Part shown: positions 1-16,313 of the stretch, piece by piece | Position numbering within the stretch: position 1 is the stretch's first letter | How the letters are laid out: each line of letters opens with the position of its first letter | From: a virus | Lineage: Duplodnaviria; Heunggongvirae; Uroviricota; Caudoviricetes | Length of the DNA stretch: 16,313 bases | IMG/VR virus record: IMGVR_UViG_2609459861_000002 | Coordinates: 1 to 16,313 of that record | Reading direction: 5' to 3' (one strand) | Notes under the pieces: model-generated | The model's input: the letters and a program-made list of their open reading frames with translations, nothing else | The model's database searches: none | Told to the model about the DNA's origin: nothing | Translations under genes and position numbers: made by a program

Positions 1-1254
1 ATGCTGGAACAAATGGGCATTGCCGCGAAGCAAGCCTCGTATAAATTAGCGCAACTCTCCAGCCGCGAAAAAAATCGCGTGCTGGAAAAAATCGCCGATG
101 AACTGGAAGCACAAAGCGAAATCATCCTCAACGCTAACGCCCAGGATGTTGCTGACGCGCGAGCCAATGGCCTTAGCGAAGCGATGCTTGACCGTCTGGC
201 ACTGACGCCCGCACGGCTGAAAGGCATTGCCGACGATGTACGTCAGGTGTGCAACCTCGCCGATCCGGTGGGGCAGGTAATCGATGGCGGCGTACTGGAC
301 AGCGGCCTGCGTCTTGAGCGTCGTCGCGTACCGCTGGGGGTTATTGGCGTGATTTATGAAGCGCGCCCGAACGTGACGGTTGATGTCGCTTCGCTGTGCC
401 TGAAAACCGGTAATGCGGTGATCCTGCGCGGTGGCAAAGAAACGTGTCGCACTAACGCTGCAACGGTGGCGGTGATTCAGGACGCCCTGAAATCCTGCGG
501 CTTACCGGCGGGTGCCGTGCAGGCGATTGATAATCCTGACCGTGCGCTGGTCAGTGAAATGCTGCGTATGGATAAATACATCGACATGCTGATCCCGCGT
601 GGTGGCGCTGGTTTGCATAAACTGTGCCGTGAACAGTCGACAATCCCGGTGATCACAGGTGGTATAGGCGTATGCCATATTTACGTTGATGAAAGTGTAG
701 AGATCGCTGAAGCATTAAAAGTGATCGTCAACGCGAAAACTCAGCGTCCGAGCACATGTAATACGGTTGAAACGTTGCTGGTGAATAAAAACATCGCCGA
801 TAGCTTCCTGCCCGCATTAAGCAAACAAATGGCGGAAAGCGGCGTGACATTACACGCAGATGCAGCTGCACTGGCGCAGTTGCAGGCAGGCCCTGCGAAG
901 GTGGTTGCTGTTAAAGCCGAAGAGTATGACGATGAGTTTCTGTCATTAGATTTGAACGTCAAAATCGTCAGCGATCTTGACGATGCCATCGCCCATATTC
1001 GTGAACACGGCACACAACACTCCGATGCGATCCTGACCCGCGATATGCGCAACGCCCAGCGTTTTGTTAACGAAGTGGATTCGTCCGCTGTTTACGTTAA
1101 CGCCTCTACGCGTTTTACCGACGGCGGCCAGTTTGGTCTGGGTGCGGAAGTGGCGGTAAGCACACAAAAACTCCACGCGCGTGGCCCAATGGGGCTGGAA
1201 GCACTGACCACTTACAAGTGGATCGGCATTGGTGATTACACCATTCGTGCGTAA
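1..1254 (+). CDS. proA: gamma-glutamyl phosphate reductase (glutamate-5-semialdehyde dehydrogenase)
   Basis: Full-length 417-aa ORF; I recognise the translation as enterobacterial ProA. Window begins at its start codon. Confidence 0.97.
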
Positions 1255-1368
1255 ATAAAACCGGGTGATGCAAAAGTAGCCATTTGATTCACAAGGCCAT
1301 TGACGCATCGCCCGGTTAGTTTTAACCTTGCCCACCGTGATTCACGTTCGTGAACATGTCCTTTCAGG

Positions 1369-1444
1369 GCCGATATAGCTCAGTTGGTAGAGCAGCGCAT
1401 TCGTAATGCGAAGGTCGGAGGTTCGACTCCTCTTATCGGCACCA
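1369..1444 (+). tRNA. thrW: tRNA-Thr, anticodon CGU
   Basis: Cloverleaf readable by eye: acceptor GCCGATA/TATCGGC, D-arm GCTC..GAGC, anticodon stem GCGCA/TGCGA with loop TTCGTAA (anticodon CGT), T-arm GGAGG-TTCGACT-CCTCT, 3' CCA encoded. Sits directly after proA as thrW does in E. coli. Confidence 0.93.
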
Positions 1445-1458
1445 TTTAAATCAATAAG

Positions 1459-2622
1459 TTACACATCATTAGTACCTTCCTTATTTTTTGACTGGGACAA
1501 ATTTGGGACCGATGGGTTCAGGATCGAGTCTATTTGCCGTGCGTGTTCGGTAAGGTGATTAGGTGCGAGGTGAGCATATCGACGAACCATTTCGATAGAC
1601 TCCCAGCCTCCCATTTCCTGTAACACTGACAACGGGACACCGGCTTGAACCAGCCAACTTGCCCAGGTGTGTCTCAAGTCATGAAATCTGAAATCATCAA
1701 TACCAGCTCGTCTCAGCGCCGCTTTCCAGGCTGTGTTTGCGTCATACCGCATCTTCCTGACTGTTGGCGCTTTCGTTCCGTCTGGTTTGGTACAGCTTTC
1801 CTTGTACACAAATACCCAACGGTGATGATTCCCGATTTGTTTTTTCAATACGCGACATGCAGTATCATTCAGCGCAACGCCAATTGCGCGGTTTGATTTA
1901 CTCTCTTCCGGGTTTATCCATGCCACCCGGCGCTGCATATCTATTTGTTGCCATTCAAGGTTGATGATGTTCGAGCGTCTTAAGCCTGTTGCCAGTGCAA
2001 ATTCAACAACAGACTTTAATGGCTCCGGACATTCATCAATCAGCCTTTGTGCTTCATGGGGCTCCAGCCAGCGGATCCGTTTATTCTTTGGTTGAGGCAC
2101 TTTAATAATTGGTGCCTTATCCAGCATTTTCCATTCACGCTCTGCGGCTCTTAGTAGGGCCTTTATAAATGAAAGATGCGTAGCCTTCGTTGCAACGGAC
2201 GCTGGTTTTGGCGTGTATTCTGGAACAGGTTTCCCTTTTTTTCTGCATGCTTCTGCCCTGAGTTTCCAGTTTTCCTCATGACGCCGGTTCGTCATTTTCT
2301 GCATTGCTGAATAAATTTTTGATTCAGTGATGTCTCTTAGTTGCATCCCTGCGAAATGTTGAAGCCAGAATCCGATCCGGCTTTTGTCATCGTCCAGTGA
2401 TTTCTTATGTGCTTTCTCTTCGAGCCACCTGACACACGCTTCCTCAAACGTCATATCAGGTATTTCACCAAGTTTGCTGACCCGCCATGCTTCAGCCTTT
2501 AGCTTGTCATGGAGCTCTGTCGCCTGCCTTTTGTCCTTTGTTCCAAGAGACTGTTTAAATCTTTTACCGTTCGGCAATGTGAAACTGGCGTACCATATTT
2601 CACTTCTGCGGAAGAGTGACAT
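1459..2622 (-). CDS. int: phage tyrosine integrase (lambdoid Int family)
   Basis: 387-aa ORF beginning [27 protein letters not shown], which I recognise as the IntD/IntF-type prophage integrase of E. coli; C-terminal HDLRHTWAS (HxxR) and RRYAHL (catalytic Tyr region). Stop codon lies 15 nt from the tRNA CCA end. Confidence 0.93.
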
Positions 2623-2849
2623 TTTCTTTCCTCTGTTATGCCATCACCCGCGCTCACCTTGATAGTATGCAGCGGAGACTGAAGCGCCGCAATGCAGGCT
2701 TGTCGCGTTGTGAGGTAAGGAGATTTTGGTTTAGTGGGGTCTTTGCGTGTTGCCTGTAGGCGGCCTGTTCGTATCCAGTTGGTGGCGGTTGGTCTGGATA
2801 TCTTAAGAAACTGACAGGCCTCATCGAGTGTGAGGCTGTATGATTCCAT
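2499..2849 (-). CDS. xis: excisionase / AlpA-type helix-turn-helix protein
   Basis: HTH-like segment [29 protein letters not shown] at 2849 is preceded by GAGG with 5-nt spacing; the longer track ORF starts at an upstream GTG. Lies immediately upstream of int, and its 3' end overlaps the int 5' end by about 120 nt, so one of the two ends is uncertain. Confidence 0.65.
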
Positions 2850-3099
2850 GGTTACCTCTGCTTTTTGAACGCATGTCACGTAACTTCTTAATGTGTTCTG
2901 CCGTTTCGATCTCTTCTGCTATCCGATCTGCATCAGCTTTATTCACAGGTTCAAAGTCATGATTAAAGCGGAACATGCTGGCGATACATGTTCTGCCTTT
3001 TCGGATGTAGTGAACTTTGTTGTGGGTAGAACGCAGGATTTTGCAGGGAGTGCCGTGGTGGTCGACGTACCAGGTGTTAGGAAAAATGATTCTGAACAT
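2821..3099 (-). CDS. hypothetical phage protein (92 aa)
   Basis: ORF with protein-like composition; ATG at 3099 preceded by GAGGT at 5-nt spacing; overlaps the xis start by 29 nt as in compact phage operons. Family not recognised. Confidence 0.5.
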   Translation of the reverse strand: MFRIIFPNTWYVDHHGTPCKILRSTHNKVHYIRKGRTCIASMFRFNHDFEPVNKADADRIAEEIETAEHIKKLRDMRSKSRGNHGIIQPHTR

Positions 3100-3146
3100 T
3101 TTTACACCTCAGTTGGACGATGTTGAAATTTGCTGCTTTGAGGCCA

Positions 3147-3365
3147 TCACAGTCCCCATTGTTTGTTCTTAAGTTCGATCTCCTCCTGGCAACTTGCACA
3201 AGTCCGACAACCCTGAACAGCCAGGCGTCTTCGCTCATCTATCGGATCGCCACACTCACAACAATGAGTTGCGGATACAGTCTGGTAGTTCAGACGACGC
3301 ATTTTTATTGCTGTATTGCGCTGTAATTCTTCGATTTCTGATGCTGAATCAATGATGTCTGCCAT
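3147..3365 (-). CDS. TraR/DksA-family C4 zinc-finger protein
   Basis: 72-aa ORF with CCECGDPIDERRRLAVQGCRTCASC, i.e. CxxC-(17)-CxxC, at the C-terminus; size and motif spacing match phage and plasmid TraR homologues. Confidence 0.8.
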   Translation of the reverse strand: MADIIDSASEIEELQRNTAIKMRRLNYQTVSATHCCECGDPIDERRRLAVQGCRTCASCQEEIELKNKQWGL

Positions 3366-3418
3366 CTTCCATTAATCCCTGAATTGTTGGTTAATACGCT
3401 TGAGGATGAATGCGAACA

Positions 3419-3443
3419 ATAAAAAAGGAGCCTGTAGCTCCCT
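3419..3443 (-). terminator. candidate intrinsic terminator downstream of the 3464-3679 ORF
   Basis: On the minus-strand RNA: stem GGAGC/GCUCC (extendable by a G-U and an A-U pair), loop UACAG, followed by UUUUUUAUUG. Confidence 0.4.
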
Positions 3444-3463
3444 GATGATTTTGCTTTTCATGT

Positions 3464-3679
3464 TCACCGTTCCTTAAAGACGCCGTTTAACATGCCGATC
3501 GCCAGGCTTAAATGAGTCGGTGTGAATCCCATCAGCGTTACCGTTTCGCGGTGCTTCTTTAGTACGCTACGGCAAATGTCATCGACGTTTTTATCCGGAA
3601 ACTGCTGTCTGGCTTTTTTGATTTCAGAATTAGCCTGACGGGCAATGCTGCGAAGGGCGTTTTCGTGCTGAGGTGTCAT
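3464..3679 (-). CDS. hypothetical phage protein (about 71 aa, start uncertain)
   Basis: C-terminal 71 residues from MTPQHENALRSIARQ are protein-like; the upstream in-frame extension to 3778 is Cys/His-rich and less convincing. No strong SD at any candidate start. Confidence 0.4.
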   Translation of the reverse strand: MTPQHENALRSIARQANSEIKKARQQFPDKNVDDICRSVLKKHRETVTLMGFTPTHLSLAIGMLNGVFKER

Positions 3680-3755
3680 TGAACAAGTCCCATGTCGGCA
3701 AGCATAAGCACACAGAATATGAAGCCCGCTGCCAGAAAAATGCATTCCGTGGTTG

Positions 3756-4133
3756 TCATGCAGCCTCCCGACGGGCAAGAATCCTTGAGCCGAACGCCAT
3801 CAACTCTCCACGATCAACGGTCGTAAAGTGGCAGTGTGTACGGGGGTATGGGTGCCAGATAATGAGCATCGAACCTTTATTATTTCCACTGACGGGTTTC
3901 TCAGTGAGTGGGTTAATAAATGCCAGTCGTCCTGCCGTGATGAATCTGACCTCACTGGCGGTTTGTATCGCTTCATGAAACCATCCGACAGATGTGTCAG
4001 CAGGCAATAACATTACACATCCCACACTACTGAATTTGTTTTCAGTGGCTGCCTTTTTCACAAAAGGGGAAATATTGCTGTATGGTGGATTCAACCAGAC
4101 ATAACCAGAGGCATATCTGGCTGAAAGAGGGGG
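3756..4133 (-). pseudogene. phage N6-adenine DNA methyltransferase (Dam family), 5'-truncated
   Basis: Translation contains the NPPY catalytic motif followed by MLLPADTSVGWFH..EVRFI.GRL.F.NP, as in phage Dam-type methyltransferases. Only 13 codons precede NPPY before an in-frame stop at 4134-4136, and there is no ATG; the track start is a TTG at the NPPY codon. The N-terminal part expected in this family is absent. Confidence 0.6.
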
Positions 4134-4143
4134 TTATTAAGGC

Positions 4144-4506
4144 GTGAATACCTACAGTATCACATTACCCTGGCCTCCGAGCAATAATCGCTATTACCGC
4201 CATAATCGCGGGCGCACGCACGTCAGTGCAGAGGGGCAGGCATACCGCGATAACGTCGCCCGAATCATTAAAAGCGCAATGCTGGATATCGGCCTGGCTA
4301 TGCCTGTGAAAATCCGCATTGAGTGCCACATGCCGGATCGCCGTCGCCGTGACCTGGATAATCTGCAAAAAGCCGCTTTTGACGCACTCACTAAAGCAGG
4401 TTTCTGGCTGGATGATGCTCAGGTCGTTGATTACCGCGTTGTGAAGATGCCTGTTACCAAAGGTGGGAGGCTGGAACTGACCATCACCGAAATTGGGAAT
4501 GAATGA
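4144..4506 (+). CDS. rusA: crossover junction endodeoxyribonuclease RusA (Holliday junction resolvase)
   Basis: 120-aa [27 protein letters not shown]...; I recognise it as nearly identical to E. coli prophage RusA. GTG start with GAGGGGG upstream. Confidence 0.93.
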
Positions 4507-4643
4507 TGTTTGAGTTTTATATGGCAGAACTTCTTCGCCACCGCTGGGGGCATCTGCGCTTATATCGTTTCCCCGGTTCTGTTTTGACCGATTACCGAAT
4601 ACTGAAGAATTACGCCAAAACCCTGACAGGAGCAGGAGTATGA
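4503..4643 (+). CDS. ylcG: YlcG-like small phage protein (46 aa)
   Basis: Hand translation from the ATG overlapping the rusA stop (ATGA) gives [46 protein letters not shown], matching the small gene that follows rusA in DLP12-type prophages. Below the ORF-track size cutoff. Confidence 0.65.
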
Positions 4644-4728
4644 AGTCAGAGATAACAATCAACTAATACTGTTTTGTTGATTTTTGCTTGTAATTGGCGT
4701 TCTGGTCTGATTTTTGTGGAGTAAGTTG

Positions 4729-5112
4729 ATGCGTGATATTCAGATGGTTCTTGAGCGTTGGGGAGCGTGGGCGGCTAATAATCATGAAGATGTGACCTGG
4801 TCGTCCATTGCCGCCGGTTTTAAGGGATTAATTACTTCAAAAGTAAAATCTCGCCCGCAATGTTGTGACGATGACGCGATGATTATTTGCGGGTGCATGG
4901 CCCGTCTGAAAAAGAACAACAGCGATTTGCACGATTTATTAGTAGATTATTATGTAGTCGGTATGACATTCATGTCACTGGCAGGTAAGCATTGCTGCTC
5001 TGATGGTTATATCGGGAAAAGGTTACAGAAGGCTGAGGGCATAATTGAAGGGATGTTAATGGCATTAGATATCCGGTTAGAGATGGATATCGTTGTTAAT
5101 AACTCTAATTAA
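4729..5112 (+). CDS. late-gene antiterminator Q (Q82/QuuD type)
   Basis: 127 aa from the ATG at 4729 ([22 protein letters not shown]...), with Cys clusters [12 protein letters not shown] and HCC typical of the Q zinc-binding fold; sits between the rusA/ylcG nin remnant and the lysis genes. Confidence 0.85.
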
Positions 5113-5145
5113 TATGCCAATTGTTTACTAAAAATTATTAAAAAT

Positions 5146-5163
5146 GGGGCGTTGAGACGCCCC
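5146..5163 (-). terminator. intrinsic terminator downstream of the porin gene
   Basis: Stem GGGGCG/CGCCCC with 6-nt loop; on the minus strand it is followed by AUUUUUAAUAAUUUUU. The plus-strand side is A-rich, so it is not a plus-strand terminator. Confidence 0.5.
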
Positions 5164-5301
5164 CAAAAATAAAGGGTAATATATAACAGAAGGTTTATAT
5201 AGTTAGAAGCAAGGTTGTGCTTCTAAAGGAAGGGGTTGGGGGGAGCCCTTTATATGGGGGGGAGGCACCGCCCCCCGCAACATATCTTTTTCGTAATCAG
5301 A

Positions 5302-6399
5302 TTAGAACTGGTAAACCAGACCTACAGCAACGATGTCATCAGTGCTTACACCGAGTGCTTTAGTGAAGTCATTTTTGTCAAGCAGGTTGATTTTGTAATC
5401 AACGAAAGTAGACATATTTTTGTTGAAGTAATAGGTTGCACCTACATCAACATATTTGACTAAGTCCTGATCGCCCCATACTCCAAGATCCTTACCTTTA
5501 GATTGCAGGTAAGCAACGGACGGACGCAGACCGAAATCGAACTGATATTGTGCAACAGCTTCGAAGTTTTGGGCTTTATTAGCAACGAAGTGATCAGCAA
5601 ATACAGTCATATTCTGGGTTTCAGAATAGGTAGTGGCCAGGTAAATGTTGTTAGCGTCATATTTCAGACCTGCGGCCCAAACTTCTGCATTTTTACCGGA
5701 AGCAAATACTTCAGGAAGAACTTTCCCTGCATTAACTTGAGTGTCGGTACGATCAGATTTCGCATAAGTTGCACCGATACCGAATCCTTCGTATTCATAG
5801 GTAGCAGAGAAACCGAAGCCATCACCGTTACCTTCAGTGTAGTTATCGAAATCGCTACGATCGTTTTTGCCTTGGTACTGAGCAGCAAAGTTCAGACCAT
5901 CAACCAGACCAAAGAAGTCGTTGTTACGATAGGTTGCAACACCAGTTGCACGTTGAGTCATGAACACGTCGGTTTGAGTCCAAGTGTCACCACCGAATTC
6001 TGGCAGGACGTCAGTCCACGCACCGATGTCGTATGCTACACCGTAGTTACGGCCGTAATCGATGGAGCCGTAGTCACCGAATTTCAGGCCAGCGAAGGCA
6101 AGACGGGTTTTATCTTTGGAGGAACCTTGAGATTCAGCGCGGTTGCCTTTGAATTCATATTCCCACTGACCGAAACCAGTCAGTTGATCGTTGATTTGGG
6201 TTTCACCTTTGAAGCCAAGACGGGCATAAGTAGTATCACCATCATCTGCATCATTAGAGGAGAAGTAGTGCTTAGCATTAACTTTCCCGTACAGATCCAG
6301 CTTGTTACTGTCTTTATTATAAATTTCAGCTGCCTGAGCAGACATCGCCATCAGTACTGATGCAGCTACAGCAGAAATTGCCACTGTTAATTTTTTCAT
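5302..6399 (-). CDS. nmpC: outer-membrane general porin, prophage-encoded (NmpC/Lc/OmpC family)
   Basis: 365-aa ORF with signal peptide [30 protein letters not shown], porin-like Gly/Tyr/Asp-rich beta-barrel composition and C-terminal YQF. I recognise the N-terminal mature sequence as the NmpC/Lc-type phage porin. Intact, with no IS disruption. Confidence 0.93.
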
Positions 6400-6940
6400 C
6401 GTGAGCCCTTTTTTTTGAACTATTATTAAAAAATGATGTCACTGCGCGATAAATATTCATCTAATCAATGTGATTATTTCAAGATGTAAGTTTTGGTTTC
6501 TCGTTTGATTTGTGAAGTAGATCTCTATTTTTATCTGAACTTTTTTCTATCGAATCCTATTCATAGCTCTTGGCTGAATAAAAATAAATCTATTAGCCAA
6601 TTTATATTAACGGCTGTTATTTATAAGTGCTCTATAATTTGAAGATTCAATTTAAATCGGCTAAAAATAACACTGGAAATTATTTGTTAGTTATTTGTTG
6701 AGGTTTTCTTATGTATTTGTGGTGGTGTTTTGAACACTCGGTAGCATTCTCATAAATATCATTCAGTGGTTTACGTACGTAAAAAATTGGTTATGCTGTT
6801 AAGAGTGGTTACTTCGTCACACAGCTTAAACCCGCCGTCGAGCTGGTTTTTCCATTTTTTGAGTCTCGATATTAGCTGATAACTCAATACCTGAGTTATT
6901 CACTGACTCCGAGTCTGTTACGTTTCTGCTTTTTTGCGAT
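6400..6940. promoter_or_regulatory. AT-rich upstream region of the porin gene; may also hold plus-strand late-operon signals
   Basis: About 540 bp of strongly AT-rich non-coding DNA with A/T tracts, of the kind found upstream of enterobacterial porin genes. No specific sites assigned. Confidence 0.3.
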
Positions 6941-6988
6941 ACGTTGTATTCCCTCAATTTACACCCGCTTTGTCTGCGAGGTGGGGTT

Positions 6989-7204
6989 ATGAAATCCATG
7001 GATAAGTTAACAACGGGTGTCGCCTATGGCACCTCAGCAGGTAGTGCCGGTTACTGGTTTTTACAGCTGCTCGATAAAGTCACGCCCTCACAGTGGGCGG
7101 CAATAGGTGTGCTGGGTAGTCTGGTATTTGGCTTGCTGACGTACCTGACAAACCTTTATTTCAAGATTAAAGAAGATAAGCGCAAGGCTGCGAGAGGTGA
7201 ATAA
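6989..7204 (+). CDS. class II holin (phage 21 S-type pinholin) with dual-start motif
   Basis: 71 aa, [26 protein letters not shown]...: two predicted TMDs, Met1-Lys2-Ser3-Met4 dual start, charged C-terminus; GAGGTGGGG SD 2-10 nt upstream. The longer track ORF starts at an upstream TTG. Confidence 0.9.
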
Positions 7205-7701
7205 TGCCTCCATCATTACGAAAAGCAGTTGCTGCTGCTATTGGTGGCGGAGCAATTGCTATAGCATCAGTGTTAATCACTGGCCCAAGTGGTAACGATG
7301 GTCTGGAAGGTGTCAGCTACATACCATACAAAGATATTGTTGGTGTATGGACCGTATGTCACGGGCATACAGGAAAAGACATCATGCTCGGTAAAACGTA
7401 TACCAAAGCAGAATGCAAAGCACTCTTGAATAAAGACCTTGCCACTGTCGCCAGACAAATTAACCCATACATCGAAGTCGATATACCGGAAACAACGCGC
7501 GGCGCTCTTTACTCATTCGTTTACAACGTGGGTGCTGGCAATTTCAGAACATCGACGCTTCTTCGCAAAATAAACCAGGGCGATATCAAAGGCGCATGTG
7601 ATCAGTTACGTCGCTGGACATATGCTGGCGGTAAGCAATGGAAAGGTCTCATGACTCGTCGTGAGATTGAGCGTGAAATCTGTTTGTGGGGTCAGCAATG
7701 A
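7204..7701 (+). CDS. SAR endolysin (T4-lysozyme-fold muramidase, phage 21 R-type)
   Basis: 165 aa; N-terminal Gly/Ala-rich weakly hydrophobic SAR segment [20 protein letters not shown] followed by the lysozyme motif GLEG..Y.D..G..T; start overlaps the holin stop (TAATG). Confidence 0.93.
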
Positions 7702-8159
7702 ACAGAGTAACCGCGATTATCTCCGCTCTGGTTATCTGCATCATCGTCGGCCTGTCATGGGCTGTTAATCATTACCGTGATAACGCCATTACCTACAAAG
7801 CCCAGCGCGACAAAAATGCCAGAGAACTGAAGCTGGCGAACGCGGCAATTACTGACATGCAGATGCGTCAGCGTGATGTTGCTGCGCTCGATGCAAAATA
7901 CACGAAGGAGTTAGCTGATGCGAAAGCTGAAAATGATGCTCTGCGTGATGATGTTGCCGCTGGTCGTCGTCGGTTGCACATCAAAGCAGTCTGTCAGTCA
8001 GTGCGTGAAGCCACCACCGCCTCCGGCGTGGATAATGCAGCCTCCCCCCGACTGGCAGACACCGCTGAACGGGATTATTTCACCCTCAGAGAGAGGCTGA
8101 TCACTATGCAAAAACAACTGGAAGGAACCCAGAAGTATATTAATGAGCAGTGCAGATAG
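7698..8159 (+). CDS. Rz i-spanin
   Basis: ATG at 7698 overlaps the endolysin stop (ATGA); N-terminal [21 protein letters not shown] then a charged coiled-coil-like periplasmic domain; closely resembles lambda Rz. Confidence 0.9.
7918..8100 (+). CDS. Rz1 o-spanin lipoprotein (embedded in Rz, +1 frame)
   Basis: 60-aa ORF wholly inside Rz; lipobox LVVVGC, proline-rich mature region [13 protein letters not shown]. Confidence 0.85.
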
Positions 8160-8190
8160 AGCTGCCCATATCGATGGGCAACTCATGCAA

Positions 8191-8484
8191 TTATTGTGAG
8201 CAATACACACGCGCTTCCAGCGGAGTATAAATGCCTAAAGTAATAAAACCGAGCAATCCATTTACGAATGTTTGCTGGGTTTCTGTTTTAACAACATTTT
8301 CTGCGCCGCCACAAATTTTGGCTGCATCAACAGTTTTCTCCTGTCCAATTCCCGAAACGAAGAAATGATGGGTGATGGTTTCCTTTGGTGTTACTGCTGT
8401 CGGTTTGTTTCCAACAGTAAACGTCTGTTGAGCACATCCTGTAATAAGCATTGCCAGAGCGGCAGAAAACAACATTTTTTTCAT
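8191..8484 (-). CDS. bor: Bor lipoprotein (serum-resistance-associated moron)
   Basis: 97 aa from MKKMLFSAALAMLITGC (lipobox ITGC); I recognise it as lambda Bor-like. Opposite orientation to the lysis genes, as in lambda. Confidence 0.9.
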   Translation of the reverse strand: MKKMLFSAALAMLITGCAQQTFTVGNKPTAVTPKETITHHFFVSGIGQEKTVDAAKICGGAENVVKTETQQTFVNGLLGFITLGIYTPLEARVYCSQ

Positions 8485-9341
8485 CTTATTATCCTGTATT
8501 GTTAAAAACAGCAGAATCCTATGTGACAACAATTAAACGATAGTTAAATGGATTGATGAAAATTAAAACTATATAGGTGTACGGTCAGACTATTGGAGGT
8601 AGTCTGGATTTGAATGTCAGTGTGTTGTCGGCATTATGGCAATGCAATTTGGATAAAGCGGGGATTAAAAAGATAGAGGCGAGCCGGTCAGGTAGAAATG
8701 AATCAGGCTCAAAGTGAAGCGGAAAAGGTCTTTGGCACAAACTGATGCTGCCATAATTACAGCCTGATGACTTGTGGAATGAAACATGTTGAACCTCCTT
8801 AATTGATGTTATTCGAGTGAGGAAGGCATTCTGTCCTCCTATACTGTCCAGTAAATCAAACAGGAAGCTTGTCTCACGTGTGAGACAAGCCTCTCCATTA
8901 GCGAGTTGTATTGATCACAACTCTTCAAAGAATTCATTACTGGGTAGATGAAAATAGTTTCACGATGAATGGAGGAGGCTATGTTGGTGGCTTCTTCATT
9001 GGAGTACATATGCCCCCACGAACCCCAAAAACCTGCCGTGTTCGCGGCTACCGCAATACCACCACAGATCCGTCAGGCTATTGCAAAAGCCACAAAAGCG
9101 AAGGCTGGAAGCAATACAAGCCGGGCCAGTCCTGTCATCAGCGCGGTTATGGTTCGCGGGGTTGTCCCTCATGCTCGCCAGTCCTGTGCGGGGGGGGGAA
9201 GAAACAGGACACTCACACAGATTTTTGTGGGTCGATGCTATTCCTTTCTGGATTATCCCGATGCCATTCATGCAAGGGCTGTATCAGACGTTCGTCATGG
9301 CTGTCAGGCTGACGGGTCCTCCCGGTGGGGGGGCCTGCCAC

Positions 9342-9528
9342 GGGGCGGGAGCGTCGCGGAAAAAGGCTAGTTTTTGCATTTTTATCGGCCACCATCATCT
9401 TTACATCTTATTGATTATTAATGATTATTTGTTTTTTGTATGTCGAATTGCGTGTTTTTTGTTCGACATCGAACGCGTTTTCTTAAAGTTGTTCGCACGA
9501 TGCATGTTTAAAGCTCTCCGGAGGAAAT
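9342..9528. other. candidate cos region (cosN-like core followed by A/T-rich cosB-like segment)
   Basis: CGGGGCGGGAGCGTCGCGG at 9341-9359 matches the lambda cosN core as I remember it (CGGGGCGGCGACCTCGCGG) in both flanks, differing in the central 5 nt; followed by an A/T-rich stretch with repeated TTCGA/TCGAA motifs, directly upstream of the small terminase gene. Confidence 0.4.
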
Positions 9529-10020
9529 ATGGATCATGAGTTGAAAAACCTGGTGCTGAATATTAATCAACTGGCGGCTTTATCTGGTCTGCACCGCCAG
9601 ACTGTCGTGGCAAGACTGAAAAACATTCGTCCCGCTGGTGGACATGACAAACTCAAGCTATACCGGTTGACCGATATTCTGACTGAATTTATGGGGTTAC
9701 CACCGCCGGTTGCTGAGGGCGAAATGGATCCACATGAACGCAAAGCCTGGTATCAGTCTGAACGTGAGCGTCTTAAGTTCGAACAGGAAACGGCACAACT
9801 CATTCCGGCCAGTGATGTCAGACGGGAGTTTGCCATCTGGGCAAAAGCGGTCGTGCAGGTGCTGGAGACATTACCGGATATTCTGGAACGTGACTGCGGC
9901 CTGCAGCCTGCTGCTGTGAGCCGTGTTCAGTCCATTATTGATGATCTGCGCGATCAGATAGCCCTGCGGGTGACCGAAGCAGGTGCGGATGATGAGGAGG
10001 AATTACAGCAGGAGGAGTAA
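9529..10020 (+). CDS. terminase small subunit (Nu1 family)
   Basis: 163-aa ORF with N-terminal HTH-like segment LNINQLAALSGLHRQTVVARLKNI and acidic C-terminus; stop overlaps the start of the large-terminase ORF (TAATG), the standard Nu1-A arrangement. Confidence 0.8.
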   Translation: MDHELKNLVLNINQLAALSGLHRQTVVARLKNIRPAGGHDKLKLYRLTDILTEFMGLPPPVAEGEMDPHERKAWYQSERERLKFEQETAQLIPASDVRREFAIWAKAVVQVLETLPDILERDCGLQPAAVSRVQSIIDDLRDQIALRVTEAGADDEEELQQEE

Positions 10021-11312
10021 TGCTGAATCAGGAAACCGCAAAGGCAGCACGAACCGATTCAGGTTATATCCTTCGCGCACCGAGACGAATGCGGGTTGCT
10101 GATGCCGTTGCTCAGTATATGCGAGTGCCCATGGGGGCCGGGAACTCAGTCCCGTGGGATCCGCTGGTGGCACCGTATGTTCTTGAGCCGATGAACTGCC
10201 TGGCCTCGCGTGAATACGACGCAGTGATATTTGTTGGTCCGGCACGAACCGGCAAGACTATCGGCCTGATTGACGGCTGGGTGATTTACAACGTGATTTG
10301 CGATCCTGCGGATATGCTGATCATTCAGATGACGGAGGAAAAAGCCCGCGAACACTCCAAAAAACGACTTGCCAGAACGTTTCGCGTCAGCCCGGAAGTG
10401 GTCAGTCGCCTGAGTCCGAACAAAAATGACAACAACGTTTATGACAGAACATTCCTTGCTGGCAACTACCTGAAAATCGGCTGGCCGTCAGTCAATATCA
10501 TGTCCTCATCAGATTATAAATGCGTGGCGCTGACGGATTATGACCGTTTTCCGGAAGATATTGATGGCGAGGGGGATGCCTTCTCTCTTGCCTCAAAACG
10601 TACCACCACATTTATGTCCAGTGGTATGACGCTGGTGGAGAGTTCCCCCGGCAGGGATGTGAAGGATGTGAAATGGCGACGGACTTCACCGCATGAGGCT
10701 CCACCAACCACGGGGATACTGTCGCTCTATAACCGTGGCGATCGCCGTCGCTGGTACTGGCCCTGTCCACACTGTGGTGAGTATTTTCAGCCCTGCGGCG
10801 ATGTGGTTGCTGGTTTCCGTGATATTGCCGATCCCGTGCTGGCAAGTGAGGCGGCTTATATTCAGTGTCCTTCCTGTTCAGGACGGATTATGCCTGAACA
10901 AAAACGTGAGCTGAACGGACGTGGGGTCTGGTTGCGGGATGGTGAATCCATCAATGCGGATGGCAGTCGTTATGGTGATCCCCGACGCTCACGTATTGCG
11001 TCATTCTGGATTCCACCCATTATCTTTAACGGAATAGCGTATAGCGATCCGGGAAGTGGTAATAACCCGGGAGGTACAAGATACACGGGTTATGGTTTTG
11101 AAGTTCGCAAAAACGGTGTATTAATCGCATCCAGAGAAACTAAAGGGGCCATTCCCGGTAGCTACAGTGCGGTTATTGATATGCCGAGTGGCAGGGGAAG
11201 CGTCACTCTGGAGTTTAAGGTTTTCCATAAAGGCAATCAGTGGGCAGGTAATATCACCGACTGTACGGTGATTGTGACCAAAAAAGCTGCTTCCGGCATC
11301 AGTATTCGTTGA
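10020..11312 (+). pseudogene. terminase large subunit (gpA family), N-terminal ATPase region only, fused in frame to about 100 unrelated codons
   Basis: Residues 1 to about 330 carry gpA-like landmarks (P-loop VGPARTGKT, CPHCGEYFQ zinc motif, GVWLRDG). Lambda gpA is about 640 aa; here the ORF ends at 430 aa and its last 100 residues do not resemble terminase. A hairpin-plus-T6 terminator and lom follow, which is the position of the J 3' end in lambda. Confidence 0.7.
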
Positions 11313-11333
11313 AGTTGTTATAACCCATATAAG

Positions 11334-11357
11334 GGCACCAGAAATGGTGCCTTTTTT
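11334..11357 (+). terminator. intrinsic terminator
   Basis: GGCACCA-GAAA-TGGTGCC stem-loop followed by TTTTTT. Confidence 0.7.
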
Positions 11358-11381
11358 ATTGCAGAAAAGCGAGAGGTAATT

Positions 11382-11981
11382 ATGCGTAAACTTTATGCCG
11401 CCATTTTGTCCGCAGCCATTTGTCTGGCCGTATCCGGTGCGCCTGCATGGGCATCTGAACATCAGTCCACGCTGAGCGCGGGGTATCTTCATGCCCGGAC
11501 CAACGTTCCCGGCAGCGATGATCTGAACGGGATTAACGTGAAATACCGTTATGAGTTTACGGACACACTGGGGCTGGTGACGTCATTCAGCTATGCAGGA
11601 GACAAGAATCGCCAGCTGACCCATTACAGCGATACCCGCTGGCATGAAGATTCCGTTCGTAACCGCTGGTTCAGCGTAATGGCGGGGCCGTCTGTGCGCG
11701 TGAATGAATGGTTCAGCGCGTATGCGATGGCGGGTATGGCTTACAGCCGTGTTTCGACTTTTTCCGGGGATTATCTCCGCGTAACTGACAACAAGGGGAA
11801 AACGCATGATGTGCTGACCGGAAGTGATGACGGTCGCCACAGCAACACGTCTCTGGCGTGGGGGGCTGGCGTGCAGTTTAACCCGACCGAATCCGTGGCC
11901 ATTGATATTGCTTATGAAGGCTCCGGCAGTGGCGACTGGCGCACTGACGGTTTCATCGTGGGGGTCGGTTATAAATTCTGA
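11382..11981 (+). CDS. lom: Lom outer-membrane protein (Ail/Lom/PagC family)
   Basis: 199 aa with signal peptide ending AWA/SEH and C-terminal IDIAYEGSGSGDWRTDGFIVGVGYKF, which I recall as identical to the lambda Lom C-terminus. Confidence 0.92.
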   Translation: MRKLYAAILSAAICLAVSGAPAWASEHQSTLSAGYLHARTNVPGSDDLNGINVKYRYEFTDTLGLVTSFSYAGDKNRQLTHYSDTRWHEDSVRNRWFSVMAGPSVRVNEWFSAYAMAGMAYSRVSTFSGDYLRVTDNKGKTHDVLTGSDDGRHSNTSLAWGAGVQFNPTESVAIDIAYEGSGSGDWRTDGFIVGVGYKF

Positions 11982-12008
11982 TTAGCCAGGTAACACAGTG
12001 TTATGACA

Positions 12009-12034
12009 GCCCGCCGGTTCAGGCGGGCTTTTTT
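12009..12034 (+). terminator. intrinsic terminator downstream of lom
   Basis: GCCCGCC-GGTTCA-GGCGGGC stem-loop followed by TTTTTT. Confidence 0.75.
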
Positions 12035-12045
12035 GTGGGGGGAAT

Positions 12046-15000
12046 ATGGCAGTAAAGATTTCAGGTGTACTGAAAGACGGCGCAGGTAAACCGGTACAGA
12101 ACTGCACAATCCAGCTGAAAGCAAAACGTAACAGCACCACGGTGGTGGCGAACACGGTGGCCTCAGAAAATCCGGATGAAGCCGGGCGTTACAGCATGGA
12201 CGTTGAGTACGGTCAGTACAGCGTTATTCTGTTGGTGGAAGGCTTCCCGCCATCGCATGCCGGGACCATCACCGTGTATGAAGACTCACAACCGGGTACG
12301 CTGAATGATTTTCTCGGTGCCATGACGGAGGATGATGTCCATCCGGAGGCACTGCGCCGCTTTGAACTGATGGTGGAAGAGGTGGCGCGTAACGCGTCCG
12401 CAGTGGCGCAGAACACAGCAGCCGCGAAGAAGTCAGCCAGCGATGCCGGCACATCAGCCCGTGAGGCGGCAACCCGTGCAACTGATGCTGCAGGCTCAGC
12501 ACGTGCAGCCAGCACGTCAGCCGGACAGGCCGCTTCGTCGGCTCAGTCAGCGTCTTCCAGCGCAGGAACGGCATCAACAAAGGCCACTGAAGCATCAAAA
12601 AGTGCTGCCGCTGCAGAGTCTTCAAAAAGCGCGGCAGCCACCAGTGCCGGTGCAGCGAAAACGTCAGAAACGAATGCCGCAGCATCACAAAAATCTGCGG
12701 CCACTTCTGCATCCACCGCGACCACGAAAGCGTCAGAAGCTGCCACCTCAGCCCGGGATGCGTCGGCTTCAAAAGTGGCGGCAAAATCATCAGAAACGAG
12801 CGCAGCCTCGAGCGCCGGCAGTGCAGCTTCCTCGGCAACGGCGGCAGGAAATTCCGCGAAGGCCGCAAAAACGTCTGAGATGAATGCGGATAACAGCGCA
12901 CAGGCGGCAGCAGACTCACAAACTGCATCGGCAAATTCCGCGACAGCAGCCAAAAAATCAGAAACCAACGCGAAAAATAGTGAGTCAGCAGCAAAGGTCA
13001 GCGAAACCAACGCTAAAGCGTCAGAGAACAAGGCGAAAGAATATCTCGACAAGGTCGGGGGACTCGTCAGCCCGATGACGCAATACGATTGGCCCGTTGT
13101 TACTGGTAATGAGTCTTTTTACATAAAGATCGCGAAACTTTCCGATCCCGGAAGCAACAATTGCCATGTAACGCTAATGGTTACTAACGGCGGTGACTAC
13201 AGCTCCCCTTACGGAAACATTGACTTTATCGAGATCTCGGCGCGCGGTCTGCCTTCTTCGCTTACTGCTGATAATGTATCTCGTTACCTGAGTATACGCC
13301 GTTTAGGGCCAACCGGGCTAATCAATAGCATGCAAATGCGTTACGGCCTGGTTAAAGATGATGGCTTTATTGAGGTTTGGGCCTTCCAGCGTGCATTTAT
13401 CAACGGCGCAAAGGTTGCGGTACTGGCGCAGACGGCACGCACGGAATTATACATTCCAGACGGATTTGTTAAGCAAACCGCCGCGCCTTCTGGATATGTT
13501 GAAAGCCCCGTTGTAAGGATTTACGACCAGTTAAACAAGCCGACTAAAGCAGATTTGGGCCTTTCTAATGCTATGCTTACAGGCGCTTTTGGTCTTGGCG
13601 GTAGCGGTCTTGTTTTGGATGGTAAAATGACCGATAAGGAACTACTACAAGAGCTAAGGGCGAAAGGTGGGTGTTTCTGGAGGTCAGGAAAACCAACAGG
13701 TAGCGAATCAACAATTTTCAGCCACGGTTCTGGTATATTCTCGCGGTGCGGCGATACGTGGTCAGCTATTAATATCGATTACGAAAGCGGTAGAGTAAAG
13801 ATTTACTCTAGTAACGATAATAGACTCAACAATGGTACTTTTAACATAAATGAGCTATACGGAACCAAATACAAGCCGTCGAAATCGGATGTTGGACTTG
13901 GTAACGTAACTAACGATGCGCAGGTGAAAAAATCCGGCGACATTATGTCAGGTGATCTGTCGATCACTAAAGCAACACCTTCACTATACCTGCGTTCAAA
14001 AAGTGGAACCGCCCATGTATGGTTCCAAAATGAGGATCAGTCGGAACGCGGCGTTATTTTTGCGCCTACAAATACTGATACGCTTGGCGAAGTTCACATC
14101 AGGGCTAAAAACGCAAAAGGTCAATCAAGTGGTGATTTTATTGTTCGTCACGACGGGATGGTTGAAGCCCGTGATCTCACATTAGCGGGTAAAACTAAAG
14201 GCGCAAAAGCAGAATTTGCAAACACAAGCACTAGCTCCGATGATACTACGGTAAGCATAAAAGGATCTCAGCATACTCCTCTGGTTTTAACGCGCAACAA
14301 CACAATTAAAAATTTATCCATTGGGTTTAAGGTTGATGACGTTGACCAAAAATATCTCGGCATATACGGTGACGGTGATTTGTATTTTGGTGGTTATTCT
14401 GACCACACAAAAAACAGCAAAGTAATTACACAAGCAATACTCGATAGCGGGGTAACGGTAGGCGGCAAAACAACATTTTCTGACCTTGCCACATTTAACG
14501 CAGGTATGTCTGGGCCTATCGAGCCGGAAGCCATTGAAGGCATGACTATCGATCTTAATGACCTTATCATTAAGTTCACGGATAAAGGTTCAGTTAAATA
14601 CTATCACTGCAAAACTGCCGGAGGCGGTTCGAATATTACCAATAAGCCTGACGGCGTAGGCGGCAACTTTTTGCTTCGTGTAGAGTCAATTCGTAAGGTT
14701 AGTGATTCAGATTATATAAACATGCAAACGCTGATTAGCGGCGACAAAGGACGCGTGCATGTTCGTTTTGTTACTAATGGTAATTGGACAGCATGGAGCG
14801 AGCATGTTGTTTCAGGATGGAATCAGGATGTGACCGTCAGGTCGTTAACCTCGACGACTCCATCAAAATTAGGCGGCGGGCGTGTTGATGTGCTGGGGAG
14901 TACGTCAGATTACAGTAGTATGAATTGTGCTGTGCGCGGTGTTGATAGCACTGGAACCAATTCGGCGTGGTCAGTAGGTACATCGAAAAACACGGGAAAA

Positions 15001-15804
15001 ATGTTGTGCCTTAAAAACCACAGAAGCAGCGCTCAAGTGCTGTTAAATGGCGATGATGGCGCGGTGCAACTACTAAGCGGTACTGTCAACGGTGCTACAG
15101 CACAGGCGCTAACCATCAACAAAGATGAGGTTAACTCAACTGCTGATTTAGTAATTAGAAAACAGTCAGGGACTGGCAATCGTTTTGTTTTAAAGAACGC
15201 AGGTAATGCAGAACTACCGTTTAACATCAGTGTATGGGGTTCAAGTGATCGACAAAACGTTTTTGAGGTTGGAACGTCTGCTGCGTATCTGTTTTATGCG
15301 CAAAGAACGCCAGCAGGCCAGTTGTTTGATGTAAATGGCGCTATTAATTGCACAACGCTGAATCAGTCATCAGACCGCGACCTTAAAGACGATATTCTCG
15401 TTATCAGCGACGCGACGAAAGCAATCCGCAAAATGAACGGGTACACCTACACGCTCAAGGAAAACGGCCTTCCTTATGCTGGCGTTATTGCACAGGAAGT
15501 AATGGAGGCGCTACCGGAAGCCGTAGGATCGTTTACTCGTTACGGTGAAGAATTGCAGGGTCCGACCATTGATGGCAACGAGCTACGCGAAGAAACGCGT
15601 TACCTCAATGTTGATTATGCGGCGGTGACTGGTTTACTTGTCCAGGTCGCCCGTGAAACAGATGATCGCGTTACCGCGCTGGAAGAGGAAAACACAACGC
15701 TACGTCAAAATCTGGCAACAGCAGACACCCGGATCAGCACTCTGGAAAATCAGGTAAGCGAACTGGTTGCACTTGTCCGGCAGTTAACAGGAAGCGAACA
15801 TTGA
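12046..15804 (+). CDS. stf: mosaic side tail fibre: lambda Stf-like N-terminus, divergent central domain, C-terminal intramolecular chaperone (peptidase S74-like) domain
   Basis: 1252-aa ORF. N-terminus MAVKISGVLKDGAGKPVQNCTIQLKA... is near-identical to lambda Stf as I recall it, followed by an Ala/Ser/Thr/Lys-rich repetitive shaft. Central region, from about residue 337, is unrelated. C-terminal 143 aa begin SS/DRDLK (Ser and Lys at i+5) and end in a heptad-like coiled coil, as in self-cleaving chaperone domains of endosialidase and T5 pb1-type fibres. Confidence 0.9.
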   Translation: MAVKISGVLKDGAGKPVQNCTIQLKAKRNSTTVVANTVASENPDEAGRYSMDVEYGQYSVILLVEGFPPSHAGTITVYEDSQPGTLNDFLGAMTEDDVHPEALRRFELMVEEVARNASAVAQNTAAAKKSASDAGTSAREAATRATDAAGSARAASTSAGQAASSAQSASSSAGTASTKATEASKSAAAAESSKSAAATSAGAAKTSETNAAASQKSAATSASTATTKASEAATSARDASASKVAAKSSETSAASSAGSAASSATAAGNSAKAAKTSEMNADNSAQAAADSQTASANSATAAKKSETNAKNSESAAKVSETNAKASENKAKEYLDKVGGLVSPMTQYDWPVVTGNESFYIKIAKLSDPGSNNCHVTLMVTNGGDYSSPYGNIDFIEISARGLPSSLTADNVSRYLSIRRLGPTGLINSMQMRYGLVKDDGFIEVWAFQRAFINGAKVAVLAQTARTELYIPDGFVKQTAAPSGYVESPVVRIYDQLNKPTKADLGLSNAMLTGAFGLGGSGLVLDGKMTDKELLQELRAKGGCFWRSGKPTGSESTIFSHGSGIFSRCGDTWSAINIDYESGRVKIYSSNDNRLNNGTFNINELYGTKYKPSKSDVGLGNVTNDAQVKKSGDIMSGDLSITKATPSLYLRSKSGTAHVWFQNEDQSERGVIFAPTNTDTLGEVHIRAKNAKGQSSGDFIVRHDGMVEARDLTLAGKTKGAKAEFANTSTSSDDTTVSIKGSQHTPLVLTRNNTIKNLSIGFKVDDVDQKYLGIYGDGDLYFGGYSDHTKNSKVITQAILDSGVTVGGKTTFSDLATFNAGMSGPIEPEAIEGMTIDLNDLIIKFTDKGSVKYYHCKTAGGGSNITNKPDGVGGNFLLRVESIRKVSDSDYINMQTLISGDKGRVHVRFVTNGNWTAWSEHVVSGWNQDVTVRSLTSTTPSKLGGGRVDVLGSTSDYSSMNCAVRGVDSTGTNSAWSVGTSKNTGKMLCLKNHRSSAQVLLNGDDGAVQLLSGTVNGATAQALTINKDEVNSTADLVIRKQSGTGNRFVLKNAGNAELPFNISVWGSSDRQNVFEVGTSAAYLFYAQRTPAGQLFDVNGAINCTTLNQSSDRDLKDDILVISDATKAIRKMNGYTYTLKENGLPYAGVIAQEVMEALPEAVGSFTRYGEELQGPTIDGNELREETRYLNVDYAAVTGLLVQVARETDDRVTALEEENTTLRQNLATADTRISTLENQVSELVALVRQLTGSEH
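12400..13050 (+). repeat. degenerate tandem coding repeats (Ala/Ser/Thr/Lys-rich shaft of the tail fibre)
   Basis: Recurring motifs KTSETNA, KSSETSA, KTSEMNA, KKSETNA, KVSETNA in the translation; GC-rich, and it generates long spurious ORFs in other frames and on the opposite strand. Confidence 0.6.
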
Positions 15805-15984
15805 TATCCTTCAAGCTCTGAAGGAGGCTGTTCCCGGTACGTTCAGACTGTTGTTGAGCTGGAGATCGCAACGGAGGAAGAAACCTCATTGCTGGAAGCC
15901 TGGAAAAAATATCGGGTGTTGCTGAACCGTGTTAATACAACAACTGCACCGGATATTGAGTGGCCAGAAGAACCTATAGGGTAA
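15805..15984 (+). pseudogene. tail fibre assembly protein (Tfa), 3' remnant without start codon
   Basis: The 60 codons immediately after the fibre TGA, in the same frame, end ...[36 protein letters not shown], which reads as a Tfa C-terminus; there is no ATG/GTG with an SD in this frame. Confidence 0.5.
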
Positions 15985-16054
15985 ATTCGTAATGATTACC
16001 TAAATACGTTATTCTTTTGTTCAAAAAGTGATTTTGCTATAGGTAGGGAGTATG

Positions 16055-16313
16055 GGTGATGCTGCCAACTTACTGATTTAGTGTATGATGGTGTTTTTGA
16101 GGTGCTCCAGTGGCTTCTGTTTCTATCAGCTGTCCCTCCTGTTCAGCTACTGACGGGGTGGTGCGTAACGGCAAAAGCACCGCCGGACATCAGCGCTATC
16201 TCTGCTCTCACTGCCGTAAAACATGGCAACTGCAGTTCACTTACACCGCTTCTCAACCCGGTACGCACCAGAAAATCATTGATATGGCCATGAATGGCGT
16301 TGGATGCCGGGCA
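16055..16313 (+). mobile_element. IS1 insertion sequence, left end (partial, runs off the window)
   Basis: From GGTGATGCTGCCAACTTACTGAT (the IS1 terminal inverted repeat) onward the sequence matches IS1 as I remember it, through the insA 5' region. Confidence 0.92.
16110..16313 (+). CDS. insA: IS1 InsA (partial, 5' portion)
   Basis: GTG start at 16110; hand translation gives [68 protein letters not shown], the InsA N-terminus. Missed by the ORF track because it has no stop inside the window. Confidence 0.88.

Follow-up and report, generated by a model that had tools for sequence, protein, structure and literature searches.

A microhomology-joined deletion in a DLP12-like cryptic prophage at thrW, with a right end that recurs in related prophages

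The DNA analysed here, a stretch of 16,313 nt referred to as the window, has proA at its left end and next to it the tRNA gene thrW, the attachment site of a lambdoid prophage (Table 1). From proA through thrW into the integrase gene the sequence is 100% identical to several Escherichia coli chromosomes. The integrase differs from the intD of DLP12, and homology to the DLP12-like prophages of the argU site is found only from about position 2600. Here, immediately behind the integrase module, there is a mosaic joint, beyond which the window is 97–99% identical to the early-left genes of argU DLP12-like prophages (comparison with loci L001 and L003). The early-left part also holds an HTH/xis-like gene.

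The early-left genes, all on the minus strand, end in the remnant of a Dam-type methyltransferase gene, which meets the 3' end of ybcO and an intact rusA on the opposite strand. To the right of rusA the order is ylcG, quuD, a porin gene, a lysis cassette, bor, a DUF1441 small-terminase-like gene, a terminase fragment, lom and a tail fibre gene. The porin gene (5302–6399, 365 aa) is of the nmpC/ompD type and is intact (Pfam Porin_1). Between bor and the DUF1441 gene, at about 8550–9530, there are only overlapping ORFs, and the homology to the closest same-site relative, in E. coli SCU-118, ends at 9155. The tail fibre (12046–15804, 1252 aa) is composed of a prophage tail-fibre N-terminal domain, long Ala/Ser-rich repeats and a C-terminal S74 intramolecular chaperone peptidase.

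The right arm carries a second deletion scar, a single ORF of 430 aa in which a GpA_ATPase match (residues 41–304) stands in frame with an Ig_GpJ_C match (residues 350–429). The latter is the C-terminal receptor-binding domain of the tail-tip protein J. Head and tail genes are missing from the prophage.

Table 1. Positions of features in the 16,313-nt window
Feature	Position	Strand	Basis
proA	1–1254		left end of the window, next to thrW
tRNA-Thr (thrW), prophage attachment site	1369–1444	+	ARAGORN; Rfam tRNA
Tyrosine integrase of the thrW-site prophage	1459–2622	-	Pfam Phage_integrase, 163 bits
Retained early-left genes (block)	2821–3679	-	Pfam; collinear with QEC11-421, S10 and PhiR30_1
DUF4222	2821–3099	-	
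TraR/DksA zinc finger	3147–3365	-	
orf61	3464–3679	-	
Dam-type N6-adenine methyltransferase, 3' remnant (codons 67–185 and stop)	3756–4117	-	Pfam PF05869; protein alignment
Deletion junction, 4-bp microhomology TATC in both parental sequences	4114–4117		base-by-base comparison with E. coli S10
ybcO, 3' remnant (last 10 codons and stop)	4114–4147	+	100% identity to many E. coli ybcO-rusA sequences
rusA, Holliday junction resolvase, intact, GTG start, 120 aa	4144–4506	+	Pfam RusA PF05866, 81.5 bits
ylcG	4503–4643	+	annotation of homologous loci
quuD, Q-type antiterminator	4729–5112	+	Pfam Phage_antitermQ; annotation of homologous loci
Second deletion scar, terminase gpA-J fusion ORF	10020–11312	+	Pfam; one 430-aa ORF

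The joint and the lost block

In E. coli S10 the sequences that flank the joint of the window are present at 99.8–100% identity and lie 11,731 bp apart, so the joint is not a chance pattern. On comparison with S10 on both sides, homology to the methyltransferase gene extends through 4117 and homology to ybcO-rusA begins at 4114. The joint is therefore the TATC at 4114–4117, with no added bases. Codon 67 of the methyltransferase gene has been joined to codon 87 of ybcO, the gene of a His-Me finger nuclease (full-length ybcO matches Pfam PF07102). A microhomology deletion is recognised by flanks that keep the order of an intact relative, by a few bases common to both partners where they meet, and by the lack of any insertion; the window shows all three. 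A preliminary description of this DNA had already recognised a head-to-head deletion junction here, and the intact relatives, which carry a block of genes between the two points, bear this out. It had placed the breakpoint at 4134–4143; the actual joint is 17–29 nt further to the left, and what was taken for a bare 10-nt spacer before rusA belongs to the last 34 nt of ybcO.

Could an insertion sequence have made the joint? An IS or transposon end at the junction was rejected, because the right flank does not recur in inverted form in the window and the search for inverted repeats gave nothing meaningful. An adjacent deletion mediated by an IS was likewise rejected, as the native partner sequences meet directly and no terminal inverted repeat is present. 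One relative bearing IS1 is known, and its joint differs from that of the window.

The junction also creates a chimeric ORF of 21 codons (ATG at 4082 to TGA at 4147; its 21 residues are not shown). Its stop overlaps the GTG of rusA, mimicking the native translational coupling of ybcO and rusA, and its ATG sits within the putative -10 hexamer of a promoter-like site at 4057–4086.

Compared with the near-identical prophages of E. coli S10 and QEC11-421 and with phage PhiR30_1, the window lacks 10.2–11.7 kb, a size that depends on the comparator, the exact ancestor not being among them. The missing genes are DUF1317, exo, bet, gam, kil, N, cI, cro, cII, O, P, ren and the nin genes. In S10 the interval of 11,731 bp runs from the methyltransferase 5' end through DUF1317, exo, bet, gam, kil, a cI-type repressor gene, cro, a gene in the cII position, O, P, ren, emrE, ylcJ, ybcK, ybcL, ybcM, ylcH, ybcN and ninE to most of ybcO. 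The prophage of QEC11-421, which occupies the same thrW site and differs at 14 positions over window 1–4117, has an interval of about 10.2 kb, in which cIII, N, ninB, a second Dam gene, ninE and ninX are found in addition. PhiR30_1 (PV340558.1), a viable phage with 99.2% identity to window 2600–4117, has the same gene order and core genes, and there the two points are about 10.5 kb apart. Alignment to these intact relatives thus agrees with the earlier proposal that recombination genes, N, repressor and cro, and replication genes lie between the two points and are absent here.

What the deletion took out comprises the N-terminal part of the methyltransferase, the Red genes and kil, the immunity region together with pL and pR, the origin and the replication genes, and everything from the nin genes to ybcO; rusA, ylcG and quuD were left intact. 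Judged from its gene content, the prophage would be unable to repress, replicate, be induced or antiterminate.

A right end shared with other deletions

To the nucleotide, the right end of the deletion recurs in at least six further types of junction, each with its own left partner. It lies at window position 4114 (26146 in the S10 locus, L003; GGT/TATCTGG), within the last part of ybcO and 30 nt before rusA, and the candidate break-site sequence there is ACACAGGTTATCTGGCTG. The first shared case was E. coli 14EC033, in which orf61 is joined to the same right-hand nucleotide as in the window. A search for any base other than the native T before TATCTGGCTGAAAGAGGGGGTTATTAAGGCGTGAA matched three metagenome contigs and five viral contigs. 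The left partners are an ea8.5-like gene next to xis (L132), orf61 (L006, L136 and 14EC033), the Dam methyltransferase gene of the window, DUF1382 (L008 and E. coli A10, L142), gam (L009, L133), a cro-like gene (L010, L135) and codon 20 of a lambda-type O gene (L134).

What do these left partners have in common? The native left sequences that follow the break in the seven types are TATC, TAC, TATG, TAAT, TATA, TAAC and TAAT, with TA in 7/7. The microhomologies are 4, 2, 3, 2, 3, 2 and 2 bases long, and beyond the TA they extend at about the rate expected by chance. Equivalent control patterns placed at offsets -14, -7 and +6 returned no junctions, and at offset -1 only single-base variants of the native sequence, from the same collection that gave four types at the TA; the comparison is between a pattern aimed at this site and four nearby offsets in one collection. 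A mirror pattern search for deletions with the left end fixed found none. A search for the G allele (TATGTGG) gave no matches, but this allele accounts for only about 12% of the sample, a share too small for the negative to be informative.

The TA was also considered as a natural mosaic joint, and this was rejected: none of 120 viral contigs with a rusA start changes there, and most keep their ybcO homology through it. Another common boundary, about 90 nt upstream of rusA, is where 26 of the 120 change. A second sharp boundary, about 90–110 nt upstream of rusA at TAAAGGGCATGCCAAGCAAGTCGATGC, is seen in L001, L002, L014, L045, L089, L139 and L143, with at least four different sequences to its left. 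The form with a 90-nt ybcO remnant is present in about 530 complete E. coli genomes, where PGAP annotates it as a partial DUF1364 gene.

Other right ends exist among the relatives. In E. coli FG92-1, exo is joined upstream of a 90-nt ybcO block; in E. coli SCU-118, DUF1317 is joined to ninB; and in E. coli 99-3165, DUF4222 is joined 25 nt to the left of the joint in the window. The TA site is thus preferred and not obligatory. In each of the seven types the left end falls on the left side of the replication origin, in keeping with selection for deletions that take out O, P and the origin. From the sequences compared, the shared right end points to a deletion hotspot, of which we found no description in the literature.

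Our main reading, to which we give a probability of roughly 0.9, is that a DLP12-like prophage at thrW lost a single block of about 10–12 kb by illegitimate recombination between two copies of TATC, one inside the early-left Dam-type methyltransferase gene and the other in the ybcO 3' end 30 nt before rusA, and that the right end is a recurrent hotspot. In the order of events that we favour, a nick, a break or the arrest of a 3' end would leave a defined DNA end at T4114, whose terminal TA would then serve to join it to DNA further upstream. Survivors would be enriched because the origin and the O and P genes had been lost.

What could define such an end? The combination of an invariant terminal TA and a changing partner resembles the joining of a defined end by its last two bases, and could just as well reflect a recombinase crossover at TA. 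It is possible, though on balance we doubt it, that an enzyme breaks the DNA, or makes a crossover, at the TA 30 nt before rusA and so repeatedly sets off leftward deletions that 'ground' DLP12-like prophages. On this tentative reading the prophages would lose their origin and replication genes and, in most cases, the immunity region too, and YbcO or a TA-specific recombinase might be involved. A site-specific enzyme would make the fixed right end, and the deletions would be its off-target products. The candidates are a serine-type or TA-specific recombinase or transposase, whose crossovers at TA would link pseudo-sites to its own site in the 3' end of ybcO, or nicking by YbcO, a protein of solved structure (3G27). 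That seven junction types share one end to the nucleotide, with exactly TA common to all and longer matches at about the chance rate, speaks for an enzyme of this kind. Int-promoted deletions of lambda likewise have one fixed end, at att. A serine recombinase gene, ybcK, lies within the deleted block of some relatives, and the site itself encodes YbcO, a predicted His-Me finger nuclease of unknown role (PMC5714182). To name YbcO as the origin of the fixed end is speculation.

Against an enzyme stand several observations. No dyad symmetry was seen around the site on inspection, and as single-stranded DNA it folds into a hairpin no better than shuffled sequences (z = 0.97). The left partners share only the TA, the loose TGGC present in 3/7 being a post hoc observation, and products of the mirror-image kind are missing from the search described above. 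The ybcK gene is absent from both PhiR30_1 and QEC11-421. We know of no enzyme with such a specificity for TA.

Other causes were sought at the site itself. It has no inverted repeat or transposon end, and a comparison by eye with familiar motifs (Chi, the gyrase consensus, the DnaA box, the primase CTG, Vsr/Dcm, Type IIS and rolling-circle nick motifs) gave nothing convincing. Ten nucleotides, CTGAAAGAGG at window 4121–4130, recur at 19509–19518 of the S10 locus as the centre of one origin iteron (TTTACCTGAAAGAGGTAAA). A pseudo-iteron for the O protein was rejected: the ten bases agree with this iteron, which is of the S10/PhiR30_1 type, but there is no match in its arms. Chromosomal replication forks presumably cross the locus from left to right, as on the K-12 map, and with forks in this direction the fixed end would be the opposite one if simple fork collapse were the cause.

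Or is the shared right end a coincidence shaped by selection, with random microhomology deletions surviving only where all of ybcO is lost and the ribosome-binding site of rusA is kept? The position of all left ends on one side of the origin fits selection for replication loss, and right ends elsewhere do occur in relatives. However, selection cannot pick a single phosphodiester bond, and the offsets -14, -7, -1 and +6 yielded no junctions against four types at the TA. Relatives that keep 55–170 nt of ybcO upstream of rusA also persist. We regard this explanation as very improbable.

If the hotspot is real, the domestication of E. coli prophages would be driven in part by a specific DNA event and not by random decay alone, and a deletion route that strips replication and immunity would be open to experiment. 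The conserved and uncharacterised ybcO-rusA module would also gain a candidate role. Should the TA site prove to be enzymatic as well, lambdoid prophages would have a specific way, possibly involving YbcO or a TA-specific recombinase, of becoming 'grounded' cryptic elements.

The genes on either side of the joint

RusA is identical at 118/120 residues to the crystallised K-12 protein (PDB 1Q8R, residues 1–120) and keeps D70, D72 and D91. The ybcO stop overlaps the rusA start (GTGA), and rusA retains its native 30 nt upstream, including the ribosome-binding site GAGGGGG (4127–4133). The foreign DNA that had been supposed to lie immediately upstream of rusA is therefore not there.

In K-12, rusA is quiescent and has been switched on by upstream insertions of IS2 (rus-1) or IS10 (rus-2) (PMC1636454). 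Does the junction activate rusA through a foreign promoter, as these insertions do? The gene is intact with its ribosome-binding site, and on its strand a consensus scan found a promoter-like site, TTCACA-18-TATGGT at 4057–4086, with 9/12 matches and the only one nearby that faces rusA. However, the scan returned 3 promoter-like sites against 1.9 ± 1.3 expected by chance, the site lies within the methyltransferase antisense strand and was not made by the junction, the natural promoter pR has been deleted, and no IS element, with or without an outward promoter, is present upstream of rusA or at the junction. Since there is neither an IS nor a promoter above chance level upstream, activation of rusA by the junction is unsupported by the sequence, and so is the altered expression that had been suggested for it; we think it unlikely. 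The deletion has cut off ylcG and quuD from pR as well. Because their promoter is gone, rusA, ylcG and quuD are probably silent.

On the other side of the joint, the open minus-strand frame at 3756–4133 reads ...YASGYVWLNPPYSNISPF...REAA*. The methyltransferase remnant is identical in 119/119 residues to residues 67–185 of WP_000129285.1 (185 aa), and it matches PF05869 with 121 bits against a cutoff of 28.1 (E = 5e-35). It covers positions 60–168 of the 169 in this profile, whereas the full-length homologue covers 1–168. The catalytic motif IV, (N/D)PPY, is kept as NPPY, residues 75–78 of the full-length protein. The 5' 196 nt have been lost, and with them the start codon and residues 1–66, the N-terminal third that forms the AdoMet-binding part; the deleted residues include WRTPPEIF and FQLDAAAS in the region before motif IV. 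No solved structure matching the methyltransferase was found by sequence.

Alignment to full-length methyltransferases, which are 185 aa long with NPPY at 75–78, identifies the short form as a truncation. The preliminary description was right on this, and also on the retention of NPPY and the lack of an ATG: there is no ATG upstream of NPPY in the frame of the remnant, where the sole mechanical start is a TTG at 4094. It was wrong in counting 13 codons upstream of NPPY. Fourteen are open, of which eight belong to the methyltransferase (YASGYVWL) and the outer six are the antisense of the ybcO 3' end. Among the homologues and relatives compared there is no native short start, and no relative has the methyltransferase natively abutting rusA.

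A native short isoform with a non-ATG start, divergent from rusA, would accord with the open frame and its TTG (3756–4094), but it can be set aside with near certainty, given that the Pfam profile is covered only from position 60, that identical full-length 185-aa proteins are encoded at the same locus in other strains, that the outer six codons are ybcO antisense, and that the junction occurs in 0/5,426 complete E. coli genomes and its exact 26-mer is absent from species-representative genomes and JGI metagenomes.

The full-length gene of WP_000129285.1 lies in the thrW prophage of QEC11-421 at identical coordinates (3756–4313), and the remnant differs from it by one nucleotide and no amino acid. 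The truncation is evolutionarily recent, because the remnant has undergone no amino-acid change. The absence of the exact junction elsewhere, together with the undecayed remnant, points to the deletion being a recent and lineage-specific event. We infer that the remnant is a dead pseudogene and not a functional member of PF05869, and the ORF should be annotated as a pseudogene.

Comparison with known systems

Taken alone, the junction represents routine prophage decay and explains why the element is defective. The intact prophages at thrW (QEC11-421) and argU (S10) and phage PhiR30_1 resemble the window closely, with left arms 99.2–99.8% and right arms 97–100% identical and the same sequence as their 185-aa methyltransferase over the retained part. 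They differ from it in keeping the 10.2–11.7 kb block of recombination, immunity, replication and nin genes.

With their constant end the hotspot deletions resemble the Int-promoted deletions of lambda, deletions adjacent to an IS (e.g. the IS2 'crypticogen' of lambda) and deletions from rolling-circle nicks. In all of these one end is constant to the nucleotide, the other is variable, and every deletion extends to the same side. Unlike these systems, the hotspot has no att site, IS element or known nick-site motif at the fixed end. The likeness to these classical deletions is a lead and not a test.

The rus-1 (IS2) and rus-2 (IS10) alleles of K-12 are like the window in that the DNA upstream of rusA has been altered (PMC1636454). 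They are IS insertions that supply transcription, whereas the deletion in the window removes the natural promoter and brings in no recognisable new one.

The element in the window is a DLP12-like cryptic lambdoid prophage at thrW, a relative of DLP12 and not DLP12 itself. It has the lambdoid order rusA-ylcG-quuD-porin-lysis of the DLP12 type together with the loss of immunity and replication genes, but it lies at thrW next to proA with another integrase and not at argU with intD. The order ybcO-rusA-ylcG-quuD-porin-essD-rrrD-rzpD-bor-nohD on the right is shared with the DLP12 of K-12, and the early-left genes are common to the DLP12-like prophages of other strains. In each of them an internal deletion has brought the early-left arm up against the early-right arm and left the prophage defective. 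In the K-12 element the joint is, we take it, that of an exoD remnant next to a P remnant. The deletion in the window exceeds that of K-12 in size and ends elsewhere, at methyltransferase codon 67 and ybcO codon 87, and the window also lacks emrE, ybcK, ybcL, ybcM, ybcN and ninE. The porin gene is intact in the window, in contrast to that of the K-12 element, which is presumably interrupted by IS5, and the second deletion, between terminase and J, sets the two further apart. In K-12 DLP12, rusA is quiescent (PMC1636454); in the window it is probably silent. The deletion described here is a further variant of the internal deletions known from cryptic lambdoid prophages, at another attachment site.

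Follow-up and report, generated by a model that had tools for sequence, protein, structure and literature searches.

The window analysed here is a 16,313 nt stretch of DNA that is 100% identical over 16,294 nt to contig JNQH01000028.1 of the deposited assembly GCA_000704205.1. It opens with proA (1–1254) and the tRNA-Thr(CGT) gene thrW (1369–1444), followed by a tyrosine integrase gene (1459–2622, minus strand), a few small early-left genes on the same strand (about 2500–3680), rusA (4144–4506) and ylcG (about 4503–4643). The next gene (4729–5112, plus strand) codes for a 127 aa late-gene antiterminator Q of the QuuD/Q933W type (Pfam PF06530, E = 3.5e-53); its product shares 78% amino acid identity with the Q protein of phage 933W, from which it diverges after residue 120, and has a distant match to the solved Q21 structure. 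A porin gene on the minus strand (5302–6399) then lies between Q and the holin gene in the opposite orientation, as the initial annotation had it. The lysis cassette S/R/Rz (6989–8159, plus strand) consists of a P21-type holin gene S (6989–7204, with a second start at 6998; Pfam P21 holin S), a SAR endolysin gene R (7204–7701; a lysozyme match and a gene call with Phage_lysozyme) and Rz (7698–8159; a gene call with Phage_lysis), an assignment that agrees with the annotated homologous regions of 434B and K-12. Further genes are bor/iss (8191–8484, minus strand), a gene for a DUF1441 protein (9529–10020), a gene in which a terminase ATPase domain is fused to the C-terminal domain of the tail-tip protein J (10020–11312), lom (11382–11981), a gene for a 1252 aa tail fibre (12046–15804) and an IS1 InsA fragment (16081–16293). 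Repressor, N, O and P genes are absent from the window, and deletion has removed the head and tail genes; these losses mark the host element as a cryptic remnant, and from its gene content we class it as a defective lambdoid prophage at thrW, resembling DLP12.

The porin gene, lc/nmpC, has 365 codons, beginning with ATG and ending at a stop codon at 5302–5304, and its translation contains neither frameshifts nor internal stops. The first 23 residues form a signal peptide (6331–6399, minus strand), with a boundary taken from the record of phage PA-2, where the same 23 codons are marked, and from the position at which mature OmpC begins to align; the mature protein is encoded by 5305–6330 (minus strand). 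The product matches Pfam Porin_1 (PF00267) over the whole profile (1–337 of 337) with an E value of 4.7e-157 and 523 bits relative to a cut-off of 23.7, and also passes the cut-off of the NCBIfam porin OmpC subfamily (529.8 bits; cut-off 484). Residues 24–365 align end to end with residues 1–343 of mature OmpC (2xe2_A; E = 4e-137), the loop-3 motif PEFGGD occupies residues 133–138, as is also seen in the OmpC structure alignment, and the C-terminus is YQF, with an aromatic Phe as last residue. The proposal of a complete gene with a signal peptide and a C-terminal Phe is thus borne out.

Comparison with named porins leads to a specific identity for this gene. The 365-residue Lc protein of PA-2 aligns with the window porin without gaps and is identical at 361 of 365 positions, so that realignment to the relative suggested for comparison uncovered neither a frameshift nor a premature stop. 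Up to the IS5 site, the NmpC protein of K-12 and 434B matches the window porin at every one of its first 347 residues (100%), and the K-12 copy is indeed split by an insertion sequence, IS5, as had been claimed. In database sources the identical protein carries the names 'outer membrane porin protein LC' and 'NmpC precursor'. On the strength of these alignments we identify the window porin as intact Lc/NmpC, long known as the lysogenic-conversion porin of lambdoid phages, PA-2 and DLP12 (qsr') among them.

Downstream of the porin gene, a terminator scan locates an intrinsic terminator of the porin transcript (5139–5163, minus strand), in which a stem at 5163–5146 is followed by a U-run. Its fold has a predicted energy of −13.9 kcal/mol and a z score of −3.7, and its stem arms are invariant in six other alleles, in which variation is confined to loop bases; the downstream terminator noted initially is therefore present. 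Between the stop codon and this terminator is a 3'UTR of about 162 nt (5139–5301, minus strand) that, leaving aside a patch of substitutions described below, is nearly invariant across the same six alleles even though their coding sequences differ by up to about 10%. The common allele of the 3'UTR folds into four hairpins plus the terminator, and the window version is 94.9% identical to that of K-12 and about 2500 other genomes. The regulatory RNA ipeX is 167 nt long, derives from DLP12, is produced within the porin transcript and acts as a repressor of OmpC and OmpF (PMC12197685, PMC5069750). By its location and similarity, the stretch of about 162 nt corresponds to this known RNA. Rfam searches of the whole window at gathering thresholds returned tRNA-Thr only, and at permissive E-values over 4600–7300 gave matches at chance level only; ipeX and the pR' leader RNA are not represented in that collection.

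The 3'UTR contains the one place where this copy departs from that of E. coli P470. Across 4599–7748 the window and E. coli P470 are identical other than at 10 substitutions within 41 nt (5233–5273, no strand assigned), a cluster unique to this assembly that falls in hairpins 1 and 2; on the minus strand the common allele reads …GGGAGGCGTTGCCTCCCCAACATATAAGTGGCTCCCTCAAGCCAC… at this position. A true strain-specific allele that alters ipeX would be one explanation, and it has in its favour that the deposited assembly itself, 100% identical to the window, has the patch, and that one hairpin 2 change is compensatory, replacing T-A with G-C. We regard this explanation as very unlikely. No further difference from P470 is found in 3.1 kb, and no donor allele was recovered from any collection searched: the patch allele is absent from 2502 E. 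coli genomes, where the best identity is 94.9%, it is not found among phage and viral records, and no exact match turned up in IMG/VR, JGI metagenomes or GTDB species representatives. Moreover, the Logan assembly of SRR1186800, which has this defective prophage, unique terminase::J fusion included, carries the common 3'UTR allele; over 16,063 nt it is identical to the window apart from the 10 patch positions and position 12041 (a T-to-G change within a G-run that follows a hairpin). Eight of the 10 patch changes create G or C, as does the change at 12041, such that the window has G or C at nine of the 11 differing positions, all of which lie in or beside GC-rich inverted repeats. The predicted stability of the 3'UTR also falls by 14 kcal/mol, from −63.4 kcal/mol for the common allele to −49.1 kcal/mol with the patch.

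We conclude from these assemblies, assuming the identity of the SRR1186800 isolate, that the patch is probably a consensus error in the deposited assembly, and the cluster in the deposited sequence should not be taken at face value in comparisons of ipeX alleles. Should the patch prove genuine, it could impair ipeX function in this strain. Two other origins were considered. A diversity-generating retroelement was rejected because the changes lack adenine specificity (five are from T, three from A and two from C on the plus strand), and gene conversion from another allele was set aside because the exact patch searches were empty and no closer allele was present in the 2502 E. coli genomes or in phage records.

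On the 5' side of the porin gene, homology to K-12 and PA-2 identifies a promoter region, PnmpC, spanning −199 to −1 relative to the ATG (6400–6598, minus strand). These 199 nt differ from K-12 by two substitutions and one 1-nt indel (3 of 199 positions), and from PA-2 by two substitutions. A proximal CRP site (6508–6528, minus strand), annotated in the PA-2 record J02580 at 1363–1383, is identical in the window, PA-2, K-12 and SCU-118. In K-12, PnmpC is an active sigma-70 promoter with a start mapped by 5' RACE, and its deletion abolishes nmpC-driven transcription; CRP is reported to activate it, with OmpR, IHF and MprA acting as repressors (PMC11677980). A consensus promoter scan gave no strong match and missed both PnmpC and the late promoter pR' of the window (8 of 12 matches), and both assignments thus rest on homology. 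On this basis, the porin is likely to have its own promoter, near-identical to the active K-12 PnmpC.

The base composition of this region is unusual, although not to the full extent first described. The spacer 6400–6768 (369 nt, no strand) has a GC content of 29.0%, and the lowest-GC stretch of that length anywhere in the window begins within it, at 6409 (27.9%, compared with a window mean of 48.0% and a standard deviation of 5.7). The coding sequence of the porin, at 44.3% GC, is not AT-richer than that of Q (42.7%; S has 47.7% and R 46.6%) and lies at the 20th percentile of windows of the same length. The windowed GC calculation recommended as a check thus singles out the spacer and leaves aside the gene, where the initial annotation had described both as AT-richer than the flanking phage genes. 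Similarly, of the AT-rich upstream region of 540 bp attributed to the porin, 6400–6768 stands, and about 90 bp appear instead to belong to the late control region of the phage, since 6769–6860 corresponds to pR'/tR' on the other strand.

The late promoter block (6770–6860, plus strand) was recognized by homology to the annotated pR' and tR' of 933W. Window positions 6769–6851 match the pR'/tR' segment of Stx phages at 76–77% identity over 82 nt, with E values of 4e-7 to 5e-6 in a search of 2.3 Gb. The block contains a −35 element TTTACG (6770–6775), a −10 element TATGCT (6792–6797), a predicted start near 6804, a conserved initial transcribed region (6800–6826) and a hairpin (6830–6847) with T-runs extending to 6860, all on the plus strand. 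The window, K-12, 933W and SfII have in common a core composed of the −35 TTTACG, a 16-nt spacer, a −10 and a hairpin with a T-run, within which the stretch TAAGAGTGGTTAC.T.G.CAC.CAG is largely conserved; the −10 is weaker in the window (TATGCT, as compared with TATCAT in 933W), and the window hairpin has a mismatch. The distance from this promoter to a second, strong terminator downstream of it is 258 nt in 933W, and the mapped StxS transcript of the Sakai Stx phages, which runs from pR' to tR', is 258 nt long (PMC7547250); this agreement between promoter-terminator distance and transcript length supports the pR' assignment. We therefore interpret 6770–6860, by homology, as the late promoter region of the 933W Q family.

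The location of pR' relative to the porin gene determines how the late operon and the porin gene might interact. Under the lambda paradigm, late transcription would start just after Q and read antisense through the porin gene, causing convergent interference between porin and lysis expression; besides matching lambda, such an arrangement could draw on the hairpins at 5206–5290, which fold on the plus strand too, one of them being followed by CTTTTT. The sequence between Q and the porin gene nonetheless makes this highly improbable, as 5113–5300 contains no promoter-like site, and the end of Q retains only a short −35-like remnant without a −10. In 933W, the −35 of pR' overlaps the last codons of Q, and in the window the homologous parts are 1.66 kb apart, and the only sequence homologous to pR' of 933W and its initial transcribed region is at 6770–6860; it was on account of this homology that we dropped a placement of pR' right after Q with late transcripts crossing the porin gene antisense. 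Phage SfII has the same order of Q, antisense cargo, pR' block and S, with two hypothetical genes as its cargo. The order we propose is therefore Q, cassette (terminator, ipeX, porin and PnmpC), pR' and S, which puts the cassette between Q and pR' and outside the late transcription unit. With pR' downstream of the cassette, late transcription is expected to begin near 6804, with no need to pass through the porin gene. The DLP12 segment comprising Q, the late promoter and the lysis genes is also present in phage 434B, which is viable (PMC9119081).

A second CRP site of lc, the 'distal' site of the 1986 PA-2 record, corresponds to window positions 6804–6824 and coincides with pR' +1 to +21, a segment that is mostly conserved in K-12, 933W and SfII. 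This raises the idea, unlikely as it is, that the porin promoter and pR' are halves of a single divergent control region. Were CRP or some other factor to bind 6804–6824, nutrient state would act on porin expression and on Q loading at a single site, and the short pR' RNA and lysis could be affected too.

The arrangement of the cassette is that of a moron, a separately transcribed unit inserted where related phages have neighbouring genes, here antisense between Q and the lysis cassette, and the integrity of the gene, its own terminator and its position all support this part of the initial annotation. The segments flanking the cassette are contiguous in a related phage, the overlap of pR' with the end of Q in 933W standing against their 1.66 kb separation in the window. 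A base composition unlike that of neighbouring phage genes, a common but not obligatory trait of morons, is not seen in the porin coding sequence. Taken together, we consider with high confidence that the locus is an intact, self-contained lc/nmpC moron with a probable promoter of its own, an ipeX 3'UTR and a terminator, lying antisense between Q and pR'.

How this moron might act can be proposed from its parts. The porin would be transcribed from its own sigma-70 promoter, with its CRP site in the 29%-GC spacer, and would be under CRP control, while the transcript would end in the structured 3'UTR of about 162 nt (ipeX) and the intrinsic terminator. With the cassette antisense between Q and pR', the target promoter of Q, porin expression would be independent of the late operon and uncrossed by late transcription. 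The 365-aa precursor would be exported and would assemble into trimers of a 16-strand general porin, giving the cell an extra OmpC-like channel, and the ipeX part of the transcript would, as judged from the published ipeX work, lower both OmpC and OmpF. Expression in this strain, pore activity and repression of OmpC are each expected by analogy with published near-identical sequences. The change in OmpC and OmpF would in turn alter permeability, as well as which receptors phages and colicins find on the cell. OmpC is the receptor of PA-2, and replacement of OmpC by Lc protects lysogens from superinfection; PA-2 lysogens reportedly make Lc, as described in work by Schnaitman in the 1980s. The proposed effects on permeability and receptors agree with the published work on Lc, NmpC and ipeX. 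When expressed, Lc/NmpC is an added diffusion channel that, with its 3'UTR RNA, can replace OmpC and OmpF, and such a replacement bears on antibiotic entry and on sensitivity to phages and colicins.

An alternative is that the porin is intact but quiescent, held off by nucleoid-associated proteins or by repressors (H-NS, OmpR or IHF), and has no effect on the envelope under ordinary conditions. The promoter lies within the most AT-rich DNA of the window, and a promoter region of 29% GC is of a type that H-NS silences. Repression by OmpR, IHF and MprA is published (PMC11677980), and nmpC is called 'quiescent' in E. coli B, at least in the title of Prilipov et al. 1998. Against this, the only ins5A-containing transcript that could be detected in K-12, grown in glycerol minimal medium, comes from the near-identical promoter (PMC11677980), expression of the sRNA IpeX is detected in K-12, and the identical protein bears the porin name Lc in database sources. 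We consider a silent porin rather unlikely and favour the interpretation that the cassette is expressed from PnmpC.

The cassette is widely distributed. The 1.83 kb segment 5113–6943 is present in one place over at least 80% of its length in 2465 of 5426 complete E. coli genomes (about 45%), 36 phage records contain most of the 2.7-kb stretch 4600–7300, and clusters of the full-length porin protein have hundreds to thousands of members. Broken copies occur in laboratory lineages, with IS5 in K-12 and IS1 in B REL606. The Lc/NmpC porin gene is therefore already known and very common in E. coli, and its presence here is a real but ordinary finding; the consequences of its expression were already known in the 1980s, and with the gene so frequent among complete E. 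coli genomes, nothing new biologically comes from this copy.

Of the known systems, the lc locus of PA-2 (GenBank J02580) is the closest. It has the same orientation relative to the lysis genes and the same 3'UTR and terminator, and the upstream regions differ at 9 of 589 positions. The proteins differ by R99H, Q149G, A151T and V154F (window versus PA-2), the 10-nt patch in the 3'UTR is found in the window only, and PA-2 is an active phage whereas the window element is a defective prophage. DLP12 (qsr') of K-12 shares the gene order rusA, ylcG, quuD, nmpC, essD, rrrD, rzpD and bor, but its nmpC gene is interrupted by IS5 after codon 346 where the window copy is uninterrupted, its S leader has 16 nt fewer, and it is located at argU rather than thrW.

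More distant relatives share either the protein family or the regulatory setting. The nearest named chromosomal relatives are the OmpD porins of Salmonella and Citrobacter, which belong to the same family with about 78% amino acid identity over the full length; OmpD is named, by description, as a chromosomal porin, whereas the window porin is phage-borne. OmpC (2xe2, 2j1n) aligns over its full length and has the same PEFGGD constriction-loop motif and terminal YQF, but gaps in the alignment indicate external loops that are shorter or different in the window porin, and the promoters differ. The Stx phages 933W and Sakai Sp5 share the Q family (78%), pR' with its initial transcribed region, and cargo beside the late control region, and only the first roughly 50 nt of the 258-nt StxS leader of 933W have a counterpart in the window. 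The two kinds of cargo are placed differently, however: stx lies downstream of pR'/tR' in the sense orientation and is Q-dependent, whereas the porin gene lies upstream of pR', antisense, with what appears to be a promoter of its own.

The region at 6770–6860 (+) is homologous to phage 933W and comprises a counterpart of its late promoter pR', the initial transcribed region and the first hairpin; the porin cassette is therefore placed between Q (4729–5112) and pR'. The terminated product of this promoter would be a short RNA of about 48 nt, a relative of the 5'-terminal part of the StxS precursor (StxS is the pR'-to-tR' transcript mapped in the Sakai Stx phages). The pR' hairpin contains a C-T mismatch that is also present in PA-2 and in E. 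coli P470, but is absent in K-12. Within the same block, positions +1 to +21 of pR', a segment mostly conserved in K-12, 933W, and SfII, coincide with what the PA-2 record of 1986 labels the 'distal CRP site' (6804–6824 in the window); as a putative CRP site, it (TGTGA-N6-AACCA) matches the consensus only weakly. At the other end of the cassette, the left junction just past Q (5119–5135; CAATTGTTTAC-TAAAAAT) is similar to the start of the pR' block (6765–6787; CAGTGGTTTACGTACGTAAAAAAT), and this likeness may be a short duplication remaining from the insertion, or may reflect chance similarity in AT-rich DNA.

The porin itself (5302–6399, minus strand) differs from the 1986 sequence of PA-2 Lc at four residues (99, 149, 151, and 154), three of which lie within six residues, and these clustered differences may be errors in the old PA-2 sequence rather than real variation. 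Another cluster is found in the porin 3' UTR, where 10 substitutions fall within 41 nt (5233–5273), inside the hairpins of the regulatory RNA ipeX. These are exclusive to the assembly containing the window, and most of them create runs of G or C; we found none of them in another assembly that carries this prophage (Logan, SRR1186800), nor in any collection searched. The cluster is probably an assembly error. The sole further difference between the two assemblies, a G at position 12041 of the window where the Logan assembly has T, is of the same character. It is located in a G-run that directly follows the terminator hairpin of lom, 5 nt upstream of the tail-fibre start codon.

The integration site of the prophage is thrW (tRNA-Thr CGT), which adjoins proA. 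Between thrW and rusA (1369–3700), apart from a few small genes, the gene calls include only an integrase and an excisionase-like HTH protein, and cI, cro, N, O, and P were not found among them, such that Q is left without an obvious early promoter. In a 430-aa ORF at 10020–11312 (+), the ATPase domain of gpA, the large subunit of terminase, is joined to the C-terminal receptor-binding domain of the tail-tip protein J, indicating that a single deletion took out all of the head and most of the tail genes; an exact match to this fusion protein was found on two contigs of the public collection and on no others. Three other lysogenic-conversion or surface genes code for a Bor/Iss lipoprotein (8191–8484, −), the outer-membrane protein Lom (11382–11981, +), and a tail fibre of 1252 aa whose C-terminus is an S74 chaperone-peptidase domain (12046–15804, +). 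An IS1 InsA fragment (16081–16293, +) lies at the end of the window.

E. coli WCHEC115106 carries an unannotated 370-bp fragment (NZ_CP043334.1, 1952482–1952847) with 83% identity to window positions 6359–6730, which cover the promoter region and the 5' end of the porin gene. It adjoins emrE-ybcL-ybcM, near fliE and yedK, and is what is left of a DLP12-like element that lacks the porin. In phage SfII (NC_021857.1, 35581–37195) the slot between Q and a pR'-like block is filled differently, by two antisense hypothetical genes, the larger of which (340 aa) gave no Pfam match, in place of the antisense porin.

Follow-up and report, generated by a model that had tools for sequence, protein, structure and literature searches.

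The window, by which we mean the whole stretch of 16,313 nucleotides that was analysed, begins in proA and continues into a tRNA-Thr(CGT) gene (1369–1444); an Rfam scan of the whole window returned tRNA only. The tRNA gene is followed by a minus-strand integrase gene, a handful of early-left genes, a Dam fragment truncated at its N-terminus, RusA, a Q-type late antiterminator, a porin gene, a lysis cassette and bor. On the 3′ side of bor lie a small-terminase-like gene, an ORF in which the ATPase domain of the large terminase gpA is fused to the C-terminal receptor-binding domain of the tail-tip protein J, Lom, and a tail fibre of 1252 residues. From near position 16056 the sequence runs into what we take, by eye, to be IS1, inside which the window ends. 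The fusion implies that all head and tail genes between A and J have been deleted, and we identified no repressor, N or replication genes and no immunity region or pR in the prophage within the window, in agreement with its earlier description as defective. The only exact match to the fusion protein was on a single contig of E. coli 2-210-07_S3_C1.

The antiterminator gene (4729–5112, plus strand) is a quuD allele; its product matches Phage_antitermQ with an E-value of 4e-53 and is identical to K-12 QuuD in 127 of 127 residues, and the Q segment is collinear with the K-12 prophage DLP12 at 98.6%. An intact NmpC-type porin gene (5302–6399, minus strand; Porin_1, E = 4.7e-157) lies antisense between Q and S and belongs to the layout of the module, not to its lysis function. 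It takes the position of nmpC in DLP12 and phage 434, both of which have the gene split there by IS5, whereas the copy in the window is free of this element. Between the porin gene and S stretches an AT-rich leader and divergent intergenic region (6400–6988; GC content 28–33%), and the region 5′ of S is about 96.5% identical to the sequence upstream of K-12 essD. A scan of positions 4600–8600 (4.0 kb) for the sigma-70 consensus gave 4 sites versus 8.7 expected, with none between Q and S, and a home-made scan for sigmaE-like sites gave a single match, far from S, versus 1.4 expected by shuffling. Convergent with Rz lies the bor/iss lipoprotein gene (8191–8484, minus strand; Lambda_Bor, E = 6.4e-31), a neighbour and not a lysis gene, whose product is identical in 96 of 97 residues to Bor of phage 21 and to Bor of phage 434.

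Open reading frames and overlaps of the lysis cassette

The cassette consists of four plus-strand genes: the holin gene S, which encodes a putative antiholin isoform of 71 residues starting at Met1 (S71, 6989–7204) and a putative pinholin isoform starting at Met4 (S68, 6998–7204); the gene for the SAR endolysin R, a GH24 muramidase of the R21/RrrD type (7204–7701, 165 residues); the i-spanin gene Rz (7698–8159, 153 residues); and, within it, the gene for the o-spanin lipoprotein Rz1 (7918–8100, 60 residues). All four ORFs are uninterrupted, have the lengths of their phage 21 counterparts (216, 498, 462 and 183 nt) and fall into the expected Pfam families. The cassette is intact, and with Pfam E-values down to 2.6e-54, its reading as a four-gene lysis cassette is not a matter of chance. 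PHROGs agrees with Pfam on the assignment of the lysis genes. NCBIfam has no equivalog model for S, R, Rz or Rz1 and gave matches below cutoff only.

The three kinds of gene overlap listed in the initial annotation are all borne out at the level of single bases. By direct reading, the S stop codon TAA (7202–7204) and the R start codon ATG (7204–7206) have a single A in common (TAATG), and the R stop codon TGA (7699–7701) and the Rz start codon ATG (7698–7700) form a four-base overlap (ATGA, 7698–7701). The Rz1 gene lies entirely within Rz in the +1 frame, as (7918 − 7698) mod 3 = 1. Two other E. coli remnants share the S/R, R/Rz and Rz/Rz1 junction geometries, as do phage 21, phage 434 and K-12 DLP12, except that Rz starts with GTG (GTGA) in DLP12 and phage 434, the ATGA form of the window copy being that of phage 21. 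Since gene lengths and junction geometry are otherwise common to the window, phage 21, phage 434 and DLP12, the overlaps are an inherited feature of the cassette and not specific to the window. An ATGA overlap between R and Rz is also part of the lambda map. Rz1 occupies 0.48–0.87 of the length of Rz, which fits the typical span of embedded o-spanins, from 0.4–0.5 to 0.9–1.0 of the i-spanin gene (PMC6139136).

Mechanical ORF calling had extended S upstream to a TTG at 6944 and Rz to a GTG at 7686. Both extensions were dropped; the ATG start of S agrees with the curated records of both phages, 21 and 434, and the ATG start of Rz was preferred on the basis of the same records.

Holin, endolysin and spanins

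S matches the Pfam family PF04971, Phage_holin_2_1 ('Bacteriophage P21 holin S'), with 121 bits (cutoff 26; E = 2e-35). The protein is identical over all 71 residues to K-12 EssD and to phage 434 S, and in 61 of 71 residues (86%) to S21; the 10 differences from S21 are all conservative and include W27L in the aromatic patch of the first transmembrane domain (TMD1). Holins at least 99% identical to that in the window are encoded by 41 phage records. By direct reading, codons 2–4 of the frame opened at 6989 specify Lys-Ser-Met, which puts a second ATG at 6998, and the Shine-Dalgarno sequence upstream of S is GAGGTGGGG. The 40 nt preceding S are the same as in phage 434, whose record marks two ribosome-binding sites (S71, S68) and lists S71 antiholin and S68 holin as separate products; in the phage 21 record, too, S68 is annotated as a product of its own, at the same offset as Met4 here. 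The Met-Lys-Ser-Met dual start, as proposed in the initial annotation, is therefore directly readable and agrees with the annotated products of phage 434. Hairpins over the Shine-Dalgarno sequence are predicted at the dual start in the window and in phage 21, but with z-scores of only −0.3 to −0.8 versus shuffled sequences they give no indication of a regulatory RNA structure.

Hydropathy was assessed using summed dGapp values on the scale of Hessa et al. 2005. The best 19-mer in TMD1 of S is very weakly hydrophobic, with a sum of +6.5 (+6.4 for S21) and 47% Gly, Ala and Ser, whereas residues 36–54 form one clear TMD (TMD2) with a sum of +1.0. TMD2 keeps G40, S44 and G48, and is followed by a charged tail rich in Lys, Arg, Glu and Asp at residues 59–71. 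In S21, the G40xxxS44xxxG48 zipper of TMD2 is important, as seen in the mutational literature on this holin. The PF04971 score, the two hydrophobic segments and the dual-start motif all place S among the class II holins of the S21 pinholin type. S21 68 forms small heptameric holes of about 2 nm, which depolarise the membrane and do not allow passage of soluble endolysin (PMC9636201, PMC6116005). The S allele in the window would be expected to act as a pinholin as well, given its 86% identity to S21 and the fact that isolated phages combine it with R21-type endolysins.

R matches PF00959, Phage_lysozyme, with an E-value of 2.8e-45 and is identical in 163 of 165 residues both to full-length R21 of phage 21 (PDB 3HDE) and to DLP12 RrrD (4ZPU). 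Its residues 1–90 are the same as in R21, including the signal-anchor-release (SAR) domain and the catalytic triad E35-X8-D44-X5-T50. The SAR domain (residues 8–26, encoded at 7225–7281) is immediately preceded by the basic residues R6 and K7, consists for 58% of Gly, Ala and Ser, and has a marginal dGapp sum of +0.78 kcal/mol versus −1.59 for the TMD of Rz. This lysozyme domain with its triad, joined to a weakly hydrophobic, Gly/Ala-rich signal-anchor behind basic residues, is what characterises a SAR endolysin of the R21 type. The N-terminal signal of R21 reportedly stays uncleaved, with depolarisation of the membrane setting free and activating the enzyme (PMC6116005, PMC6139136). The marginal hydrophobicity, together with the identity to R21, thus argues against both a strong membrane anchor and a cleaved signal peptide. 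From its identical N-terminal sequence, the endolysin in the window would likewise be expected to stay uncleaved and to be released upon depolarisation. The hydropathy check suggested in the initial annotation therefore had the outcome that its SAR assignment predicted, the SAR segment (+0.8) and TMD1 of S (+6.5) being distinct from the true anchor of Rz (−1.6), and its interpretation of the pair as a pinholin with a SAR endolysin is supported.

Weakly hydrophobic, Gly/Ala-rich SAR domains and the E-X8-D-X5-T triad are also found in Lyz of phage P1 and gp22 of phage Mu (PMC9239132). The similarity is only distant, with E-values of about 1e-8, and 1XJT and 1XJU are distant PDB matches. Partner proteins and the details of activation also differ from those of the system in the window, as P1 relies on disulfide isomerisation and Mu on a releasin.

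Rz matches PF03245, Phage_lysis, with an E-value of 2.6e-54, as well as PHROG 13. It has an N-terminal TMD at residues 4–22, in which G18 stands where phage 21 has a Cys, and the periplasmic residues Cys99 and Cys152 are present. Rz1 matches PF06085 (E = 2.9e-20) and carries a lipobox, VVG|C20, a further cysteine, Cys29, and 10 prolines among the 41 residues of the mature protein. The Rz TMD, the lipobox and nesting of Rz1 and the presence of all three cysteines (C99 and C152 of Rz, C29 of Rz1) identify the pair as a two-component embedded spanin. Such cysteines form intermolecular disulfides according to the literature cited in PMC6139136, and both spanins are required in the phage 21 pathway.

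A canonical lambda-type system, in which a large-hole holin frees a soluble cytoplasmic endolysin, would share a good deal with the genes described here. The gene order S-R-Rz/Rz1-bor is that of lambda, Rz and Rz1 are close to their lambda counterparts, with lambda isolates at 99.3%, and the S105/S107-R-Rz-Rz1 cassette of lambda likewise has a dual-start holin/antiholin and an embedded Rz1 (PMC6139136). Lambda S, however, is a class I holin with three TMDs that makes large holes, and lambda R is soluble, cytoplasmic and devoid of a SAR domain (PMC9636201), whereas S in the window, with two hydrophobic segments, is a class II holin of the P21 family and is paired with an endolysin that has the SAR extension of R21; the mechanism of endolysin release thus differs between the two types. 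The holes made by S21 have, moreover, been reported to be too small for lambda R (PMC6116005). We consider a lambda-type mechanism extremely improbable.

The four genes might also be mere ORFs, functionally dead through the substitution K91E in R, the Gly at position 18 of Rz or the loss of expression signals. K91E occurs in no phage record (best match 164/165), and its exact 31-mer is present in only 32 of 5426 complete genomes. Position 91, however, lies outside the catalytic triad and is variable, with Thr in distant GH24 homologues of solved structure, so that the substitution is probably neutral. The exact R and the exact Rz protein are each found on about 1000 contigs, the latter also in phage PhiR30_1, and neither the Shine-Dalgarno sequences nor the start codons are damaged. 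A dead cassette is therefore very unlikely.

Relationship to phage 21, phage 434 and DLP12

We compared the cassette gene by gene with phage 21 (OL657228), phage 434 (OL657227) and the DLP12 region of K-12. The curated records of the two phages annotate an antiholin, a class II holin, a SAR endolysin, an i-spanin and an o-spanin. In phage 21 (OL657228.1, 39866–41036), gene lengths, gene order, the TAATG and ATGA junctions and the +1 frame of Rz1 are all as in the window, as are the MKSMDK dual start, the SAR domain and the catalytic triad; besides the near-identical R, 149 of 153 residues of Rz and all 60 of Rz1 are the same. The main difference lies in S, where the window has a distinct, conservatively substituted holin allele and 51 of 216 nt differ. 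Upstream of S, phage 21 has pR′, tRNA-Asn and tRNA-Thr directly and no porin gene, unlike the window.

DLP12, which is also a defective prophage, has the order quuD-nmpC-essD-rrrD-rzpD/rzoD-borD, and the window is collinear with it from rusA to bor at 96.5–98.6%. In addition to the identical Q and S and the 163 of 165 residues of R, the two have 147 of 153 residues of Rz and 59 of 60 of Rz1 in common, whereas Bor is less similar (88/97). DLP12 differs in its IS5-bearing porin gene and the GTG start of Rz, while the window has an intact porin gene and an ATG-initiated, phage-21-like Rz. DLP12 is located at argU with intD; the remnant in the window has another integrase and abuts tRNA-Thr(CGT), at thrW beside proA. 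As the attachment site is not argU and only the block from rusA to bor aligns, we regard the shared part as a DLP12-like module (right arm) in a different remnant, and not as DLP12 itself. Phage 434 (OL657227.1), with the same S protein, differs in that its record is a complete phage genome with an IS5-bearing porin gene and a GTG-started Rz allele of the DLP12 type.

The cassette is thus a mosaic, with an S gene of the DLP12/434 type (6 nucleotide differences, versus 51 to phage 21) and Rz/Rz1 of the phage 21 type (4 differences versus 13). Such a mosaic would suit a neutral leftover, silent and intact only because the decay of the prophage is recent, that serves as a reservoir of spare parts for recombination with superinfecting lambdoid phages. 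The phage 434B record shares the nmpC::IS5-essD block with K-12 DLP12, consistent with acquisition from a cryptic prophage, and silence would agree with the lack of a pR/immunity region to drive Q and with the empty promoter scans 5′ of S. Against this stand the published transcription of the equivalent DLP12 copy and the persistence of intact copies in several differently decayed remnants (see below), and we regard a neutral leftover as possible but doubtful.

Proposed lysis pathway and possible roles in the bacterium

Taken together, the locus very probably holds an intact lysis cassette of the phage 21/phage 434/DLP12 type within a decayed lambdoid prophage at tRNA-Thr(CGT) beside proA in E. 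coli. Such cassettes are already known; this is the textbook pinholin/SAR-endolysin/spanin system, RefSeq routinely annotates essD, rrrD and rzpD, and the proteins are 86–100% identical to experimentally or structurally characterised ones, with solved structures at 99%. The window thus contains a clean and correctly read example.

Because its proteins are near-identical to characterised ones, a mechanism can be proposed for the cassette along the lines of the phage 21 pathway (PMC9636201, PMC6116005, PMC6139136, PMC9239132, bioRxiv 10.1101/2021.04.20.440580). Transcription would presumably require Q, an intact antiterminator of the QuuD type encoded 1.9 kb upstream, and would traverse the antisense porin gene, in the manner of phage 434 and DLP12. 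A single S mRNA would then yield S71 from Met1 and S68 from Met4, the extra Lys2 of S71 preventing its weakly hydrophobic TMD1 from leaving the membrane and thereby making this isoform the antiholin. As S68 builds up, its TMD1 would exit the bilayer and TMD2 would form small heptameric pinholes, collapsing the proton motive force. Meanwhile, the endolysin would be exported by Sec and held tethered and inactive by its uncleaved, Gly/Ala-rich SAR domain, until depolarisation frees it to refold into an active muramidase using E35, D44 and T50. The complex of Rz in the inner membrane and the lipoprotein Rz1 in the outer membrane would finally disrupt the outer membrane. Like the overlaps of one and four bases, the nesting of Rz1 would go back to the phage archetype.

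The initial annotation had called the cassette a potentially lethal module should it ever be expressed. Taken to mean that any expression kills, this goes too far: low-level transcription of the near-identical DLP12 copy is reportedly tolerated by K-12, whose cultures do not lyse (PMC7918800). Expression by itself need not kill, and cells would die only once the holin had built up to the level at which it triggers.

The DLP12 lysis operon is reportedly controlled by a Q-like factor, RpoE and Hha, and its deletion is reported to increase vesicle production about 4-fold, from which the authors argue for domestication (PMC7918800); the toxicity of Hha over-production is partly dependent on rzpD (PMC2408971). 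By analogy, the cassette in the window, together with Q, might be a domesticated host module kept by selection on the bacterium, with low expression aiding peptidoglycan turnover, vesicle control or biofilm formation. Besides the published regulation and vesicle phenotype of DLP12 and the part of rzpD in Hha-induced lysis, the distribution of the cassette offers some support for this. At least 80% of a 1.3-kb cassette query is present in 2712 of 5426 complete E. coli genomes, where the genes are annotated as essD, rrrD, rzpD and iss, and in 47 phage records. Q, S, R, Rz and Rz1 are intact among pseudogenised neighbours in the remnants of SCU-118 (at thrW) and ML35 (at att-lambda), so that with argU in K-12 and thrW in the window the Q-S-R-Rz/Rz1 block survives at three attachment sites where neighbouring phage genes have been deleted or turned into pseudogenes. 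High prevalence may, however, only mirror the commonness of lambdoid prophages. The thrW remnant of CUPS03 has lost the whole cassette block, and W409 keeps S and R but has a different Rz module; retention across the remnants examined is suggestive at most, an anecdotal pattern that cuts both ways.

Purifying selection on S and R is strong. Relative to phage 21, S differs at 38.5 of 49.5 synonymous sites with a dN of 0.08, and dN/dS for R is 0.03–0.05, but such low ratios could have arisen in phages and not in hosts. On balance, we consider the reading of the cassette as a domesticated host module unlikely, though worth entertaining. Its more specific form, in which the Q-S-R-Rz/Rz1(-bor) block has been selected in the host as an envelope-remodelling module and has survived in independently decayed remnants at no fewer than three attachment sites, seems to us rather improbable. 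In a weaker variant of host selection, the minority allele K91E might represent an attenuated, host-adapted form of the endolysin. Whether the lysis modules of cryptic prophages persist for the benefit of the host is a question already posed for DLP12, to which the window adds a further data point. Domestication would in any case be an added role, compatible with the identity of the genes as a lysis cassette of the phage 21 type.

Allele composition of the lysis cassette

Gene-by-gene comparison shows that the lysis cassette at 6989-8159 is a mosaic of two allele types. The holin gene S is of the DLP12/434 type, from which it differs by 6 nt as against 51 nt from phage 21, while the spanin genes Rz/Rz1 are of the phage 21 type (4 versus 13 differences); the ATG start codon of Rz, in place of GTG, is likewise a phage-21-type trait. 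The allele type switches near the junction of S and the endolysin gene R, and again around 7560-7600.

In the endolysin, codon 91 (7474-7476) encodes Glu, whereas the corresponding residue is Lys in the endolysins of phage 21 (R21), DLP12 (RrrD) and phage 434. The exact protein is absent from phage records, where the best match is identical at 164 of 165 positions, and an exact 31-mer carrying Glu91 is present in 32 of 5426 complete E. coli genomes. Since distant solved homologues have Thr at the aligned position, the Lys-to-Glu substitution is probably neutral.

Surroundings of the cassette and its retention in related remnants

An intact NmpC-type porin gene lies in antisense orientation at 5302-6399, between Q and the lysis genes, and late transcripts from Q must cross it. 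In K-12, phage 434B and ML35, the porin gene is interrupted by IS5-family elements, whereas the copy in the window is whole; in W409, a further E. coli remnant, an IS3-family element directly past the porin gene separates it from the holin gene essD. On the other side of the cassette, just past bor, the window carries the C-terminal piece of a second, different Rz1-like o-spanin (8577-8717; PHROG 3001 and 456). At the matching position, the SCU-118 annotation gives a partial "Rz1 lytic protein", and the fragment appears to be left over from another lysis cassette.

The block quuD-essD-rrrD-rzpD/rzoD, the DLP12 equivalent of Q-S-R-Rz/Rz1, stands intact amid pseudogenes in the remnants of SCU-118 (L005, at thrW), ML35 (L008, at att-lambda) and K-12 (L004, at argU), which are lambdoid, have decayed differently and occupy three attachment sites. 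The block is wholly gone from the CUPS03 remnant (L007, at thrW).

Deletions, rearrangements and prophage ends

The ORF at 10020-11312 combines two parts, the N-terminal ATPase domain of gpA, the large subunit of terminase, and the C-terminal receptor-binding domain of the tail-tip protein J. This gpA::J fusion is the mark of one deletion in which every head and tail gene was lost; E. coli 2-210-07_S3_C1 is the only strain for which the identical protein is recorded. At 3756-4113, the minus strand carries a Dam methyltransferase fragment covering only profile positions 65-168, whereas the otherwise collinear SCU-118 remnant has plus-strand NinB'/Dam/NinE/NinX genes there; this indicates that, where the early-left genes meet the nin region, a segment has been locally rearranged or replaced.

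No attR was found within the window. What we take, by eye, to be the left end of an IS1 occupies 16056-16313 and continues past the window edge, so the right side of the prophage would be bounded or truncated by this element. At the other end, a 64-bp stretch (1399-1462) comprises the tRNA-Thr 3' end and the prophage start; the SCU-118 remnant carries a second copy, 92% identical, at its far end (27283-27346 in L005), and this repeat is likely the att core of this thrW-integrating phage family.

Follow-up and report, generated by a model that had tools for sequence, protein, structure and literature searches.

SP6-group expression signals and a 40-codon gene in a lambdoid prophage, probably switched on by the RNA polymerase of an invading phage

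The hok/sok type I toxin system excludes phage T4, and the Rex proteins of lambda, which are made constitutively, sense a protein-DNA complex. The late promoters of satellite P4 are activated by Ogr of P2, and the provirophage mavirus is activated by the giant virus CroV; P4 and mavirus are both parasites of a helper and reproduce through it. Morons such as bor/iss usually oppose the late operon. We compared these systems, together with the virulent phages of the SP6 group, with a locus on the minus strand of an Escherichia coli prophage (positions 8893 to 8665 of the 16,313-nucleotide stretch of DNA analyzed here, called the window). To judge from its sequence, this locus is one compact set of SP6-group (Autographiviridae, Molineuxvirinae) expression signals in a temperate lambdoid prophage, placed against the late operon. 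It opens with a phage-type palindrome and ends with a 40-codon gene; between them lie a promoter, a leader that has a hairpin at its 5' end, and a ribosome-binding site close to the consensus. The evidence tilts toward a transcription unit that would be silent in the lysogen, would be fired by an infecting SP6- or T7-like phage RNA polymerase, and would give a small, probably membrane-active peptide. In the dormant prophage, the unit would probably be switched on only by the polymerase of the invader, and its function is possibly one of defense. A literature search by peptide, by DNA sequence, and by concept turned up no account of prophages that contain promoters for the RNA polymerases of virulent phages; the K1-5 and SP6 genome papers lay outside that search and may mention the matches.

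The closest counterparts of the module are found in the Molineuxvirinae phages K1-5, K1E, SP6, and Kp7. Their promoters have the same 22-bp sequence, which is exact in most relatives of the module and identical at 20 of 22 positions in the window, and in the module, as at the SP6-group phages' own promoters, the promoter is followed by a 5' hairpin and a strong Shine-Dalgarno sequence (SD). The palindrome precedes the promoter by 13 nt in K1-5 (14559-14590) and by 10 to 14 nt in the module, depending on how the palindrome is delimited. Unlike the SP6-group phages, the module lies in a temperate lambdoid prophage whose 16-kb window holds no single-subunit RNA polymerase gene. Also unlike them, it is a single site, antisense to the late operon, and its open reading frame (ORF) has no homologue in those phages.

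As in hok/sok-type exclusion, the product would be a hydrophobic helical peptide of about 40 residues or fewer, with synthesis proposed to occur only after infection, and as in other type I toxin systems, the gene overlaps a convergent transcript. The module differs from type I systems in its proposed trigger, which is transcription by the invader's polymerase as opposed to antitoxin decay, and it has no sequence similarity to known toxin families. It also differs in that no antisense small RNA antitoxin was found: Rfam gave no match to one, either in the whole window at gathering thresholds or in 8400-9200 at an E value of ≤10, the scans returning a tRNA at 1369-1441 and otherwise chance-level matches only. 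A promoter scan likewise found no promoter-like site for an antisense RNA on either strand. On these two grounds, an antitoxin RNA with its own promoter was rejected, and the sole RNA antisense to the ORF would be the prophage late mRNA.

By analogy, the module may also be set beside lambda RexAB and other prophage abortive-infection systems, since it is encoded by a lambdoid prophage, its proposed action at the membrane would follow superinfection, and the lysogen population would benefit. Unlike Rex, its proposed sensor is a promoter sequence and its proposed effector a single small peptide, and there is no homology between the two; PADLOC gave no match to the module. A second analogy is with P4 and mavirus, in that an integrated element would stay silent until another virus brings the transcription apparatus for its promoters. 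Unlike those elements, the module is one tiny gene in an unrelated temperate phage, and it would target a single-subunit RNA polymerase, not a transcription factor. Like the bor/iss moron, to which it is adjacent, the module lies on the strand opposed to the late operon. Unlike the module, bor has its own lambda-like upstream region, with homology that stops at about 8599, and bor is absent from many module phages and present in lambda, which has no module.

Palindrome and phage-type promoter

A 24-bp palindrome had been reported at 8867-8890, and reading the minus strand bears this out. The element, GCTTGTCTCACACGTGAGACAAGC, has perfect 11-bp arms around a 2-nt center (GCTTGTCTCAC-AC-GTGAGACAAGC, 8890-8867), and the ATG of the small gene is 79 nt downstream. 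By rough estimate, about 0.04 inverted repeats with 11-bp arms and a short spacer are expected in 16.3 kb, so the palindrome is more than a chance occurrence. A scan for terminator-like sites returned it as a minus-strand stem of 13 pairs, 6 of them G-C, with a tail (CTGTTTGATT) in which the U-tract is interrupted; in the minus sense, the stem can be extended to 8893..8864. The palindrome proved to be a conserved element in related prophages, and the suggestion that it could form a hairpin holds up. Pairing is kept across its variants: 93.8% of the pair cells are paired in 10 distinct variants, compared with 32 to 49% for slid partners, and changes on both sides occur at three pairs. The changes TC>CA and GA>TG were considered as RNA covariation and rejected as such. 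They switch the element between two classes that are both present in virulent phages, and so the changes alone are no proof of RNA structure.

These two classes belong to the SP6 group. K1-5 has palindromes of the form GTCTCACATGTGAGAC or GTCTCACGTGTGAGACAA at 6002, 6183, 8392, 14559, and 31014, three of which lie 2 to 13 nt upstream of a promoter, and the palindromes of SP6 and Kp7 are of the GTCCAAC..GTTGGAC class. The prophage variants alternate between exactly these two (K1-5 and SP6/Kp7), and in all three virulent phages, as in the module, the motif adjoins promoters. By sequence comparison, the palindrome is the intergenic palindrome of the SP6-group virulent phages. A P2 Ogr/delta-type site (TGT-N12-ACA, at about -55) was also tried and rejected. 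The palindrome fits that pattern by construction, but it lies about 38 to 47 nt from any -10-like element, the spacing differs between E. coli and Klebsiella, and identity to the SP6-group palindromes accounts for the motif.

Downstream of the palindrome, the minus strand contains a predicted promoter for the single-subunit RNA polymerase of a Vectrevirus (K1-5/K1E, SP6-like). It extends from -17 to +5 (ATTTACTGGACAGTATAGGAGG, 8835..8856), with the predicted +1 at the G at 8839. A PWM built from 13 K1-5 promoters scored this site at 31.2 bits, within the range of those promoters themselves (27.8 to 38.4), and by this measure it matches an SP6-group promoter. The second-best site in the window scored 9.3 and the maximum over 100 shuffles, which served as background, was 16.0; the promoter is a single site within the window. 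Its two departures from the consensus are at -5 (C>G) and +2 (A>G). The G at -5 also occurs naturally, in the K1-5 promoter at 6204, and in one study an SP6-like polymerase was shown to use promoters of this group and to tolerate the A>G change at +2 (PMC13029058).

Among the relatives of the module, the majority promoter variant is the exact 22-mer of the K1-5 promoters at 12580 and 22852, from which the annotated K1E promoter differs at +5 only. Among 92 related loci, 60 have both this 22-mer and the core GACACTATAG, with G at +1, in exact form; where the core would be, the window reads GACAGTATAG, in which position -5 is G. In IMG/VR, the exact 22-mer is confined to Vectrevirus genomes and this module, and blastn found 6 to 8 copies of the promoter per Vectrevirus genome. 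The mean pairwise difference of the promoter is 0.076, not clearly below that of its flanks. When positions 6900-9100 of the window were compared with K1-5, SP6, and Kp7, similarity was limited to the palindrome and promoter, and the module and the virulent phages have regulatory signals only, and no coding sequence, in common.

Other relatives carry other promoters. The SfIV-type variant (ATTTAGGTGACACT..) has the SP6 specificity region and matches Salmonella SP6-like phages at 3 to 4 places per genome. In Klebsiella modules, the same place is taken by AATAGTGGCGAGTATAGA, a promoter that Klebsiella phage Kp7 has in 12 copies. Klebsiella modules also have a T7-group promoter, with a specificity region that varies among T7-, T3-, and K11-like forms; a palindrome lies between this promoter and the ORF and, if it were a terminator, would block transcription from that promoter. 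As far as sequence matches go, the promoter types of the relatives match virulent phage groups, and those of the Klebsiella modules match phages of the same host genus.

Leader, ribosome-binding site, and small ORF

The predicted transcript leader is 52 nt long (8788..8839, minus strand). Predicted folds place a 5' stem-loop between GGAGG (8839-8835) and CCTTCC (8826-8821), and the latter, which resembles an anti-SD sequence, could pair with the SD instead. With a mean pairwise difference of 0.039, the 34 nt from 8834 to 8801 are the most conserved noncoding part of the region after the stretch from the SD to the ATG. The order of promoter, 5' hairpin, and strong SD resembles that of K1-5 late leaders. 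Derivation from the Vectrevirus capsid-gene leader was considered and set aside, as the similarity is not significant (z = 1.2).

The minus-strand reading confirmed a near-consensus SD, AAGGAGG (8800-8794), separated by the 6-nt spacer TTCAAC from the ATG (8787-8785). Among 24 SD-plus-ORF variants, a single one has a change in the SD, and Klebsiella versions have AAGGAG(G) 5 to 7 nt before the ATG. Nowhere in the region is variation lower than at the SD and ATG, where the mean pairwise difference is 0.013. From this ATG, the 40-codon ORF (MFHSTSHQAVIMAASVCAKDLFRFTLSLIHFYLTGSPLSF) runs to a stop at 8665 (8665..8787, minus strand), as the original prediction had it. The description of the ORF as unannotated is mostly right, in that PGAP makes no call here, but ON470612.1 has it as hypothetical protein URC10065.1, and a few database entries list it as an uncharacterized protein.

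In all 110 E. coli-type loci (23 of 23 distinct sequences), the ORF is intact and keeps its start and stop, and it is also intact in 21 of 21 Klebsiella-type loci. Since start, stop, and frame are intact across loci, the ORF is more than a chance frame, and a 40-codon ORF that falls under annotation cutoffs can be a conserved gene. The pattern of change agrees with the proposal of a real gene. Codons 22 to 40 have 6 synonymous and 2 nonsynonymous changes, whereas codons 2 to 21 have 3 synonymous and 26 nonsynonymous changes. The 3' end of the ORF overlaps, on the opposite strand, the last 53 nt of a lysC remnant (8665-8717, 17 codons plus the stop), and 7 of the 8 changes in codons 22 to 40 are nonsynonymous in the lysC frame. 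On these substitution counts, purifying selection acts on the C-terminal half of the ORF, and the N-terminal half changes fast; this could reflect relaxed constraint instead of an arms race. Klebsiella-type modules contain five unrelated ORF sequence types, each hydrophobic and open for 37 to 38 codons; an SD, an ATG, a length of 37 to 40 codons, and the same stop recur in five unrelated types. A random frame would stay open with a probability of 0.186 per type.

The peptides have GRAVY values of 0.65 to 1.64. The window peptide, at 0.72, has a best 17-residue window of 1.32, compared with 1.4 to 2.45 for the Klebsiella peptides, and contains K, D, and R in midhelix. Because of this moderate hydrophobicity and these charged residues, the window peptide is, by sequence, a weaker candidate for a membrane toxin than the Klebsiella versions. 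AlphaFold2 predicts the window-type peptide as a single helix spanning residues 2 to 34 (pLDDT of 82). The peptide family had no match in Pfam, PHROGs, PADLOC, or NCBIfam, and a search of 5.8 billion proteins returned only 18 close relatives, which are unnamed or "hypothetical."

Proposed activation and alternative explanations

In the sequence of events that we favor, the unit would be silent in the lysogen, because no host-type promoter is detectable. Infection by a K1-5/SP6-like phage would lead to synthesis of the phage RNA polymerase, which would transcribe the unit from the +1 at 8839, and the strong SD would then allow a hydrophobic, helical small peptide to be translated at a high level. 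The peptide would most likely damage the membrane or otherwise hinder the invader. The outcome would be a defense of the abortive-infection type, sheltering both the prophage and the lysogen population. Read-through of transcripts into bor is also possible. More tentatively, we propose that temperate phages of the Enterobacteriaceae may carry a widespread, unannotated "promoter trap," in which consensus promoters for the single-subunit polymerases of virulent T7/SP6-type phages, sometimes two in tandem with different specificities, would drive a fast-evolving membrane peptide of 37 to 40 residues. This arrangement would provide invader-triggered abortive infection or interference that survives host transcription shutoff.

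A count over 5426 complete E. coli genomes found the segment in 633 of them. Provided that the module functions as we propose, about 1 in 9 complete E. coli genomes and many Klebsiella prophages hide a gene that only certain virulent phages switch on. Pattern scans of species-representative genomes gave no match, a result that is no measure of cross-species distribution. Phages of the K1-5, K1E, SP6-like, K11/KP32-like, and Kp7-like groups are of the kind favored for therapy against K1 E. coli and Klebsiella, and activation of the module could help account for strain-specific plating failures of such phages. It would also represent a new sensing principle in phage-phage conflict, with the invader recognized by its promoter specificity. 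Such mimicry of the promoters of the invader's polymerase would be, by design, immune to host transcription shutoff, and the modules would offer naturally occurring, matched variants of the promoters that single-subunit RNA polymerases use.

Four other explanations were weighed. We consider it unlikely that the palindrome and promoter are a cis site, such as a promoter-dependent origin, through which the invader's machinery would replicate, transcribe, or mobilize prophage DNA, with the ORF being secondary. The promoter-dependent primary origin of T7 lies just downstream of its RNA polymerase gene. The closest K1-5 counterparts of the module (6002-6225), which are two palindrome-plus-promoter units, one of them with the G at -5, occupy the same position, directly downstream of the RNA polymerase gene. 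Two such units in tandem also occur in L006-type prophages and in Klebsiella modules, and the module leader is modestly similar to the leader of the K1-5 promoter at 6204, beyond what shuffles give (z = 4.2). What a cis site leaves unexplained is the near-invariant SD and ATG, the frame that is open for 37 to 40 codons in five unrelated types, and the synonymous-only change in the C-terminal half. In addition, prophage DNA integrated in the chromosome would have little to gain from local priming.

A neutral origin is, in our estimation, equally improbable. Here, an SP6-like regulatory fragment would have been acquired by recombination in a coinfected cell and carried along with the end of lysC, and the ORF would be a chance frame. 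Lambdoid phages are mosaic in structure. The lysC 3' end that accompanies the module is always of one particular kind, the site is a module boundary known to be prone to recombination, and change in the N-terminal half of the ORF looks free of constraint. A relic would not be expected, however, to show the match between prophage lineages and virulent phages: the lineages differ in promoter specificity, each matching a real virulent phage group, and by rough estimate the exact SP6 triplet at -12..-10 would arise by three random substitutions with a chance of about 2e-5. Also against a relic are the restriction of the shared sequence to regulatory signals, the position of the SD and ATG as the most conserved part, the open frame in all five unrelated ORF sequences, and the retention of the module in a heavily deleted prophage.

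The original prediction envisaged a small gene under host or prophage regulation that is cotranscribed with bor in the lysogen, the palindrome serving as operator for a dimeric regulator. This model now appears very improbable. The bor lipoprotein gene (8191..8484, minus strand, annotated as iss) is indeed downstream on the same strand, the terminator-like scan found no site between the ORF stop and the bor start, and bor follows the module in most E. coli loci; the exact repeated palindromes of the virulent phages are also compatible with protein binding. Nevertheless, bor lies outside the conserved module. The module occurs without bor in SfIV, in L006-L008, and in Klebsiella loci, and bor occurs without the module in lambda, which led us to reject a lambda-type operon in which ORF and bor are always together. 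Cotranscription with bor is possible as read-through only and is not the organizing principle of the locus. The operator proposal fared no better: a promoter scan of 8300-9300 found no sigma-70-like promoter, the neighbors are the lysC remnant, bor, and an HNH remnant, with no adjacent regulator gene, and the palindrome and the sequence that follows it, including the phage-type promoter overlooked in that prediction, are copies of virulent-phage signals.

Just as remote is a late-operon RNA element, in which the plus-sense hairpin would signal processing or termination of the mRNA or affect its stability, and in which the ORF and the promoter match on the minus strand would be coincidental: the palindrome does lie within the 290-nt late-operon spacer between lysC and the HNH/terminase genes, and its plus-sense fold reaches -17.7 kcal/mol in the window, but the G.U pairs of the stem extension and of several variants exist in the minus sense only, the plus-sense folds of most variants are weaker, reading of the plus strand found no T-run after the hairpin, and the 31-bit promoter match and ORF conservation would go unexplained.

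Genes surrounding the module

On the packaging side, the module is bounded by a truncated HNH endonuclease gene (9010..9159, plus strand), which is annotated as a pseudogene and is full length in relatives. Downstream, the known defense genes sought next to the module did not turn up; the genes found there are bor in E. coli and, in some Klebsiella loci, a gene for a 125-residue protein with a weak match to phrog_12178. The remnant that overlaps the ORF is the 3' end of lysC, which encodes an Rz1-like o-spanin (8589..8717, plus strand); the identical sequence in strain MS 85-1 is annotated by PGAP as an "Rz1 lytic protein" pseudogene. In L006-L008 and SfIV, lysC is intact. The module is found only with lysC alleles ending ...KIEASRSGR(N/S)ES(G/D)SK, and the gene on the opposite strand partly determines the variable C terminus of the o-spanin LysC.

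Putative promoter and palindrome upstream of the small ORF

The minus-strand sequence of the region is ...GGAGAG GCTTGTCTCACACGTGAGACAAGC TTCCTGTTTG ATTTACTGGACAGTATAGGAGG ACAGAATGCCTTCCTCACTCGAATAACATCAATT AAGGAGG TTCAAC ATG.... The original prediction described a 40-codon open reading frame (ORF) preceded by a near-consensus Shine-Dalgarno (SD) sequence and a 24-bp palindrome, and all three were confirmed: the palindrome (8890-8867) has 11-bp arms and a 2-nt center, AAGGAGG (8800-8794) stands 6 nt 5' of the ATG at 8787, and the ORF ends at 8665. Between palindrome and ORF lies ATTTACTGGACAGTATAGGAGG (8856..8835, minus strand), which, like the palindrome, is by sequence an SP6-group regulatory element, here of the promoter type. 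With a weight matrix built from 13 promoters of the Vectrevirus phage K1-5, which themselves score 27.8 to 38.4 bits, this site scored 31.2 bits; the runner-up in the window scored 9.3 bits, and the maximum over 100 shuffles was 16.0 bits. At the same position, 60 of 92 related loci in IMG/VR carry ATTTACTGGACACTATAGAAGG, a 22-mer found unchanged in K1-5 at 12580 and 22852. The copy at 22852 precedes gene 31, the counterpart of the SP6 gene annotated as encoding the major capsid protein, and the annotated promoter of phage K1E differs from ATTTACTGGACACTATAGAAGG solely at +5. In IMG/VR, the only carriers of the exact 22-mer are the prophage module and Vectrevirus genomes or fragments, and when the region was searched by blastn against 50,697 phage records, Vectrevirus genomes were matched at 6 to 8 places each. 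The window promoter deviates twice, at -5 (C>G) and at +2 (A>G). K1-5's own promoter at 6204 likewise has G at -5, and A>G at +2 is reported to be tolerated by an SP6-like polymerase (PMC13029058).

Similar palindromes were found in the virulent phages. K1-5 carries GTCTCACATGTGAGAC or GTCTCACGTGTGAGACAA at 6002, 6183, 8392, 14559, and 31014 and TGTCCAACGTGTTGGACA at 9569, and three of these sit 2 to 13 nt upstream of a promoter. In SP6, palindromes of the GTCCAAC..GTTGGAC class precede the promoters at 6118, 6287, and 14286, and the SP6-group phage Kp7 has TTGTCTAACACGTTGGACAA directly upstream of its promoter at 5890. Beyond the palindrome and promoter, window positions 6900-9100 showed no likeness to K1-5, SP6, or Kp7. 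Prophage palindromes are either TTGTCTCAC..GTGAGACAA or TTGTCCAAC..GTTGGACAA, and pairing is preserved in 93.8% of cells versus 32 to 49% in slid controls. A compensatory change in the palindrome was considered and rejected, since it represents a switch between two classes that are both present in virulent phages. In a scan for terminator-like sites, the palindrome was picked up as a minus-strand stem of 13 pairs. Candidate functions are those of an RNA hairpin, a terminator, and a protein site. The outer pairs are G.U in the minus sense only, and an element acting in the late mRNA is very improbable. The original prediction had also proposed a dimeric-regulator site and cotranscription with bor; the ORF and palindrome are real, and this interpretation of them was off target, as no sigma-70-like promoter was detectable at the small ORF region. 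A host-regulated operon of the small ORF with bor, which lies on its strand, can hardly be credited.

Promoter variants across prophages

Among 92 E. coli/Shigella-type loci, the K1-5/K1E-type promoter was found in 60, the window type in 9, ATTTAGGTGACACTTTAGAAGG in 8, ATTTAATGGACACTATAGAGGG in 7 (with AATTAATGG... in a further 2), and a -2 variant in 6. The ATTTAGGTGACACTTTAGAAGG variant, that of the group of temperate phage SfIV, carries the SP6 specificity region and matches Salmonella SP6-like phages (96.9% over 32 nt, 3 to 4 places per genome). Klebsiella prophages were reached via a 38-residue ORF with a common C terminus and then, independently, via a DNA pattern. Their modules occupy the same lysis/packaging junction, in the same antisense orientation, as the E. 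coli type and contain a first palindrome (TTGTCTC(T/C)TATAAGAGACAA), a T7-group promoter with a specificity region that varies between loci, a second palindrome that is degraded in some loci, and a Kp7-type promoter, AATAGTGGCGAGTATAGA, with the T7-group promoter in front of it. The T7-group promoter takes T7-like (GCGACTCACTATAG), T3-like (CAACTCACTAAAG), and K11-like (AATTAGGGCCCACTATAG) forms (loci L109-L111 and L220-L237), as assigned from the established consensus sequences of these phages, and it matches annotated promoters of phages BA14 and Kvp1. AATAGTGGCGAGTATAGA is the promoter of Kp7, a Klebsiella phage of the Molineuxvirinae in which TAATAGTGGCGAGTATAGAAGA or a close variant of it occurs 12 times. 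By these matches, the promoter variants follow real phage groups and host genera.

In L006-type E. coli phages (isolate 624, L006:1204-1727; L113-L126), the HNH 5' end, palindrome, promoter, and leader are duplicated in tandem. The upstream copy has kept a window-type promoter (GGACAGTATAGGGGG) and lost the SD and ATG.

The small ORF in its prophage setting

The window is a heavily deleted DLP12-like lambdoid prophage adjoining a tRNA (1369-1441). An aldehyde-dehydrogenase-family gene lies within 1-6400, and the prophage encodes an integrase (1459-2622, minus), RusA (4144-4506), a Q antiterminator (4714-5112), an nmpC-like porin (5302-6399, minus, the strand shared with bor and the small ORF), a holin (at 6944), an endolysin (at 7204), Rz/Rz1 (7686-8159), bor/iss (8484-8191, minus), a truncated HNH endonuclease (9010-9159) followed by a DUF1441 protein, and a 430-residue fusion (10020-11312, plus). 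Residues 41-304 of the fusion are the GpA ATPase domain of the terminase large subunit, and residues 350-429 are the receptor-binding domain from the C terminus of tail tip protein J. The entire block of head and tail genes has therefore been deleted, which leaves the prophage defective. Lambda-like homology around bor ends at ~8599, and from there to 9010 the DNA is homologous to SfIV/P27-type phages (84 to 97% identity). Positions 8540-9020 match E. coli MS 85-1 (NZ_CP146650.1) at 100% identity, yet identity over 7698-11011 is only 96.3%, with the alignment stopping at 11011, so the window comes from a different, mosaic relative. Just beyond the end of the annotated HNH remnant, a run of nine C's (9198-9190, minus, within 9181-9210) sits between the arms of a 7-bp inverted repeat (GTCCTGT...ACAGGAC); it may be a tract prone to slippage or a joint left by recombination. 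A putative 56-codon ORF (MYSNEEATNIASS..., 8839-9009, minus) diverges from the HNH start codon, which it abuts, and spans the palindrome; its DNA is conserved among relatives.

Conservation of the small ORF, raised in the original prediction, was borne out in all 110 related loci (23 distinct ORF sequences), where the ATG, 40 codons, and stop are intact. The SD-ATG stretch has the lowest variability of the whole region (0.013), and that of the leader is 0.039 versus 0.10 to 0.17 in flanking DNA. In codons 22-40, 6 of the 8 distinct substitutions are synonymous and 2 nonsynonymous, alongside one stop-to-stop change, a synonymous excess over the random expectation of 26% (binomial estimate, ~0.005). 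Against 26 nonsynonymous changes, codons 2-21 have only 3 that are synonymous, and thus no purifying selection acts on the N-terminal half, which is possibly under diversifying selection. A neutral relic, with which the N-terminal half might be reconciled, is unlikely.

The late operon of SfIV/P27-type phages runs holin, endolysin, DUF2570 spanin, lysC (an Rz1-like o-spanin gene), 290-nt spacer, HNH, and terminase. From this order, the plus-strand segment 8589-8717, which has SfIV/P27-type homology and is called an Rz1 pseudogene by PGAP, is a lysC 3' remnant. From its start in the lysC-HNH spacer, the small ORF enters the last 17 lysC codons on the opposite strand (8665-8717). When read in the lysC frame that overlaps them, seven of the eight substitutions in codons 22-40 alter the amino acid, indicating that the constrained frame is the small ORF and not lysC. 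In line with this constraint, module-free lysC alleles have quite different C-terminal tails, with neither the promoter nor the antisense ORF. The LysC tail opposite the small ORF, after ...GIR(K/S)(I/V)E, is wholly different between alleles with and without the module (L113-L192) and therefore looks like a passenger of the downstream DNA.

In all 21 Klebsiella-type loci, whose identification did not use the ORF, a frame of 37 to 38 codons opens with an ATG behind a strong SD and always ends at the same TAA. There are at least five ORF sequence types (E. coli, Kp1/2, Kp3, Kp4, and Kp5), whose first 72 nt are 46 to 58% identical, no closer than random sequences; 37 random codons of the same composition remain open with a probability of 0.186 per type. 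Klebsiella-type temperate phage contigs contain at least four unrelated versions. All peptide versions are hydrophobic (GRAVY, 0.65 to 1.64), none matches a family in Pfam, PHROGs, PADLOC, or NCBIfam, and AlphaFold2 predicts a single helix for the window-type family (residues 2-34; mean pLDDT, 82). In Klebsiella loci L100 and L102 (3010-3387, plus), a gene for a 125-residue acidic, Cys-rich protein with a weak match to phrog_12178 lies 3' of the small ORF and shares its strand, possibly as cargo of its transcript.

Proposed response to infection

As read from their motifs, the signals are shown to be those of SP6/T7-type virulent phages, pointing at a conserved small gene, and the best description of the region is a virulent-phage promoter trap that would drive a small peptide. 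The unit would be silent in the lysogen. On infection by a Vectrevirus or SP6-like phage, the phage's RNA polymerase would transcribe it from G8839 and would continue after the shut-off of host transcription that is general in T7-group infections. The 52-nt leader has a 5' hairpin (GGAGG/CCTTCC), which with the near-consensus SD could give strong synthesis of the small hydrophobic helical peptide. The peptide may then interfere with the invader via membrane damage or premature lysis. Such abortive infection, though conjectural, is the most likely function because the peptide is small, hydrophobic, and rapidly diversifying, because promoter specificities are multiple and diversified, and because the transcript would otherwise be useless to the prophage, with nothing downstream except bor and the prophage's lysis genes in antisense.

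The module is akin to known kinds of infection-triggered prophage genes. Its proposed infection-triggered small toxin recalls hok/sok exclusion of T4 and RexAB; as a resident element with promoters read by an invading virus, it resembles P4 with P2 Ogr and mavirus with CroV. By their defining features, it falls into none of these families. Piracy or an origin function is improbable beside abortive infection. No description of the module was found in the literature searched, a partial coverage outside which lay the original SP6 and K1-5 genome papers. The segment is present in 633 of 5,426 complete E. coli genomes; the module is thus widespread and largely unannotated.

The leader CCTTCC (region 8821-8839) can pair with either the 5' GGAGG or the SD AAGGAGG (8794-8800, minus), and the minimum-free-energy fold sequesters the SD in part. 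This alternative pairing could constitute a translational switch.

Follow-up and report, generated by a model that had tools for sequence, protein, structure and literature searches.

Overlapping open frames and G tracts beside a lambda-like cos site in a defective prophage: a probable recombination scar

The window, meaning the whole 16,313-nt stretch of viral DNA analysed here (IMG/VR record IMGVR_UViG_2609459861_000002), contains a region crowded with open reading frames (ORFs) between a bor/iss lipoprotein gene and two terminase genes (Table 1). Three plus-strand ORFs overlap one another and two more lie on the minus strand, and all five are present in the ORF list, as the original prediction had described. 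The three homopolymers it picked out, a C5 run and the G9 and G7 tracts, are located at the positions it gave. The prediction placed the region upstream of the cos site, which is imprecise as the last 50 bases of the region contain cosQ and cosN themselves. It also held that the region does not represent five genes, and this is agreed; the overlapping ORFs are accidental open frames over DNA made up of junk and cis sites.

Table 1. Features of the region and its neighbours, in window coordinates.
Feature	Position	Strand	Basis or remark
bor/iss lipoprotein gene, left neighbour	8191..8532	-	ORF; relatives annotate 'increased serum survival lipoprotein Iss'
Rz1 remnant	about 8589-8717		'Rz1 lytic protein, partial' by PGAP at the corresponding position of MS 85-1 and SCU-118
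SfIV right-end homologue, Rz1 3' end through intergenic DNA to HNH 5' half	8598..9156	+	megablast
ORF, 133 aa	8911-9312	+, frame 1	
ORF, 133 aa	8969-9370	+, frame 2	
ORFs	8996-9271 and 9213-9398	-	
Stub of an SfIV-type zinc-ribbon HNH endonuclease gene (codons 1-50), pseudogene	9010..9159	+, frame 1	tblastn, PHROGs, PGAP
C5 run	9013-9017	+	
ORF, 152 aa	9081-9539	+, frame 3	
Recombination joint, 15 bp microhomology CGCGGTTATGGTTCG	9142..9156		alignments
Conserved non-coding block upstream of cos, carries G9	9142..9210		
G9 tract, rare derived allele of interrupted GGGGGTGG (8 nt)	9190..9198	+	
Non-coding right-end DNA of mEp460-type phages, up to cosQ	9211..9313		~86% identity to mEp460 right end
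cosQ GGGTCCT, packaging-termination signal	9314..9320	+	aligned to lambda right end
cosQ-cosN spacer, 19 nt, holds G7	9321..9339	+	
G7 tract	9327-9333	+	
cosN, predicted 12-nt 5' cohesive end GGGCGGGAGCGT	9343..9354	+	nick 9342/9343
AT-rich cosB-like leader, 34.5% GC, 174 bp	9355..9528	+	inverted repeat ATGTCGAA/TTCGACAT at 9440-9447 / 9462-9469
Small terminase subunit, DUF1441 family	9529..10020	+	Pfam DUF1441 E 4.6e-44; phrog_141 (terminase small subunit) E 2.7e-77
Truncated large terminase fused to tail-tip protein J C-terminal domain	10020..11312	+	Pfam GpA_ATPase residues 41-304; Ig_GpJ_C residues 350-429

The original prediction took the open frames as a signature of GC-rich DNA. The GC content of the region is only 54-59% compared with 48% for the window, so GC content alone does not account for them. 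TAA, TAG, and TGA are absent from all plus-strand frames at 8966-9310, a run of 344 nt that is the longest of its kind in the window. This length was reached in none of 500 whole-window and none of 2,000 local dinucleotide shuffles, in which the mean maximum was 103-147 nt. The stretch is statistically unusual, and the only explanation offered for it is chance combined with ascertainment by the reader who first singled out the region. A length so far beyond the shuffle expectation counts against the main explanation of the region set out below. In close relatives, single-base differences create TAA or TGA inside the 344-nt stretch and the intact HNH gene of Shigella phage SfIV has an off-frame TGA at nt 57, so the openness is a property of this allele and is not conserved.

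The stub of an HNH endonuclease gene is the only stretch of the region that is homologous to a protein of known function. A tblastn search with SfIV gp54 as query matched residues 1-50 to the stub with 84% identity (E 2.9e-28), and residues 51-116 gave no significant match in any frame of the window. The Pfam HNH domain (PF01844), the catalytic beta-beta-alpha-metal part characterised by His-Asn-His and [CxxC]2, occupies residues 66-112 of SfIV gp54, and no Pfam HNH match was found in the five window ORFs. A permissive translated search for this catalytic half (word size 2, E up to 100) returned only noise in 9157-9400 and elsewhere in the window. PHROGs likewise recognises the N-terminal part only, through a match of phrog_144 (HNH endonuclease) to the frame-1 ORF. 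In the records of five E. coli relatives, NCBI's PGAP pipeline labels these 150 bp 'HNH endonuclease, incomplete, missing C-terminus' and calls no gene from there to the small terminase. The record of one of these five relatives names the 150-bp pseudogene DUF8602.

Group 1 HNH enzymes carry an N-terminal zinc ribbon of the form CxxxxC ... CxxH, as described by Xu & Gupta (PMC3592412). The ribbon in the window reads CRVRGY...GYCKSH, in which the second Cys of CxxxxC (Cys14) is replaced by Tyr, while the HNH proteins of SfIV and E. coli E10 keep CRVRGC. Judged from its sequence, the stub is a decaying, dead gene fragment without a catalytic domain. The C5 run encodes the Pro-Pro of a conserved Met-Pro-Pro-Arg (MPPR) start that is also found in the intact gene, and the frame-1 homology crosses the run without a change of frame; C5 is not a slippage site. 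The original prediction of a gene inactivated by slippage at homopolymers holds for the dead gene and fails for the cause, as the gene breaks off at a recombination joint behind codon 50 and no frame contains its catalytic half.

The position of this joint can be read from alignments on either side. Megablast aligns window 8598-9156 to SfIV 38939-39496 at 85.7% identity. The window tracks the HNH genes of SfIV and E. coli SCU-118 up to 9156, and tracks the phages mEp460 and 2B8 from 9142 onwards. The overlap, CGCGGTTATGGTTCG, is common to the HNH gene and to the cos-proximal block of the mEp460/2B8 type. SCU-118 harbours the same proA-thrW prophage, with 98.4% identity over window 1-9155, where the match stops. 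It retains the HNH gene to codon 91, followed by a different deletion. In SfIV the intact HNH gene is the last annotated gene and stops 58 bp short of the linear record's right end; the distance from the end of the stub to the cos nick in the window is 183 bp. The region is very probably a prophage recombination scar, in which a dead HNH stub is joined to non-coding right-end DNA ending in cos. It would represent a mosaic joint inside a defective lambdoid prophage that occupies the proA-thrW site, with a non-functional piece on one side and a non-coding one on the other.

The right-hand piece ends in a cos site of the lambda type. Lambda's right end (...ACGGGTCCTTTCCGGTGATCCGACAGGTTACG) can be aligned to 9311-9342, and its GGGTCCT, 23 nt from that end, is retained in the window. 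This 7-bp cosQ is reported to be strongly conserved in lambda-like phages (PMC4669245). The last base of the linear Tritos phage record corresponds to window position 9342. Position 9343 corresponds to the first base of that record and of the cdtI record, both of which open with GGGCGGGAGCGTCGCGG. Taking the ends of these phage records at face value, the nick falls between 9342 and 9343. The context of cosN reads ACG/GGGCGGGAGCGT/CGCGG, with conserved CG flanks and a predicted overhang of 12 nt. The left half of this cohesive end, GGGCGG, is the same as that of lambda (GGGCGGCGACCT), and the right half differs from lambda at bp 7, 8, 9, and 11. Differences at bp 7-12 of the cohesive end are common in the lambda-like group (PMC4669245). 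Together, the record ends and the lambda alignment agree with the published rules for lambda-like cos sites (PMC4669245). A literature search for the cohesive-end 12-mer gave a sole match, which was unrelated.

The site shares with the lambda-like cos sites of lambda, 21, N15, and Gifsy-1 the cosQ sequence, a spacer of ~20 nt, CG-flanked nicks, and the GGGCGG left half, as well as the small and gpA-type large terminase genes downstream. It differs from lambda in its spacer, which is 19 nt rather than 20 and G-rich, and in its small terminase, which is of the DUF1441 type here and Nu1 in lambda. Nearly all homologues have a 19-nt spacer, most commonly with GGGGTGG at the place of the G7 tract, and with GGGGGGG, GGGGGCC, GGGGGTC, CAGTGTG, and others also present. 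Its length is conserved and its sequence is not. To the right of cos, the leader is a putative TerS/IHF binding region as judged from its position. With the cosB-like leader followed by a DUF1441 small terminase and a gpA-type large terminase, this side of the joint belongs to a packaging type that, like that of lambda, has no HNH partner.

Relatives carry a full-length large terminase gene. In the window the gene is truncated to its ATPase domain and fused to the C-terminus of gpJ, so the prophage is defective and this copy of cos is unusable by its own prophage.

The DNA between the stub and the cos nick is not annotated as a gene in the E. coli relatives. In mEp460 the annotation includes gp59, an 83-aa hypothetical protein whose ORF extends across cosQ and cosN. 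One alternative is that a real small gene of the mEp460 gp59 or phrog_17397 type spans the conserved block and cos, and is broken in the window. An uninterrupted ORF of this kind occurs in 29 unique 219-bp homologues (62 instances); phage records annotate it, and PHROGs has a family for it. That a gp59-like ORF stays open across the block and cos in these mEp460-type homologues counts against the main explanation of the region. The pattern of variation, however, is not that of a gene: variable sites number 29/25/32 at codon positions 1/2/3 in the gp59 frame, and the synonymous fraction in this frame is 0.27 against a random expectation of 0.23, with no excess of third-position or synonymous change. 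Across 9211-9313, no codon-position bias was found at variable sites in any frame, and homologues differ by 1-nt indels. The conserved positions cluster in blocks that coincide with the cis sites (cosQ and cosN) and do not follow a codon pattern. Further, the 5' end of the ORF varies between lineages, PGAP leaves it uncalled in the five E. coli relatives examined, and cleavage at cos would split the gene in virion DNA. It is concluded that 9157-9342 is not protein-coding. A small real gene is very unlikely.

The original prediction traced a coding path from frame 1 to frame 2 to frame 3, with switches at C5, G9, and G7, and this path was not borne out. Compared with the gp59 ORF of mEp460, the window shifts by +1 at the G tract, by -1 near 9233, and by -1 near 9279. 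The latter two changes lie away from any homopolymer, and at G7 there is no frame shift. A single gene broken by frameshifts at C5, G9, and G7, which restored tract lengths would turn into one long ORF, could account for the three long overlapping ORFs and for the one of three gp59 frame changes that does fall at the G tract. It would also fit phrog_17397, a family of unknown function that matches the window in two pieces, the first in frame 3 and the second in frame 2. Against it, the HNH homology stops at the recombination joint with the rest of the protein unmatched, C5 sits in frame within the MPPR start, and G7 and the common allele are equally long. The remaining frame changes do not coincide with homopolymers, and the gp59-like ORF has no coding bias and crosses both cosQ and cosN. 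The frame-hopping gene is not real, and a single gene broken by frameshifts at the homopolymers is highly improbable.

The G9 tract is unusual, as the original prediction had noted. It is the longest homopolymer in the window, for which base composition predicts ~0.06 runs of at least G9. A G7 tract is nothing unusual, at 0.87 runs per window on the same basis. Among 127 homologous instances from IMG/VR and reference loci, 110 carry the interrupted GGGGGTGG, five carry G9, two G8, and one G10, with single substitutions making up the rest. A set of 80 loci picked solely by the small terminase protein gave the same picture. The exact G9 allele occurs in only two of 1,028 complete E. coli records with the block, and neither G8 nor G10 was found on the same flanks in the complete E. 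coli records surveyed. Nearly all of the E. coli matches listed span one base fewer than the query, corresponding to the 8-nt tract.

Uninterrupted tracts occur on two backgrounds, and their length varies on both. G9 and G10 alleles with the HNH stub differ by 0-3 flanking bases, and on the other background both G8 and G10 occur. In the survey of 127 instances every G9 allele also carries G7, forming one haplotype. G7 itself is a T-to-G variant of GGGGTGG without a change in length. A survey of tract lengths across isolates had been proposed with the original prediction; its outcome is variation from G8 to G10 among the few uninterrupted alleles and an unchanged length at G7. The G9 allele probably arose from GGGGGTGG by loss of the interrupting T together with a one-base slip. 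Loss of this T makes the run either length-unstable or error-prone in sequencing, and some of the recorded tract lengths may be homopolymer sequencing errors.

The run of nine Gs and the length polymorphism of 8-10 among close relatives with the uninterrupted tract recall contingency loci of the Neisseria/Haemophilus type. It had been predicted that the locus may be a slipped-strand mutable switch, and G9, alone or with G7, could in this case switch a gene or promoter such as the terminase genes or a small ORF. The occurrence of G8, G9, and G10 on near-identical backgrounds, when the interrupted allele is almost always 8 nt, and the compositional rarity of G9 are both as expected of such a locus. 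The locus differs from known contingency loci, however, in that the tract is linked to neither a gene nor a promoter and the population overwhelmingly carries an interrupted, stable version. The tract lies in non-coding DNA, outside any supported gene and in no ORF with a conservation signal. No promoter or terminator was found at the tracts, and the sole promoter-like site is at 9400-9428. As neither a supported gene nor a promoter-like site was found at G9, nothing is there to be switched, and G9 does not qualify as a contingency locus. The interrupted 8-nt tract occupies more than 99% of the homologous places in complete E. coli genomes, among the matches listed, making the mutable state an exception that is not maintained. 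In addition, 19 of the 80 phages that share the small terminase lack the block, possible sequencing errors affect some of the lengths, and the prophage here is defective. The claim of a switch was not upheld and a contingency function is highly improbable. The G9 tract is passively slippage-prone and controls nothing.

The block that carries G9 is conserved. It was found in 1,025 of 5,426 complete E. coli genomes (about a fifth) and also in lambda-type phages, among them 2B8 and 4C10. The phages that carry it have lambda-type as well as other cohesive ends, and four different cohesive-end sequences go with it. The block sits 121-170 bp upstream of the nick, except in three instances at a distance of about 355 bp. 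Among phages with unrelated flanks the block is ~91-94% identical, a value inflated by survey patterns that fixed part of its sequence. A 7-bp inverted repeat, GTCCTGT (9181-9187) and ACAGGAC (9204-9210), flanks the G9 tract. Conservation of the block amid unrelated flanks counts against the main explanation, as it could mean function rather than junk.

It may be that 9142-9210 is a functional cis element, for example a protein-binding site aiding packaging or late transcription, with the G tract in a variable centre. The identity between phages with unrelated flanks, the distance to the nick, and the presence of the block in a fifth of E. coli genomes would be consistent with this. Against this, lambda itself lacks the block, and it is present in 61 of the 80 loci chosen by small terminase and missing from the other 19. 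Variants in the arms of the inverted repeat break pairs or turn them into wobble pairs, with no compensatory change. RNA folding at the G tract gave no signal (z-score 0.06). Searches of Rfam found no family, either in the whole window at the gathering threshold or in 8400-9700 at E up to 10, where the only match, below threshold, was to an lncRNA model without structure. No match was obtained for the loci of mEp460, 2B8, and Tritos. Given these results and the inflated conservation, a cis element is unlikely, and the block is probably without function. The cis-element reading would leave the rest of the main explanation untouched. There is a small chance that the block is an undescribed cis element of packaging or late expression, tuned by a central G tract that has become slippage-prone in a minority of lineages, or else that the gp59/phrog_17397 ORF is real and expressed only from circular or concatemeric DNA.

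The usual place of HNH genes also speaks for the main explanation. HNH genes adjoin cos and terminase genes, and gp74 of HK97 stimulates cos cleavage by terminase (PMC3592412, PMC9410871). HK97-type phages need an HNH protein for cos cleavage while lambda encodes none (PMC9410871), which fits the stub as the leftover of a packaging-module swap. The stub resembles the packaging-associated HNH proteins, such as HK97 gp74 and SfIV gp54, in its 50 residues, which match the N-terminus of SfIV gp54, and in its place directly upstream of cos and the terminase genes, and has kept the ribosome-binding site and MPPR start. It differs from them in the deletion of the catalytic HNH domain, in the change of the zinc ligand Cys14 to Tyr, and in the terminase beside it, which is of the lambda gpA type and not the HK97 type. 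It is a pseudogene and not a functional member of this group.

The direction and mechanism of the exchange are suggested by these comparisons. Microhomology-mediated or short-homology recombination would have replaced the 3' part of the HNH gene together with the original packaging module. An HK97/SfIV-style module, which needs an HNH partner, would in this way have given place to a lambda-style module without one, with the HNH stub left behind.

Every component of the scar is of a known kind and the finding is an ordinary one, which matters little beyond annotation. It illustrates that overlapping ORFs and homopolymers can mimic a frameshifted gene where the DNA is a pseudogene stub fused to cos. 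The G9 tract shows on a small scale that a run can become length-unstable once an interrupting base is lost. For this prophage family, the coordinates of the cos site are fixed, with cosQ at 9314-9320 and the nick at 9342/9343, and the scar would stand as a record of a packaging-module swap through 15 bp of microhomology inside an HNH gene.

The G9 tract sits in a conserved ~70-bp non-coding block. It is kept 5' of cos in phages that differ in their cohesive ends and its flanks are unrelated among them. It occurs in 1,025 of the 5,426 complete E. coli genomes and forms the 3' end of a ~300-bp module common to phages mEp460 and 2B8. Downstream of cos lies a cosB-like leader, which carries a tandem TTATTGATTA/TTAATGATTA at 9408-9427 and an 8-bp inverted repeat, ATGTCGAA/TTCGACAT, at 9440-9447 and 9462-9469. 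These leader repeats are possible binding sites for the small terminase or IHF.

Features of the cos region and terminase remnant
Feature	Position	Remarks
~70-bp non-coding block	9142-9210	Conserved upstream of cos; also in comparison loci L002, L009 and L011
cosB-like leader	9355-9528	AT-rich, 34.5% GC
Large terminase-J fusion ORF	10020-11312	gpA ATPase domain, residues 41-304; J C-terminal domain, residues 350-429

The Rz1 remnant is separated from the HNH stub, the first 50 codons of an SfIV-type endonuclease gene, by DNA that includes a perfect palindrome (8864-8893; 13-bp stem, GAAGCTTGTCTCACGTGTGAGACAAGCCTC). This palindrome gives a terminator-like score on the minus strand only. Comparison of 8540-9010 with loci L003 and L006 revealed that in some relatives (MEI008, R11) the interval from bor/iss to the HNH stub is longer by ~287 bases, which are absent from the window. 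This difference is a further indel within the same decaying region.

The window opens with proA followed by a tRNA (1369-1441), labelled tRNA-Thr in the annotation of a relative, and this region (1-1441) is the thrW attachment site. Use of thrW by SfIV and other serotype-converting phages of Shigella would fit the SfIV-like remnants deeper in the window.

In the tail-fibre region, the plus strand contains a 288-nt stretch free of any stop triplet (12588-12876), the second-longest such stretch on that strand of the window.

The ATPase domain of gpA is the sole part of the large terminase left in the fusion ORF, where an in-frame junction links it to the receptor-binding domain at the C-terminus of the tail-tip protein J. 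One deletion removed the remainder of the terminase along with the head and tail genes, and the proA-thrW prophage is therefore defective.

Follow-up and report, generated by a model that had tools for sequence, protein, structure and literature searches.

The segment at approximately 9314–9500 of the window (the whole 16,313-nt stretch of viral DNA that was analysed) is very probably a bona fide lambda-type cos, with cosQ, cosN and cosB parts, lying in a DLP12-like prophage remnant. It is best viewed as a passive and recent relic, probably still cleavable, and not as an evolved mobilisation device. Sequence comparisons point to the mEp460, PhiR47_1 and cdtI lambdoid phages as the lineage from which this cos derives, a lineage that combines a small terminase subunit of the DUF1441 family with a large subunit of the gpA family.

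cosQ, cosN and their intergenic setting

Positions 9340–9359 (+ strand) read ACG/GGGCGGGAGCGT/CGCGG, and were assigned from the sequence as a lambda-type cosN. The pattern ACGGGGCGGNNNNNTCGCGG occurs at one site in the window, 9340–9359, with 0 mismatches; the count expected in the window is 0.02 when up to 2 mismatches are allowed. Both the left half, GGGCGG, and the CG dinucleotides that flank the two nick positions are present. By homology, nicks are predicted at 9342/9343 on the top strand and at 9354/9355 on the bottom strand, and these would produce a 12-nt 5′ cohesive end at 9343–9354.

A first-pass annotation, made from the sequence alone, had described a match to both flanks of the lambda cosN with a different central 5 nt. 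Both flanks are indeed identical to those of lambda (…ACG/GGGCGGCGACCT/CGCGG), and four of the five bases in the central block differ (GAGCG in the window, CGACC in lambda). The cohesive end differs from that of lambda at positions 7, 8, 9 and 11, while its sole difference from that of Gifsy-1 (GGGCGGCAGCGT) is at position 7. In lambda-like cosN sites, variation is found at bp 7–12, and cosQ and bp 1–6 are conserved (PMC4669245). The differences observed for the window are confined to bp 7–12 and therefore fit this known pattern.

The GenBank records for cdtI and Tritos, as deposited, start with GGGCGGGAGCGT and end with ...CCACG, which is exactly the junction found in the window. The record for mEp460_4F5 starts 5 nt upstream and is without 3 nt inside the cohesive-end region, a deviation that may be an assembly artefact; Mathieu et al. 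2020 contains nothing on the termini of mEp460_4F5. The same 27-nt cosN is present in at least 120 IMG/VR viral contigs, and no mention of the exact 12-mer GGGCGGGAGCGT was found in the phage literature searched. A chance match of cosN is rejected on the low expected count together with the identity to phage genome termini.

The packaging-termination element was located upstream of cosN. The heptamer GGGTCCT at 9314–9320 (+) is identical to lambda cosQ, is present as a single copy in the whole window, and precedes the predicted top-strand nick by 28 nt, compared with 30 nt in lambda. It is invariant across 11 related phages and Gifsy-1, and shows zero variation among 43 distinct sequences of type A (the types are those of the small terminase, TerS, described below). 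The earlier proposal of a real cos site is thus upheld by the alignment with the cosQ-cosN segments of lambda and Gifsy-1 and by the coincidence with the cdtI and Tritos record junction. The position proposed for cosN also holds, but the site begins further upstream than had been proposed, with cosQ outside the annotated range. The spacer that follows cosN, CGCGGAAAAAGGCTAGTTTTTGC (9355–9377, +), is equivalent to lambda I2 by position only, and hardly varies between TerS types A, B and C.

The cos is intergenic and lies immediately upstream of terS-terL (gpA family). Mechanically called ORFs do cover cosN (8969–9370 and 9081–9539 on the + strand, 9213–9398 on the − strand). A cosN inside a gene is nevertheless rejected: RefSeq annotates no CDS at cosN in prophages that are 93–99% identical, ORF 8969–9370 gave no Pfam match, nor did the other ORFs over cosN, and homologues of the cos region differ through 1-nt, frame-breaking indels. 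PhiR47_1 and mEp460 have 'hypothetical proteins' annotated across cos, but these resemble artefacts of gene calling. The two results that the first-pass annotation had named as fatal to a cos site, a failure to align with any known cos region and a location within coding sequence, were looked for, and neither was obtained.

A remnant of an HNH endonuclease gene is situated further upstream, at 9010–9159 (+). It is a pseudogene comprising the first ~50 codons and matches phrog_144 HNH endonuclease (E 1e-8); a 99%-identical stretch in strain MS20653 carries the RefSeq annotation 'HNH endonuclease, incomplete, missing C-terminus'. An HK97-style, HNH-dependent cos was considered and rejected, as the upstream HNH is a 50-codon pseudogene and occurs upstream of cos in intact prophages too. 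Homology of the window to PhiR47_1 begins at 9142. A promoter and terminator scan of 8500–9700 yielded none that exceeded the shuffled expectation, and an apparent 'terminator' at 9460–9475 is actually the R1-like palindrome described in the next section.

The cosB-like segment and the terminase genes

The G+C content is 80% at 9300–9359 and 34% at 9360–9528, compared with 48% for the whole window. TTCGA is found three times within 31 nt of the latter segment, at 9462 (+) and, as the reverse complement, at 9443 and 9469; there are 25 occurrences on both strands of the whole 16.3 kb. An A/T-rich segment with repeated TTCGA motifs, noted earlier as the place where cosB would lie, is accordingly present as described.

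R3-like, IHF-like, inverted R2-like and R1-like elements occur in this order at matching distances in 11 phages, where some of the boxes are near-matches to motifs that were defined post hoc. Assignment as R boxes and as an IHF site is likewise a post-hoc reading, and the elements are given here as predicted sites. The R3-like box, CACCATCATC (9390–9399, +; +48 to +57 from the nick), is a candidate TerS-binding site, and each of the 11 phages compared has a TCRYCAYC-type box at +42 to +52. An R3-I1-R2-R1 layout and a 47 ± 2 bp rule have been described (PMC9026076), and the distance of the R3-like box in the window fits that rule. The IHF-like site, CATCTTATTGATT (9404–9416, +), has one mismatch to the consensus YAANNNNTTGATW and takes the position equivalent to lambda I1. 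The perfect IHF consensus is found at the equivalent position (+61/62) in the mEp460, 569R4, phi458, 1720a-02, CP-1639 and cdtI types. In the 43 type-A sequences the N positions of this site vary and TAA and TTGAT are almost invariant, one position of TTGAT being changed in 3 of the 43.

The putative inverted R2-like box, ATGTCGAAT (9440–9448, −; reverse complement ATTCGACAT), forms an 8-nt perfect inverted repeat with 9462–9469. An inverted box of the relaxed TCGACAYY type was found at +95 to +98 in nine of 11 cos regions; in the window and in PhiR47_1 the corresponding box lies at +98 to +106, one mismatch from the relaxed pattern. The R1-like box, GTTCGACATC (9461–9470, +), includes a TTCGA motif, and a direct TCRNCAYY box is present at +118 to +123 in 11/11 phages. 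An extra direct copy, GTTCGCACG (9491–9499, +), belongs to direct-repeat family D1 and is confined to TerS types A and B. Conservation of the cosB-like segment among the 43 type-A sequences is footprint-like. The R3-like, R2-like and IHF-like elements of the window each have one mismatch to the relaxed consensus, and the same state is seen in the live phage PhiR47_1. Four substitutions relative to the type-B consensus are specific to the window, and none of them falls in cosQ, cosN, an R box or the IHF core.

The terS gene (9529–10020, +) encodes an intact protein of 163 aa with a 'type B' DNA-binding domain, identical at 163/163 positions to the TerS of phage PhiR47_1. It matches Pfam DUF1441 (E 5e-44), and its best PHROG match is phrog_141 'terminase small subunit' (E 3e-77). 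No match to Pfam Phage_Nu1 (PF07471) was obtained, and BLASTP against lambda Nu1 gave no alignment. Cross-matches over near full length were observed, of the window TerS to phrog_57 (Nu1) at 8e-9 and of lambda Nu1 to phrog_141 at 6e-8, and in hhalign DUF1441 TerS and Nu1 are colinear over 146 columns (E 3e-4), but with a probability of just 39%. These comparisons suggest that TerS is a distant relative of Nu1. The earlier description of an intact, Nu1-type small subunit is therefore correct as to intactness, and 'Nu1-type' appears to hold only as distant homology or analogy. No solved structure resembling TerS was matched in a PDB search, and scarcely any mention of DUF1441 was found in the literature.

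Sequence comparison of types A, B and C indicates that cosB co-varies with the DNA-binding domain (DBD) of TerS. Between types A and B, TerS residues 1–62 are 68% identical and residues 63–163 are 98% identical; cosB is 63% identical, cosQ-cosN is 96% identical, and the TerL N-termini are identical. Region 9142–11011 is 98.9% identical to the isolated phage PhiR47_1, and 9300–9530 is 97.8% identical to that phage, with the same cosB type. It would appear that this lineage possesses three or more TerS-DBD/cosB specificity types, all built on a common cosQ-cosN-TerL chassis.

The large terminase gene is broken. A chimeric ORF, terL′-′J (10020–11312, +), consists of TerL residues 1–331 followed, in the same reading frame, by the C-terminal ~100 residues of the tail-tip protein J. 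The chimera matches the 700-aa TerL over residues 1–331 only (328/331 identical), and its Pfam domains are GpA_ATPase (41–304) and Ig_GpJ_C (350–429), the latter from the receptor-binding C-terminal part of J. The Pfam domain GpA_nuclease, which occupies 326–644 in the 700-aa homologue, is absent from it. The gpA-family architecture of ATPase, endonuclease and portal-binding end is consequently incomplete, with the C-terminal part replaced by Ig_GpJ_C. The first-pass annotation had recognised the loss of the nuclease and the C-terminal half; the gene is not, however, merely truncated, but fused in frame to the C-terminus of J. The deletion junction lies at 11011/11012 (…TTCTGGAT/TCCACCC…), with a 2-nt (AT) microhomology, and gave 0 matches in 5,426 complete E. 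coli genomes and GTDB species representatives.

At least 84 complete E. coli genomes harbour a satellite of ~10.6 kb that has integrated into terL of related phages at a 7-bp core, CTGGATG. It carries two cos sites, a ClpP-capsid fusion and a DUF1441 TerS of its own, together with an integrase, an AlpA-like regulator, a D5-type primase and SSB. The literature searched yielded no account of a satellite residing in terL. The deletion endpoint in the window (…CTGGAT/TCC…) falls inside the 7-bp att core of this satellite. On the J side, CATTATTCC matches the att core at only 3/7 positions, and a site-specific origin of the deletion is on this account unproven.

The prophage remnant and the possible uses of its cos

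The order of the element is proA, tRNA-Thr (1369–1444), int, RusA, Q, porin, holin/lysozyme/Rz, bor, cos, terS, terL′-′J, lom and stf. The interval from int (1459–2622) to Q (4714–5112) encodes nothing more than an HTH_17 protein, DUF4222, TraR, a truncated Dam and RusA; no primase/rep, replication or repressor/immunity genes were found in it. Downstream in the packaging direction are lom (11382–11981, +; Pfam Ail_Lom) and the side tail-fibre gene stf (12046–15804, +; Pfam phage_tail_N and Peptidase_S74), and the J-lom-stf region is 99.2% identical to strain EJN001. The TerL nuclease domain and the portal, head and tail genes are missing, in agreement with the earlier statement that the element is unable to package itself. 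No second cos is present within the window.

These features are those of a DLP12-type defective lambdoid prophage: tRNA/att integration, a Q-lysis-cos-terS order, a broken terL and the loss of morphogenesis genes. Of the features of a PICI-type satellite, an own integrase, regulator and primase/replication module is not present. A helper-type cos with an own specificity protein and no functional TerL is formally present (cos 9314–9500, terS), but this is equally expected of a freshly deleted prophage.

In a complete phage, by analogy with lambda, the N-terminal helix-turn-helix domain of TerS would bind the R-like boxes and IHF would bend the DNA between R3 and R2. TerL would thereby be placed to nick cosN 12 nt apart, generating the end 5′-GGGCGGGAGCGT, and packaging would proceed rightwards, through terS, terL and beyond, up to the next cosQ-cosN. 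In the remnant, a single deletion of the ~27-kb class would account for the loss of all sequence between terL codon 332 and a point close to the end of the J gene. The immunity and replication region is missing as well; what the element keeps is int, Q, the lysis genes, cos and terS. As the TerL nuclease and the morphogenesis genes are gone, the element can neither cut nor package its own DNA. As cos and terS are 98–100% identical to those of live phages, with no predicted functional box changed, they are best regarded as recent relics.

A co-resident or superinfecting type-B phage would be expected to cut this cos, and a type-A phage might cut it too, via the remnant TerS acting on the identical TerL N-terminus. 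Cutting would probably lead to a chromosomal double-strand break, which would stimulate recombination with the helper in the way shown for lambda and DLP12, and to abortive in-situ packaging of rightward DNA. To terminate packaging, lambda-like terminases require a second, identically oriented cosQ-cosN situated roughly one genome length further downstream; this step depends on cosQ and cosN and not on cosB (PMC4669245). Efficient transduction from the remnant would need a second cos 0.75–1.05 genome lengths downstream. Packaging in trans, an idea that the first-pass annotation had raised with caution, is reasonable in mechanism as far as initiation goes, since the type-B TerS/cosB is paired with the same TerL as is the commoner type A, and a natural satellite uses such a kit. 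With no second cos and no replication genes to make concatemers, productive transfer of the remnant is unlikely without further conditions.

Three other readings of these data were considered. It is very unlikely that the string only resembles cosN by chance or through decay, and that the site is dead and no longer cleavable. The four substitutions relative to the type-B consensus could be taken as signs of decay, as could the R3-, R2- and IHF-like boxes, each of which is one base off the relaxed family consensus; yet identical deviations are found in the isolated phages PhiR47_1, PhiR40_1 and PhiR55_1, and the substitutions lie in spacers that are variable among live phages as well. The cosN match has a chance expectation of 0.02, and cosQ, spacing and cosN are all intact. 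That the deletion is instead the scar of a satellite-helper encounter is unlikely. Aberrant integrase recombination or breakage at att would then have made the deletion, and cos(B) with TerS(B) would still be cut and packaged by type-A helpers; if this were true, such remnants would be minimal helper-dependent donors of adjacent chromosomal DNA.

It is quite unlikely, too, that cos(B) and TerS(B) have been retained so that helpers, type-A phages among them, package the element or adjacent chromosome, in the manner of redirection by SaPI TerS or PICI Rpp. A TerS(B)-TerL(A) holoenzyme is plausible, given that the C-terminal two-thirds of TerS(B) and TerS(A) are 98% identical and the TerL N-termini are identical; terS sits in an apparently intact Q-dependent late operon, and a natural satellite with cos and its own DUF1441 TerS, but no TerL, exists in relatives. 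The window, however, holds neither a replication module nor a second cos, and without a downstream cosQ-cosN a lambda-like motor stalls, giving non-infectious particles (PMC4669245). The element is also below the packageable unit size unless multimerised. The occurrence of the terL′-′J junction in 0 of the 5,426 complete E. coli genomes argues that the element is not spreading, and its near-identity to live phages suits recent decay better than long-term selection.

Significance and relation to known systems

The significance of a passive cos in a recently deleted prophage is in itself modest. A compatible terminase can cut such cos sites and so break the chromosome; recombination is concentrated at them, returning lysis and packaging genes to live phages, and in-situ packaging could start from them. 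Two by-products are of wider use than the remnant. The TerS/cosB types offer a natural system, comparable to lambda/21, in which to study the packaging specificity of DUF1441 small terminases, an unstudied family. The satellite that sits in the large-terminase gene of a phage presumed to be its helper, with its own cos and DUF1441 TerS, merits its own study.

The cos in the window resembles that of lambda in its identical cosQ heptamer, its location directly upstream of terS-terL, its gpA-family TerL, and the inferred cosB layout of a direct box at ~+48, an IHF site, an inverted box and a direct box. It differs from lambda in its distance from cosQ to the nick (28 nt versus 30 nt), in a cosB sequence that is unalignable, and in a DUF1441/phrog_141 TerS that is only distantly related to Nu1. 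Gifsy-1 of Salmonella, listed among lambda-like cos phages by Feiss et al. (PMC4669245), has an identical cosQ and an end, GGGCGGCAGCGT, that is off at position 7 only, but it has a TerS of the Nu1/phage-21 type and a different cosB. The phages cdtI, Tritos, mEp460 and PhiR47_1 have cosQ and cosN identical to those of the window; they are, in contrast, complete phages with a TerL of 699–700 aa, and cdtI (type C) and mEp460 (type A) have other TerS DNA-binding domains and cosB.

The PICI EcCICFT073 (cos and Rpp) and the terL satellite of EJN001 are similar to the remnant in combining a helper-type cosQ-cosN with an own DNA-recognition protein and no TerL (PMC9026076). Unlike the remnant, they have an own integrase-alpA-primase module, and excise and replicate on induction. 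DLP12 and Qin of E. coli K-12, in which the order is Q-lysis-cos-nohD (Nu1 homologue)-truncated A, are remnants of the same kind: they too have a cos and an intact small terminase, while the large terminase is broken and head and tail genes are absent. DLP12 keeps cos-nohD-A′, its nohD is functional in lambda, and half of the lambda × DLP12 recombinant junctions adjoin cos (PMC3945230). The remnant is distinct from DLP12 in its terminase module, which is of the DUF1441/mEp460 type and not of the lambda Nu1 type, and in a deletion that fuses terL to J in frame; a sister allele of the same thrW prophage, in strain W409, has nohD and an independent gpA′-′J fusion. The remnant is thus an ordinary phage fossil, one more DLP12/Qin-like cryptic lambdoid prophage that has kept its cos and small terminase.

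The cos site and its flanking sequence

The pattern ACGGGGCGG-N5-TCGCGG was found once in the window, at 9340–9359 and without mismatches; if as many as two mismatches are tolerated, chance alone would give 0.02 matches. The lambda cosN region reads …GGGTCCTTTCCGGTGATCCGACAGGTTACG/GGGCGGCGACCT/CGCGGG and that of the window …GGGTCCTCCCGGTGGGGGGGCCTGCCACG/GGGCGGGAGCGT/CGCGGA, the bases of the two cohesive ends being unlike at positions 7, 8, 9 and 11. The first-pass annotation had described lambda flanks around a differing centre, which is correct, but the site begins upstream of the coordinates given there (9342–9528), as the lambda cosQ heptamer, GGGTCCT, which had been missed, is located at 9314–9320 (its sole copy in the window). 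The distance from cosQ to the nick, whose position is predicted by homology, is 28 nt, as compared with 30 nt in lambda.

The GenBank records of phages cdtI (AB285204) and Tritos (OV696610) end in …CCTGCCACG and start with GGGCGGGAGCGTCGCGGAAAAAGG. The junction so formed coincides exactly with the one that lambda predicts, which supports the presence of a real cos. The exact 27-nt cosN was observed in at least 120 IMG/VR viral contigs. Gifsy-1, which Feiss and colleagues class as a lambda-like cos phage (PMC4669245), has the end GGGCGGCAGCGT, a single base unlike that of the window. Natural variation in lambda-like cosN is concentrated in bp 7–12, and cosQ, bp 1–6 and the nick-flanking CG dinucleotides are all conserved (PMC4669245); the window fits this pattern. 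An analogous cos inference for mEp213 and LLS (GGGCGGCGCGCT; PMC12315714) gave a sequence that aligns with the window cos. Alignment to known cos regions, the kind of check that had been proposed, shows agreement with lambda and Gifsy-1 over cosQ–cosN and with the cdtI/Tritos record junctions. The record of phage mEp460_4F5 (LR595868.1; L001:1–30 and the end of L002) opens 5 nt upstream of the predicted nick, and 3 nt (TCG) present in all other members are missing from its cohesive-end region (GGGCGGGAGCG, the gap, then CGG), possibly an assembly artefact at physical ends.

The alternative that the cosN-like match lies within a coding sequence is not borne out. Three mechanical ORFs overlap cosN. 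No family match was obtained for ORF 8969–9370, the stretch from the HNH remnant to terS bears no RefSeq annotation in either the 99%-identical (MS20653) or the 93%-identical (EJN001) prophage, and single-nucleotide indels separate homologous cos regions. The HNH endonuclease gene upstream of cos (9010–9159) is a 50-codon pseudogene that intact prophages also carry, so HK97-style HNH-assisted cleavage is not involved.

Eleven cos regions of phages with DUF1441 terminases were aligned from cosQ to the start of terS. The same element order, counted from the nick, was observed in all 11: a conserved spacer, CGCGGAAAAAGGCTAGTTTTT, directly after cosN, a direct TCRYCAYC-type box at +42 to +52, an IHF consensus, YAANNNNTTGATW, at +61/62, an inverted box at +95 to +98 and a direct box at +118 to +123. 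This cosB motif was defined after the data had been viewed, and the R-box and IHF roles are putative. The inverted box has the exact relaxed pattern in 9 of the 11 and is a one-mismatch near-match in the window and PhiR47_1. In the window, the predicted elements are a first direct box, CACCATCATC (9390–9399), an IHF-like site, CATCTTATTGATT, with one mismatch to the consensus (9404–9416), the inverted box, ATGTCGAAT (9440–9448), a direct box, GTTCGACATC (9461–9470), and a further copy at 9491–9499. The boxes at 9440–9448 and 9461–9470 form an 8-nt perfect inverted repeat and hold the TTCGA motifs of the A/T-rich segment noted previously, which was confirmed: the 169 nt downstream of cosN have a G+C content of 34%, with three copies of TTCGA/TCGAA within 31 nt. 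Across 43 distinct sequences of the type termed A below, the boxes scarcely vary. In the IHF motif, variation falls on the N positions and the specified bases are almost invariant, 3 of the 43 sequences having a single altered position in TTGAT. For lambda, phi80, 21 and Gifsy-1, the order R3-I1-R2(inverted)-R1 has been described, with R3 approximately 47 bp from the nick (PMC9026076), and the predicted window cosB matches it in both respects.

Terminase genes and prophage setting

The window is Escherichia coli-like DNA, with a defective lambdoid prophage after proA (1–1254) and tRNA-Thr (1369–1444). An integrase gene (1459–2622, minus strand) is followed by an HTH_17 excisionase-like gene, DUF4222, TraR, a truncated early-region phage Dam methyltransferase gene (3756–4094, minus strand; profile positions 66–168 of 169), RusA (4144–4506) and Q (4714–5112). 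The lysis genes are separated from Q by a full-length Gram-negative porin gene (5302–6399, minus strand), the place that nmpC occupies in DLP12, a cryptic lambdoid prophage of E. coli K-12. Holin/lysozyme/Rz (about 6944–8159) and bor (8191–8532, minus strand) precede the cos–terminase region, and lom (11382–11981) and a side tail-fibre gene (12046–15804) come after it. No repressor, replication, head or tail-shaft genes were found in this prophage. The left 7.8 kb of the window is 96–99% identical to the thrW prophage of strain W409, 8626–11011 is 99% identical to an intact prophage of MS20653, 9142–11011 is 98.9% identical to the isolated phages PhiR47_1, PhiR40_1 and PhiR55_1, and 11010–15965 is 99.2% identical to J-lom-stf of strain EJN001.

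The small terminase subunit had been annotated as intact and Nu1-type. The terS product (9529–10020) is indeed intact, being identical to PhiR47_1 TerS at 163 of 163 residues, but it belongs to Pfam DUF1441 and phrog_141 ('terminase small subunit'), and BLASTP revealed no similarity to lambda Nu1. Profile matches were reciprocal and spanned almost the whole of each protein: the window TerS hit phrog_57, the Nu1 family, at 8e-9, and lambda Nu1 hit phrog_141 at 6e-8. A small profile-profile alignment was colinear (E 3e-4, probability 39%). 'Nu1-type' is therefore appropriate solely as a statement of distant relationship.

The large subunit has been cut down, as had been reported. A chimeric terL'-'J ORF (10020–11312) retains TerL residues 1–331 (328 of 331 matched), which comprise the ATPase domain, and beyond them the same frame stays open through the final ~100 residues of the tail-tip protein J. 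The junction, …TTCTGGAT/TCCACCC… at 11011/11012, has a 2-nt microhomology and was absent from 5,426 complete E. coli genomes and from the GTDB representatives. The window is thus shown to have an intact cos and terS and a dead terL. In W409 (L010:12624–14966, the same thrW prophage), an independent gpA'-'J fusion, in frame and 780 aa long, lies behind a lambda-type nohD (Phage_Nu1); it combines the ATPase and half of the nuclease domain with a tail-tip domain and the C-terminus of J. The W409 prophage is a sister allele of the window prophage, with the same outcome from a different deletion.

Specificity types and a satellite within terL

At least three TerS DNA-binding-domain/cosB types were observed downstream of identical cosQ–cosN sequences (window, L001, L005 and IMG/VR loci L022–L145): type A, the commonest (mEp460), type B (window and PhiR47_1) and type C (cdtI). 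Types A and B share 68% identity in TerS residues 1–62 (the helix-turn-helix domain) and 98% in residues 63–163, 63% in cosB (+36 to +135) and 96% in cosQ-cosN-spacer; their first 330 TerL residues are identical. The type-specific segments of the window are terS 9529–9715 and cosB 9378–9500. Its four private substitutions all lie in spacers: the cosQ–cosN interval has one and the intervals between boxes have three. These types resemble lambda and 21 in having one cutting and translocating enzyme with an exchangeable recognition domain and site, and represent a comparable natural packaging-specificity series in the unstudied DUF1441 family.

In three IMG/VR loci (L030:1768–, L037 and L144), terL ends at codon 331 and is followed by a P4-type integrase gene; at least 84 complete E. 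coli genomes have this terL'/int junction. In the genome of EJN001 (L147, NZ_CP086338.1, 10988–21640), a satellite-like insertion of ~10.6 kb follows codon 331 of terL in an otherwise complete, mEp460-type prophage. Its genes comprise an Icd-like one and those for a P4-type integrase, an AlpA-like HTH protein, Bro-N, a D5-type primase, SSB, a ClpP-major capsid fusion and a DUF1441 TerS of its own, distinct in the N-terminal domain; two direct cosQ–cosN sites are also present. As the core CTGGATG is common to attL and attR of the insertion, terL would be restored if it were excised precisely. No published description of a satellite within terL was found in the searchable literature. The satellite relies on cos and a small terminase and borrows the large one, the strategy imagined in the first-pass annotation. 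Its first cos (L147:17697–17990) leads into a cdtI-type (type C) cosB and the decayed start of a type-C terS; the second, 2.5 kb downstream and with the cohesive end GGGCGGGAGCGG, precedes the intact satellite TerS.

The deletion endpoint in the window, …CTGGAT/TCCACCC… (11005–11012), falls within the 7-bp att core of the satellite (L147:10988–11003), for which the post hoc chance is roughly 0.3% for a random endpoint in the 2.1-kb terL. The overlap could be a coincidence or reflect a deletion seeded by the satellite integrase; the J-side sequence matches the core at only 3 of 7 positions, so that an integrase-mediated origin is possible but unproven. The three-specificity TerS/cosB system and the satellite are leads of more interest than the cos relic itself.

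Expected behaviour of the relic

The remnant would presumably be unable to cleave its cos by itself. Cleavage there, and the start of rightward packaging (terS, lom, stf, then host DNA), would be expected of a type-B helper and might also be achieved by a type-A helper, the resident TerS acting with the identical TerL of type A. Lambda-like terminases require a downstream cosQ–cosN for termination, independent of cosB, and packaging begun at a lone prophage cos stalls at the full head, yielding non-infectious particles (PMC4669245). The window has neither a second cos nor a replication module from which concatemers could arise, which makes productive transfer of the remnant unlikely. The original interpretation, self-packaging lost and packaging in trans possible in principle, is supported, with these caveats.

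The feature is a lambda-like cos kept in a DLP12-type remnant, a known kind. In DLP12, cos and nohD persist beside a truncated A, the small-subunit gene works in lambda, and recombination with lambda occurs at high frequency, half of the junctions adjoining cos (PMC3945230). The window locus is therefore read as a relic of recent origin, passive but probably still cleavable, that may donate Q-lysis-cos-terS sequences to incoming phages. DLP12 is its closest analogue, and the documented outcome there is recombination (PMC3945230).

Follow-up and report, generated by a model that had tools for sequence, protein, structure and literature searches.

The ORF at 10020–11312 on the plus strand of the 16,313-nt stretch of E. 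coli prophage DNA analysed here (the window) begins as a large terminase gene and ends as a different gene. How did the two parts come to be joined, and what set the point at which the terminase part stops?

Structure of the chimeric ORF

The ORF starts with ATG, specifies 430 aa and consists of codons 1–330 of a GpA-family large terminase gene (terL; 10020–11011) fused in frame to the last 100 codons and stop of the gene for the tip attachment protein J (11012–11312, in the native J frame). A preliminary description had proposed about 330 gpA-like residues, a switch near nt 11010–11030 and a foreign C-terminus taken from J, and all three elements can now be placed exactly. Intact 700-aa large terminases of the GpA family from prophages of E. 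coli, Shigella and E. fergusonii match residues 1–330 with 100% identity, and the DNA from 9400 to 11011 is 100% identical to that of strain NCTC11129, which has the complete gene and, after it, portal and capsid genes. Rather than lambda's own Nu1/A, the terminase represents the mEp460/HK97-like GpA type, in which the small subunit is a DUF1441 protein. The DNA for residues 331–430 corresponds to the C-terminal 100 residues of J, with 96.8% identity to the J-lom region of phage ev099 and 99.9% to that of E. coli EJN001. Resemblance to intact terminase genes extends as far as nt 11011 and that to J 3' ends sets in at nt 11010, and a three-way alignment of the window, intact terL and J places the junction at 11010–11011, where both parents read AT. 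The parent switch thus falls at codon 331 (ATT, 11010–11012), joining terL codon 330/331 to J codon 1066.

Pfam analysis detected GpA_ATPase at residues 41–304 (profile 2–247 of 247, E 6e-72), with the Walker A motif GPARTGKT at residues 73–80, so that the claim of an intact ATPase region is borne out at the profile level. The nuclease domain, which spans residues 326–644 of 700 in an intact TerL (P0026), is missing, and no Pfam match to GpA_nuclease (PF20454) was obtained in the 430-aa product. Ig_GpJ_C was found at residues 350–429 (profile 52–134 of 135, E 9e-12), and the solved gpJ structures 9wca and 8xcj (the latter from lambda) match residues 329–429. The intact J of EJN001 has 1165 aa with a C-terminal receptor-binding domain at 1029–1164; the fusion retains about 100 of these 136 residues and lacks the first 37. 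Phage-tail_3, FNIII-A, Ig_J and Phage_Tail_Tip, the N-terminal and central domains present in EJN001 J, are absent from the window ORF by Pfam. A C-terminus from another terminase family, or from a protein other than J, was looked for and not found, the former being ruled out by Pfam, the solved structures and the DNA identity to J. By its domain content, the 430-aa product is a truncated derivative of a terminase and would not work as one.

The prophage and the extent of the deletion

The window contains a tRNA-Thr gene (1369–1444) and genes for integrase, RusA, Q, holin, lysozyme, Rz, Bor, DUF1441, Lom and Stf, whereas no portal, capsid, tube or tape-measure gene was found in it. The host element is a cryptic (defective) lambdoid prophage at thrW next to proA; its left half is DLP12-like, although its terminase is of the DUF1441/GpA mEp460 type. 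Immediately upstream of the chimeric ORF lies an intact gene for a small terminase subunit-like protein (9529–10020, plus strand; DUF1441, E 4.6e-44, profile 1–146 of 147), the stop codon of which overlaps the start of the ORF (TAATG, within AGGAGGAGTAATG at 10008–10022). Downstream, as had been described, the ORF ends before an intrinsic terminator-like hairpin with a T run and lom. The terminator element (11331–11360, plus strand; hairpin then T run at 11331–11354) normally lies 3' of J, with the same layout in ev099, PhiR47_1 and EJN001. It is followed on the same strand by an intact lom gene for a 199-aa Ail/Lom outer-membrane beta-barrel (11382–11981; Ail_Lom 1–199 of 199, E 4e-121) and an intact side tail fibre gene, stf (12046–15804), encoding 1252 aa with phage_tail_N and a C-terminal S74 chaperone domain (Peptidase_S74). 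The region from 11010 to 15965 is 99.2% identical to EJN001. The flanks of the terL-J junction show no decay.

The ORF is practically certain to be a deletion scar, left when an E. coli prophage lost its entire set of head and tail genes, as the preliminary description had suggested: everything between mid-terminase and the 3' end of J in intact relatives is absent. The missing helper DNA, from the 3' part of terL to the 5' part of J, amounts to 16.5–16.6 kb (16,539 bp when measured against PhiR47_1). Lost with it were the nuclease domain of the terminase, J codons 1–1065 and the genes for head-tail joining, portal, protease-capsid, tail tube, tape measure and tail tip. Measured against EJN001, the deletion is 27,241 bp, of which 10,609 bp is a satellite inserted in terL (see below); the loss may therefore have been 27.2 kb (10.6 kb of satellite and 16.6 kb of helper) if the ancestor had a resident satellite. 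The terL part does not differ from intact copies (100% identity), so the deletion event is recent. An identical 430-aa product is on record in just two assemblies, NCBI GCA_000704205.1 and Logan SRR1186800, the latter differing from the window at 11 positions, all outside the junction, and the junction was absent from 5426 complete E. coli genomes.

Loss from terminase to J is a known kind of decay of cryptic lambdoid prophages; prophage degeneration in E. coli, including Rac, DLP12 and Qin of K-12, has been reviewed (PMC6379469). Like the window, such prophages have an integrase at a tRNA or chromosomal site, keep Q, a porin gene, the lysis cassette, bor and the small-terminase gene, and then jump to lom-stf-tfa. 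In K-12 Rac the tape-measure fragment ynaA runs straight into lomR-stfR-tfaR, and in many E. coli strains terminase fragments abut J or lom fragments. Independent deletions from terminase to J or from terminase to lom are present in other E. coli, and the same module has been lost with breakpoints elsewhere in ZH177, Ec-U11, EC27, W409, APEC O78 and F247. The window differs from these prophages in that its junction is on record only in its own strain lineage, is in frame and has flanks without decay.

The terL breakpoint lies in the att site of a satellite

In EJN001, an element headed by an integrase gene splits terL at the very nucleotide where the window breaks, with CTGGATGTAGGGT and CTGGATGGAGGGT as flanks. 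This satellite is a 10.6-kb helper-embedded element which splits terL at codon 331 and encodes a P4-type integrase, a Bro-N protein, a D5 primase, SSB, a protease-capsid fusion and a DUF1441 small terminase; it is co-oriented with the helper late gene in which it lies, with int, Bro-N, primase and captured late genes in that order. Among the 5426 genomes, the right side of the window is matched best by EJN001 and EBJ001 (99.9% over 1034 nt and 99.2% over 4956 nt). EJN001 is the closest relative of the right flank. In addition, the left part (terS-terL) of one satellite-bearing prophage is 99.6% identical to that of the window, and in strain MB06233 a satellite-bearing copy of the same prophage type has decayed by deletion towards lom.

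The attL junction of the satellite is present in 90 of the 5426 complete E. coli genomes. In IMG/VR, 37 of 38 close integrase relatives are located 198 nt downstream of terL fragments (the spacing, taken from the tblastn end, being about 150–210 nt in a few relatives). Wherever sequence was displayed, the IMG/VR junctions end at the same TGGATG, in terL alleles of 63–99% identity, and the reciprocal attR junction was seen in all 14 of the cases recovered. An off-target satellite copy has TTTGGATG at its junction. Since T/C-TGGATG alone is common to all partners, exchange takes place within those 6–7 nt, and the window break (after CTGG/A/T) is inside them. The window reads TCATTCTGGAT|TCC at this point, compared with TCATTCTGGATGTAGGGT|satellite at attL and TCATTCTGGATGGAGGGTCC at attB; it keeps CTGGAT (11006–11011), the left part of the att core CTGGATG[G/T]AGGGT, its terL homology being complete up to and into the crossover segment TGGATG and then stopping. 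The deletion does not start at an arbitrary point: its left breakpoint falls inside this segment. No satellite DNA or genes were found in the window.

Other terL deletion alleles

Three more deletion alleles, independent of that in the window and joined to other right partners, start within 21 nt of this core. In P0003 the break again follows CTGGAT, its partner being a mid-J site which itself reads CTGGAT, whereas P0002 and P0057 break 1 and 8 nt, respectively, past the 13-bp block. Uniform draws put 4 or more of 22 alleles within 21 nt in 0.07% of cases, for a sample that was drawn with the window's own protein as query and contains nothing below residue 330; the statistics are weaker with the window allele left out (3 or more of 21 alleles in 21 nt, p about 0.007 by a Poisson estimate). 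Further alleles broken exactly after CTGGAT numbered 0 in IMG/VR, and the JGI metagenomes gave one unrelated chance match. Three of the 6 IMG/VR matches to the site-2 pattern (L111–L113) were chance matches in unrelated genes and were dropped.

Two other tight clusters of terL breakpoints were observed, at nt 1281–1284 and nt 1391–1393, with no inserted element known at either. The two clusters imply that another cause of hot spots exists or stays hidden. For terL codon 464, no element was found: the tail of P0004 runs to the contig end and its junction occurs in no complete genome. Inspection of the hot spots by eye for DNA invertase (Pin/Gin) sites gave no convincing match to the gix/hix consensus. 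A recurrent junction was also observed in the tape-measure gene.

Origin of the deletion

We consider it fairly probable that the satellite integrase started the deletion. The ancestor would have carried, or been visited by, the satellite; cleavage or aborted strand exchange by the integrase at the core would have supplied the left deletion end, which would then have been joined illegitimately, with a 2-nt overlap, to a random place in J. When the whole deleted interval was scanned with the attB and attP patterns, the J-side junction scored only 4–5 matches of 20, against a background of 5.1 ± 1.9, and contained no TGGATG; these background-level scores speak against the J junction as a secondary att site. 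Given this lack of resemblance to att on the J side, a clean exchange between the core and a secondary site by the integrase is unsupported for the window allele, but the poor score lowers the standing of clean site-specific recombination and not that of an integrase-initiated break. The J site did not emerge as a recurrent breakpoint or insertion site (0 IMG/VR matches with both flank patterns), and the predicted reciprocal junction, of the left part of J with the left end of the satellite, was not found in complete E. coli genomes. A two-step route through damage on the attR side of resident satellites was also considered and is unsupported, intact terL being present at all 14 recovered attR flanks.

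Ordinary illegitimate (microhomology) recombination, with no satellite involved, could have left the same scar, the coincidence with att then being due to chance or to local fragility of terL; we see this as a real possibility, if not a probable one. The 2-nt overlap and the lack of att similarity in the J partner speak for it, as do the losses of the same module at other breakpoints in the strains named above and the two terL clusters that have no known insertion. The terL allele of the window (GRIMPEQ) is common in, and identical to, unoccupied copies, whereas the abundant satellite-truncated 331-aa product has GRILPEQ. However, a random endpoint would fall in a given 7-nt segment of the 2.1-kb gene in about 0.3% of cases, yet 2 independent alleles end there and 2 more within 15 nt, and the nearest relative of the right flank has the satellite at that very nucleotide.

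The two frames match by happenstance, so that the 430-aa protein can be produced through the translational coupling of terS and terL, the signal for which is intact. This protein would have the ATPase domain in full and part of the J receptor-binding domain, but neither a nuclease nor a portal-binding part. Very probably it is a functionless relic. The contrary reading, that the fusion was selected, e.g. as a nuclease-less ATPase which binds the small subunit and blocks the packaging of related phages that superinfect, the J fragment serving to stabilise it as a tail, is very improbable. It would account for the kept frame and for the intact coupling signal and ATPase domain, and other in-frame TerL fusions exist (P0001, P0002, P0003, P0057, P0061, P0063, P0067 and a 780-aa protein of W409). 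Prophage-encoded defences that target terminase have also reportedly been put on record in a bioRxiv preprint (10.1101/2025.02.27.640495). However, an excess of in-frame joins, considered as a sign of selection, gave no signal, such joins making up about 1/3 of the alleles from the DNA search, as by chance (in frame in the window and W409; out of frame in ZH177, EC27, L109 and L110). Moreover, partners and breakpoints vary from case to case, the J domain is without its first 37 residues, the exact protein occurs in two assemblies only and its junction in 0 of 5426 complete genomes, and there is no sequence divergence from which selection could be read. A misjoining of two prophage regions during assembly or annotation is hardly credible even though the source is a draft contig ending in IS1, since the same junction recurs in a second assembly with small differences elsewhere, the parents share 2 nt at the join and thus no repeat by which contigs could be misjoined, and the flanks are collinear with real prophages, analogous junctions being present in closed genomes.

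Implications

The deletion scar itself is ordinary, and the fusion is one more case of E. coli prophages losing virion genes while keeping lom, stf, lysis genes and the porin; the new point is that the deletion starts at the insertion point of a satellite. If satellite integrases initiate such deletions, satellites would not only parasitize helpers at induction but also disarm them permanently in the chromosome, which would give a mechanistic cause for part of prophage 'domestication'. Whatever the cause, breakpoints that recur sharply at two more positions in terL show that the decay of prophages is not as random as commonly supposed. A wider proposal, which in full we regard as rather unlikely, is that i) late-gene att sites of helper-embedded satellites seed large deletions that make helpers cryptic, the present prophage having been grounded by a satellite integrase and not by random decay, ii) the clusters at terL nt 1281–1284 and 1391–1393 and the tape-measure junction mark sites of unseen recombinases or elements, and iii) the lost circle, made up of the satellite and the DNA from the 3' part of terL through the 5' part of J, is the donor-side counterpart of the 'late gene capture' in elongated PICIs.

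Comparison with lambda Int-promoted deletions and HE-PICIs

Int-promoted deletions of lambda that end at att were reportedly described by Parkinson and Huskey and by Davis and Parkinson (J Mol Biol 1971). As in the present alleles, one end is fixed at the att crossover and the other varies, and P0003 fits this pattern well, its J partner sharing CTGGAT. The window allele differs in that its J partner shares only AT with the core, and in that the recombinase would here be that of the satellite, not of the deleted prophage. Integration at secondary sites is comparable as well (Shimada et al. 1975, as cited in the degeneration review, PMC6379469).

Helper-embedded PICIs (HE-PICIs) have been described by Tommasini, Mageeney and Williams 2023 (PMC10111431), who noted that PICI integrations come with deletions starting at a fixed att position (citing Williams 2002) and that many helpers of embedded satellites look truncated. 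Their terminase sites sit in Terminase_1-family genes (A:Terminase_1:132 and :245/246), and the supplementary files of that paper contain no GpA-family site. The EJN001 element differs from HE-PICIs in lacking the doubled TGTATTGC arm motif, which in HE-PICIs flanks the attP centre at fixed distances, having instead a doubled motif of the TTATCGC type about 95–125 nt from the core, and the window differs further in being without a satellite and carrying only the left half of the target site. The EJN001 element resembles HE-PICIs in being co-oriented within a helper late gene, in disrupting that gene without supplying a replacement copy and in its succession of integration, Bro, replication and late zones. 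Relatives of its integrase, at 52–56% identity, are also located downstream of tail genes, and off-target copies exist.

Structure of the terL-J fusion

The 430-aa ORF at 10020–11312 (+ strand, ATG start) was found by Pfam to contain a complete GpA_ATPase domain (residues 41–304, profile positions 2–247 of 247, E 6e-72) followed by the C-terminal part of Ig_GpJ_C (residues 350–429, profile 52–134 of 135, E 9e-12), the receptor-binding domain of the tip attachment protein J. Among solved structures, residues 329–429 aligned with the C-terminal ends of gpJ chain 9wca_J (E 9.7e-12) and lambda gpJ chain 8xcj_Z, and no terminase structure was matched by the sequence. An intact DUF1441 protein gene (9529–10020, +; Pfam) occupies the small-terminase position, its stop codon overlapping the ATG of the chimera behind a AGGAGGAG motif. 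Downstream lie a hairpin with a T run (11331–11354), an intact lom (11382–11981, +; Pfam), a second terminator (12008–12029) and an intact stf (1252 aa; Pfam). As the nuclease domain spans residues 326–644 of intact TerL and the receptor-binding domain residues 1029–1164 of the intact 1165-aa J, the chimera retains the whole ATPase domain and 100 of the 136 residues of the receptor-binding domain, and has lost the nuclease and the C-terminal end of TerL.

Megablast of 9400–12400 returned two non-overlapping sets of matches: phages of the mEp460/PhiR47 group up to nt 11011, annotated there as large terminase, and the J-lom-stf regions of ev099, cdtI and Stx phages from nt 11010 on. In a three-way alignment, terL reads TCATTCTGGAT before and GGAGGGTCC after the join, J reads AAATCATTAT and TCC(A/G)CCCATT, and the window reads TCATTCTGGAT and TCCACCCATT, so that terL and J overlap by AT only. 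Codon 331 (ATT, 11010–11012) spans the join, and the J part keeps its own frame. Over 1612 nt the terL part shows 100% identity to strain NCTC11129, in which terL is whole with portal and capsid genes next, and residues 1–330 match numerous full-length TerL proteins (700 aa) at 100% identity. For the right part, E. coli EJN001 gives 99.9% identity over 1034 nt and an ungapped 99.2% over 4956 nt. Compared with phage PhiR47_1, the window lacks 16,539 bp comprising, in order, the 3' part of terL, a small head-tail gene, portal, protease-capsid, head completion and tail genes, tape measure, M, L, K, I and the 5' part of J. The preliminary description had the ORF switching in frame, near nt 11010–11030, from about 330 terminase-like residues with an intact ATPase region to 100 residues of unrelated beta-rich sequence, and ending before a hairpin-T run and lom, and read this as a deletion from mid-terminase to the 3' end of J that took the head and tail genes; these data confirm the description as written and support that reading. 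Alone, the finding is ordinary, such loss as a class being well-known prophage degeneration (PMC6379469).

A satellite attachment site at terL codon 331

The right flank has its best relative in EJN001, where the annotation interrupts terL after codon 331 and resumes it 10.6 kb further on. The satellite in between (L009 13990–24611, co-oriented with terL) begins with a tyrosine integrase gene with a P4-type arm-binding domain, and continues with genes for a small HTH protein, a Bro-N protein, a D5-type primase-helicase, SSB, a ClpP-capsid fusion and a DUF1441 protein of its own; its left flank reads CTGGATGTAGGGT and its right flank CTGGATGGAGGGT. The arrangement is the same as that of the helper-embedded PICIs (HE-PICIs) of Tommasini, Mageeney and Williams (PMC10111431). 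However, the terminase sites of that paper are Terminase_1-family genes, whereas the EJN001 site is in a GpA-family terL; its supplementary files contain no GpA site, and terL codon 331 is absent from the published HE-PICI sites. The HE-PICIs also carry a doubled TGTATTGC motif, in contrast to the TTATCGC-type doubled arm motif of the EJN001 satellite.

The att site at terL codon 331 is genuine. Its attL junction was present in 90 of 5426 complete genomes, and the truncated 331-aa TerL (ending in FWM and a stop) forms a cluster of 230 sequences on 291 contigs. In IMG/VR, 37 of 38 close relatives of the integrase sit 3' of a terL fragment, mostly 198 nt off, and the same TGGATG ends every displayed junction across terL alleles of 63–99% identity; the reciprocal junction was seen in all 14 recovered attR junctions. 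At an off-target satellite copy the junction reads TTTGGATG; the off-target copy L083 (about 1120–1200, IMG/VR) adjoins a LysR-type regulator gene, and its flank, TTTTTGGATG followed by TAGGGT, shows that TGGATG is kept at secondary sites. Throughout, the att core is CTGGATG(G/T)AGGGT and only (C/T)TGGATG is common to both partners, with T at position 8 of every attL and G at that of every attR, which places the exchange within those 6–7 nt. The terL homology of the window stops after CTGG, A or T, i.e. inside this crossover segment.

Other deletion alleles and breakpoint clusters

Further TerL fusions with the first 330 residues at least 99% identical to those of the window were collected by protein search with the chimera, their DNA was fetched and the junctions were aligned. 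Three fusions break at or beside the core, and their right partners all differ. In P0003 the break follows the same CTGGAT and leads into mid-J at a site itself reading CTGGAT, with 12 of the 17 nt leftward also matching; that of P0002 lies 1 nt beyond the 13-bp block and leads into the 3' part of stf; and that of P0057 lies 8 nt beyond the block and leads, with a 4-nt overlap, into the tape-measure gene. P0003 has the look of a secondary-site recombination. The J partner of the window does not, since it matches attB or attP at 4–5 of 20 positions, which is background. Two satellite-bearing prophages bear on ancestry: in MB06233, one of the window's type has lost the DNA between a point 193 nt into the satellite and the middle of lom, and in another satellite-bearing prophage the terS-terL left part is 99.6% identical to that of the window.

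For 22 independent alleles, at least two fell in the 7-nt segment in 0.8%, and at least four within 21 nt in 0.07%, of uniform draws, in a sample gathered with the window protein as query, to which breaks before residue 330 are invisible; excluding the window weakens the figures, to about 0.007 for three alleles in 21 nt (Poisson estimate). Independent terL deletion breakpoints also cluster at two other places, both deleted from the window. Five alleles from two terL allele families break at terL nt 1281–1284 (GTGGTTCAGGT/A/AC; partners J twice, capsid, and stf twice), and four at nt 1391–1393 (CCAGCTA/T/C; partners portal, lom, tape measure and unknown); the loci of the two clusters are L001, L015, L016, L110, L114, L115 and L018, L019, L020, L109. 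Nineteen allele pairs lie no more than 3 nt apart, a number reached in 0 of 20,000 uniform draws. No inserted element was found at nt 1281–1284 or 1391–1393. A position in tape-measure gene H (about 29889–29890 of PhiR47_1, L004) is a junction in three alleles (P0012, L109 and P0057, the last being L014), where two terL deletions have their right end and a second deletion towards lom has its left end; it may be another recurrent breakpoint.

Origin of the deletion

A single deletion with a 2-nt overlap produced the fusion, its left end inside the att crossover segment and its right end at an unremarkable place in J. The satellite integrase may have cut, or begun exchange, at the core, using attL of a resident satellite or an unoccupied attB, after which the left arm would have been linked to J by illegitimate joining. 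If a satellite was resident, the loss amounts to 27,241 bp, including 10,609 bp of satellite (EJN001 coordinates). Tyrosine recombinases remain covalently attached to the 3' end of the strand that they cleave. By this textbook chemistry the left end would be shielded from resection, and such shielding would explain why a nucleotide-sharp left end goes with scattered right ends.

The breakpoint clusters are either targets of elements not yet seen or the product of another cause of fragile sites, and in the latter case the satellite argument at the first site would be weaker. Tests able to favour particular routes gave negative results: the reciprocal junction was absent from complete E. coli genomes, the attR flanks beside resident satellites (14 recovered) showed no damage, the J site did not recur as a breakpoint in IMG/VR, and neither IMG/VR nor JGI metagenomes yielded another allele broken at the identical position. 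Overall, we consider involvement of the satellite integrase somewhat probable, and a chance coincidence of the break with the att core possible but less probable. No paper on deletions anchored at helper-embedded satellite att sites was found, and among the six papers that a full-text search for the helper-embedded satellite term returned, the founding paper alone treats the subject. The coincidence of breakpoint and att site, together with the recurrence of sharp terL breakpoints, is the part worth surveying.

Fate of the chimeric protein

Since terS is retained along with the coupling signal and the Q gene, the chimera is probably translatable when the late operon is read. It is without the nuclease and portal-binding end and carries only part of the J domain. 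It is recorded in two assemblies only, with no divergence from intact terL, and in-frame joins among comparable alleles occur at about chance frequency. We treat the protein as a relic; a dominant-negative or anti-packaging role is improbable, as nothing supports it.

Occurrence, parallel losses and prophage context

The same 430-aa protein occurs on a draft contig of 47 kb at NCBI (GCA_000704205.1), to which the window is identical, and in the Logan assembly of SRR1186800, which has 11 differences from the window, all away from the junction. Ten of these substitutions are packed in 41 nt between Q and the porin 3' end (5233–5273), with only one outside, and could represent a variable segment or a patch brought in by recombination. 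The terL-J junction of the window was absent from all 5426 complete E. coli genomes.

Comparable losses recur in other strains, each with a different junction: from terL nt 1282 to J in ZH177, from after the gene 3' of terL to J in Ec-U11, from terL to lom in EC27, and from a tape-measure fragment to lomR-stfR in K-12 Rac. In APEC O78 a lambda-type gpA fragment is joined to a J fragment, and in F247 such a fragment is followed by a major capsid protein fragment, a short fragment and lom. W409 has a second, independent in-frame terminase-J fusion (L008 12624–14966; 780 aa, lambda-type gpA 1–493 and the last 287 aa of J). It, too, lies at thrW, and the left half of its prophage shares 99% identity with that of the window.

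The DNA of the window is that of a defective prophage located at thrW next to proA. It has an integrase, a few early-region remnants, RusA, Q, a porin gene, holin-lysozyme-Rz and bor, followed by the packaging remnant and lom-stf. Between integrase and rusA-Q (2622–4729) the early region is nearly gone, with only small remnants left (HTH, DUF4222, TraR-like, and part of a Dam methylase), so at least one more large deletion has shaped the prophage. The left genome end of mEp460 maps to nt 9504 (about 9490–9510); thus the cos region and the small-terminase gene are kept, though nothing is left to package. No tail fibre assembly gene, expected after stf, was found within the window; an IS1 InsA reading frame (16081–16313) directly follows stf at the window end. 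Two intact cargo genes, an OmpC/NmpC-type porin gene between Q and the lysis genes (5302–6399, −) and a bor/iss-type lipoprotein gene after Rz (8191–8532, −), are of types likewise present in DLP12.

Follow-up and report, generated by a model that had tools for sequence, protein, structure and literature searches.

A mosaic lambdoid side tail fibre gene with a T5 pb1-type rod and a built-in S74 chaperone in a deletion-crippled prophage

The side tail fibre (Stf) of lambda (Ur-lambda) is held by an N-terminal domain, gpStfN, which forms a dodecameric collar (PMC12617516), and ends in a gp37-like, OmpC-binding C-terminus; its chaperone, Tfa, is a separate protein. The T5 pb1 fibre combines an anchoring domain (aa 1-40, clamped beneath the p132 collar), a coiled-coil domain (41-218, limits taken from the pb1 domain map; PMC12750041), a rod, a bullet-shaped oligomannose-binding domain D6 (965-1263) and a C-terminal S74 chaperone; pb1 undergoes Ser1264/Lys1269 autoproteolysis, without which the fibre does not compete for the receptor (PMC4690869). 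That parts of such fibres can be recombined has been exploited in the engineered lambda Stf chimeras (lambda-P2, -K1F, -K5 and -KL106; Brodel et al. 2024), in which the Stf N-terminal part carries a foreign receptor-binding part; supplied in trans from a plasmid, these fusions, the one to the S74-bearing K1F fibre among them, are functional (PMC11338833).

The gene described here follows the same principle. It lies in a window (the whole stretch of DNA that was analysed) of 16,313 nt, positions 1 to 16,313 of the Caudoviricetes record IMGVR_UViG_2609459861_000002 (table 1). With a probability that we put at about 0.8, it encodes a complete mosaic lambdoid Stf of functional type, left behind at proA-thrW in a prophage crippled by deletion, most likely as a recent relic that could still work in trans. 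No experiment on this Stf or on its counterpart in phage Ayreon was found in the literature.

Table 1. Features of the stf locus and its surroundings in the window (nucleotide positions in the window; aa, residues of Stf).
Feature	Residues	Position	Strand	Basis
gpA (N-terminal ATPase)::J (C-terminal ~100 aa) in-frame fusion; junction 11010/11011		10020..11312	+	Pfam; alignment to strain 98219 prophage
lom, upstream neighbour as in lambda		11382..11981	+	PF06316, E 4e-121
Intrinsic terminator between lom and stf		12008..12039	+	8-bp stem, 7 GC pairs, then T-run
stf, complete side tail fibre gene, 1252 codons + stop		12046..15804	+	single ORF, PHROG 6578, Ayreon identity
Lambda-type N-terminal anchor (predicted virion attachment)	aa 1-134	12046..12447	+	PF08400, gpStfN match, lambda identity
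Ala/Ser/Thr-rich repeats, predicted trimeric coiled coil	aa 135-343	12448..13074	+	aligns to T5 pb1 coiled-coil domain 41-218; GC2 0.81
Lambda/T5 crossover zone within shared repeats	aa 234-284	12745..12897	+	three-way identity counts, DNA identity limits
T5 pb1-type fibre rod of beta-rich subdomains	aa 344-952	13075..14901	+	T5 pb1 identity, AF2 model, BFVD folds
Distal tip, presumed receptor-binding end, not T5 tip	aa 953-1108	14902..15369	+	no T5 similarity; Kenya-K15 LTF tip; variability; ~60-aa internal repeat
S74 intramolecular chaperone, predicted self-cleavage before Ser1109	aa 1109-1252	15370..15801	+	PF13884, Ser/Lys motif, AF2 model
tfa remnant, ~last quarter (~45 codons) of lambda-type tail fibre assembly gene, no start codon		15842..15984	+	lambda identity, Caudo_TAP
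IS1 left end with insA, truncating region 3' of tfa remnant		16055..16313	+	InsA zinc ribbon and HTH_Tnp_IS1 matches

Modular architecture of the fibre

The gene is a single ORF that occupies exactly the interval assigned to it in the preliminary description, with an ATG start and no internal stop, and the whole protein matches the tail fibre family PHROG 6578 (E = 0). Full-length homology to a single known fibre family had been named there as an argument against mosaicism; it is found because the finished mosaic is already present in Ayreon and in E. coli, and the mosaic ancestry stands. The core of that description, i.e. a lambda-type virion-attachment end joined to a foreign receptor-recognition part with a self-cleaving chaperone, in a prophage without virions, survived all the tests run, with the correction that the modules number at least four and not three: lambda anchor with coiled coil, T5-pb1-type rod, non-T5 tip and S74 chaperone.

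The anchor matches Pfam PF08400 (phage_tail_N, prophage tail fibre N-terminal domain; aa 1-134, E 4e-71, 237.6 bits, cut-off 26.6), with 119 of 134 residues identical to lambda Stf (~90%), and in a sequence search of the PDB aa 1-94 match the solved chains of the collar-forming lambda gpStfN (9e7m/9mgh, E 3e-51). In BLASTP, 240/284 residues (85%) of aa 1-284 are identical to lambda orf-401, a span that takes in the anchor and the beginning of the coiled coil; the lambda-like stretch, earlier taken to comprise the first ~340 residues, stops at about aa 284, after which all differs. The proposal that aa 337-1108 are unrelated to Stf is borne out, BLASTP finding no similarity to the remainder of lambda Stf. 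The T5 pb1 anchoring domain is absent as well, the lambda anchor standing in its place, and the alignment to pb1 begins at T5 aa 34, in the repeats.

The two parents meet within Ala/Ser coiled-coil repeats that both of them possess, and not at nt 13055, where the junction had been placed. In a three-way alignment, identities to the left of the crossover zone are 31/33 with lambda versus 9/33 with T5, inside it 41/51 versus 36/51, and to its right (aa 285-336, the same Ala/Ser repeat class) 15/52 with lambda versus 42/52 with T5 pb1; at the DNA level, T5 identity begins at 12778 and lambda identity stops at 12887. Lambda Stf 234-284 and T5 pb1 108-158 are themselves 73% identical, i.e. the repeats are common to both parents, and homologous recombination within them, before the gene reached this strain, would have produced the mosaic. 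The engineered chimeras were joined at lambda Stf 393 or 528, whereas the natural fusion, to a T5-type fibre, has its junction at 234-284.

The composition of the gene also changes near the position first proposed, windowed GC being 0.53-0.63 over 12050-13100, 0.40-0.49 over 13100-15350 and ~0.51 over the final 450 nt. The AT-richer stretch noted earlier is therefore real, but it is mostly an amino-acid effect with GC3 unchanged (GC2 0.81 and GC3 0.46 for aa 135-284; GC3 0.43 for aa 337-952); since the step reflects mainly second-codon-position GC of Ala/Ser/Thr codons, it is unusable as evidence of foreign origin.

For the part beyond the junction, T5 pb1-like fibres had been suggested as relatives, and rightly so: Stf and T5 pb1 aa 34-819 share 432/799 identical positions (54%) over 776 aa, from the coiled coil through most of the rod, and the match to PHROG 24369 (E 4e-288) agrees with homology to these parts of pb1, the coiled coil and the subdomains of the fibre domain. 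Recurring beta-strand-like units receive weak support from banded self-alignment (best off-diagonal score 68 versus 43.7 ± 3.6 in 12 shuffles), with repeats inside the tip (953-1100, period ~60 aa) and between ~540-600 and 650-700; the three motifs first cited do not emerge from it as a single repeat family.

The tip shows no similarity to T5 pb1 820-1263, and the T5 distal-domain structures 4UW7, 4UW8 and 5AQ5 were not recovered in a PDB sequence search with Stf. Judged from its sequence, it is not the T5 oligomannose-binding domain: D6 is absent, and ~155 residues of other parentage take its place. Tip and chaperone are common, at 40-48% identity, to the lateral tail fibres (LTFs) of a number of T5-like, rV5-like and small siphophages, among them Kenya-K15 of Salmonella and BB1, welsh and mEp010 of Escherichia, whose shafts and anchors are unrelated to those of this Stf; with mEp010, identity reaches 71% over aa 1061-1251. 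The T5-like Kenya-K15 has in common with Stf the Ala/Ser repeats and the tip/chaperone (46%, also for the tip itself) but not the rod, whereas T5 has the rod and not the tip. The tip is variable, with no invariant column before aa 1064 among 25 aligned homologues.

Pfam PF13884 (Peptidase_S74) is found at the C-terminus (aa 1109-1160, E 2e-12, 47.4 bits, threshold 22), as in T5 pb1, in agreement with the chaperone-type domain proposed earlier; as it begins at aa 1109, the domain has 144 residues and not 143. The motif S1109-D-R-D-L-K1114 (SDRDLK) aligns with T5 S1264...K1269, and S1109 and K1114 are invariant across the 25 homologues, while the two chaperones are only ~35% identical over 77 aa. 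A monomer AF2 model of tip and chaperone, of low confidence (mean pLDDT 59.8), predicts a beta-hairpin at aa 1160-1189 and a 58-residue C-terminal helix; the match to 3gw6 is weak (E 0.6). The locus has neither an intact tfa 3' of stf nor a receptor-binding C-terminus of the gp37-like kind. What is left of tfa, the right-hand scar of the mosaic at 15842-15965, is 88% identical in DNA to the 3' end of lambda tfa, covers Caudo_TAP profile positions 86-130 of 131 and is annotated in relatives as a truncated tfa pseudogene. A built-in, self-releasing chaperone would make Tfa unnecessary, which would explain why only a stump remains.

Two other readings of the gene product are highly improbable. 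The middle part might be an enzymatic depolymerase or tailspike with a pectate-lyase-like beta-helix, as the preliminary description had considered, and not a passive rod; two PDB depolymerase chains do match, but weakly (E ~2e-3) and only at aa 278-365, the end of the coiled coil. Pfam and NCBIfam contain no matching enzyme family or right-handed beta-helix catalytic domain, no such fold occurs among the PDB/BFVD matches, the BFVD fold matches of the rod are tail fibres in every case, and the AF2 model consists of five small beta-rich blocks (pLDDT 70-90) with no long beta-helix. The homologous region of T5 pb1 is, indeed, a rigid rod of subdomains (PMC12750041). There is equally little to recommend a division into two genes, or a pseudogene and a gene, with Met344 as the start of a 909-aa 'pyocin knob domain-containing S74 family peptidase' and the residues before it left as an N-terminal fragment, as in RefSeq orthologues. 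This division appears in the PGAP annotation of strains 98219, EJN001 and W409 and in many 909-aa database entries, but neither the window nor any of these three strains shows a break in the frame, Ayreon and TA8571 are annotated with a single gene, and a fibre beginning at Met344 would have neither anchor nor coiled coil.

Occurrence and divergence of the mosaic

The gene is already known: it is an ordinary, well-preserved example of one carried by a viable phage, Ayreon, and by E. coli genomes in their hundreds. The Ayreon side tail fibre (MF807953, ATP61598.1) has the same length and 1235/1252 identical residues (99%), and its neighbourhood, with J, lom, terminator, stf and tfa stump as in the window, is 99.1% identical in DNA from 11010 to 15965, the few differences lying mostly within the first 650 nt. 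Ayreon is a complete, viable temperate phage at prfC, which is inducible and forms plaques on K-12 (PMC5764929), whereas the stf of the window belongs to a deletion derivative at proA-thrW. At least 80% of the gene is also held by 406 of 5426 complete E. coli genomes. As the finished mosaic is both 99% identical in Ayreon and common in E. coli, the lambda/T5 swap did not take place within this prophage and would predate the arrival of the gene there.

The modules differ in their divergence from Ayreon, with dS 0.10 in the anchor part, 0.007 (~15-fold lower) in the T5-type part and 0 in the tip/chaperone part, a pattern that points to separate histories of the modules. The low overall dN/dS against close relatives (0.18-0.23) reflects mostly the time before the deletion, and in the T5-type part 1-3 synonymous and 6-7 non-synonymous differences are too few to judge selection.

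The truncated prophage and the fate of its fibre

That the prophage is unable to make virions, as first stated, is confirmed by an ORF in which gpA ATPase is fused to J (GpA_ATPase 41-304, Ig_GpJ_C 350-429 in Pfam) and by the loss of 16,629 bp, with all head and tail genes, relative to the intact prophage at the same proA-thrW site of strain 98219; the early regulatory region is also gone in this alignment. The left arm is DLP12-like (int, Q, porin, essD/rrrD-type lysis genes), and the late operon is still contiguous (Q at 4714-5112, lysis genes, nohD, A::J, lom, stf), its end keeping the order J remnant, lom, stf of lambda and Ayreon. The Ayreon annotation carries the terminator between lom and stf at the matching place, and promoter-like sites for stf show no excess over chance. 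At the right end of the window, the IS1 terminal repeat was located by inspection of the sequence. The K-12 cryptic lambdoid prophages have likewise kept right-end fibre genes (stfR/tfaR in Rac, stfQ/tfaQ in Qin, tfaD in DLP12) and lost head and tail genes; compared with them, the fibre ORF here is full-length and carries its own chaperone.

The exact deletion junction is contiguous in none of the 5426 genomes, the sole full-coverage match being in two pieces spanning 1,119 bp and thus arranged differently; this makes the deletion a rare and probably a recent one. On this rarity and on the missing expression signals rests the reading of the gene as most likely a relic. In at least one other lineage, W409, an independent in-frame terminase::J deletion (the same arrangement occurs in TA8571) has left stf intact, which is weakly compatible with retention by selection, and in ZH177 a similar deletion is accompanied by a truncated stf.

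In an intact phage, three chains would trimerize starting at the C-terminus, with the S74 chaperone templating the folding of the tip; the Ser1109/Lys1114 dyad would then cleave the chain before Ser1109 and the chaperone depart. The mature fibre of 1108 residues would dock through its lambda-type N-terminal domain at the collar site, where tail tube and tip join, and extend on the Ala/Ser coiled coil and then on the T5-pb1-type rigid rod, so as to present a small distal tip that may bind a surface receptor reversibly and quicken adsorption ahead of J-receptor engagement. In this strain, the fibre would be left with no virion, behind a terminator and in the most distal position of a truncated late operon, as a possible recombination donor or a fibre supplied in trans to another lambdoid phage.

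These last two outcomes are alternatives to a relic. Temperate phages pick up DNA from defective prophages, and it is possible, although we hold it only tentatively, that the protein is never used here and the gene serves as a reservoir, its rod-tip-chaperone cassette passing to incoming lambdoid phages by homologous recombination, to the left in the conserved J/lom/anchor/coiled-coil sequence and to the right in the tfa stump. Both junctions lie in sequence common to lambda-type phages, and the module-specific divergence indicates such exchanges within the gene family; this would, however, be a population-level consequence and not a function maintained in this strain, and sequence alone cannot separate it from a relic. 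It is unlikely that the gene acts as a donor of protein, in which case the truncated late operon would be switched on either by the Q of the element itself or by a lambdoid phage that is co-resident or superinfects, and the fibre would join helper tails via its anchor and change or broaden their adsorption range. The continuity of the operon from Q to stf, the ~90% identity of the anchor to the lambda collar domain, the intact ORF in the window and in the independently deleted W409 lineage (and the like-arranged TA8571), and the incorporation and function of plasmid-supplied chimeric lambda Stf (PMC11338833) speak for it; yet a strong terminator lies just 5' of stf, no promoter of its own stands above chance, Q expression is doubtful because the early regulatory region is lost, the recency of the deletion explains the intact ORF equally well, and ZH177 has lost part of its stf. 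If stf were still used, its intactness in W409 and TA8571 would be convergent retention and not chance, and thrW elements without head and tail genes would keep lom and a full-length, chaperone-autonomous stf as a host-range module supplied in trans to co-resident lambdoid phages and triggered by their Q, a proposition that we regard as quite doubtful.

Significance of the locus

The value of the gene is modest, as a very clean natural example of a siphophage fibre rebuilt from parts, in which a lambda-type anchor and a T5-type rod meet exactly in the coiled-coil repeats of both parents, and in which, with an S74 chaperone built in, the neighbouring tfa could be dispensed with and survives as a datable scar. 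The natural junction could serve as a guide when chimeric fibres are designed for delivery particles based on lambda, and the public RefSeq annotation is wrong to present the gene as two, a pseudogene and one for a 909-aa protein. The understanding of tail-fibre mosaicism and of cryptic prophages is left unchanged by this gene.

Four modules of the side tail fibre and their family assignment

The stf gene encodes a protein of tail fibre type. Pfam assigns aa 1-134 to the prophage tail fibre N-terminal domain (E 4e-71) and aa 1109-1160 to Peptidase_S74, 'chaperone of endosialidase' (E 2e-12), and gives coiled-coil-type matches at the extreme C-terminus; the strong matches of a PHROG search are all tail fibre families, while an NCBIfam scan returned only a spurious SMC coiled-coil match. 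Residues 1-94 match lambda gpStfN, the N-terminal domain of lambda Stf, as solved in the tail of Ur-lambda (9e7m/9mgh; E 3e-51), in which twelve chains of this domain make up a collar where gpV meets gpM (PMC12617516). The preliminary description of a mosaic fibre combining a lambda anchor, a foreign part and an S74 chaperone is confirmed as an observation and, with corrections, supported as an interpretation; at least four modules are present, not three, namely the lambda anchor with its Ala/Ser coiled coil, a T5 pb1-type rod, a tip (aa 953-1108) and the chaperone (aa 1109-1252). Of the two features that had been set against a mosaic, full-length homology to one fibre family is found, phrog_6578 (1210 profile positions) spanning Stf essentially end to end (E = 0), which leaves the mosaic ancestry standing, and uniform composition is not, the GC step discussed below being real. 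The gene has the lambda Stf anchor, the pb1-type coiled coil and rod and the S74 chaperone; it lacks the lambda Stf C-terminus with Tfa (the tail fibre assembly protein), the T5 anchor and the T5 receptor-binding domain. The name that suits it best is lambdoid Stf with a pb1-type shaft; it is a full member of neither parental family.

In RefSeq/PGAP annotation the orthologous ORF appears as two entries, an N-terminal 'pseudogene, missing C-terminus' and, from the counterpart of Met344 onward, a 909-aa 'pyocin knob domain-containing S74 family peptidase'. No break of the frame occurs in any of the three strains so annotated (EJN001, locus L001 13001-16759; 98219, L008 12501-16262; W409, L010 16198-19977), so that the split looks like a systematic annotation artefact, and a reading of stf as two genes was rejected.

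Features of the window
Feature	Position (nt)	Strand	Remark
proA	1-1254
tRNA-Thr	1369-1444
Integrase gene	1459-2622	-
Early-gene remnants, then rusA	between integrase and Q
Q	4714-5112
General porin gene	5302-6399	-	Porin_1, E 5e-157; between Q and lysis cassette
Holin, lysozyme and Rz genes	6944-8159
nohD-like small terminase gene	9529-10020
gpA ATPase domain joined in frame to last ~80 aa of J	10020-11312		430-aa ORF
lom			first of the right-end series lom, stf, tfa stump, IS1
Strong terminator, followed by T-run	12008-12029		16 nt upstream of stf start
stf	12046-15804	+	ATG start, 1252 codons, one ORF, no internal stop; stop codon 15802-15804
Antisense ORF	12269-12994	-	241 aa; within Ala/Ser repeat region of stf
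Antisense ORF	12543-13052	-	169 aa; within Ala/Ser repeat region of stf
tfa stump	15842-15965		88% DNA identity to last part of lambda tfa
IS1 copy	16055-16313		runs off window; insA from 16104; starts about 70 bp past tfa stump

The lambda/T5 crossover and the right junction

By BLASTP, aa 1-284 align without gaps to lambda orf-401, the N-terminal part of lambda Stf (240/284 identical), with nothing convincing past aa 284, and aa 177-952 align to residues 34-819 of T5 pb1 (Ltf, 1396 aa; 432/799 identities), so that the middle of the protein is indeed pb1-like, as one of the proposed domain searches had envisaged. The two matches overlap within the Ala/Ser/Thr-rich repeats, and the switch was located by an ungapped three-way identity count: identities to lambda and to T5 pb1 are 31 and 9 of 33 at aa 201-233, 41 and 36 of 51 at aa 234-284, and 15 and 42 of 52 at aa 285-336. 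In the DNA, 86% identity to lambda extends over 11854-12887, and 74% identity to T5 sets in at 12778. Since lambda Stf 234-284 and T5 pb1 108-158 are 73% identical to each other, the crossover falls in sequence common to both fibre types, at nt 12745-12897, some 55-100 codons before the boundary first placed at nt 13055 (aa 337).

That earlier placement had coincided with the onset of AT-richer sequence. The step in GC content is genuine (0.53-0.63 before about 13100, 0.40-0.49 after), but it does not mark a foreign boundary. Codon-position analysis gives a GC2 of 0.81 in aa 135-284, due to Ala, Ser and Thr codons, and a GC3 of 0.46 there versus 0.43 in aa 337-952; high GC3 is confined to the anchor (0.62) and drops around codon 150, inside the lambda-like part. 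As the step is driven mainly by GC2, and GC3 falls within the lambda part, composition marks the end of the coiled coil and not the point of recombination; GC content was therefore ruled out as a junction marker and the junction placed by homology.

The domain limits of T5 pb1, taken from a CASP16 target paper, are an anchoring domain (1-40), a coiled coil (41-218) and a rigid fibre domain (219-1263) followed by the chaperone, the fibre domain comprising six subdomains, the last of which (965-1263) is sugar-binding (PMC12750041). Mapped onto Stf, they identify what had been called a repetitive shaft as the coiled coil, reaching to about aa 344, and aa 345-952 as the counterpart of most of the pb1 rod. 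Tandem Repeats Finder reported a single trivial 13-bp, two-copy match in stf; thus, the Ala/Ser repeats are degenerate at the DNA level. The two antisense ORFs in the repeat region, at a position equivalent to that of the annotated 'orf206b' of lambda, in all likelihood arise from the GCN-rich codons of the repeats rather than being genes.

On the right, the match of the translated tfa stump to the Caudo_TAP profile (131 positions) is limited to positions 86-130. Judged against a lambda-like ancestor, a cassette of ~2.9 kb bringing its own chaperone has taken the place of everything between about codon 285 of stf and about codon 146 of tfa.

Rod, tip and chaperone

The AF2 model of aa 337-960 (29 sequences) contains confident beta-rich blocks at about 356-496, 526-606, 646-711, 756-801 and 826-921, with a pTM of 0.30, a low value that is expected when the beads of a trimeric rod are predicted as a monomer. 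In the PDB copy searched, which has no solved pb1 rod, its matches were weak and fell on other phage fibres (NF5 RBP, T4 gp34); among predicted viral structures there were 135 matches at E <= 1e-3, the best being Klebsiella phage KP27 gp37 (E 9e-42), and the top 50 are tail fibre, tail, tailspike or nameless proteins except for a 'capsid and scaffold' entry at rank 39. The pectate-lyase or beta-helix enzyme fold suggested for this region is absent among the PDB matches and these top 50 of the 135, and a reading of the middle part as a depolymerase, for which neither Pfam nor NCBIfam gave an enzyme family, was rejected. The recurring beta-strand-like units that had been noticed find modest support in a banded Smith-Waterman self-alignment (score 68 versus 43.7 +/- 3.6 for shuffles), and a BLAST self-comparison of Stf for internal repeats found nothing.

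Past aa 952 there is no similarity to T5 pb1 except for a short stretch at the cleavage motif (35% over 77 aa). The tip and chaperone (aa 975-1233) share 46% identity with the lateral fibre of Salmonella phage Kenya-K15, a T5-like phage whose fibre rod is unrelated to that of Stf, and the fibre of phage mEp010 is 71% identical over aa 1061-1251; at some level, this module is common to 393 phage records. T5-type fibres are therefore mosaics themselves. The motif S1109-D-R-D-L-K1114 aligns with S1264-D-A-R-L-K1269 of T5, where autoproteolysis between Thr1263 and Ser1264 needs Ser1264, activated by Lys1269, and where competition with phage for the receptor is confined to the processed fibre (PMC4690869). 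An alignment of 25 homologues (50-94% identity) shows no variation at Ser1109 or Lys1114 and has no invariant column before aa 1064; a sharp hypervariable tip was not seen in the conservation profile of a close set of 29 non-redundant full-coverage alleles. The AF2 monomer of aa 940-1252 has low confidence (pLDDT 59.8), though the expected elements are visible in it (short helices, one beta-hairpin and a terminal helix of 58 residues), and its Foldseek matches in the PDB (T4 gp34, E 2e-3, TM 0.24) are too weak for a fold to be named.

From these homologies, the S74 chaperone of an intact phage would trimerise and template the folding of the tip, after which Ser1109 and Lys1114 would sever it from the fibre. 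The lambda-type collar domain would fix the mature 1108-residue trimer to the tail, from which the trimer would project on the coiled coil and pb1-type rod. Before J acts, its tip, which differs from the mannose-binding domain of T5, would bind a surface receptor reversibly.

A fibre gene in a defective prophage and its relatives

In strain 98219 the same proA-thrW site is occupied by a complete prophage, compared with which the window lacks 16,629 bp from about codon 331 of the terminase gene to near the end of J (junction 11010/11011), as well as most of the early region; the earlier statement that this prophage cannot make virions therefore holds. None of 5426 complete genomes has this exact junction in one piece; a single match of full coverage spans 1,119 bp in two pieces and represents a different arrangement. 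The exact Stf protein was found in one public read-set assembly only. A promoter scan found no excess of promoter-like sites near stf over shuffles; by analogy with lambda, transcription would depend on Q-modified read-through from the late promoter.

Other elements show related rearrangements. At the same locus, W409 and TA8571 have a different in-frame fusion of 780 aa (L010 13124-15466), joining the gpA ATPase, half of the nuclease domain, a tail-tip domain and the full J C-terminal domain, and in both arrangements lom and an intact stf follow; ZH177 has a third gpA-J fusion, in Qin, with stf truncated. Identity to W409 is 96-99% in window 1-7814, the left arm from proA to the lysis genes, and only about 88% in the right arm (lom, stf), which indicates that the halves of the thrW elements have different histories. 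The porin gene is placed like nmpC in DLP12, on the opposite strand, and is adjoined by an IS3 or IS1 copy in W409 and TA8571. In 98219, the moron position at the right end of the prophage, directly after the tfa stump, is taken by an AVAST type 2 (Avs2) anti-phage gene (L008 16983-21437), absent from the window, which has IS1 there; Ayreon and EJN001 have other small ORFs at this place.

Stf agrees at 1235 of 1252 residues with the side tail fibre annotated in Escherichia phage Ayreon, an inducible temperate siphovirus isolated on a K-12 derivative (PMC5764929). Since Ayreon is viable and the DNA is 99.1% identical from the 3' end of J through the tfa stump, a viable phage uses this fibre without Tfa. 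The differences are uneven, 26 of 40 lying within the first 654 nt, and dS amounts to 0.10 in codons 1-284, 0.007 in codons 285-952 and 0 in codons 953-1252, which is independent evidence for separate histories of anchor and distal cassette. At least 80% of stf is present in 406 of 5426 complete E. coli genomes.

The same gene is thus already known from annotated database entries for Ayreon and hundreds of genomes. Mosaic tail fibres, S74 chaperones and fibre genes remaining in cryptic lambdoid prophages are established phenomena. A literature search found no paper explicitly describing this lambda/T5 chimera or its junction, which adds an example, not a new kind. In this strain, stf is best read as a recent relic, a fibre without a particle, because the deletion is rare, early regulation is lost and a terminator lies upstream. 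Since engineered chimeras of lambda Stf are functional if provided in trans (PMC11338833) and recombination of the modules is demonstrable, this strain might conceivably donate the fibre in trans, or the gene might serve as a recombination donor.

Follow-up and report, generated by a model that had tools for sequence, protein, structure and literature searches.

The side tail fibre gene (stf) of the lambdoid prophage described here raises the question of how its product is folded and matured. The fibre ends in a region that resembles an intramolecular chaperone (IMC), and the gene that follows, encoding the tail fibre assembly protein Tfa, is present as a remnant. For other coliphages, the alternative of either a C-terminal IMC or a separate Tfa has been described (PMC11990801). 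In the Stf studied here, the last 144 residues most probably form a self-cleaving S74 chaperone, the fibre would be independent of Tfa, and the module and the tfa scar behind it would stem from one ancestral recombination (a reading to which a probability of about 0.85 is given). The window, in the following, is the whole stretch of DNA that was analysed (16,313 nt; IMG/VR record IMGVR_UViG_2609459861_000002), and its features are listed in Table 1.

A defective lambdoid prophage, inserted at a tRNA-Thr gene beside proA, makes up the window. Its interior encodes RusA, the Q antiterminator, a porin, a lysozyme, Rz and a small-terminase-like protein. The porin, whose gene is flanked by those for the Q antiterminator and for lysis, is cargo, like Lom. 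Further downstream, a fusion ORF combines the large-subunit ATPase domain of the terminase gpA (aa 41-304) with the receptor-binding C-terminal domain of J (aa 350-429), which means that a single deletion took out the entire region for head and tail morphogenesis. The stf gene is intact but orphaned, as the prophage is unable to build tails. A similar gpA-J fusion is annotated in E. coli W409. The Stf itself is of the lambda type, with a Pfam phage_tail_N domain over aa 1-134 (E 4.4e-71) and a position downstream of J and lom. It differs from the Stf of the isolated phage Ayreon in 17 of 1252 residues, none of them after aa 981. An Ala/Ser/Thr-rich low-complexity region (aa ~115-335, window 12390-13050) gives rise to spurious long ORFs on the opposite strand (12269-12994 and 12543-13052), and no notable tandem DNA repeat was found in 12390-13050.

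Table 1. Features of the window, with positions in nucleotides
Feature	Position	Strand	Remarks
proA	1-1254
tRNA-Thr	1369-1444
Integrase	1459-2622	-
OmpC/NmpC-type porin, complete	5302-6399	-	Porin_1, E 5e-157
Terminase gpA-J fusion ORF, 430 aa	10020-11312	+	In-frame
lom	11382-11981		Ail_Lom; after the J C-terminal fragment, directly before stf
stf, lambda-type side tail fibre gene	12046-15804	+	1252 codons plus TGA (15802-15804)
Predicted mature fibre, aa 1-1108	12046-15369	+	115.8 kDa, from the T5 pb1/MyRF bond position
S74 intramolecular chaperone domain, aa 1109-1252 (Ser1109-His1252)	15370-15801	+	144 aa, 16.0 kDa
Ser1109, predicted nucleophile	15370-15372	+	Aligned to Pfam S74 position 1
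Lys1114, predicted general base of the Ser-Lys dyad	15385-15387	+	Aligned to MyRF Lys592
Predicted long beta-hairpin ('tentacle'), aa 1160-1189	15523-15612	+	Model strands 160-173 and 179-189, pLDDT 71-85
Predicted C-terminal helix and coiled coil, aa 1191-1248	15616-15789	+	Single model helix, pLDDT 85-95
tfa remnant, last ~47 codons and stop of a 194-aa Tfa	15842-15985	+	No start codon
IS1, IS1A-type	~16056-16313, runs off the window		Inverted repeat and insA start; 70 nt past the tfa-remnant stop

The C-terminal domain belongs to the S74 family. Pfam Peptidase_S74 (PF13884, 'chaperone of endosialidase') matches Stf aa 1109-1160 over profile positions 1-57 of 58, with position 1 falling on Ser1109. 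With the whole Stf as query the match scores 47.4 bits (E 2.3e-12), and with the C-terminal 145 aa 51.5 bits (E 1.2e-13), compared to a curated gathering cut-off of 22 bits. The preliminary description, made from the DNA letters, had predicted such a chaperone domain, and the profile search bears this out. The domain lies at the extreme C-terminus of the fibre (aa 1109-1252 of 1252), and its 144 residues fall within the ~130-155 residues by which the family ends trimeric fibres and spikes. PHROG tail-fibre families also cover the C-terminal domain up to its end.

The catalytic residues are found at the expected positions. Lys1114 is located at +5 from Ser1109, at the spacing of the S74 dyad that had been proposed beforehand, and the pair corresponds to Ser911/Lys916 of endoNF, Ser587/Lys592 of MyRF and Ser1264/Lys1269 of T5. 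Ser1109, Asp1110 and Lys1114 are invariant in alignments of 18-21 homologues and in 80 related viral loci. All members of the homologue set are close relatives from E. coli, and many are fragmentary or frameshifted; the set is adequate for conservation and structure alignment while too shallow for deep diversity. In the 80 viral loci the residue preceding Ser1109 is S, L or T, so that the second Ser of the doublet is the conserved one.

A single-sequence phmmer search against the PDB recovered only gp37 of Salmonella phage S16 and coiled-coil noise, missing endoNF and T5, and a homologue profile was therefore needed. With a profile of 21 sequences, S16 gp37 (6F45) was matched with E 1.6e-10, the MyRF ICA domain (7DC3) with E 1e-5 over the whole domain, and the GA-1 neck appendage chaperone (3GUD) with E 0.21. 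Ser1109 and Lys1114 align with MyRF positions 587 and 592 in 7DC3 (which carries a mutated Ser587), and Ser1109 also aligns with the SSDRRIK motif of S16 gp37 in 6F45. Sub-threshold Pfam matches (APC_N_CC, Csm1_N and similar) were dismissed, as they reflect coiled-coil composition. The assignment as an S74 intramolecular chaperone is supported jointly by the Pfam match, by the alignment of the dyad and by the predicted fold.

The fold was predicted as an AlphaFold2 monomer model of aa 1001-1252, based on an 18-sequence alignment (mean pLDDT 72.5). In the model, beta strands extend as far as aa 1096 and are followed by short helices (1110-1116, 1123-1128 and 1149-1155), a long hairpin and the terminal helix. 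Beta-hairpins of the tentacle type have been described for T5 pb1 and K1F; in the T5 pb1 chaperone they accompany a mixed alpha/beta part and a trimeric coiled coil at the end (PMC4690869). The monomer model presents the same fold class, with an alpha/beta body, a hairpin tentacle and the helix predicted to form the terminal trimeric coiled coil. The end of the domain had been called coiled-coil-like from its sequence, and rightly so: the segment in question (aa 1210-1247, 15673-15786) is helical in the model and has an unbroken a/d heptad register, with hydrophobic residues at 14 of 19 a/d positions in the best register compared to 4-11 in the other six. The model thus supports a long terminal coiled coil, as in the solved T5 and MyRF domains (PMC4690869, PMC8326128). 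A Foldseek search with the model recovered four solved S74 chaperone structures (7DC3, 3GUD, 3GW6 and 4UW8), with 3GW6 at a probability of 0.87-0.96. The scores are modest, as is to be expected when an intertwined trimer is modelled as a monomer; despite this, the recovery of all four is not what chance would give.

Within the terminal coiled coil, the chaperone relatives differ in length by one heptad (NQVSELV, aa 1238-1244, 15757-15777). This difference results in chaperone forms of 153 aa and 146 aa, and further relatives are ~20 residues shorter than the 146-aa form. Upstream of the domain, Stf aa 1059-1109 (15220-15372) resembles the C-terminal part of gp34, the proximal long tail fibre of T4 (phmmer E about 0.03, Foldseek E 3e-4). 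T4 gp34 itself has no S74 domain.

The position of the cut can be predicted from the systems in which it is known. In T5 pb1 the scissile bond is Thr1263-Ser1264 and the Ser departs with the chaperone; according to the same paper, the Ser of K1F is likewise removed together with the chaperone, and that of phi29 was modelled on the mature side, in weaker density (PMC4690869). The phi29 model is the only one among the compared systems that places the Ser there. For MyRF, a cut at Pro586-Ser587 was determined by mass spectrometry, and Ser587 and Lys592, the equivalents of Ser911 and Lys916 in endoNF, were both indispensable for cleavage (PMC8326128). As the bond in T5 pb1 and MyRF is N-terminal to the catalytic Ser, the cut in Stf is predicted, by homology with these two, between Ser1108 and Ser1109 (nt 15369/15370; Ser1108 is encoded by 15367-15369 and Asp1110 by 15373-15375).

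This prediction departs from the preliminary description, in which the cut was placed after the conserved Ser (NQSS/DRDL), that is, one residue later. The motif had been assigned to 15361-15390, where it is indeed found, but these positions hold only its first ten codons; the full NQSSDRDLKDDIL (aa 1106-1118) is encoded by 15361-15399. The expected size of the released piece, about 140-150 aa, agrees with 143 aa when counted from Asp1110 and 144 aa when counted from Ser1109 (the latter with a computed mass of 16.0 kDa).

Based on the analogy with the K1F endosialidase, T5 pb1 and MyRF, the maturation would proceed as follows. The C-terminal coiled coil would first bring three nascent chains into register. 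The alpha/beta body and the beta-hairpin tentacles would then act as a template on which the distal fibre domain folds as a trimer. After correct trimer formation, Ser1109, activated by Lys1114, would attack the Ser1108-Ser1109 peptide bond. In T5, Arg1250 together with Asp1239 from the neighbouring chain completes the active site only in the folded trimer. The 16-kDa chaperone would finally be released, so that the mature fibre (116 kDa) exposes its receptor-binding tip. Of this reading, the domain membership, the conservation of the dyad, the fold class and the shared tfa junction are shown here, while the cleavage, the exact bond and the independence from Tfa are inferred.

Several known systems can be compared to this fibre. 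T5 pb1 is also a long siphovirus side fibre, with a C-terminal chaperone of ~134 aa and a Ser/Lys(+5) dyad; its chaperone, built from the same three elements, is cleaved off after folding. The IMC domains of T5-like phages are at most 68% identical to the Stf chaperone. Among solved structures, gp37 of S16 (PDB 6F45), a distal long tail fibre, is the closest in sequence; its cleavage motif NVSSDRRIKKDI is nearly identical to NQSSDRDLKDDI here. However, S16 gp37 is a myovirus long tail fibre with a separate adhesin, gp38, on its tip, and the sequence similarity is confined to the chaperone domain. The chaperone of the K1F endosialidase endoNF (PDB 3GW6) is the founding member of MEROPS S74 and Pfam PF13884. 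It shares a structure-based identity of about 10-12% with the Stf domain and belongs to a tailspike with a sialidase head and a triple beta-helix stalk instead of a long fibre. The MyRF ICA domain (PDB 7DC3) differs in that it is part of a eukaryotic membrane-bound transcription factor, where cleavage frees the DNA-binding domain (PMC8326128). Lambda Stf and Tfa share with the present locus the phage_tail_N attachment domain, the position after J and lom, and the same tfa, of which a remnant is left here. In canonical lambda-type loci (e.g. phage ev099), by contrast, a fibre without an S74 domain is followed by an intact Tfa of 194 aa; compared to these, the tip-plus-chaperone part has been swapped for a self-chaperoning module.

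Taken alone, the S-D-x3-K motif says little: 0.48 occurrences are expected in a composition-shuffled protein, and in 2% of the shuffles the motif occurs at the right distance from the C-terminus. The significance of the S74 assignment derives from the Pfam profile match and not from the motif. The frequency in shuffled proteins would favour a Ser-Asp...Lys spacing that arose by chance, but this explanation is already refuted by the profile match and contradicted by the fold and the conservation, and hardly any weight is left for it. Another explanation would keep the domain S74-like and deny the cleavage: the domain would stay on the fibre for good, as a cap that holds the trimer together at the C-terminus, or the gene would be silent cargo of a dead prophage. 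The terminase-J fusion removed all head and tail genes, so there is no selection for virion function in this genome, and the P22 tailspike is cited as an auto-chaperone that is not cleaved (PMC4690869). Against this stand the three intact residues Ser1109, Asp1110 and Lys1114, which are invariant in more than 100 relatives, and the complete lack of substitutions past aa 981 compared to the Stf of Ayreon. In T5, moreover, the fragment that still contained the chaperone did not competitively inhibit infection, whereas the cleaved domain did (PMC4690869), which suggests that the chaperone must leave before the tip binds its receptor. An uncleaved or silent domain is accordingly regarded as improbable.

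The second part of the question concerns the tfa sequence behind stf. The 59 codons following the stf stop match Pfam Caudo_TAP (PF02413; E 2.1e-19, 70.4 bits) at profile positions 86-130 of 131 only. At the DNA level, homology with the intact tfa (194 codons) of phage ev099 sets in at window position 15842, which corresponds to tfa nt 440, and runs past the stop of the remnant (15985) for 70 nt further. No in-frame ATG or GTG is present in the remnant. Compared to a complete tfa (~194 codons with a start), it is a remnant and not a member gene, and PGAP annotates the equivalent stretch elsewhere as 'tail fiber assembly protein, incomplete, missing N-terminus' (pseudogene).

The same junction is shared by the relatives. 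Among 80 surveyed IMG/VR loci encoding this chaperone domain, the remnant is present in every locus of the 153-aa form whose downstream sequence measures 148 nt or more. It begins there with Tfa residue 147, at a junction 39 nt past the first base of the stop codon of stf, and a full-length tfa was found in none of the 153-aa-form loci. The breakpoint at residue 147 is present in 48 independent viral loci, the junction is common to the isolated phages Ayreon, mEp460 and PhiR70_1, and the same breakpoint also occurs in prophages at other chromosomal sites without IS1. The complete genome of Ayreon, a plaque-forming phage, contains no Tfa-like sequence besides the remnant. In the 146-aa form (20 loci, from ~54-kb phages) no trace of tfa is seen; in L074, the one such locus examined, an integrase gene follows the fibre.

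As the breakpoint is identical in all qualifying relatives, the junction appears to be ancestral and inherited, and the tfa truncation is best read as an ancestral cassette junction, not as local decay or IS1 damage. Judged from these sequences, it holds that the stub travels with the chaperone-containing fibre as a fixed cassette. The earlier suggestion that a built-in chaperone fits a reduced tfa is supported by these comparisons, with one correction: the remnant is real and forms a fixed cassette with the chaperone form, but tfa was not reduced in this window, where the junction was inherited. A caveat is that side tail fibres are not essential to lambda. A single ancestral recombination would have brought the module into a lambdoid stf-tfa locus, at the cost of approximately the first 146 tfa codons, and the module would since have spread along with the tfa scar. 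With the chaperone built in, the fibre module is proposed to need no separate Tfa.

Two explanations compete with this view of the locus. The tfa stub could be unrelated to the chaperone domain and result from decay of this prophage or from the adjacent IS1 insertion. The prophage is heavily deleted, and IS1 starts (~16056) only 70 nt beyond the stop of the remnant. What tfa has lost, however, is three quarters of its length from the 5' end, away from IS1, and the breakpoint recurs in the viral loci, the isolated phages and the IS1-free prophages mentioned above, which makes a local origin very unlikely. The fibre could also still depend on Tfa in trans from other lambdoid prophages of the host, the built-in domain being insufficient. 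Cryptic prophages of the host could supply such a Tfa: most E. coli genomes contain several tfa copies, 3666 of 5426 match the query (mostly via its tfa part), and some loci hold additional tfa fragments ~1 kb downstream. On the other hand, no tfa is annotated under or next to the match in T5-like, rV5-like and 54-kb temperate phages with a closely related IMC (50-72% identity), and the C-terminal fragment of T5 folded and cleaved itself in E. coli without a co-expressed phage chaperone (PMC4690869). A requirement for Tfa in trans is thus considered unlikely, and the self-sufficient S74 module with an inherited tfa scar is preferred.

The exact junction of the tfa remnant and IS1 was absent from one genome per species in an exact-match search, and in complete E. 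coli genomes the remnant and IS1 halves match only separately, never as one piece. Two further ideas on the remnant were rejected. The stub follows the TGA of stf directly and in frame; a UGA read-through from stf into it has no supporting signal, since one ancestral junction makes the shared frame a single 1-in-3 event. The 'SEH' shared by the stf end and Tfa was considered as part of a longer hidden homology, and the local DNA alignment was found to start only at 15842.

The S74 domain is ordinary and already annotated, and its family and mechanism are established. RefSeq/PGAP names near-identical proteins 'pyocin knob domain-containing S74 family peptidase'. An NCBIfam scan of the whole Stf returned no family, and we assume that this name probably comes from a domain-architecture rule rather than from an HMM. 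The literature yielded no report of cleavage in a lambdoid Stf, and the Eligo paper on lambda-Stf engineering contains nothing on chaperones or S74. A positive cleavage result would surprise no specialist. As the domain family, the mechanism and the alternative of a built-in or separate chaperone are established, and the databases already label the protein, no new question is opened, and the value is a practical one for annotators and phage engineers. The fibre is widespread in E. coli prophages (the query 15000-16080 is covered to at least 80% in 671 of 5426 complete genomes) and is predicted to mature by self-cleavage. Its mature tip should end at residue 1108. Chimeric lambda fibres made from this Stf should keep residues 1109-1252 and should not need tfa.

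The locus is also modular. The homology blocks that the window shares with related loci have only a few distinct starting points: 14470, 14836 and 15040, and, in 17 viral loci and PhiR70_1, positions in the range 15325-15401, mostly within ~45 nt of the cleavage-site codon. They end at ~15693-15704 (the start of the coiled coil) or at 15939-16054 (inside or just after the tfa stub). PhiR70_1 shares only the part from 15361 onwards, i.e. the chaperone and the stub, behind a different tip. With boundaries at the cleavage site and at the coiled-coil start, the chaperone behaves as an exchangeable sub-module.

The stub itself occurs in 36 nucleotide versions among 49 loci, and its frame is open in 48 of the 49, with one frameshift. 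Its last residues vary like the C-termini of full-length Tfa (e.g. ...PAVPVME and ...PVAPIG). Gene conversion with intact tfa genes, and not translation, is the probable cause of this pattern, which also suggests that the stub may serve as a homology arm for cassette exchange. More tentatively, and with odds somewhat below even, the S74 tip and the 47-codon stub could be a self-sufficient mobile cassette with a single origin, an illegitimate recombination at Tfa codon ~147; the stub would persist, with its frame open, because it serves as the right-hand homology arm. Crossovers inside the stub with the full-length tfa of other prophages would then move the cassette between lambdoid genomes. 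Such a mobile cassette agrees with the mosaic boundaries seen at the cleavage site (15325-15364) and within the remnant (15939-15985).

In the loci L006, L011, L037, L038, L054 and L058, a second C-terminal tfa fragment is located ~1 kb downstream of stf, and L006 also contains a third. These extra fragments could be leftovers of repeated cassette replacements.

Follow-up and report, generated by a model that had tools for sequence, protein, structure and literature searches.

Behind the stop codon of a side tail fibre gene in the window (the whole stretch of 16,313 nucleotides of viral DNA analyzed here) lies the 3' quarter of a lambda-type tail fibre assembly gene (tfa), with no start codon of its own. 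This stretch is very probably a nonfunctional relic of tfa that was left by a fibre-module swap. It stands behind a fibre with a C-terminal Peptidase_S74 domain, and the related phage ev099 has an intact tfa in the same flank, which upholds the proposal of an earlier note on this DNA that the incoming fibre module deleted the 5' part of the resident tfa.

A tfa 3' remnant behind the fibre stop

In the frame of the fibre gene, 59 sense codons are open past the TGA stop (15802 to 15804) before a TAA is reached at 15982 to 15984. The earlier note had read 60 codons from this point as the C terminus of a tail fibre assembly protein (Tfa) that followed the TGA without a gap, in the same frame and lacking a start codon. 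This reading holds for the last 47 codons (15841 to 15981), but the first 12 (15805 to 15840) have no similarity to Tfa, and the tfa sequence does not demonstrably adjoin the fibre stop. The frame itself is open, and the earliest ATG, GTG, or TTG found in it past the TGA is a TTG at 15889, which lies inside the conserved domain.

When the full 193-aa Tfa of ev099 was compared with the window by tblastn, only residues 147 to 193 were matched, at 15841 to 15981 (85% identity; E = 1e-21), confirming that the stretch is the 3' portion of a lambda-type tfa. The remnant (15841 to 15984, plus strand) comprises codons 147 to 193 of the 193-aa protein and the TAA. Approximately 439 nt (146 codons) of tfa are missing, and the N-terminal part that they encode was absent from every frame and strand of the window in the same search; neither this search nor a scan of the window found an upstream start in another frame from which a full-length Tfa could be made. 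Similarity to Tfa proteins is also evident from Pfam, in which residues 13 to 57 of the 59 match positions 86 to 130 of the 131 in the Caudo_TAP profile (PF02413; E = 2e-19), and residues 133 to 174 of the 175 in Mu TfaU (PDB 5yvq) align with the remnant. With the 59 residues as the query, tblastn matched 264 of 50,697 phage records, and nearly all of the alignments listed begin at residue 13.

Tfa proteins consist of a variable N-terminal fibre-binding domain and a conserved C-terminal helical domain that trimerizes (PMC9608196, summarizing North et al. 2019). The conserved helical domain, with the pattern ...ATxEExxxLxAWKxYRVLLxRVDxxxxPDIxWP, is present in the remnant. The variable fibre-binding domain and the full length of about 175 to 195 aa are absent from the window, as is a start codon for tfa at the fibre stop, whether directly behind it or overlapping it; ev099, by comparison, has a tfa start that overlaps the stop of stf. 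Compared with lambda-type Tfa (lambda Tfa and TfaQ/TfaR), the remnant keeps the last 47 codons, the stop, and the downstream flank, but it lacks the start and the N-terminal three quarters of the protein, i.e., the 146 codons of the fibre-binding part, and is a pseudogene fragment.

Related phages have a full tfa at this position. In ev099 the gene is 582 nt long and shares its 3' end and the flank behind it with the window, which matches this phage over 15842 to 16054 at 92.5% identity; mEp332 also matches the window over this interval. The native flank downstream of tfa (15985 to 16054, plus strand) is the one that lies behind the full-length gene in both of these phages. The abrupt loss of homology at 15842, together with an intact gene in relatives that share the flank up to 16054, places the stretch among recombination scars.

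The upstream fibre carries its own chaperone domain

The side tail fibre gene (12046 to 15804, plus strand) encodes 1,252 aa. Pfam places phage_tail_N, the lambdoid N-terminal anchor, at residues 1 to 134 and Peptidase_S74 at residues 1109 to 1160, the latter, a "chaperone of endosialidase" domain, being the intramolecular chaperone core encoded at 15370 to 15525 on the plus strand (PF13884; E = 2e-12). The S74 stretch can be aligned to the S16 long-tail-fibre chain 6f45. Within the core is the motif S1109-DRDL-K1114 (Ser-x4-Lys), which has the spacing of a self-cleaving Ser/Lys pair, and we take S1109 and K1114 to be that pair on the basis of published work on K1F and T5. With both the C-terminal Peptidase_S74 domain and the Ser/Lys pair present, the protein belongs to the fibres with an S74 intramolecular chaperone. 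The fibre of a close relative, mEp010, ends at the same point (...QLTGSEK*) and is then followed by a terminator, which indicates that the TGA at 15802 to 15804 is the native fibre stop and that the fibre is not truncated. Over 15100 to 15860, the window and the Ayreon genome have 100% identity. The fibre gene is itself mosaic: PhiR70_1 (L006) matches its 5' 1 kb (94%) and its 3' 0.7 kb (91%), and the middle differs.

Separate Tfa proteins and S74 chaperone domains are described in the literature as alternative solutions. The K1F endosialidase, T5 pb1, and S16 gp37 resemble the window fibre in having a C-terminal Peptidase_S74 domain with the Ser-x4-Lys motif, and proteins of this type do not need a separate chaperone according to the literature. 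By analogy, a fibre that carries its own C-terminal S74 chaperone could plausibly dispense with Tfa. Unlike these proteins, the window fibre has its S74 module on a lambdoid Stf N-terminal anchor and a stranded tfa fragment behind it. The whole genome of Ayreon contains this fibre without any other Tfa-like sequence, as judged by tblastn with the full Tfa. Ayreon was obtained from pond water and isolated on a K-12 derivative (PMC5764929), and the tfa genes of cryptic prophages in K-12 hosts could, in principle, act in trans on an Ayreon-type fibre.

Distribution and single origin of the joint

At least 80% of the interval from 15300 to 16055 is present in 793 of 5,426 complete Escherichia coli genomes. 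In the two genomes that were inspected (UK_Dog_Liverpool and EC-TO75), the joint sits in a decayed prophage next to ydfJ, and the equivalent of 15853 to 15984 is annotated by PGAP as a pseudogene; the RefSeq entry "tail fiber assembly protein, incomplete, missing N-terminus" represents the identical joint. The window copy differs from these RefSeq pseudogenes in its hybrid tail (...WPEEPIG) and in the IS1 behind it. Partial proteins of 57 to 60 aa from the same joint have also been deposited in databases. By exact-pattern search, the spacer that separates the fibre stop from the tfa sequence was located in 98 contigs, 50 of them from IMG/VR and 48 from metagenomes, and the cultured phages Ayreon, mEp460, and PhiR70_1 have the joint as well.

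The same fibre end lies upstream at 103 of 104 loci, the window included, and the tfa part starts at the same position at all 104 as far as their sequence reaches. Where downstream sequence is present at these loci from IMG/VR and metagenomes, the spacer always adjoins the tfa remnant, and in IMG/VR the 22-mer that opens the tfa part is confined to this joint. Judged from these sequences, the joint arose once, long ago, and has spread widely. The swap event itself did not take place in this genome, and the feature is an ordinary one that is already annotated in public genomes.

A second, independent joint was found in HannyBb, 2G7b, and one Escherichia ruysiae genome; Tritos and PhiR63_1 have the same match pattern as the HannyBb joint and are assigned to it on the match pattern alone. 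In the HannyBb type, a different S74 fibre is followed by a gene for a 99-aa membrane protein, 19 nt, and a tfa remnant, which begins at GCAACGGAGGAAGAA, 13 nt deeper into tfa than that of the window. The reading frame of the HannyBb-type remnant differs from that of the upstream stop, and the tfa frame is closed by a stop codon four codons upstream. A protein search also returned many other 3' remnants of E. coli tfa, with other left partners, under the name "tail fiber assembly protein, partial." The second joint and these many partial genes indicate that scars of this class, with the 3' end of tfa left stranded, are common in E. coli prophages.

A mosaic right end

The left side of the joint is invariant among carriers. 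The remnants of the carriers have about 15 different C-terminal tails, each with correspondingly different downstream DNA. These tails include PALP, PAVPVME (the lambda type), PTNPVRE, PVAPIG, PEEPDTV/M, PAAPKCNSLELITCE, and VNPVWPPPSKR. Five of the tails are paired with both haplotypes of the spacer, a four-gamete violation within approximately 130 nt, which indicates repeated recombination within that distance.

The window copy is a recombinant of this kind by column-by-column comparison. It is identical to Ayreon through 15908 and differs from it at 15909, 15934, 15940, and 15951, and from 15934 to 16054 it follows the ev099/UK_Dog type. This places the crossover at 15910 to 15933 (plus strand), with Ayreon-type sequence on the left and ev099/UK_Dog-type sequence on the right. 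The resulting tail, ...WPEEPIG, is unique among the 104 loci. On this comparison, a homologous crossover within the conserved block of tfa either brought in or reshaped the window copy. This block may be the right homology arm of the spreading fibre cassette, with the conserved 5' end of stf as the left one.

A switch of fibre and tfa by a serine invertase (Pin/Gin) was considered and rejected for want of a crossover site and an invertase gene: the crossover repeat of the e14 invertase, TTGGTTTGGGAGAAGG, had no match in the window at up to three mismatches, and no invertase gene was found before the IS1. In UK_Dog_Liverpool, two weak copies of the conserved tfa 3' block (72 to 75% identity; L001, 4270 to 4373 and 5012 to 5113) lie between the remnant and ydfJ, and these extra copies may be stacked scars of earlier swaps.

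The spacer and the position of the breakpoint

The spacer between the fibre stop and the remnant comprises 12 in-frame codons (15805 to 15840, plus strand), the non-tfa DNA extending over 37 nt (15805 to 15841), and DNA homology to full-length tfa begins at 15842. The true breakpoint is somewhere in 15805 to 15841 on the sequence comparison and is not demonstrably at the TGA. The spacer was absent from GTDB species representatives, and no intermediate, whether a complete tfa behind an S74 fibre or the spacer in its donor context, was found in GTDB representatives, IMG/VR, or metagenomes. When the fibre end was searched for in the absence of the spacer, the only matches were proviruses that had been trimmed 3 nt past the pattern, at the fibre stop. 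Twelve IMG/VR provirus records (L120 to L131) end there, a database artefact, their boundaries presumably having been trimmed at the last called viral gene. Among relatives of the fibre in other species, only the HannyBb-type joint was found, in E. ruysiae.

One reading of the spacer puts the joint exactly at the TGA and derives the 12 codons from a divergent resident tfa whose full-length form is unsampled. The linkage of spacer and remnant is constant, whereas the left partners are three: the S74 fibre end, lom' (L056), and H' (L118). There is a weak alignment, beginning at residue 5, with a P2-like Tfa of Klebsiella (SEAGTAISPLQ), and the first 22 nt of the tfa part have 73% identity to ev099, compared with about 92% over the whole match from 15842 to 16054. 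However, no full-length protein covers residues 1 to 12, either among 5.8 billion protein sequences, where every match that covers these residues is a partial of at most 71 aa from the same joint, or among the 264 matches in phage records. The lom' and H' partners, moreover, plainly result from secondary deletions, which show short microhomology (TA or ATATC) and lie beside a hairpin. An origin of the spacer in an unsampled tfa is therefore unlikely.

The hairpin in question has a 7-bp stem (TCCTTCA-AGCTC-TGAAGGA; 15807 to 15825, plus strand) and no T run. The two deletions, which are large, independent, and in other genomes, both terminate no more than approximately 5 nt from the base that opens the spacer (15805 to 15809 of the window), next to this hairpin and the palindrome GATATC. 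The deletion in L056 (about 10300, minus strand) starts from approximately codon 53 of lom and yields a 110-aa Lom'-'Tfa fusion open reading frame (ORF), which was rejected as an ancestor of the joint, being the product of a secondary deletion; that in L118 (4040 to 4046) starts from codon 5 of tail gene H. The start of the spacer may be a hot spot for deletions. An E. coli contig (L119, 362 to 565) has a transposase gene with an integrase-core (rve) domain, and some 70 nt separate the end of this gene from the point, at approximately 15830 of the window, from which the contig is again homologous to the spacer; the next ORF runs from the intervening DNA into the tfa remnant. Substitutions in the spacer across about 105 loci occur only at 15817, 15826, and 15835, all of which are third positions in the frame of 15803. 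Coding in that frame was considered and dropped, the pattern resting on three events (P of approximately 0.1) in a frame with no start.

For a remnant to be in frame with the fibre, with the frame open through a 12-codon spacer, the chance expectation is approximately 0.33 x 0.56 = 0.19, and the coincidence is not significant. The shared frame of fibre and remnant is thus most likely due to chance.

Readthrough, internal initiation, and retention for function

The shared frame could also mean that programmed readthrough of the TGA adds the 59 residues, including the trimerization helices of Tfa, to some fibre molecules and so aids assembly. The frame is open, most carriers keep it so, and the part retained is exactly the conserved C-terminal domain of Tfa. 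Neither the identity of the stop nor the downstream frame is conserved, however: TAA replaces TGA in 2 of 103 carriers (L070 and L089), two others have independent 1-nt frameshifts (L019 and L109), and in the independently formed HannyBb type the frame is not shared, with a stop four codons upstream. The three substitutions in the spacer are all nonsynonymous and radical in the fibre frame (S/P, G/S, and R/W), and to these the joint-specific stretch as a whole adds V/A, V/L, and E/G. No stimulatory context or RNA structure was found past the stop (fold z = 0.27), and the base that follows the TGA in the window is T, which makes for efficient termination in E. coli. From the biology of S74 proteins, the extension would also be joined to the 144-residue chaperone piece, which is cleaved from the mature fibre. 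Readthrough is therefore exceedingly improbable, and the earlier note's preference for a recombination joint over readthrough is borne out by the TAA carriers, the frameshifts, and the out-of-frame second joint. Recency and repeated patching from intact tfa can account for the open frame that approximately 94% of copies keep, although constraint is still compatible with it. Counts of synonymous and nonsynonymous changes in the conserved block were set aside because this block has been repeatedly overwritten from intact tfa.

Alternatively, the remnant might be expressed alone from the TTG at 15889 as a 31-aa peptide that, for example, aids trimerization or binds the host surface. The corresponding ORF exists (15889 to 15984), and a GGAGG (15873 to 15877) lies 11 nt upstream of the TTG. 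Both, however, are codons of the ...TEEE..SLL... sequence in every full-length tfa and are uninformative about expression, and nothing relevant was found in a search for promoters and terminators at 15600 to 16120. Carriers tolerate decay: two have the frameshifts, two have 3' deletions, and in two the R of the YRVLL motif is changed to W, and these copies are affected within the TTG ORF. Such a peptide is highly unlikely. It is likewise very doubtful that the tfa 3' block has been retained for a function in general, whether as a selected "handle" for cassette hopping or as a small C-terminal Tfa domain that is translated, by readthrough or from the TTG at 15889, and aids trimerization. The only hint in this direction is that the second joint behind an S74 fibre starts within 13 nt of the first.

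Prophage context

A defective prophage, located next to proA/thrW, makes up the window. Its first 3,200 nt (1 to 3200) comprise the host flank (proA and tRNA-Thr) and a prophage integrase and are 100% identical to several E. coli genomes, but its whole arrangement occurs in no complete E. coli genome of the collection. A 430-aa ORF (10020 to 11312) consists of a terminase large-subunit ATPase (residues 41 to 304) and the C-terminal receptor-binding domain of the tail-tip protein J (residues 350 to 429). This terminase-A'/'J fusion represents one deletion of all the head and tail genes, and thus the prophage is defective; the fibre and its scar are relics within a relic.

The left end of an IS1 with insA (16055 to 16313, plus strand) was identified from the Pfam N- and C-terminal domains of InsA. 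The homology of the relatives stops at 16054, where the element interrupts the flank, and the element is not part of the scar. It sits 70 nt past the stop of the remnant. In EC-TO75 (L002, 3732 to 4429), another IS1 lies in the same AT-rich flank, in the opposite orientation and about 40 nt further upstream, and the flank looks like a repeated target of IS1.

Proposed origin and implications of the scar

From the anatomy of the joint, its single origin and spread, its mosaic right end, and the lack of any other tfa in Ayreon, a viable phage, we infer the following order of events. Distal stf and the first 146 or so codons of the adjoining tfa would have been replaced once, in a lambdoid ancestor, probably in a single illegitimate joining event. 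The incoming module ended in its own S74 intramolecular chaperone, with which the fibre would fold and trimerize and which would then cut itself off. A separate Tfa would no longer have been needed, and the loss of its fibre-binding N-terminal domain would have been without cost. The last 47 codons of tfa would thereby have been stranded behind the fibre stop, after 37 nt and with no start. The 3' block, which is the most conserved tfa DNA, may then have served together with the 5' end of stf as a homology arm, so that the whole fibre cassette would have spread to many phage backbones by homologous recombination, the window being one such recombinant. The shared reading frame would be an accident of the original joint that its descendants inherited.

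Mosaic exchange of tail fibres among P2, Mu, P1, lambda, and the T-even phages was reportedly described by Haggard-Ljungquist in 1992 and by Sandmeier in 1994. In those phages, as here, cassettes of the distal fibre and its chaperone move between unrelated phages and leave abrupt breakpoints of homology. Nothing essential differs in the window; what is particular to it is that a chaperone-independent module would have made the adjacent chaperone gene redundant.

Annotators should label the stretch a fragment of a tfa pseudogene and should neither merge it with the fibre gene nor call it a gene. Beyond annotation, it is of little importance. It may serve as a textbook case of two points already known: a chaperone built into a fibre makes the neighboring chaperone gene redundant, and the conserved ends of stf and tfa act as homology arms for the exchange of host-range cassettes. 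By analogy, it would also offer the engineering of lambda side fibres a natural precedent for placing distal modules of the S74 type on a lambdoid anchor without Tfa.
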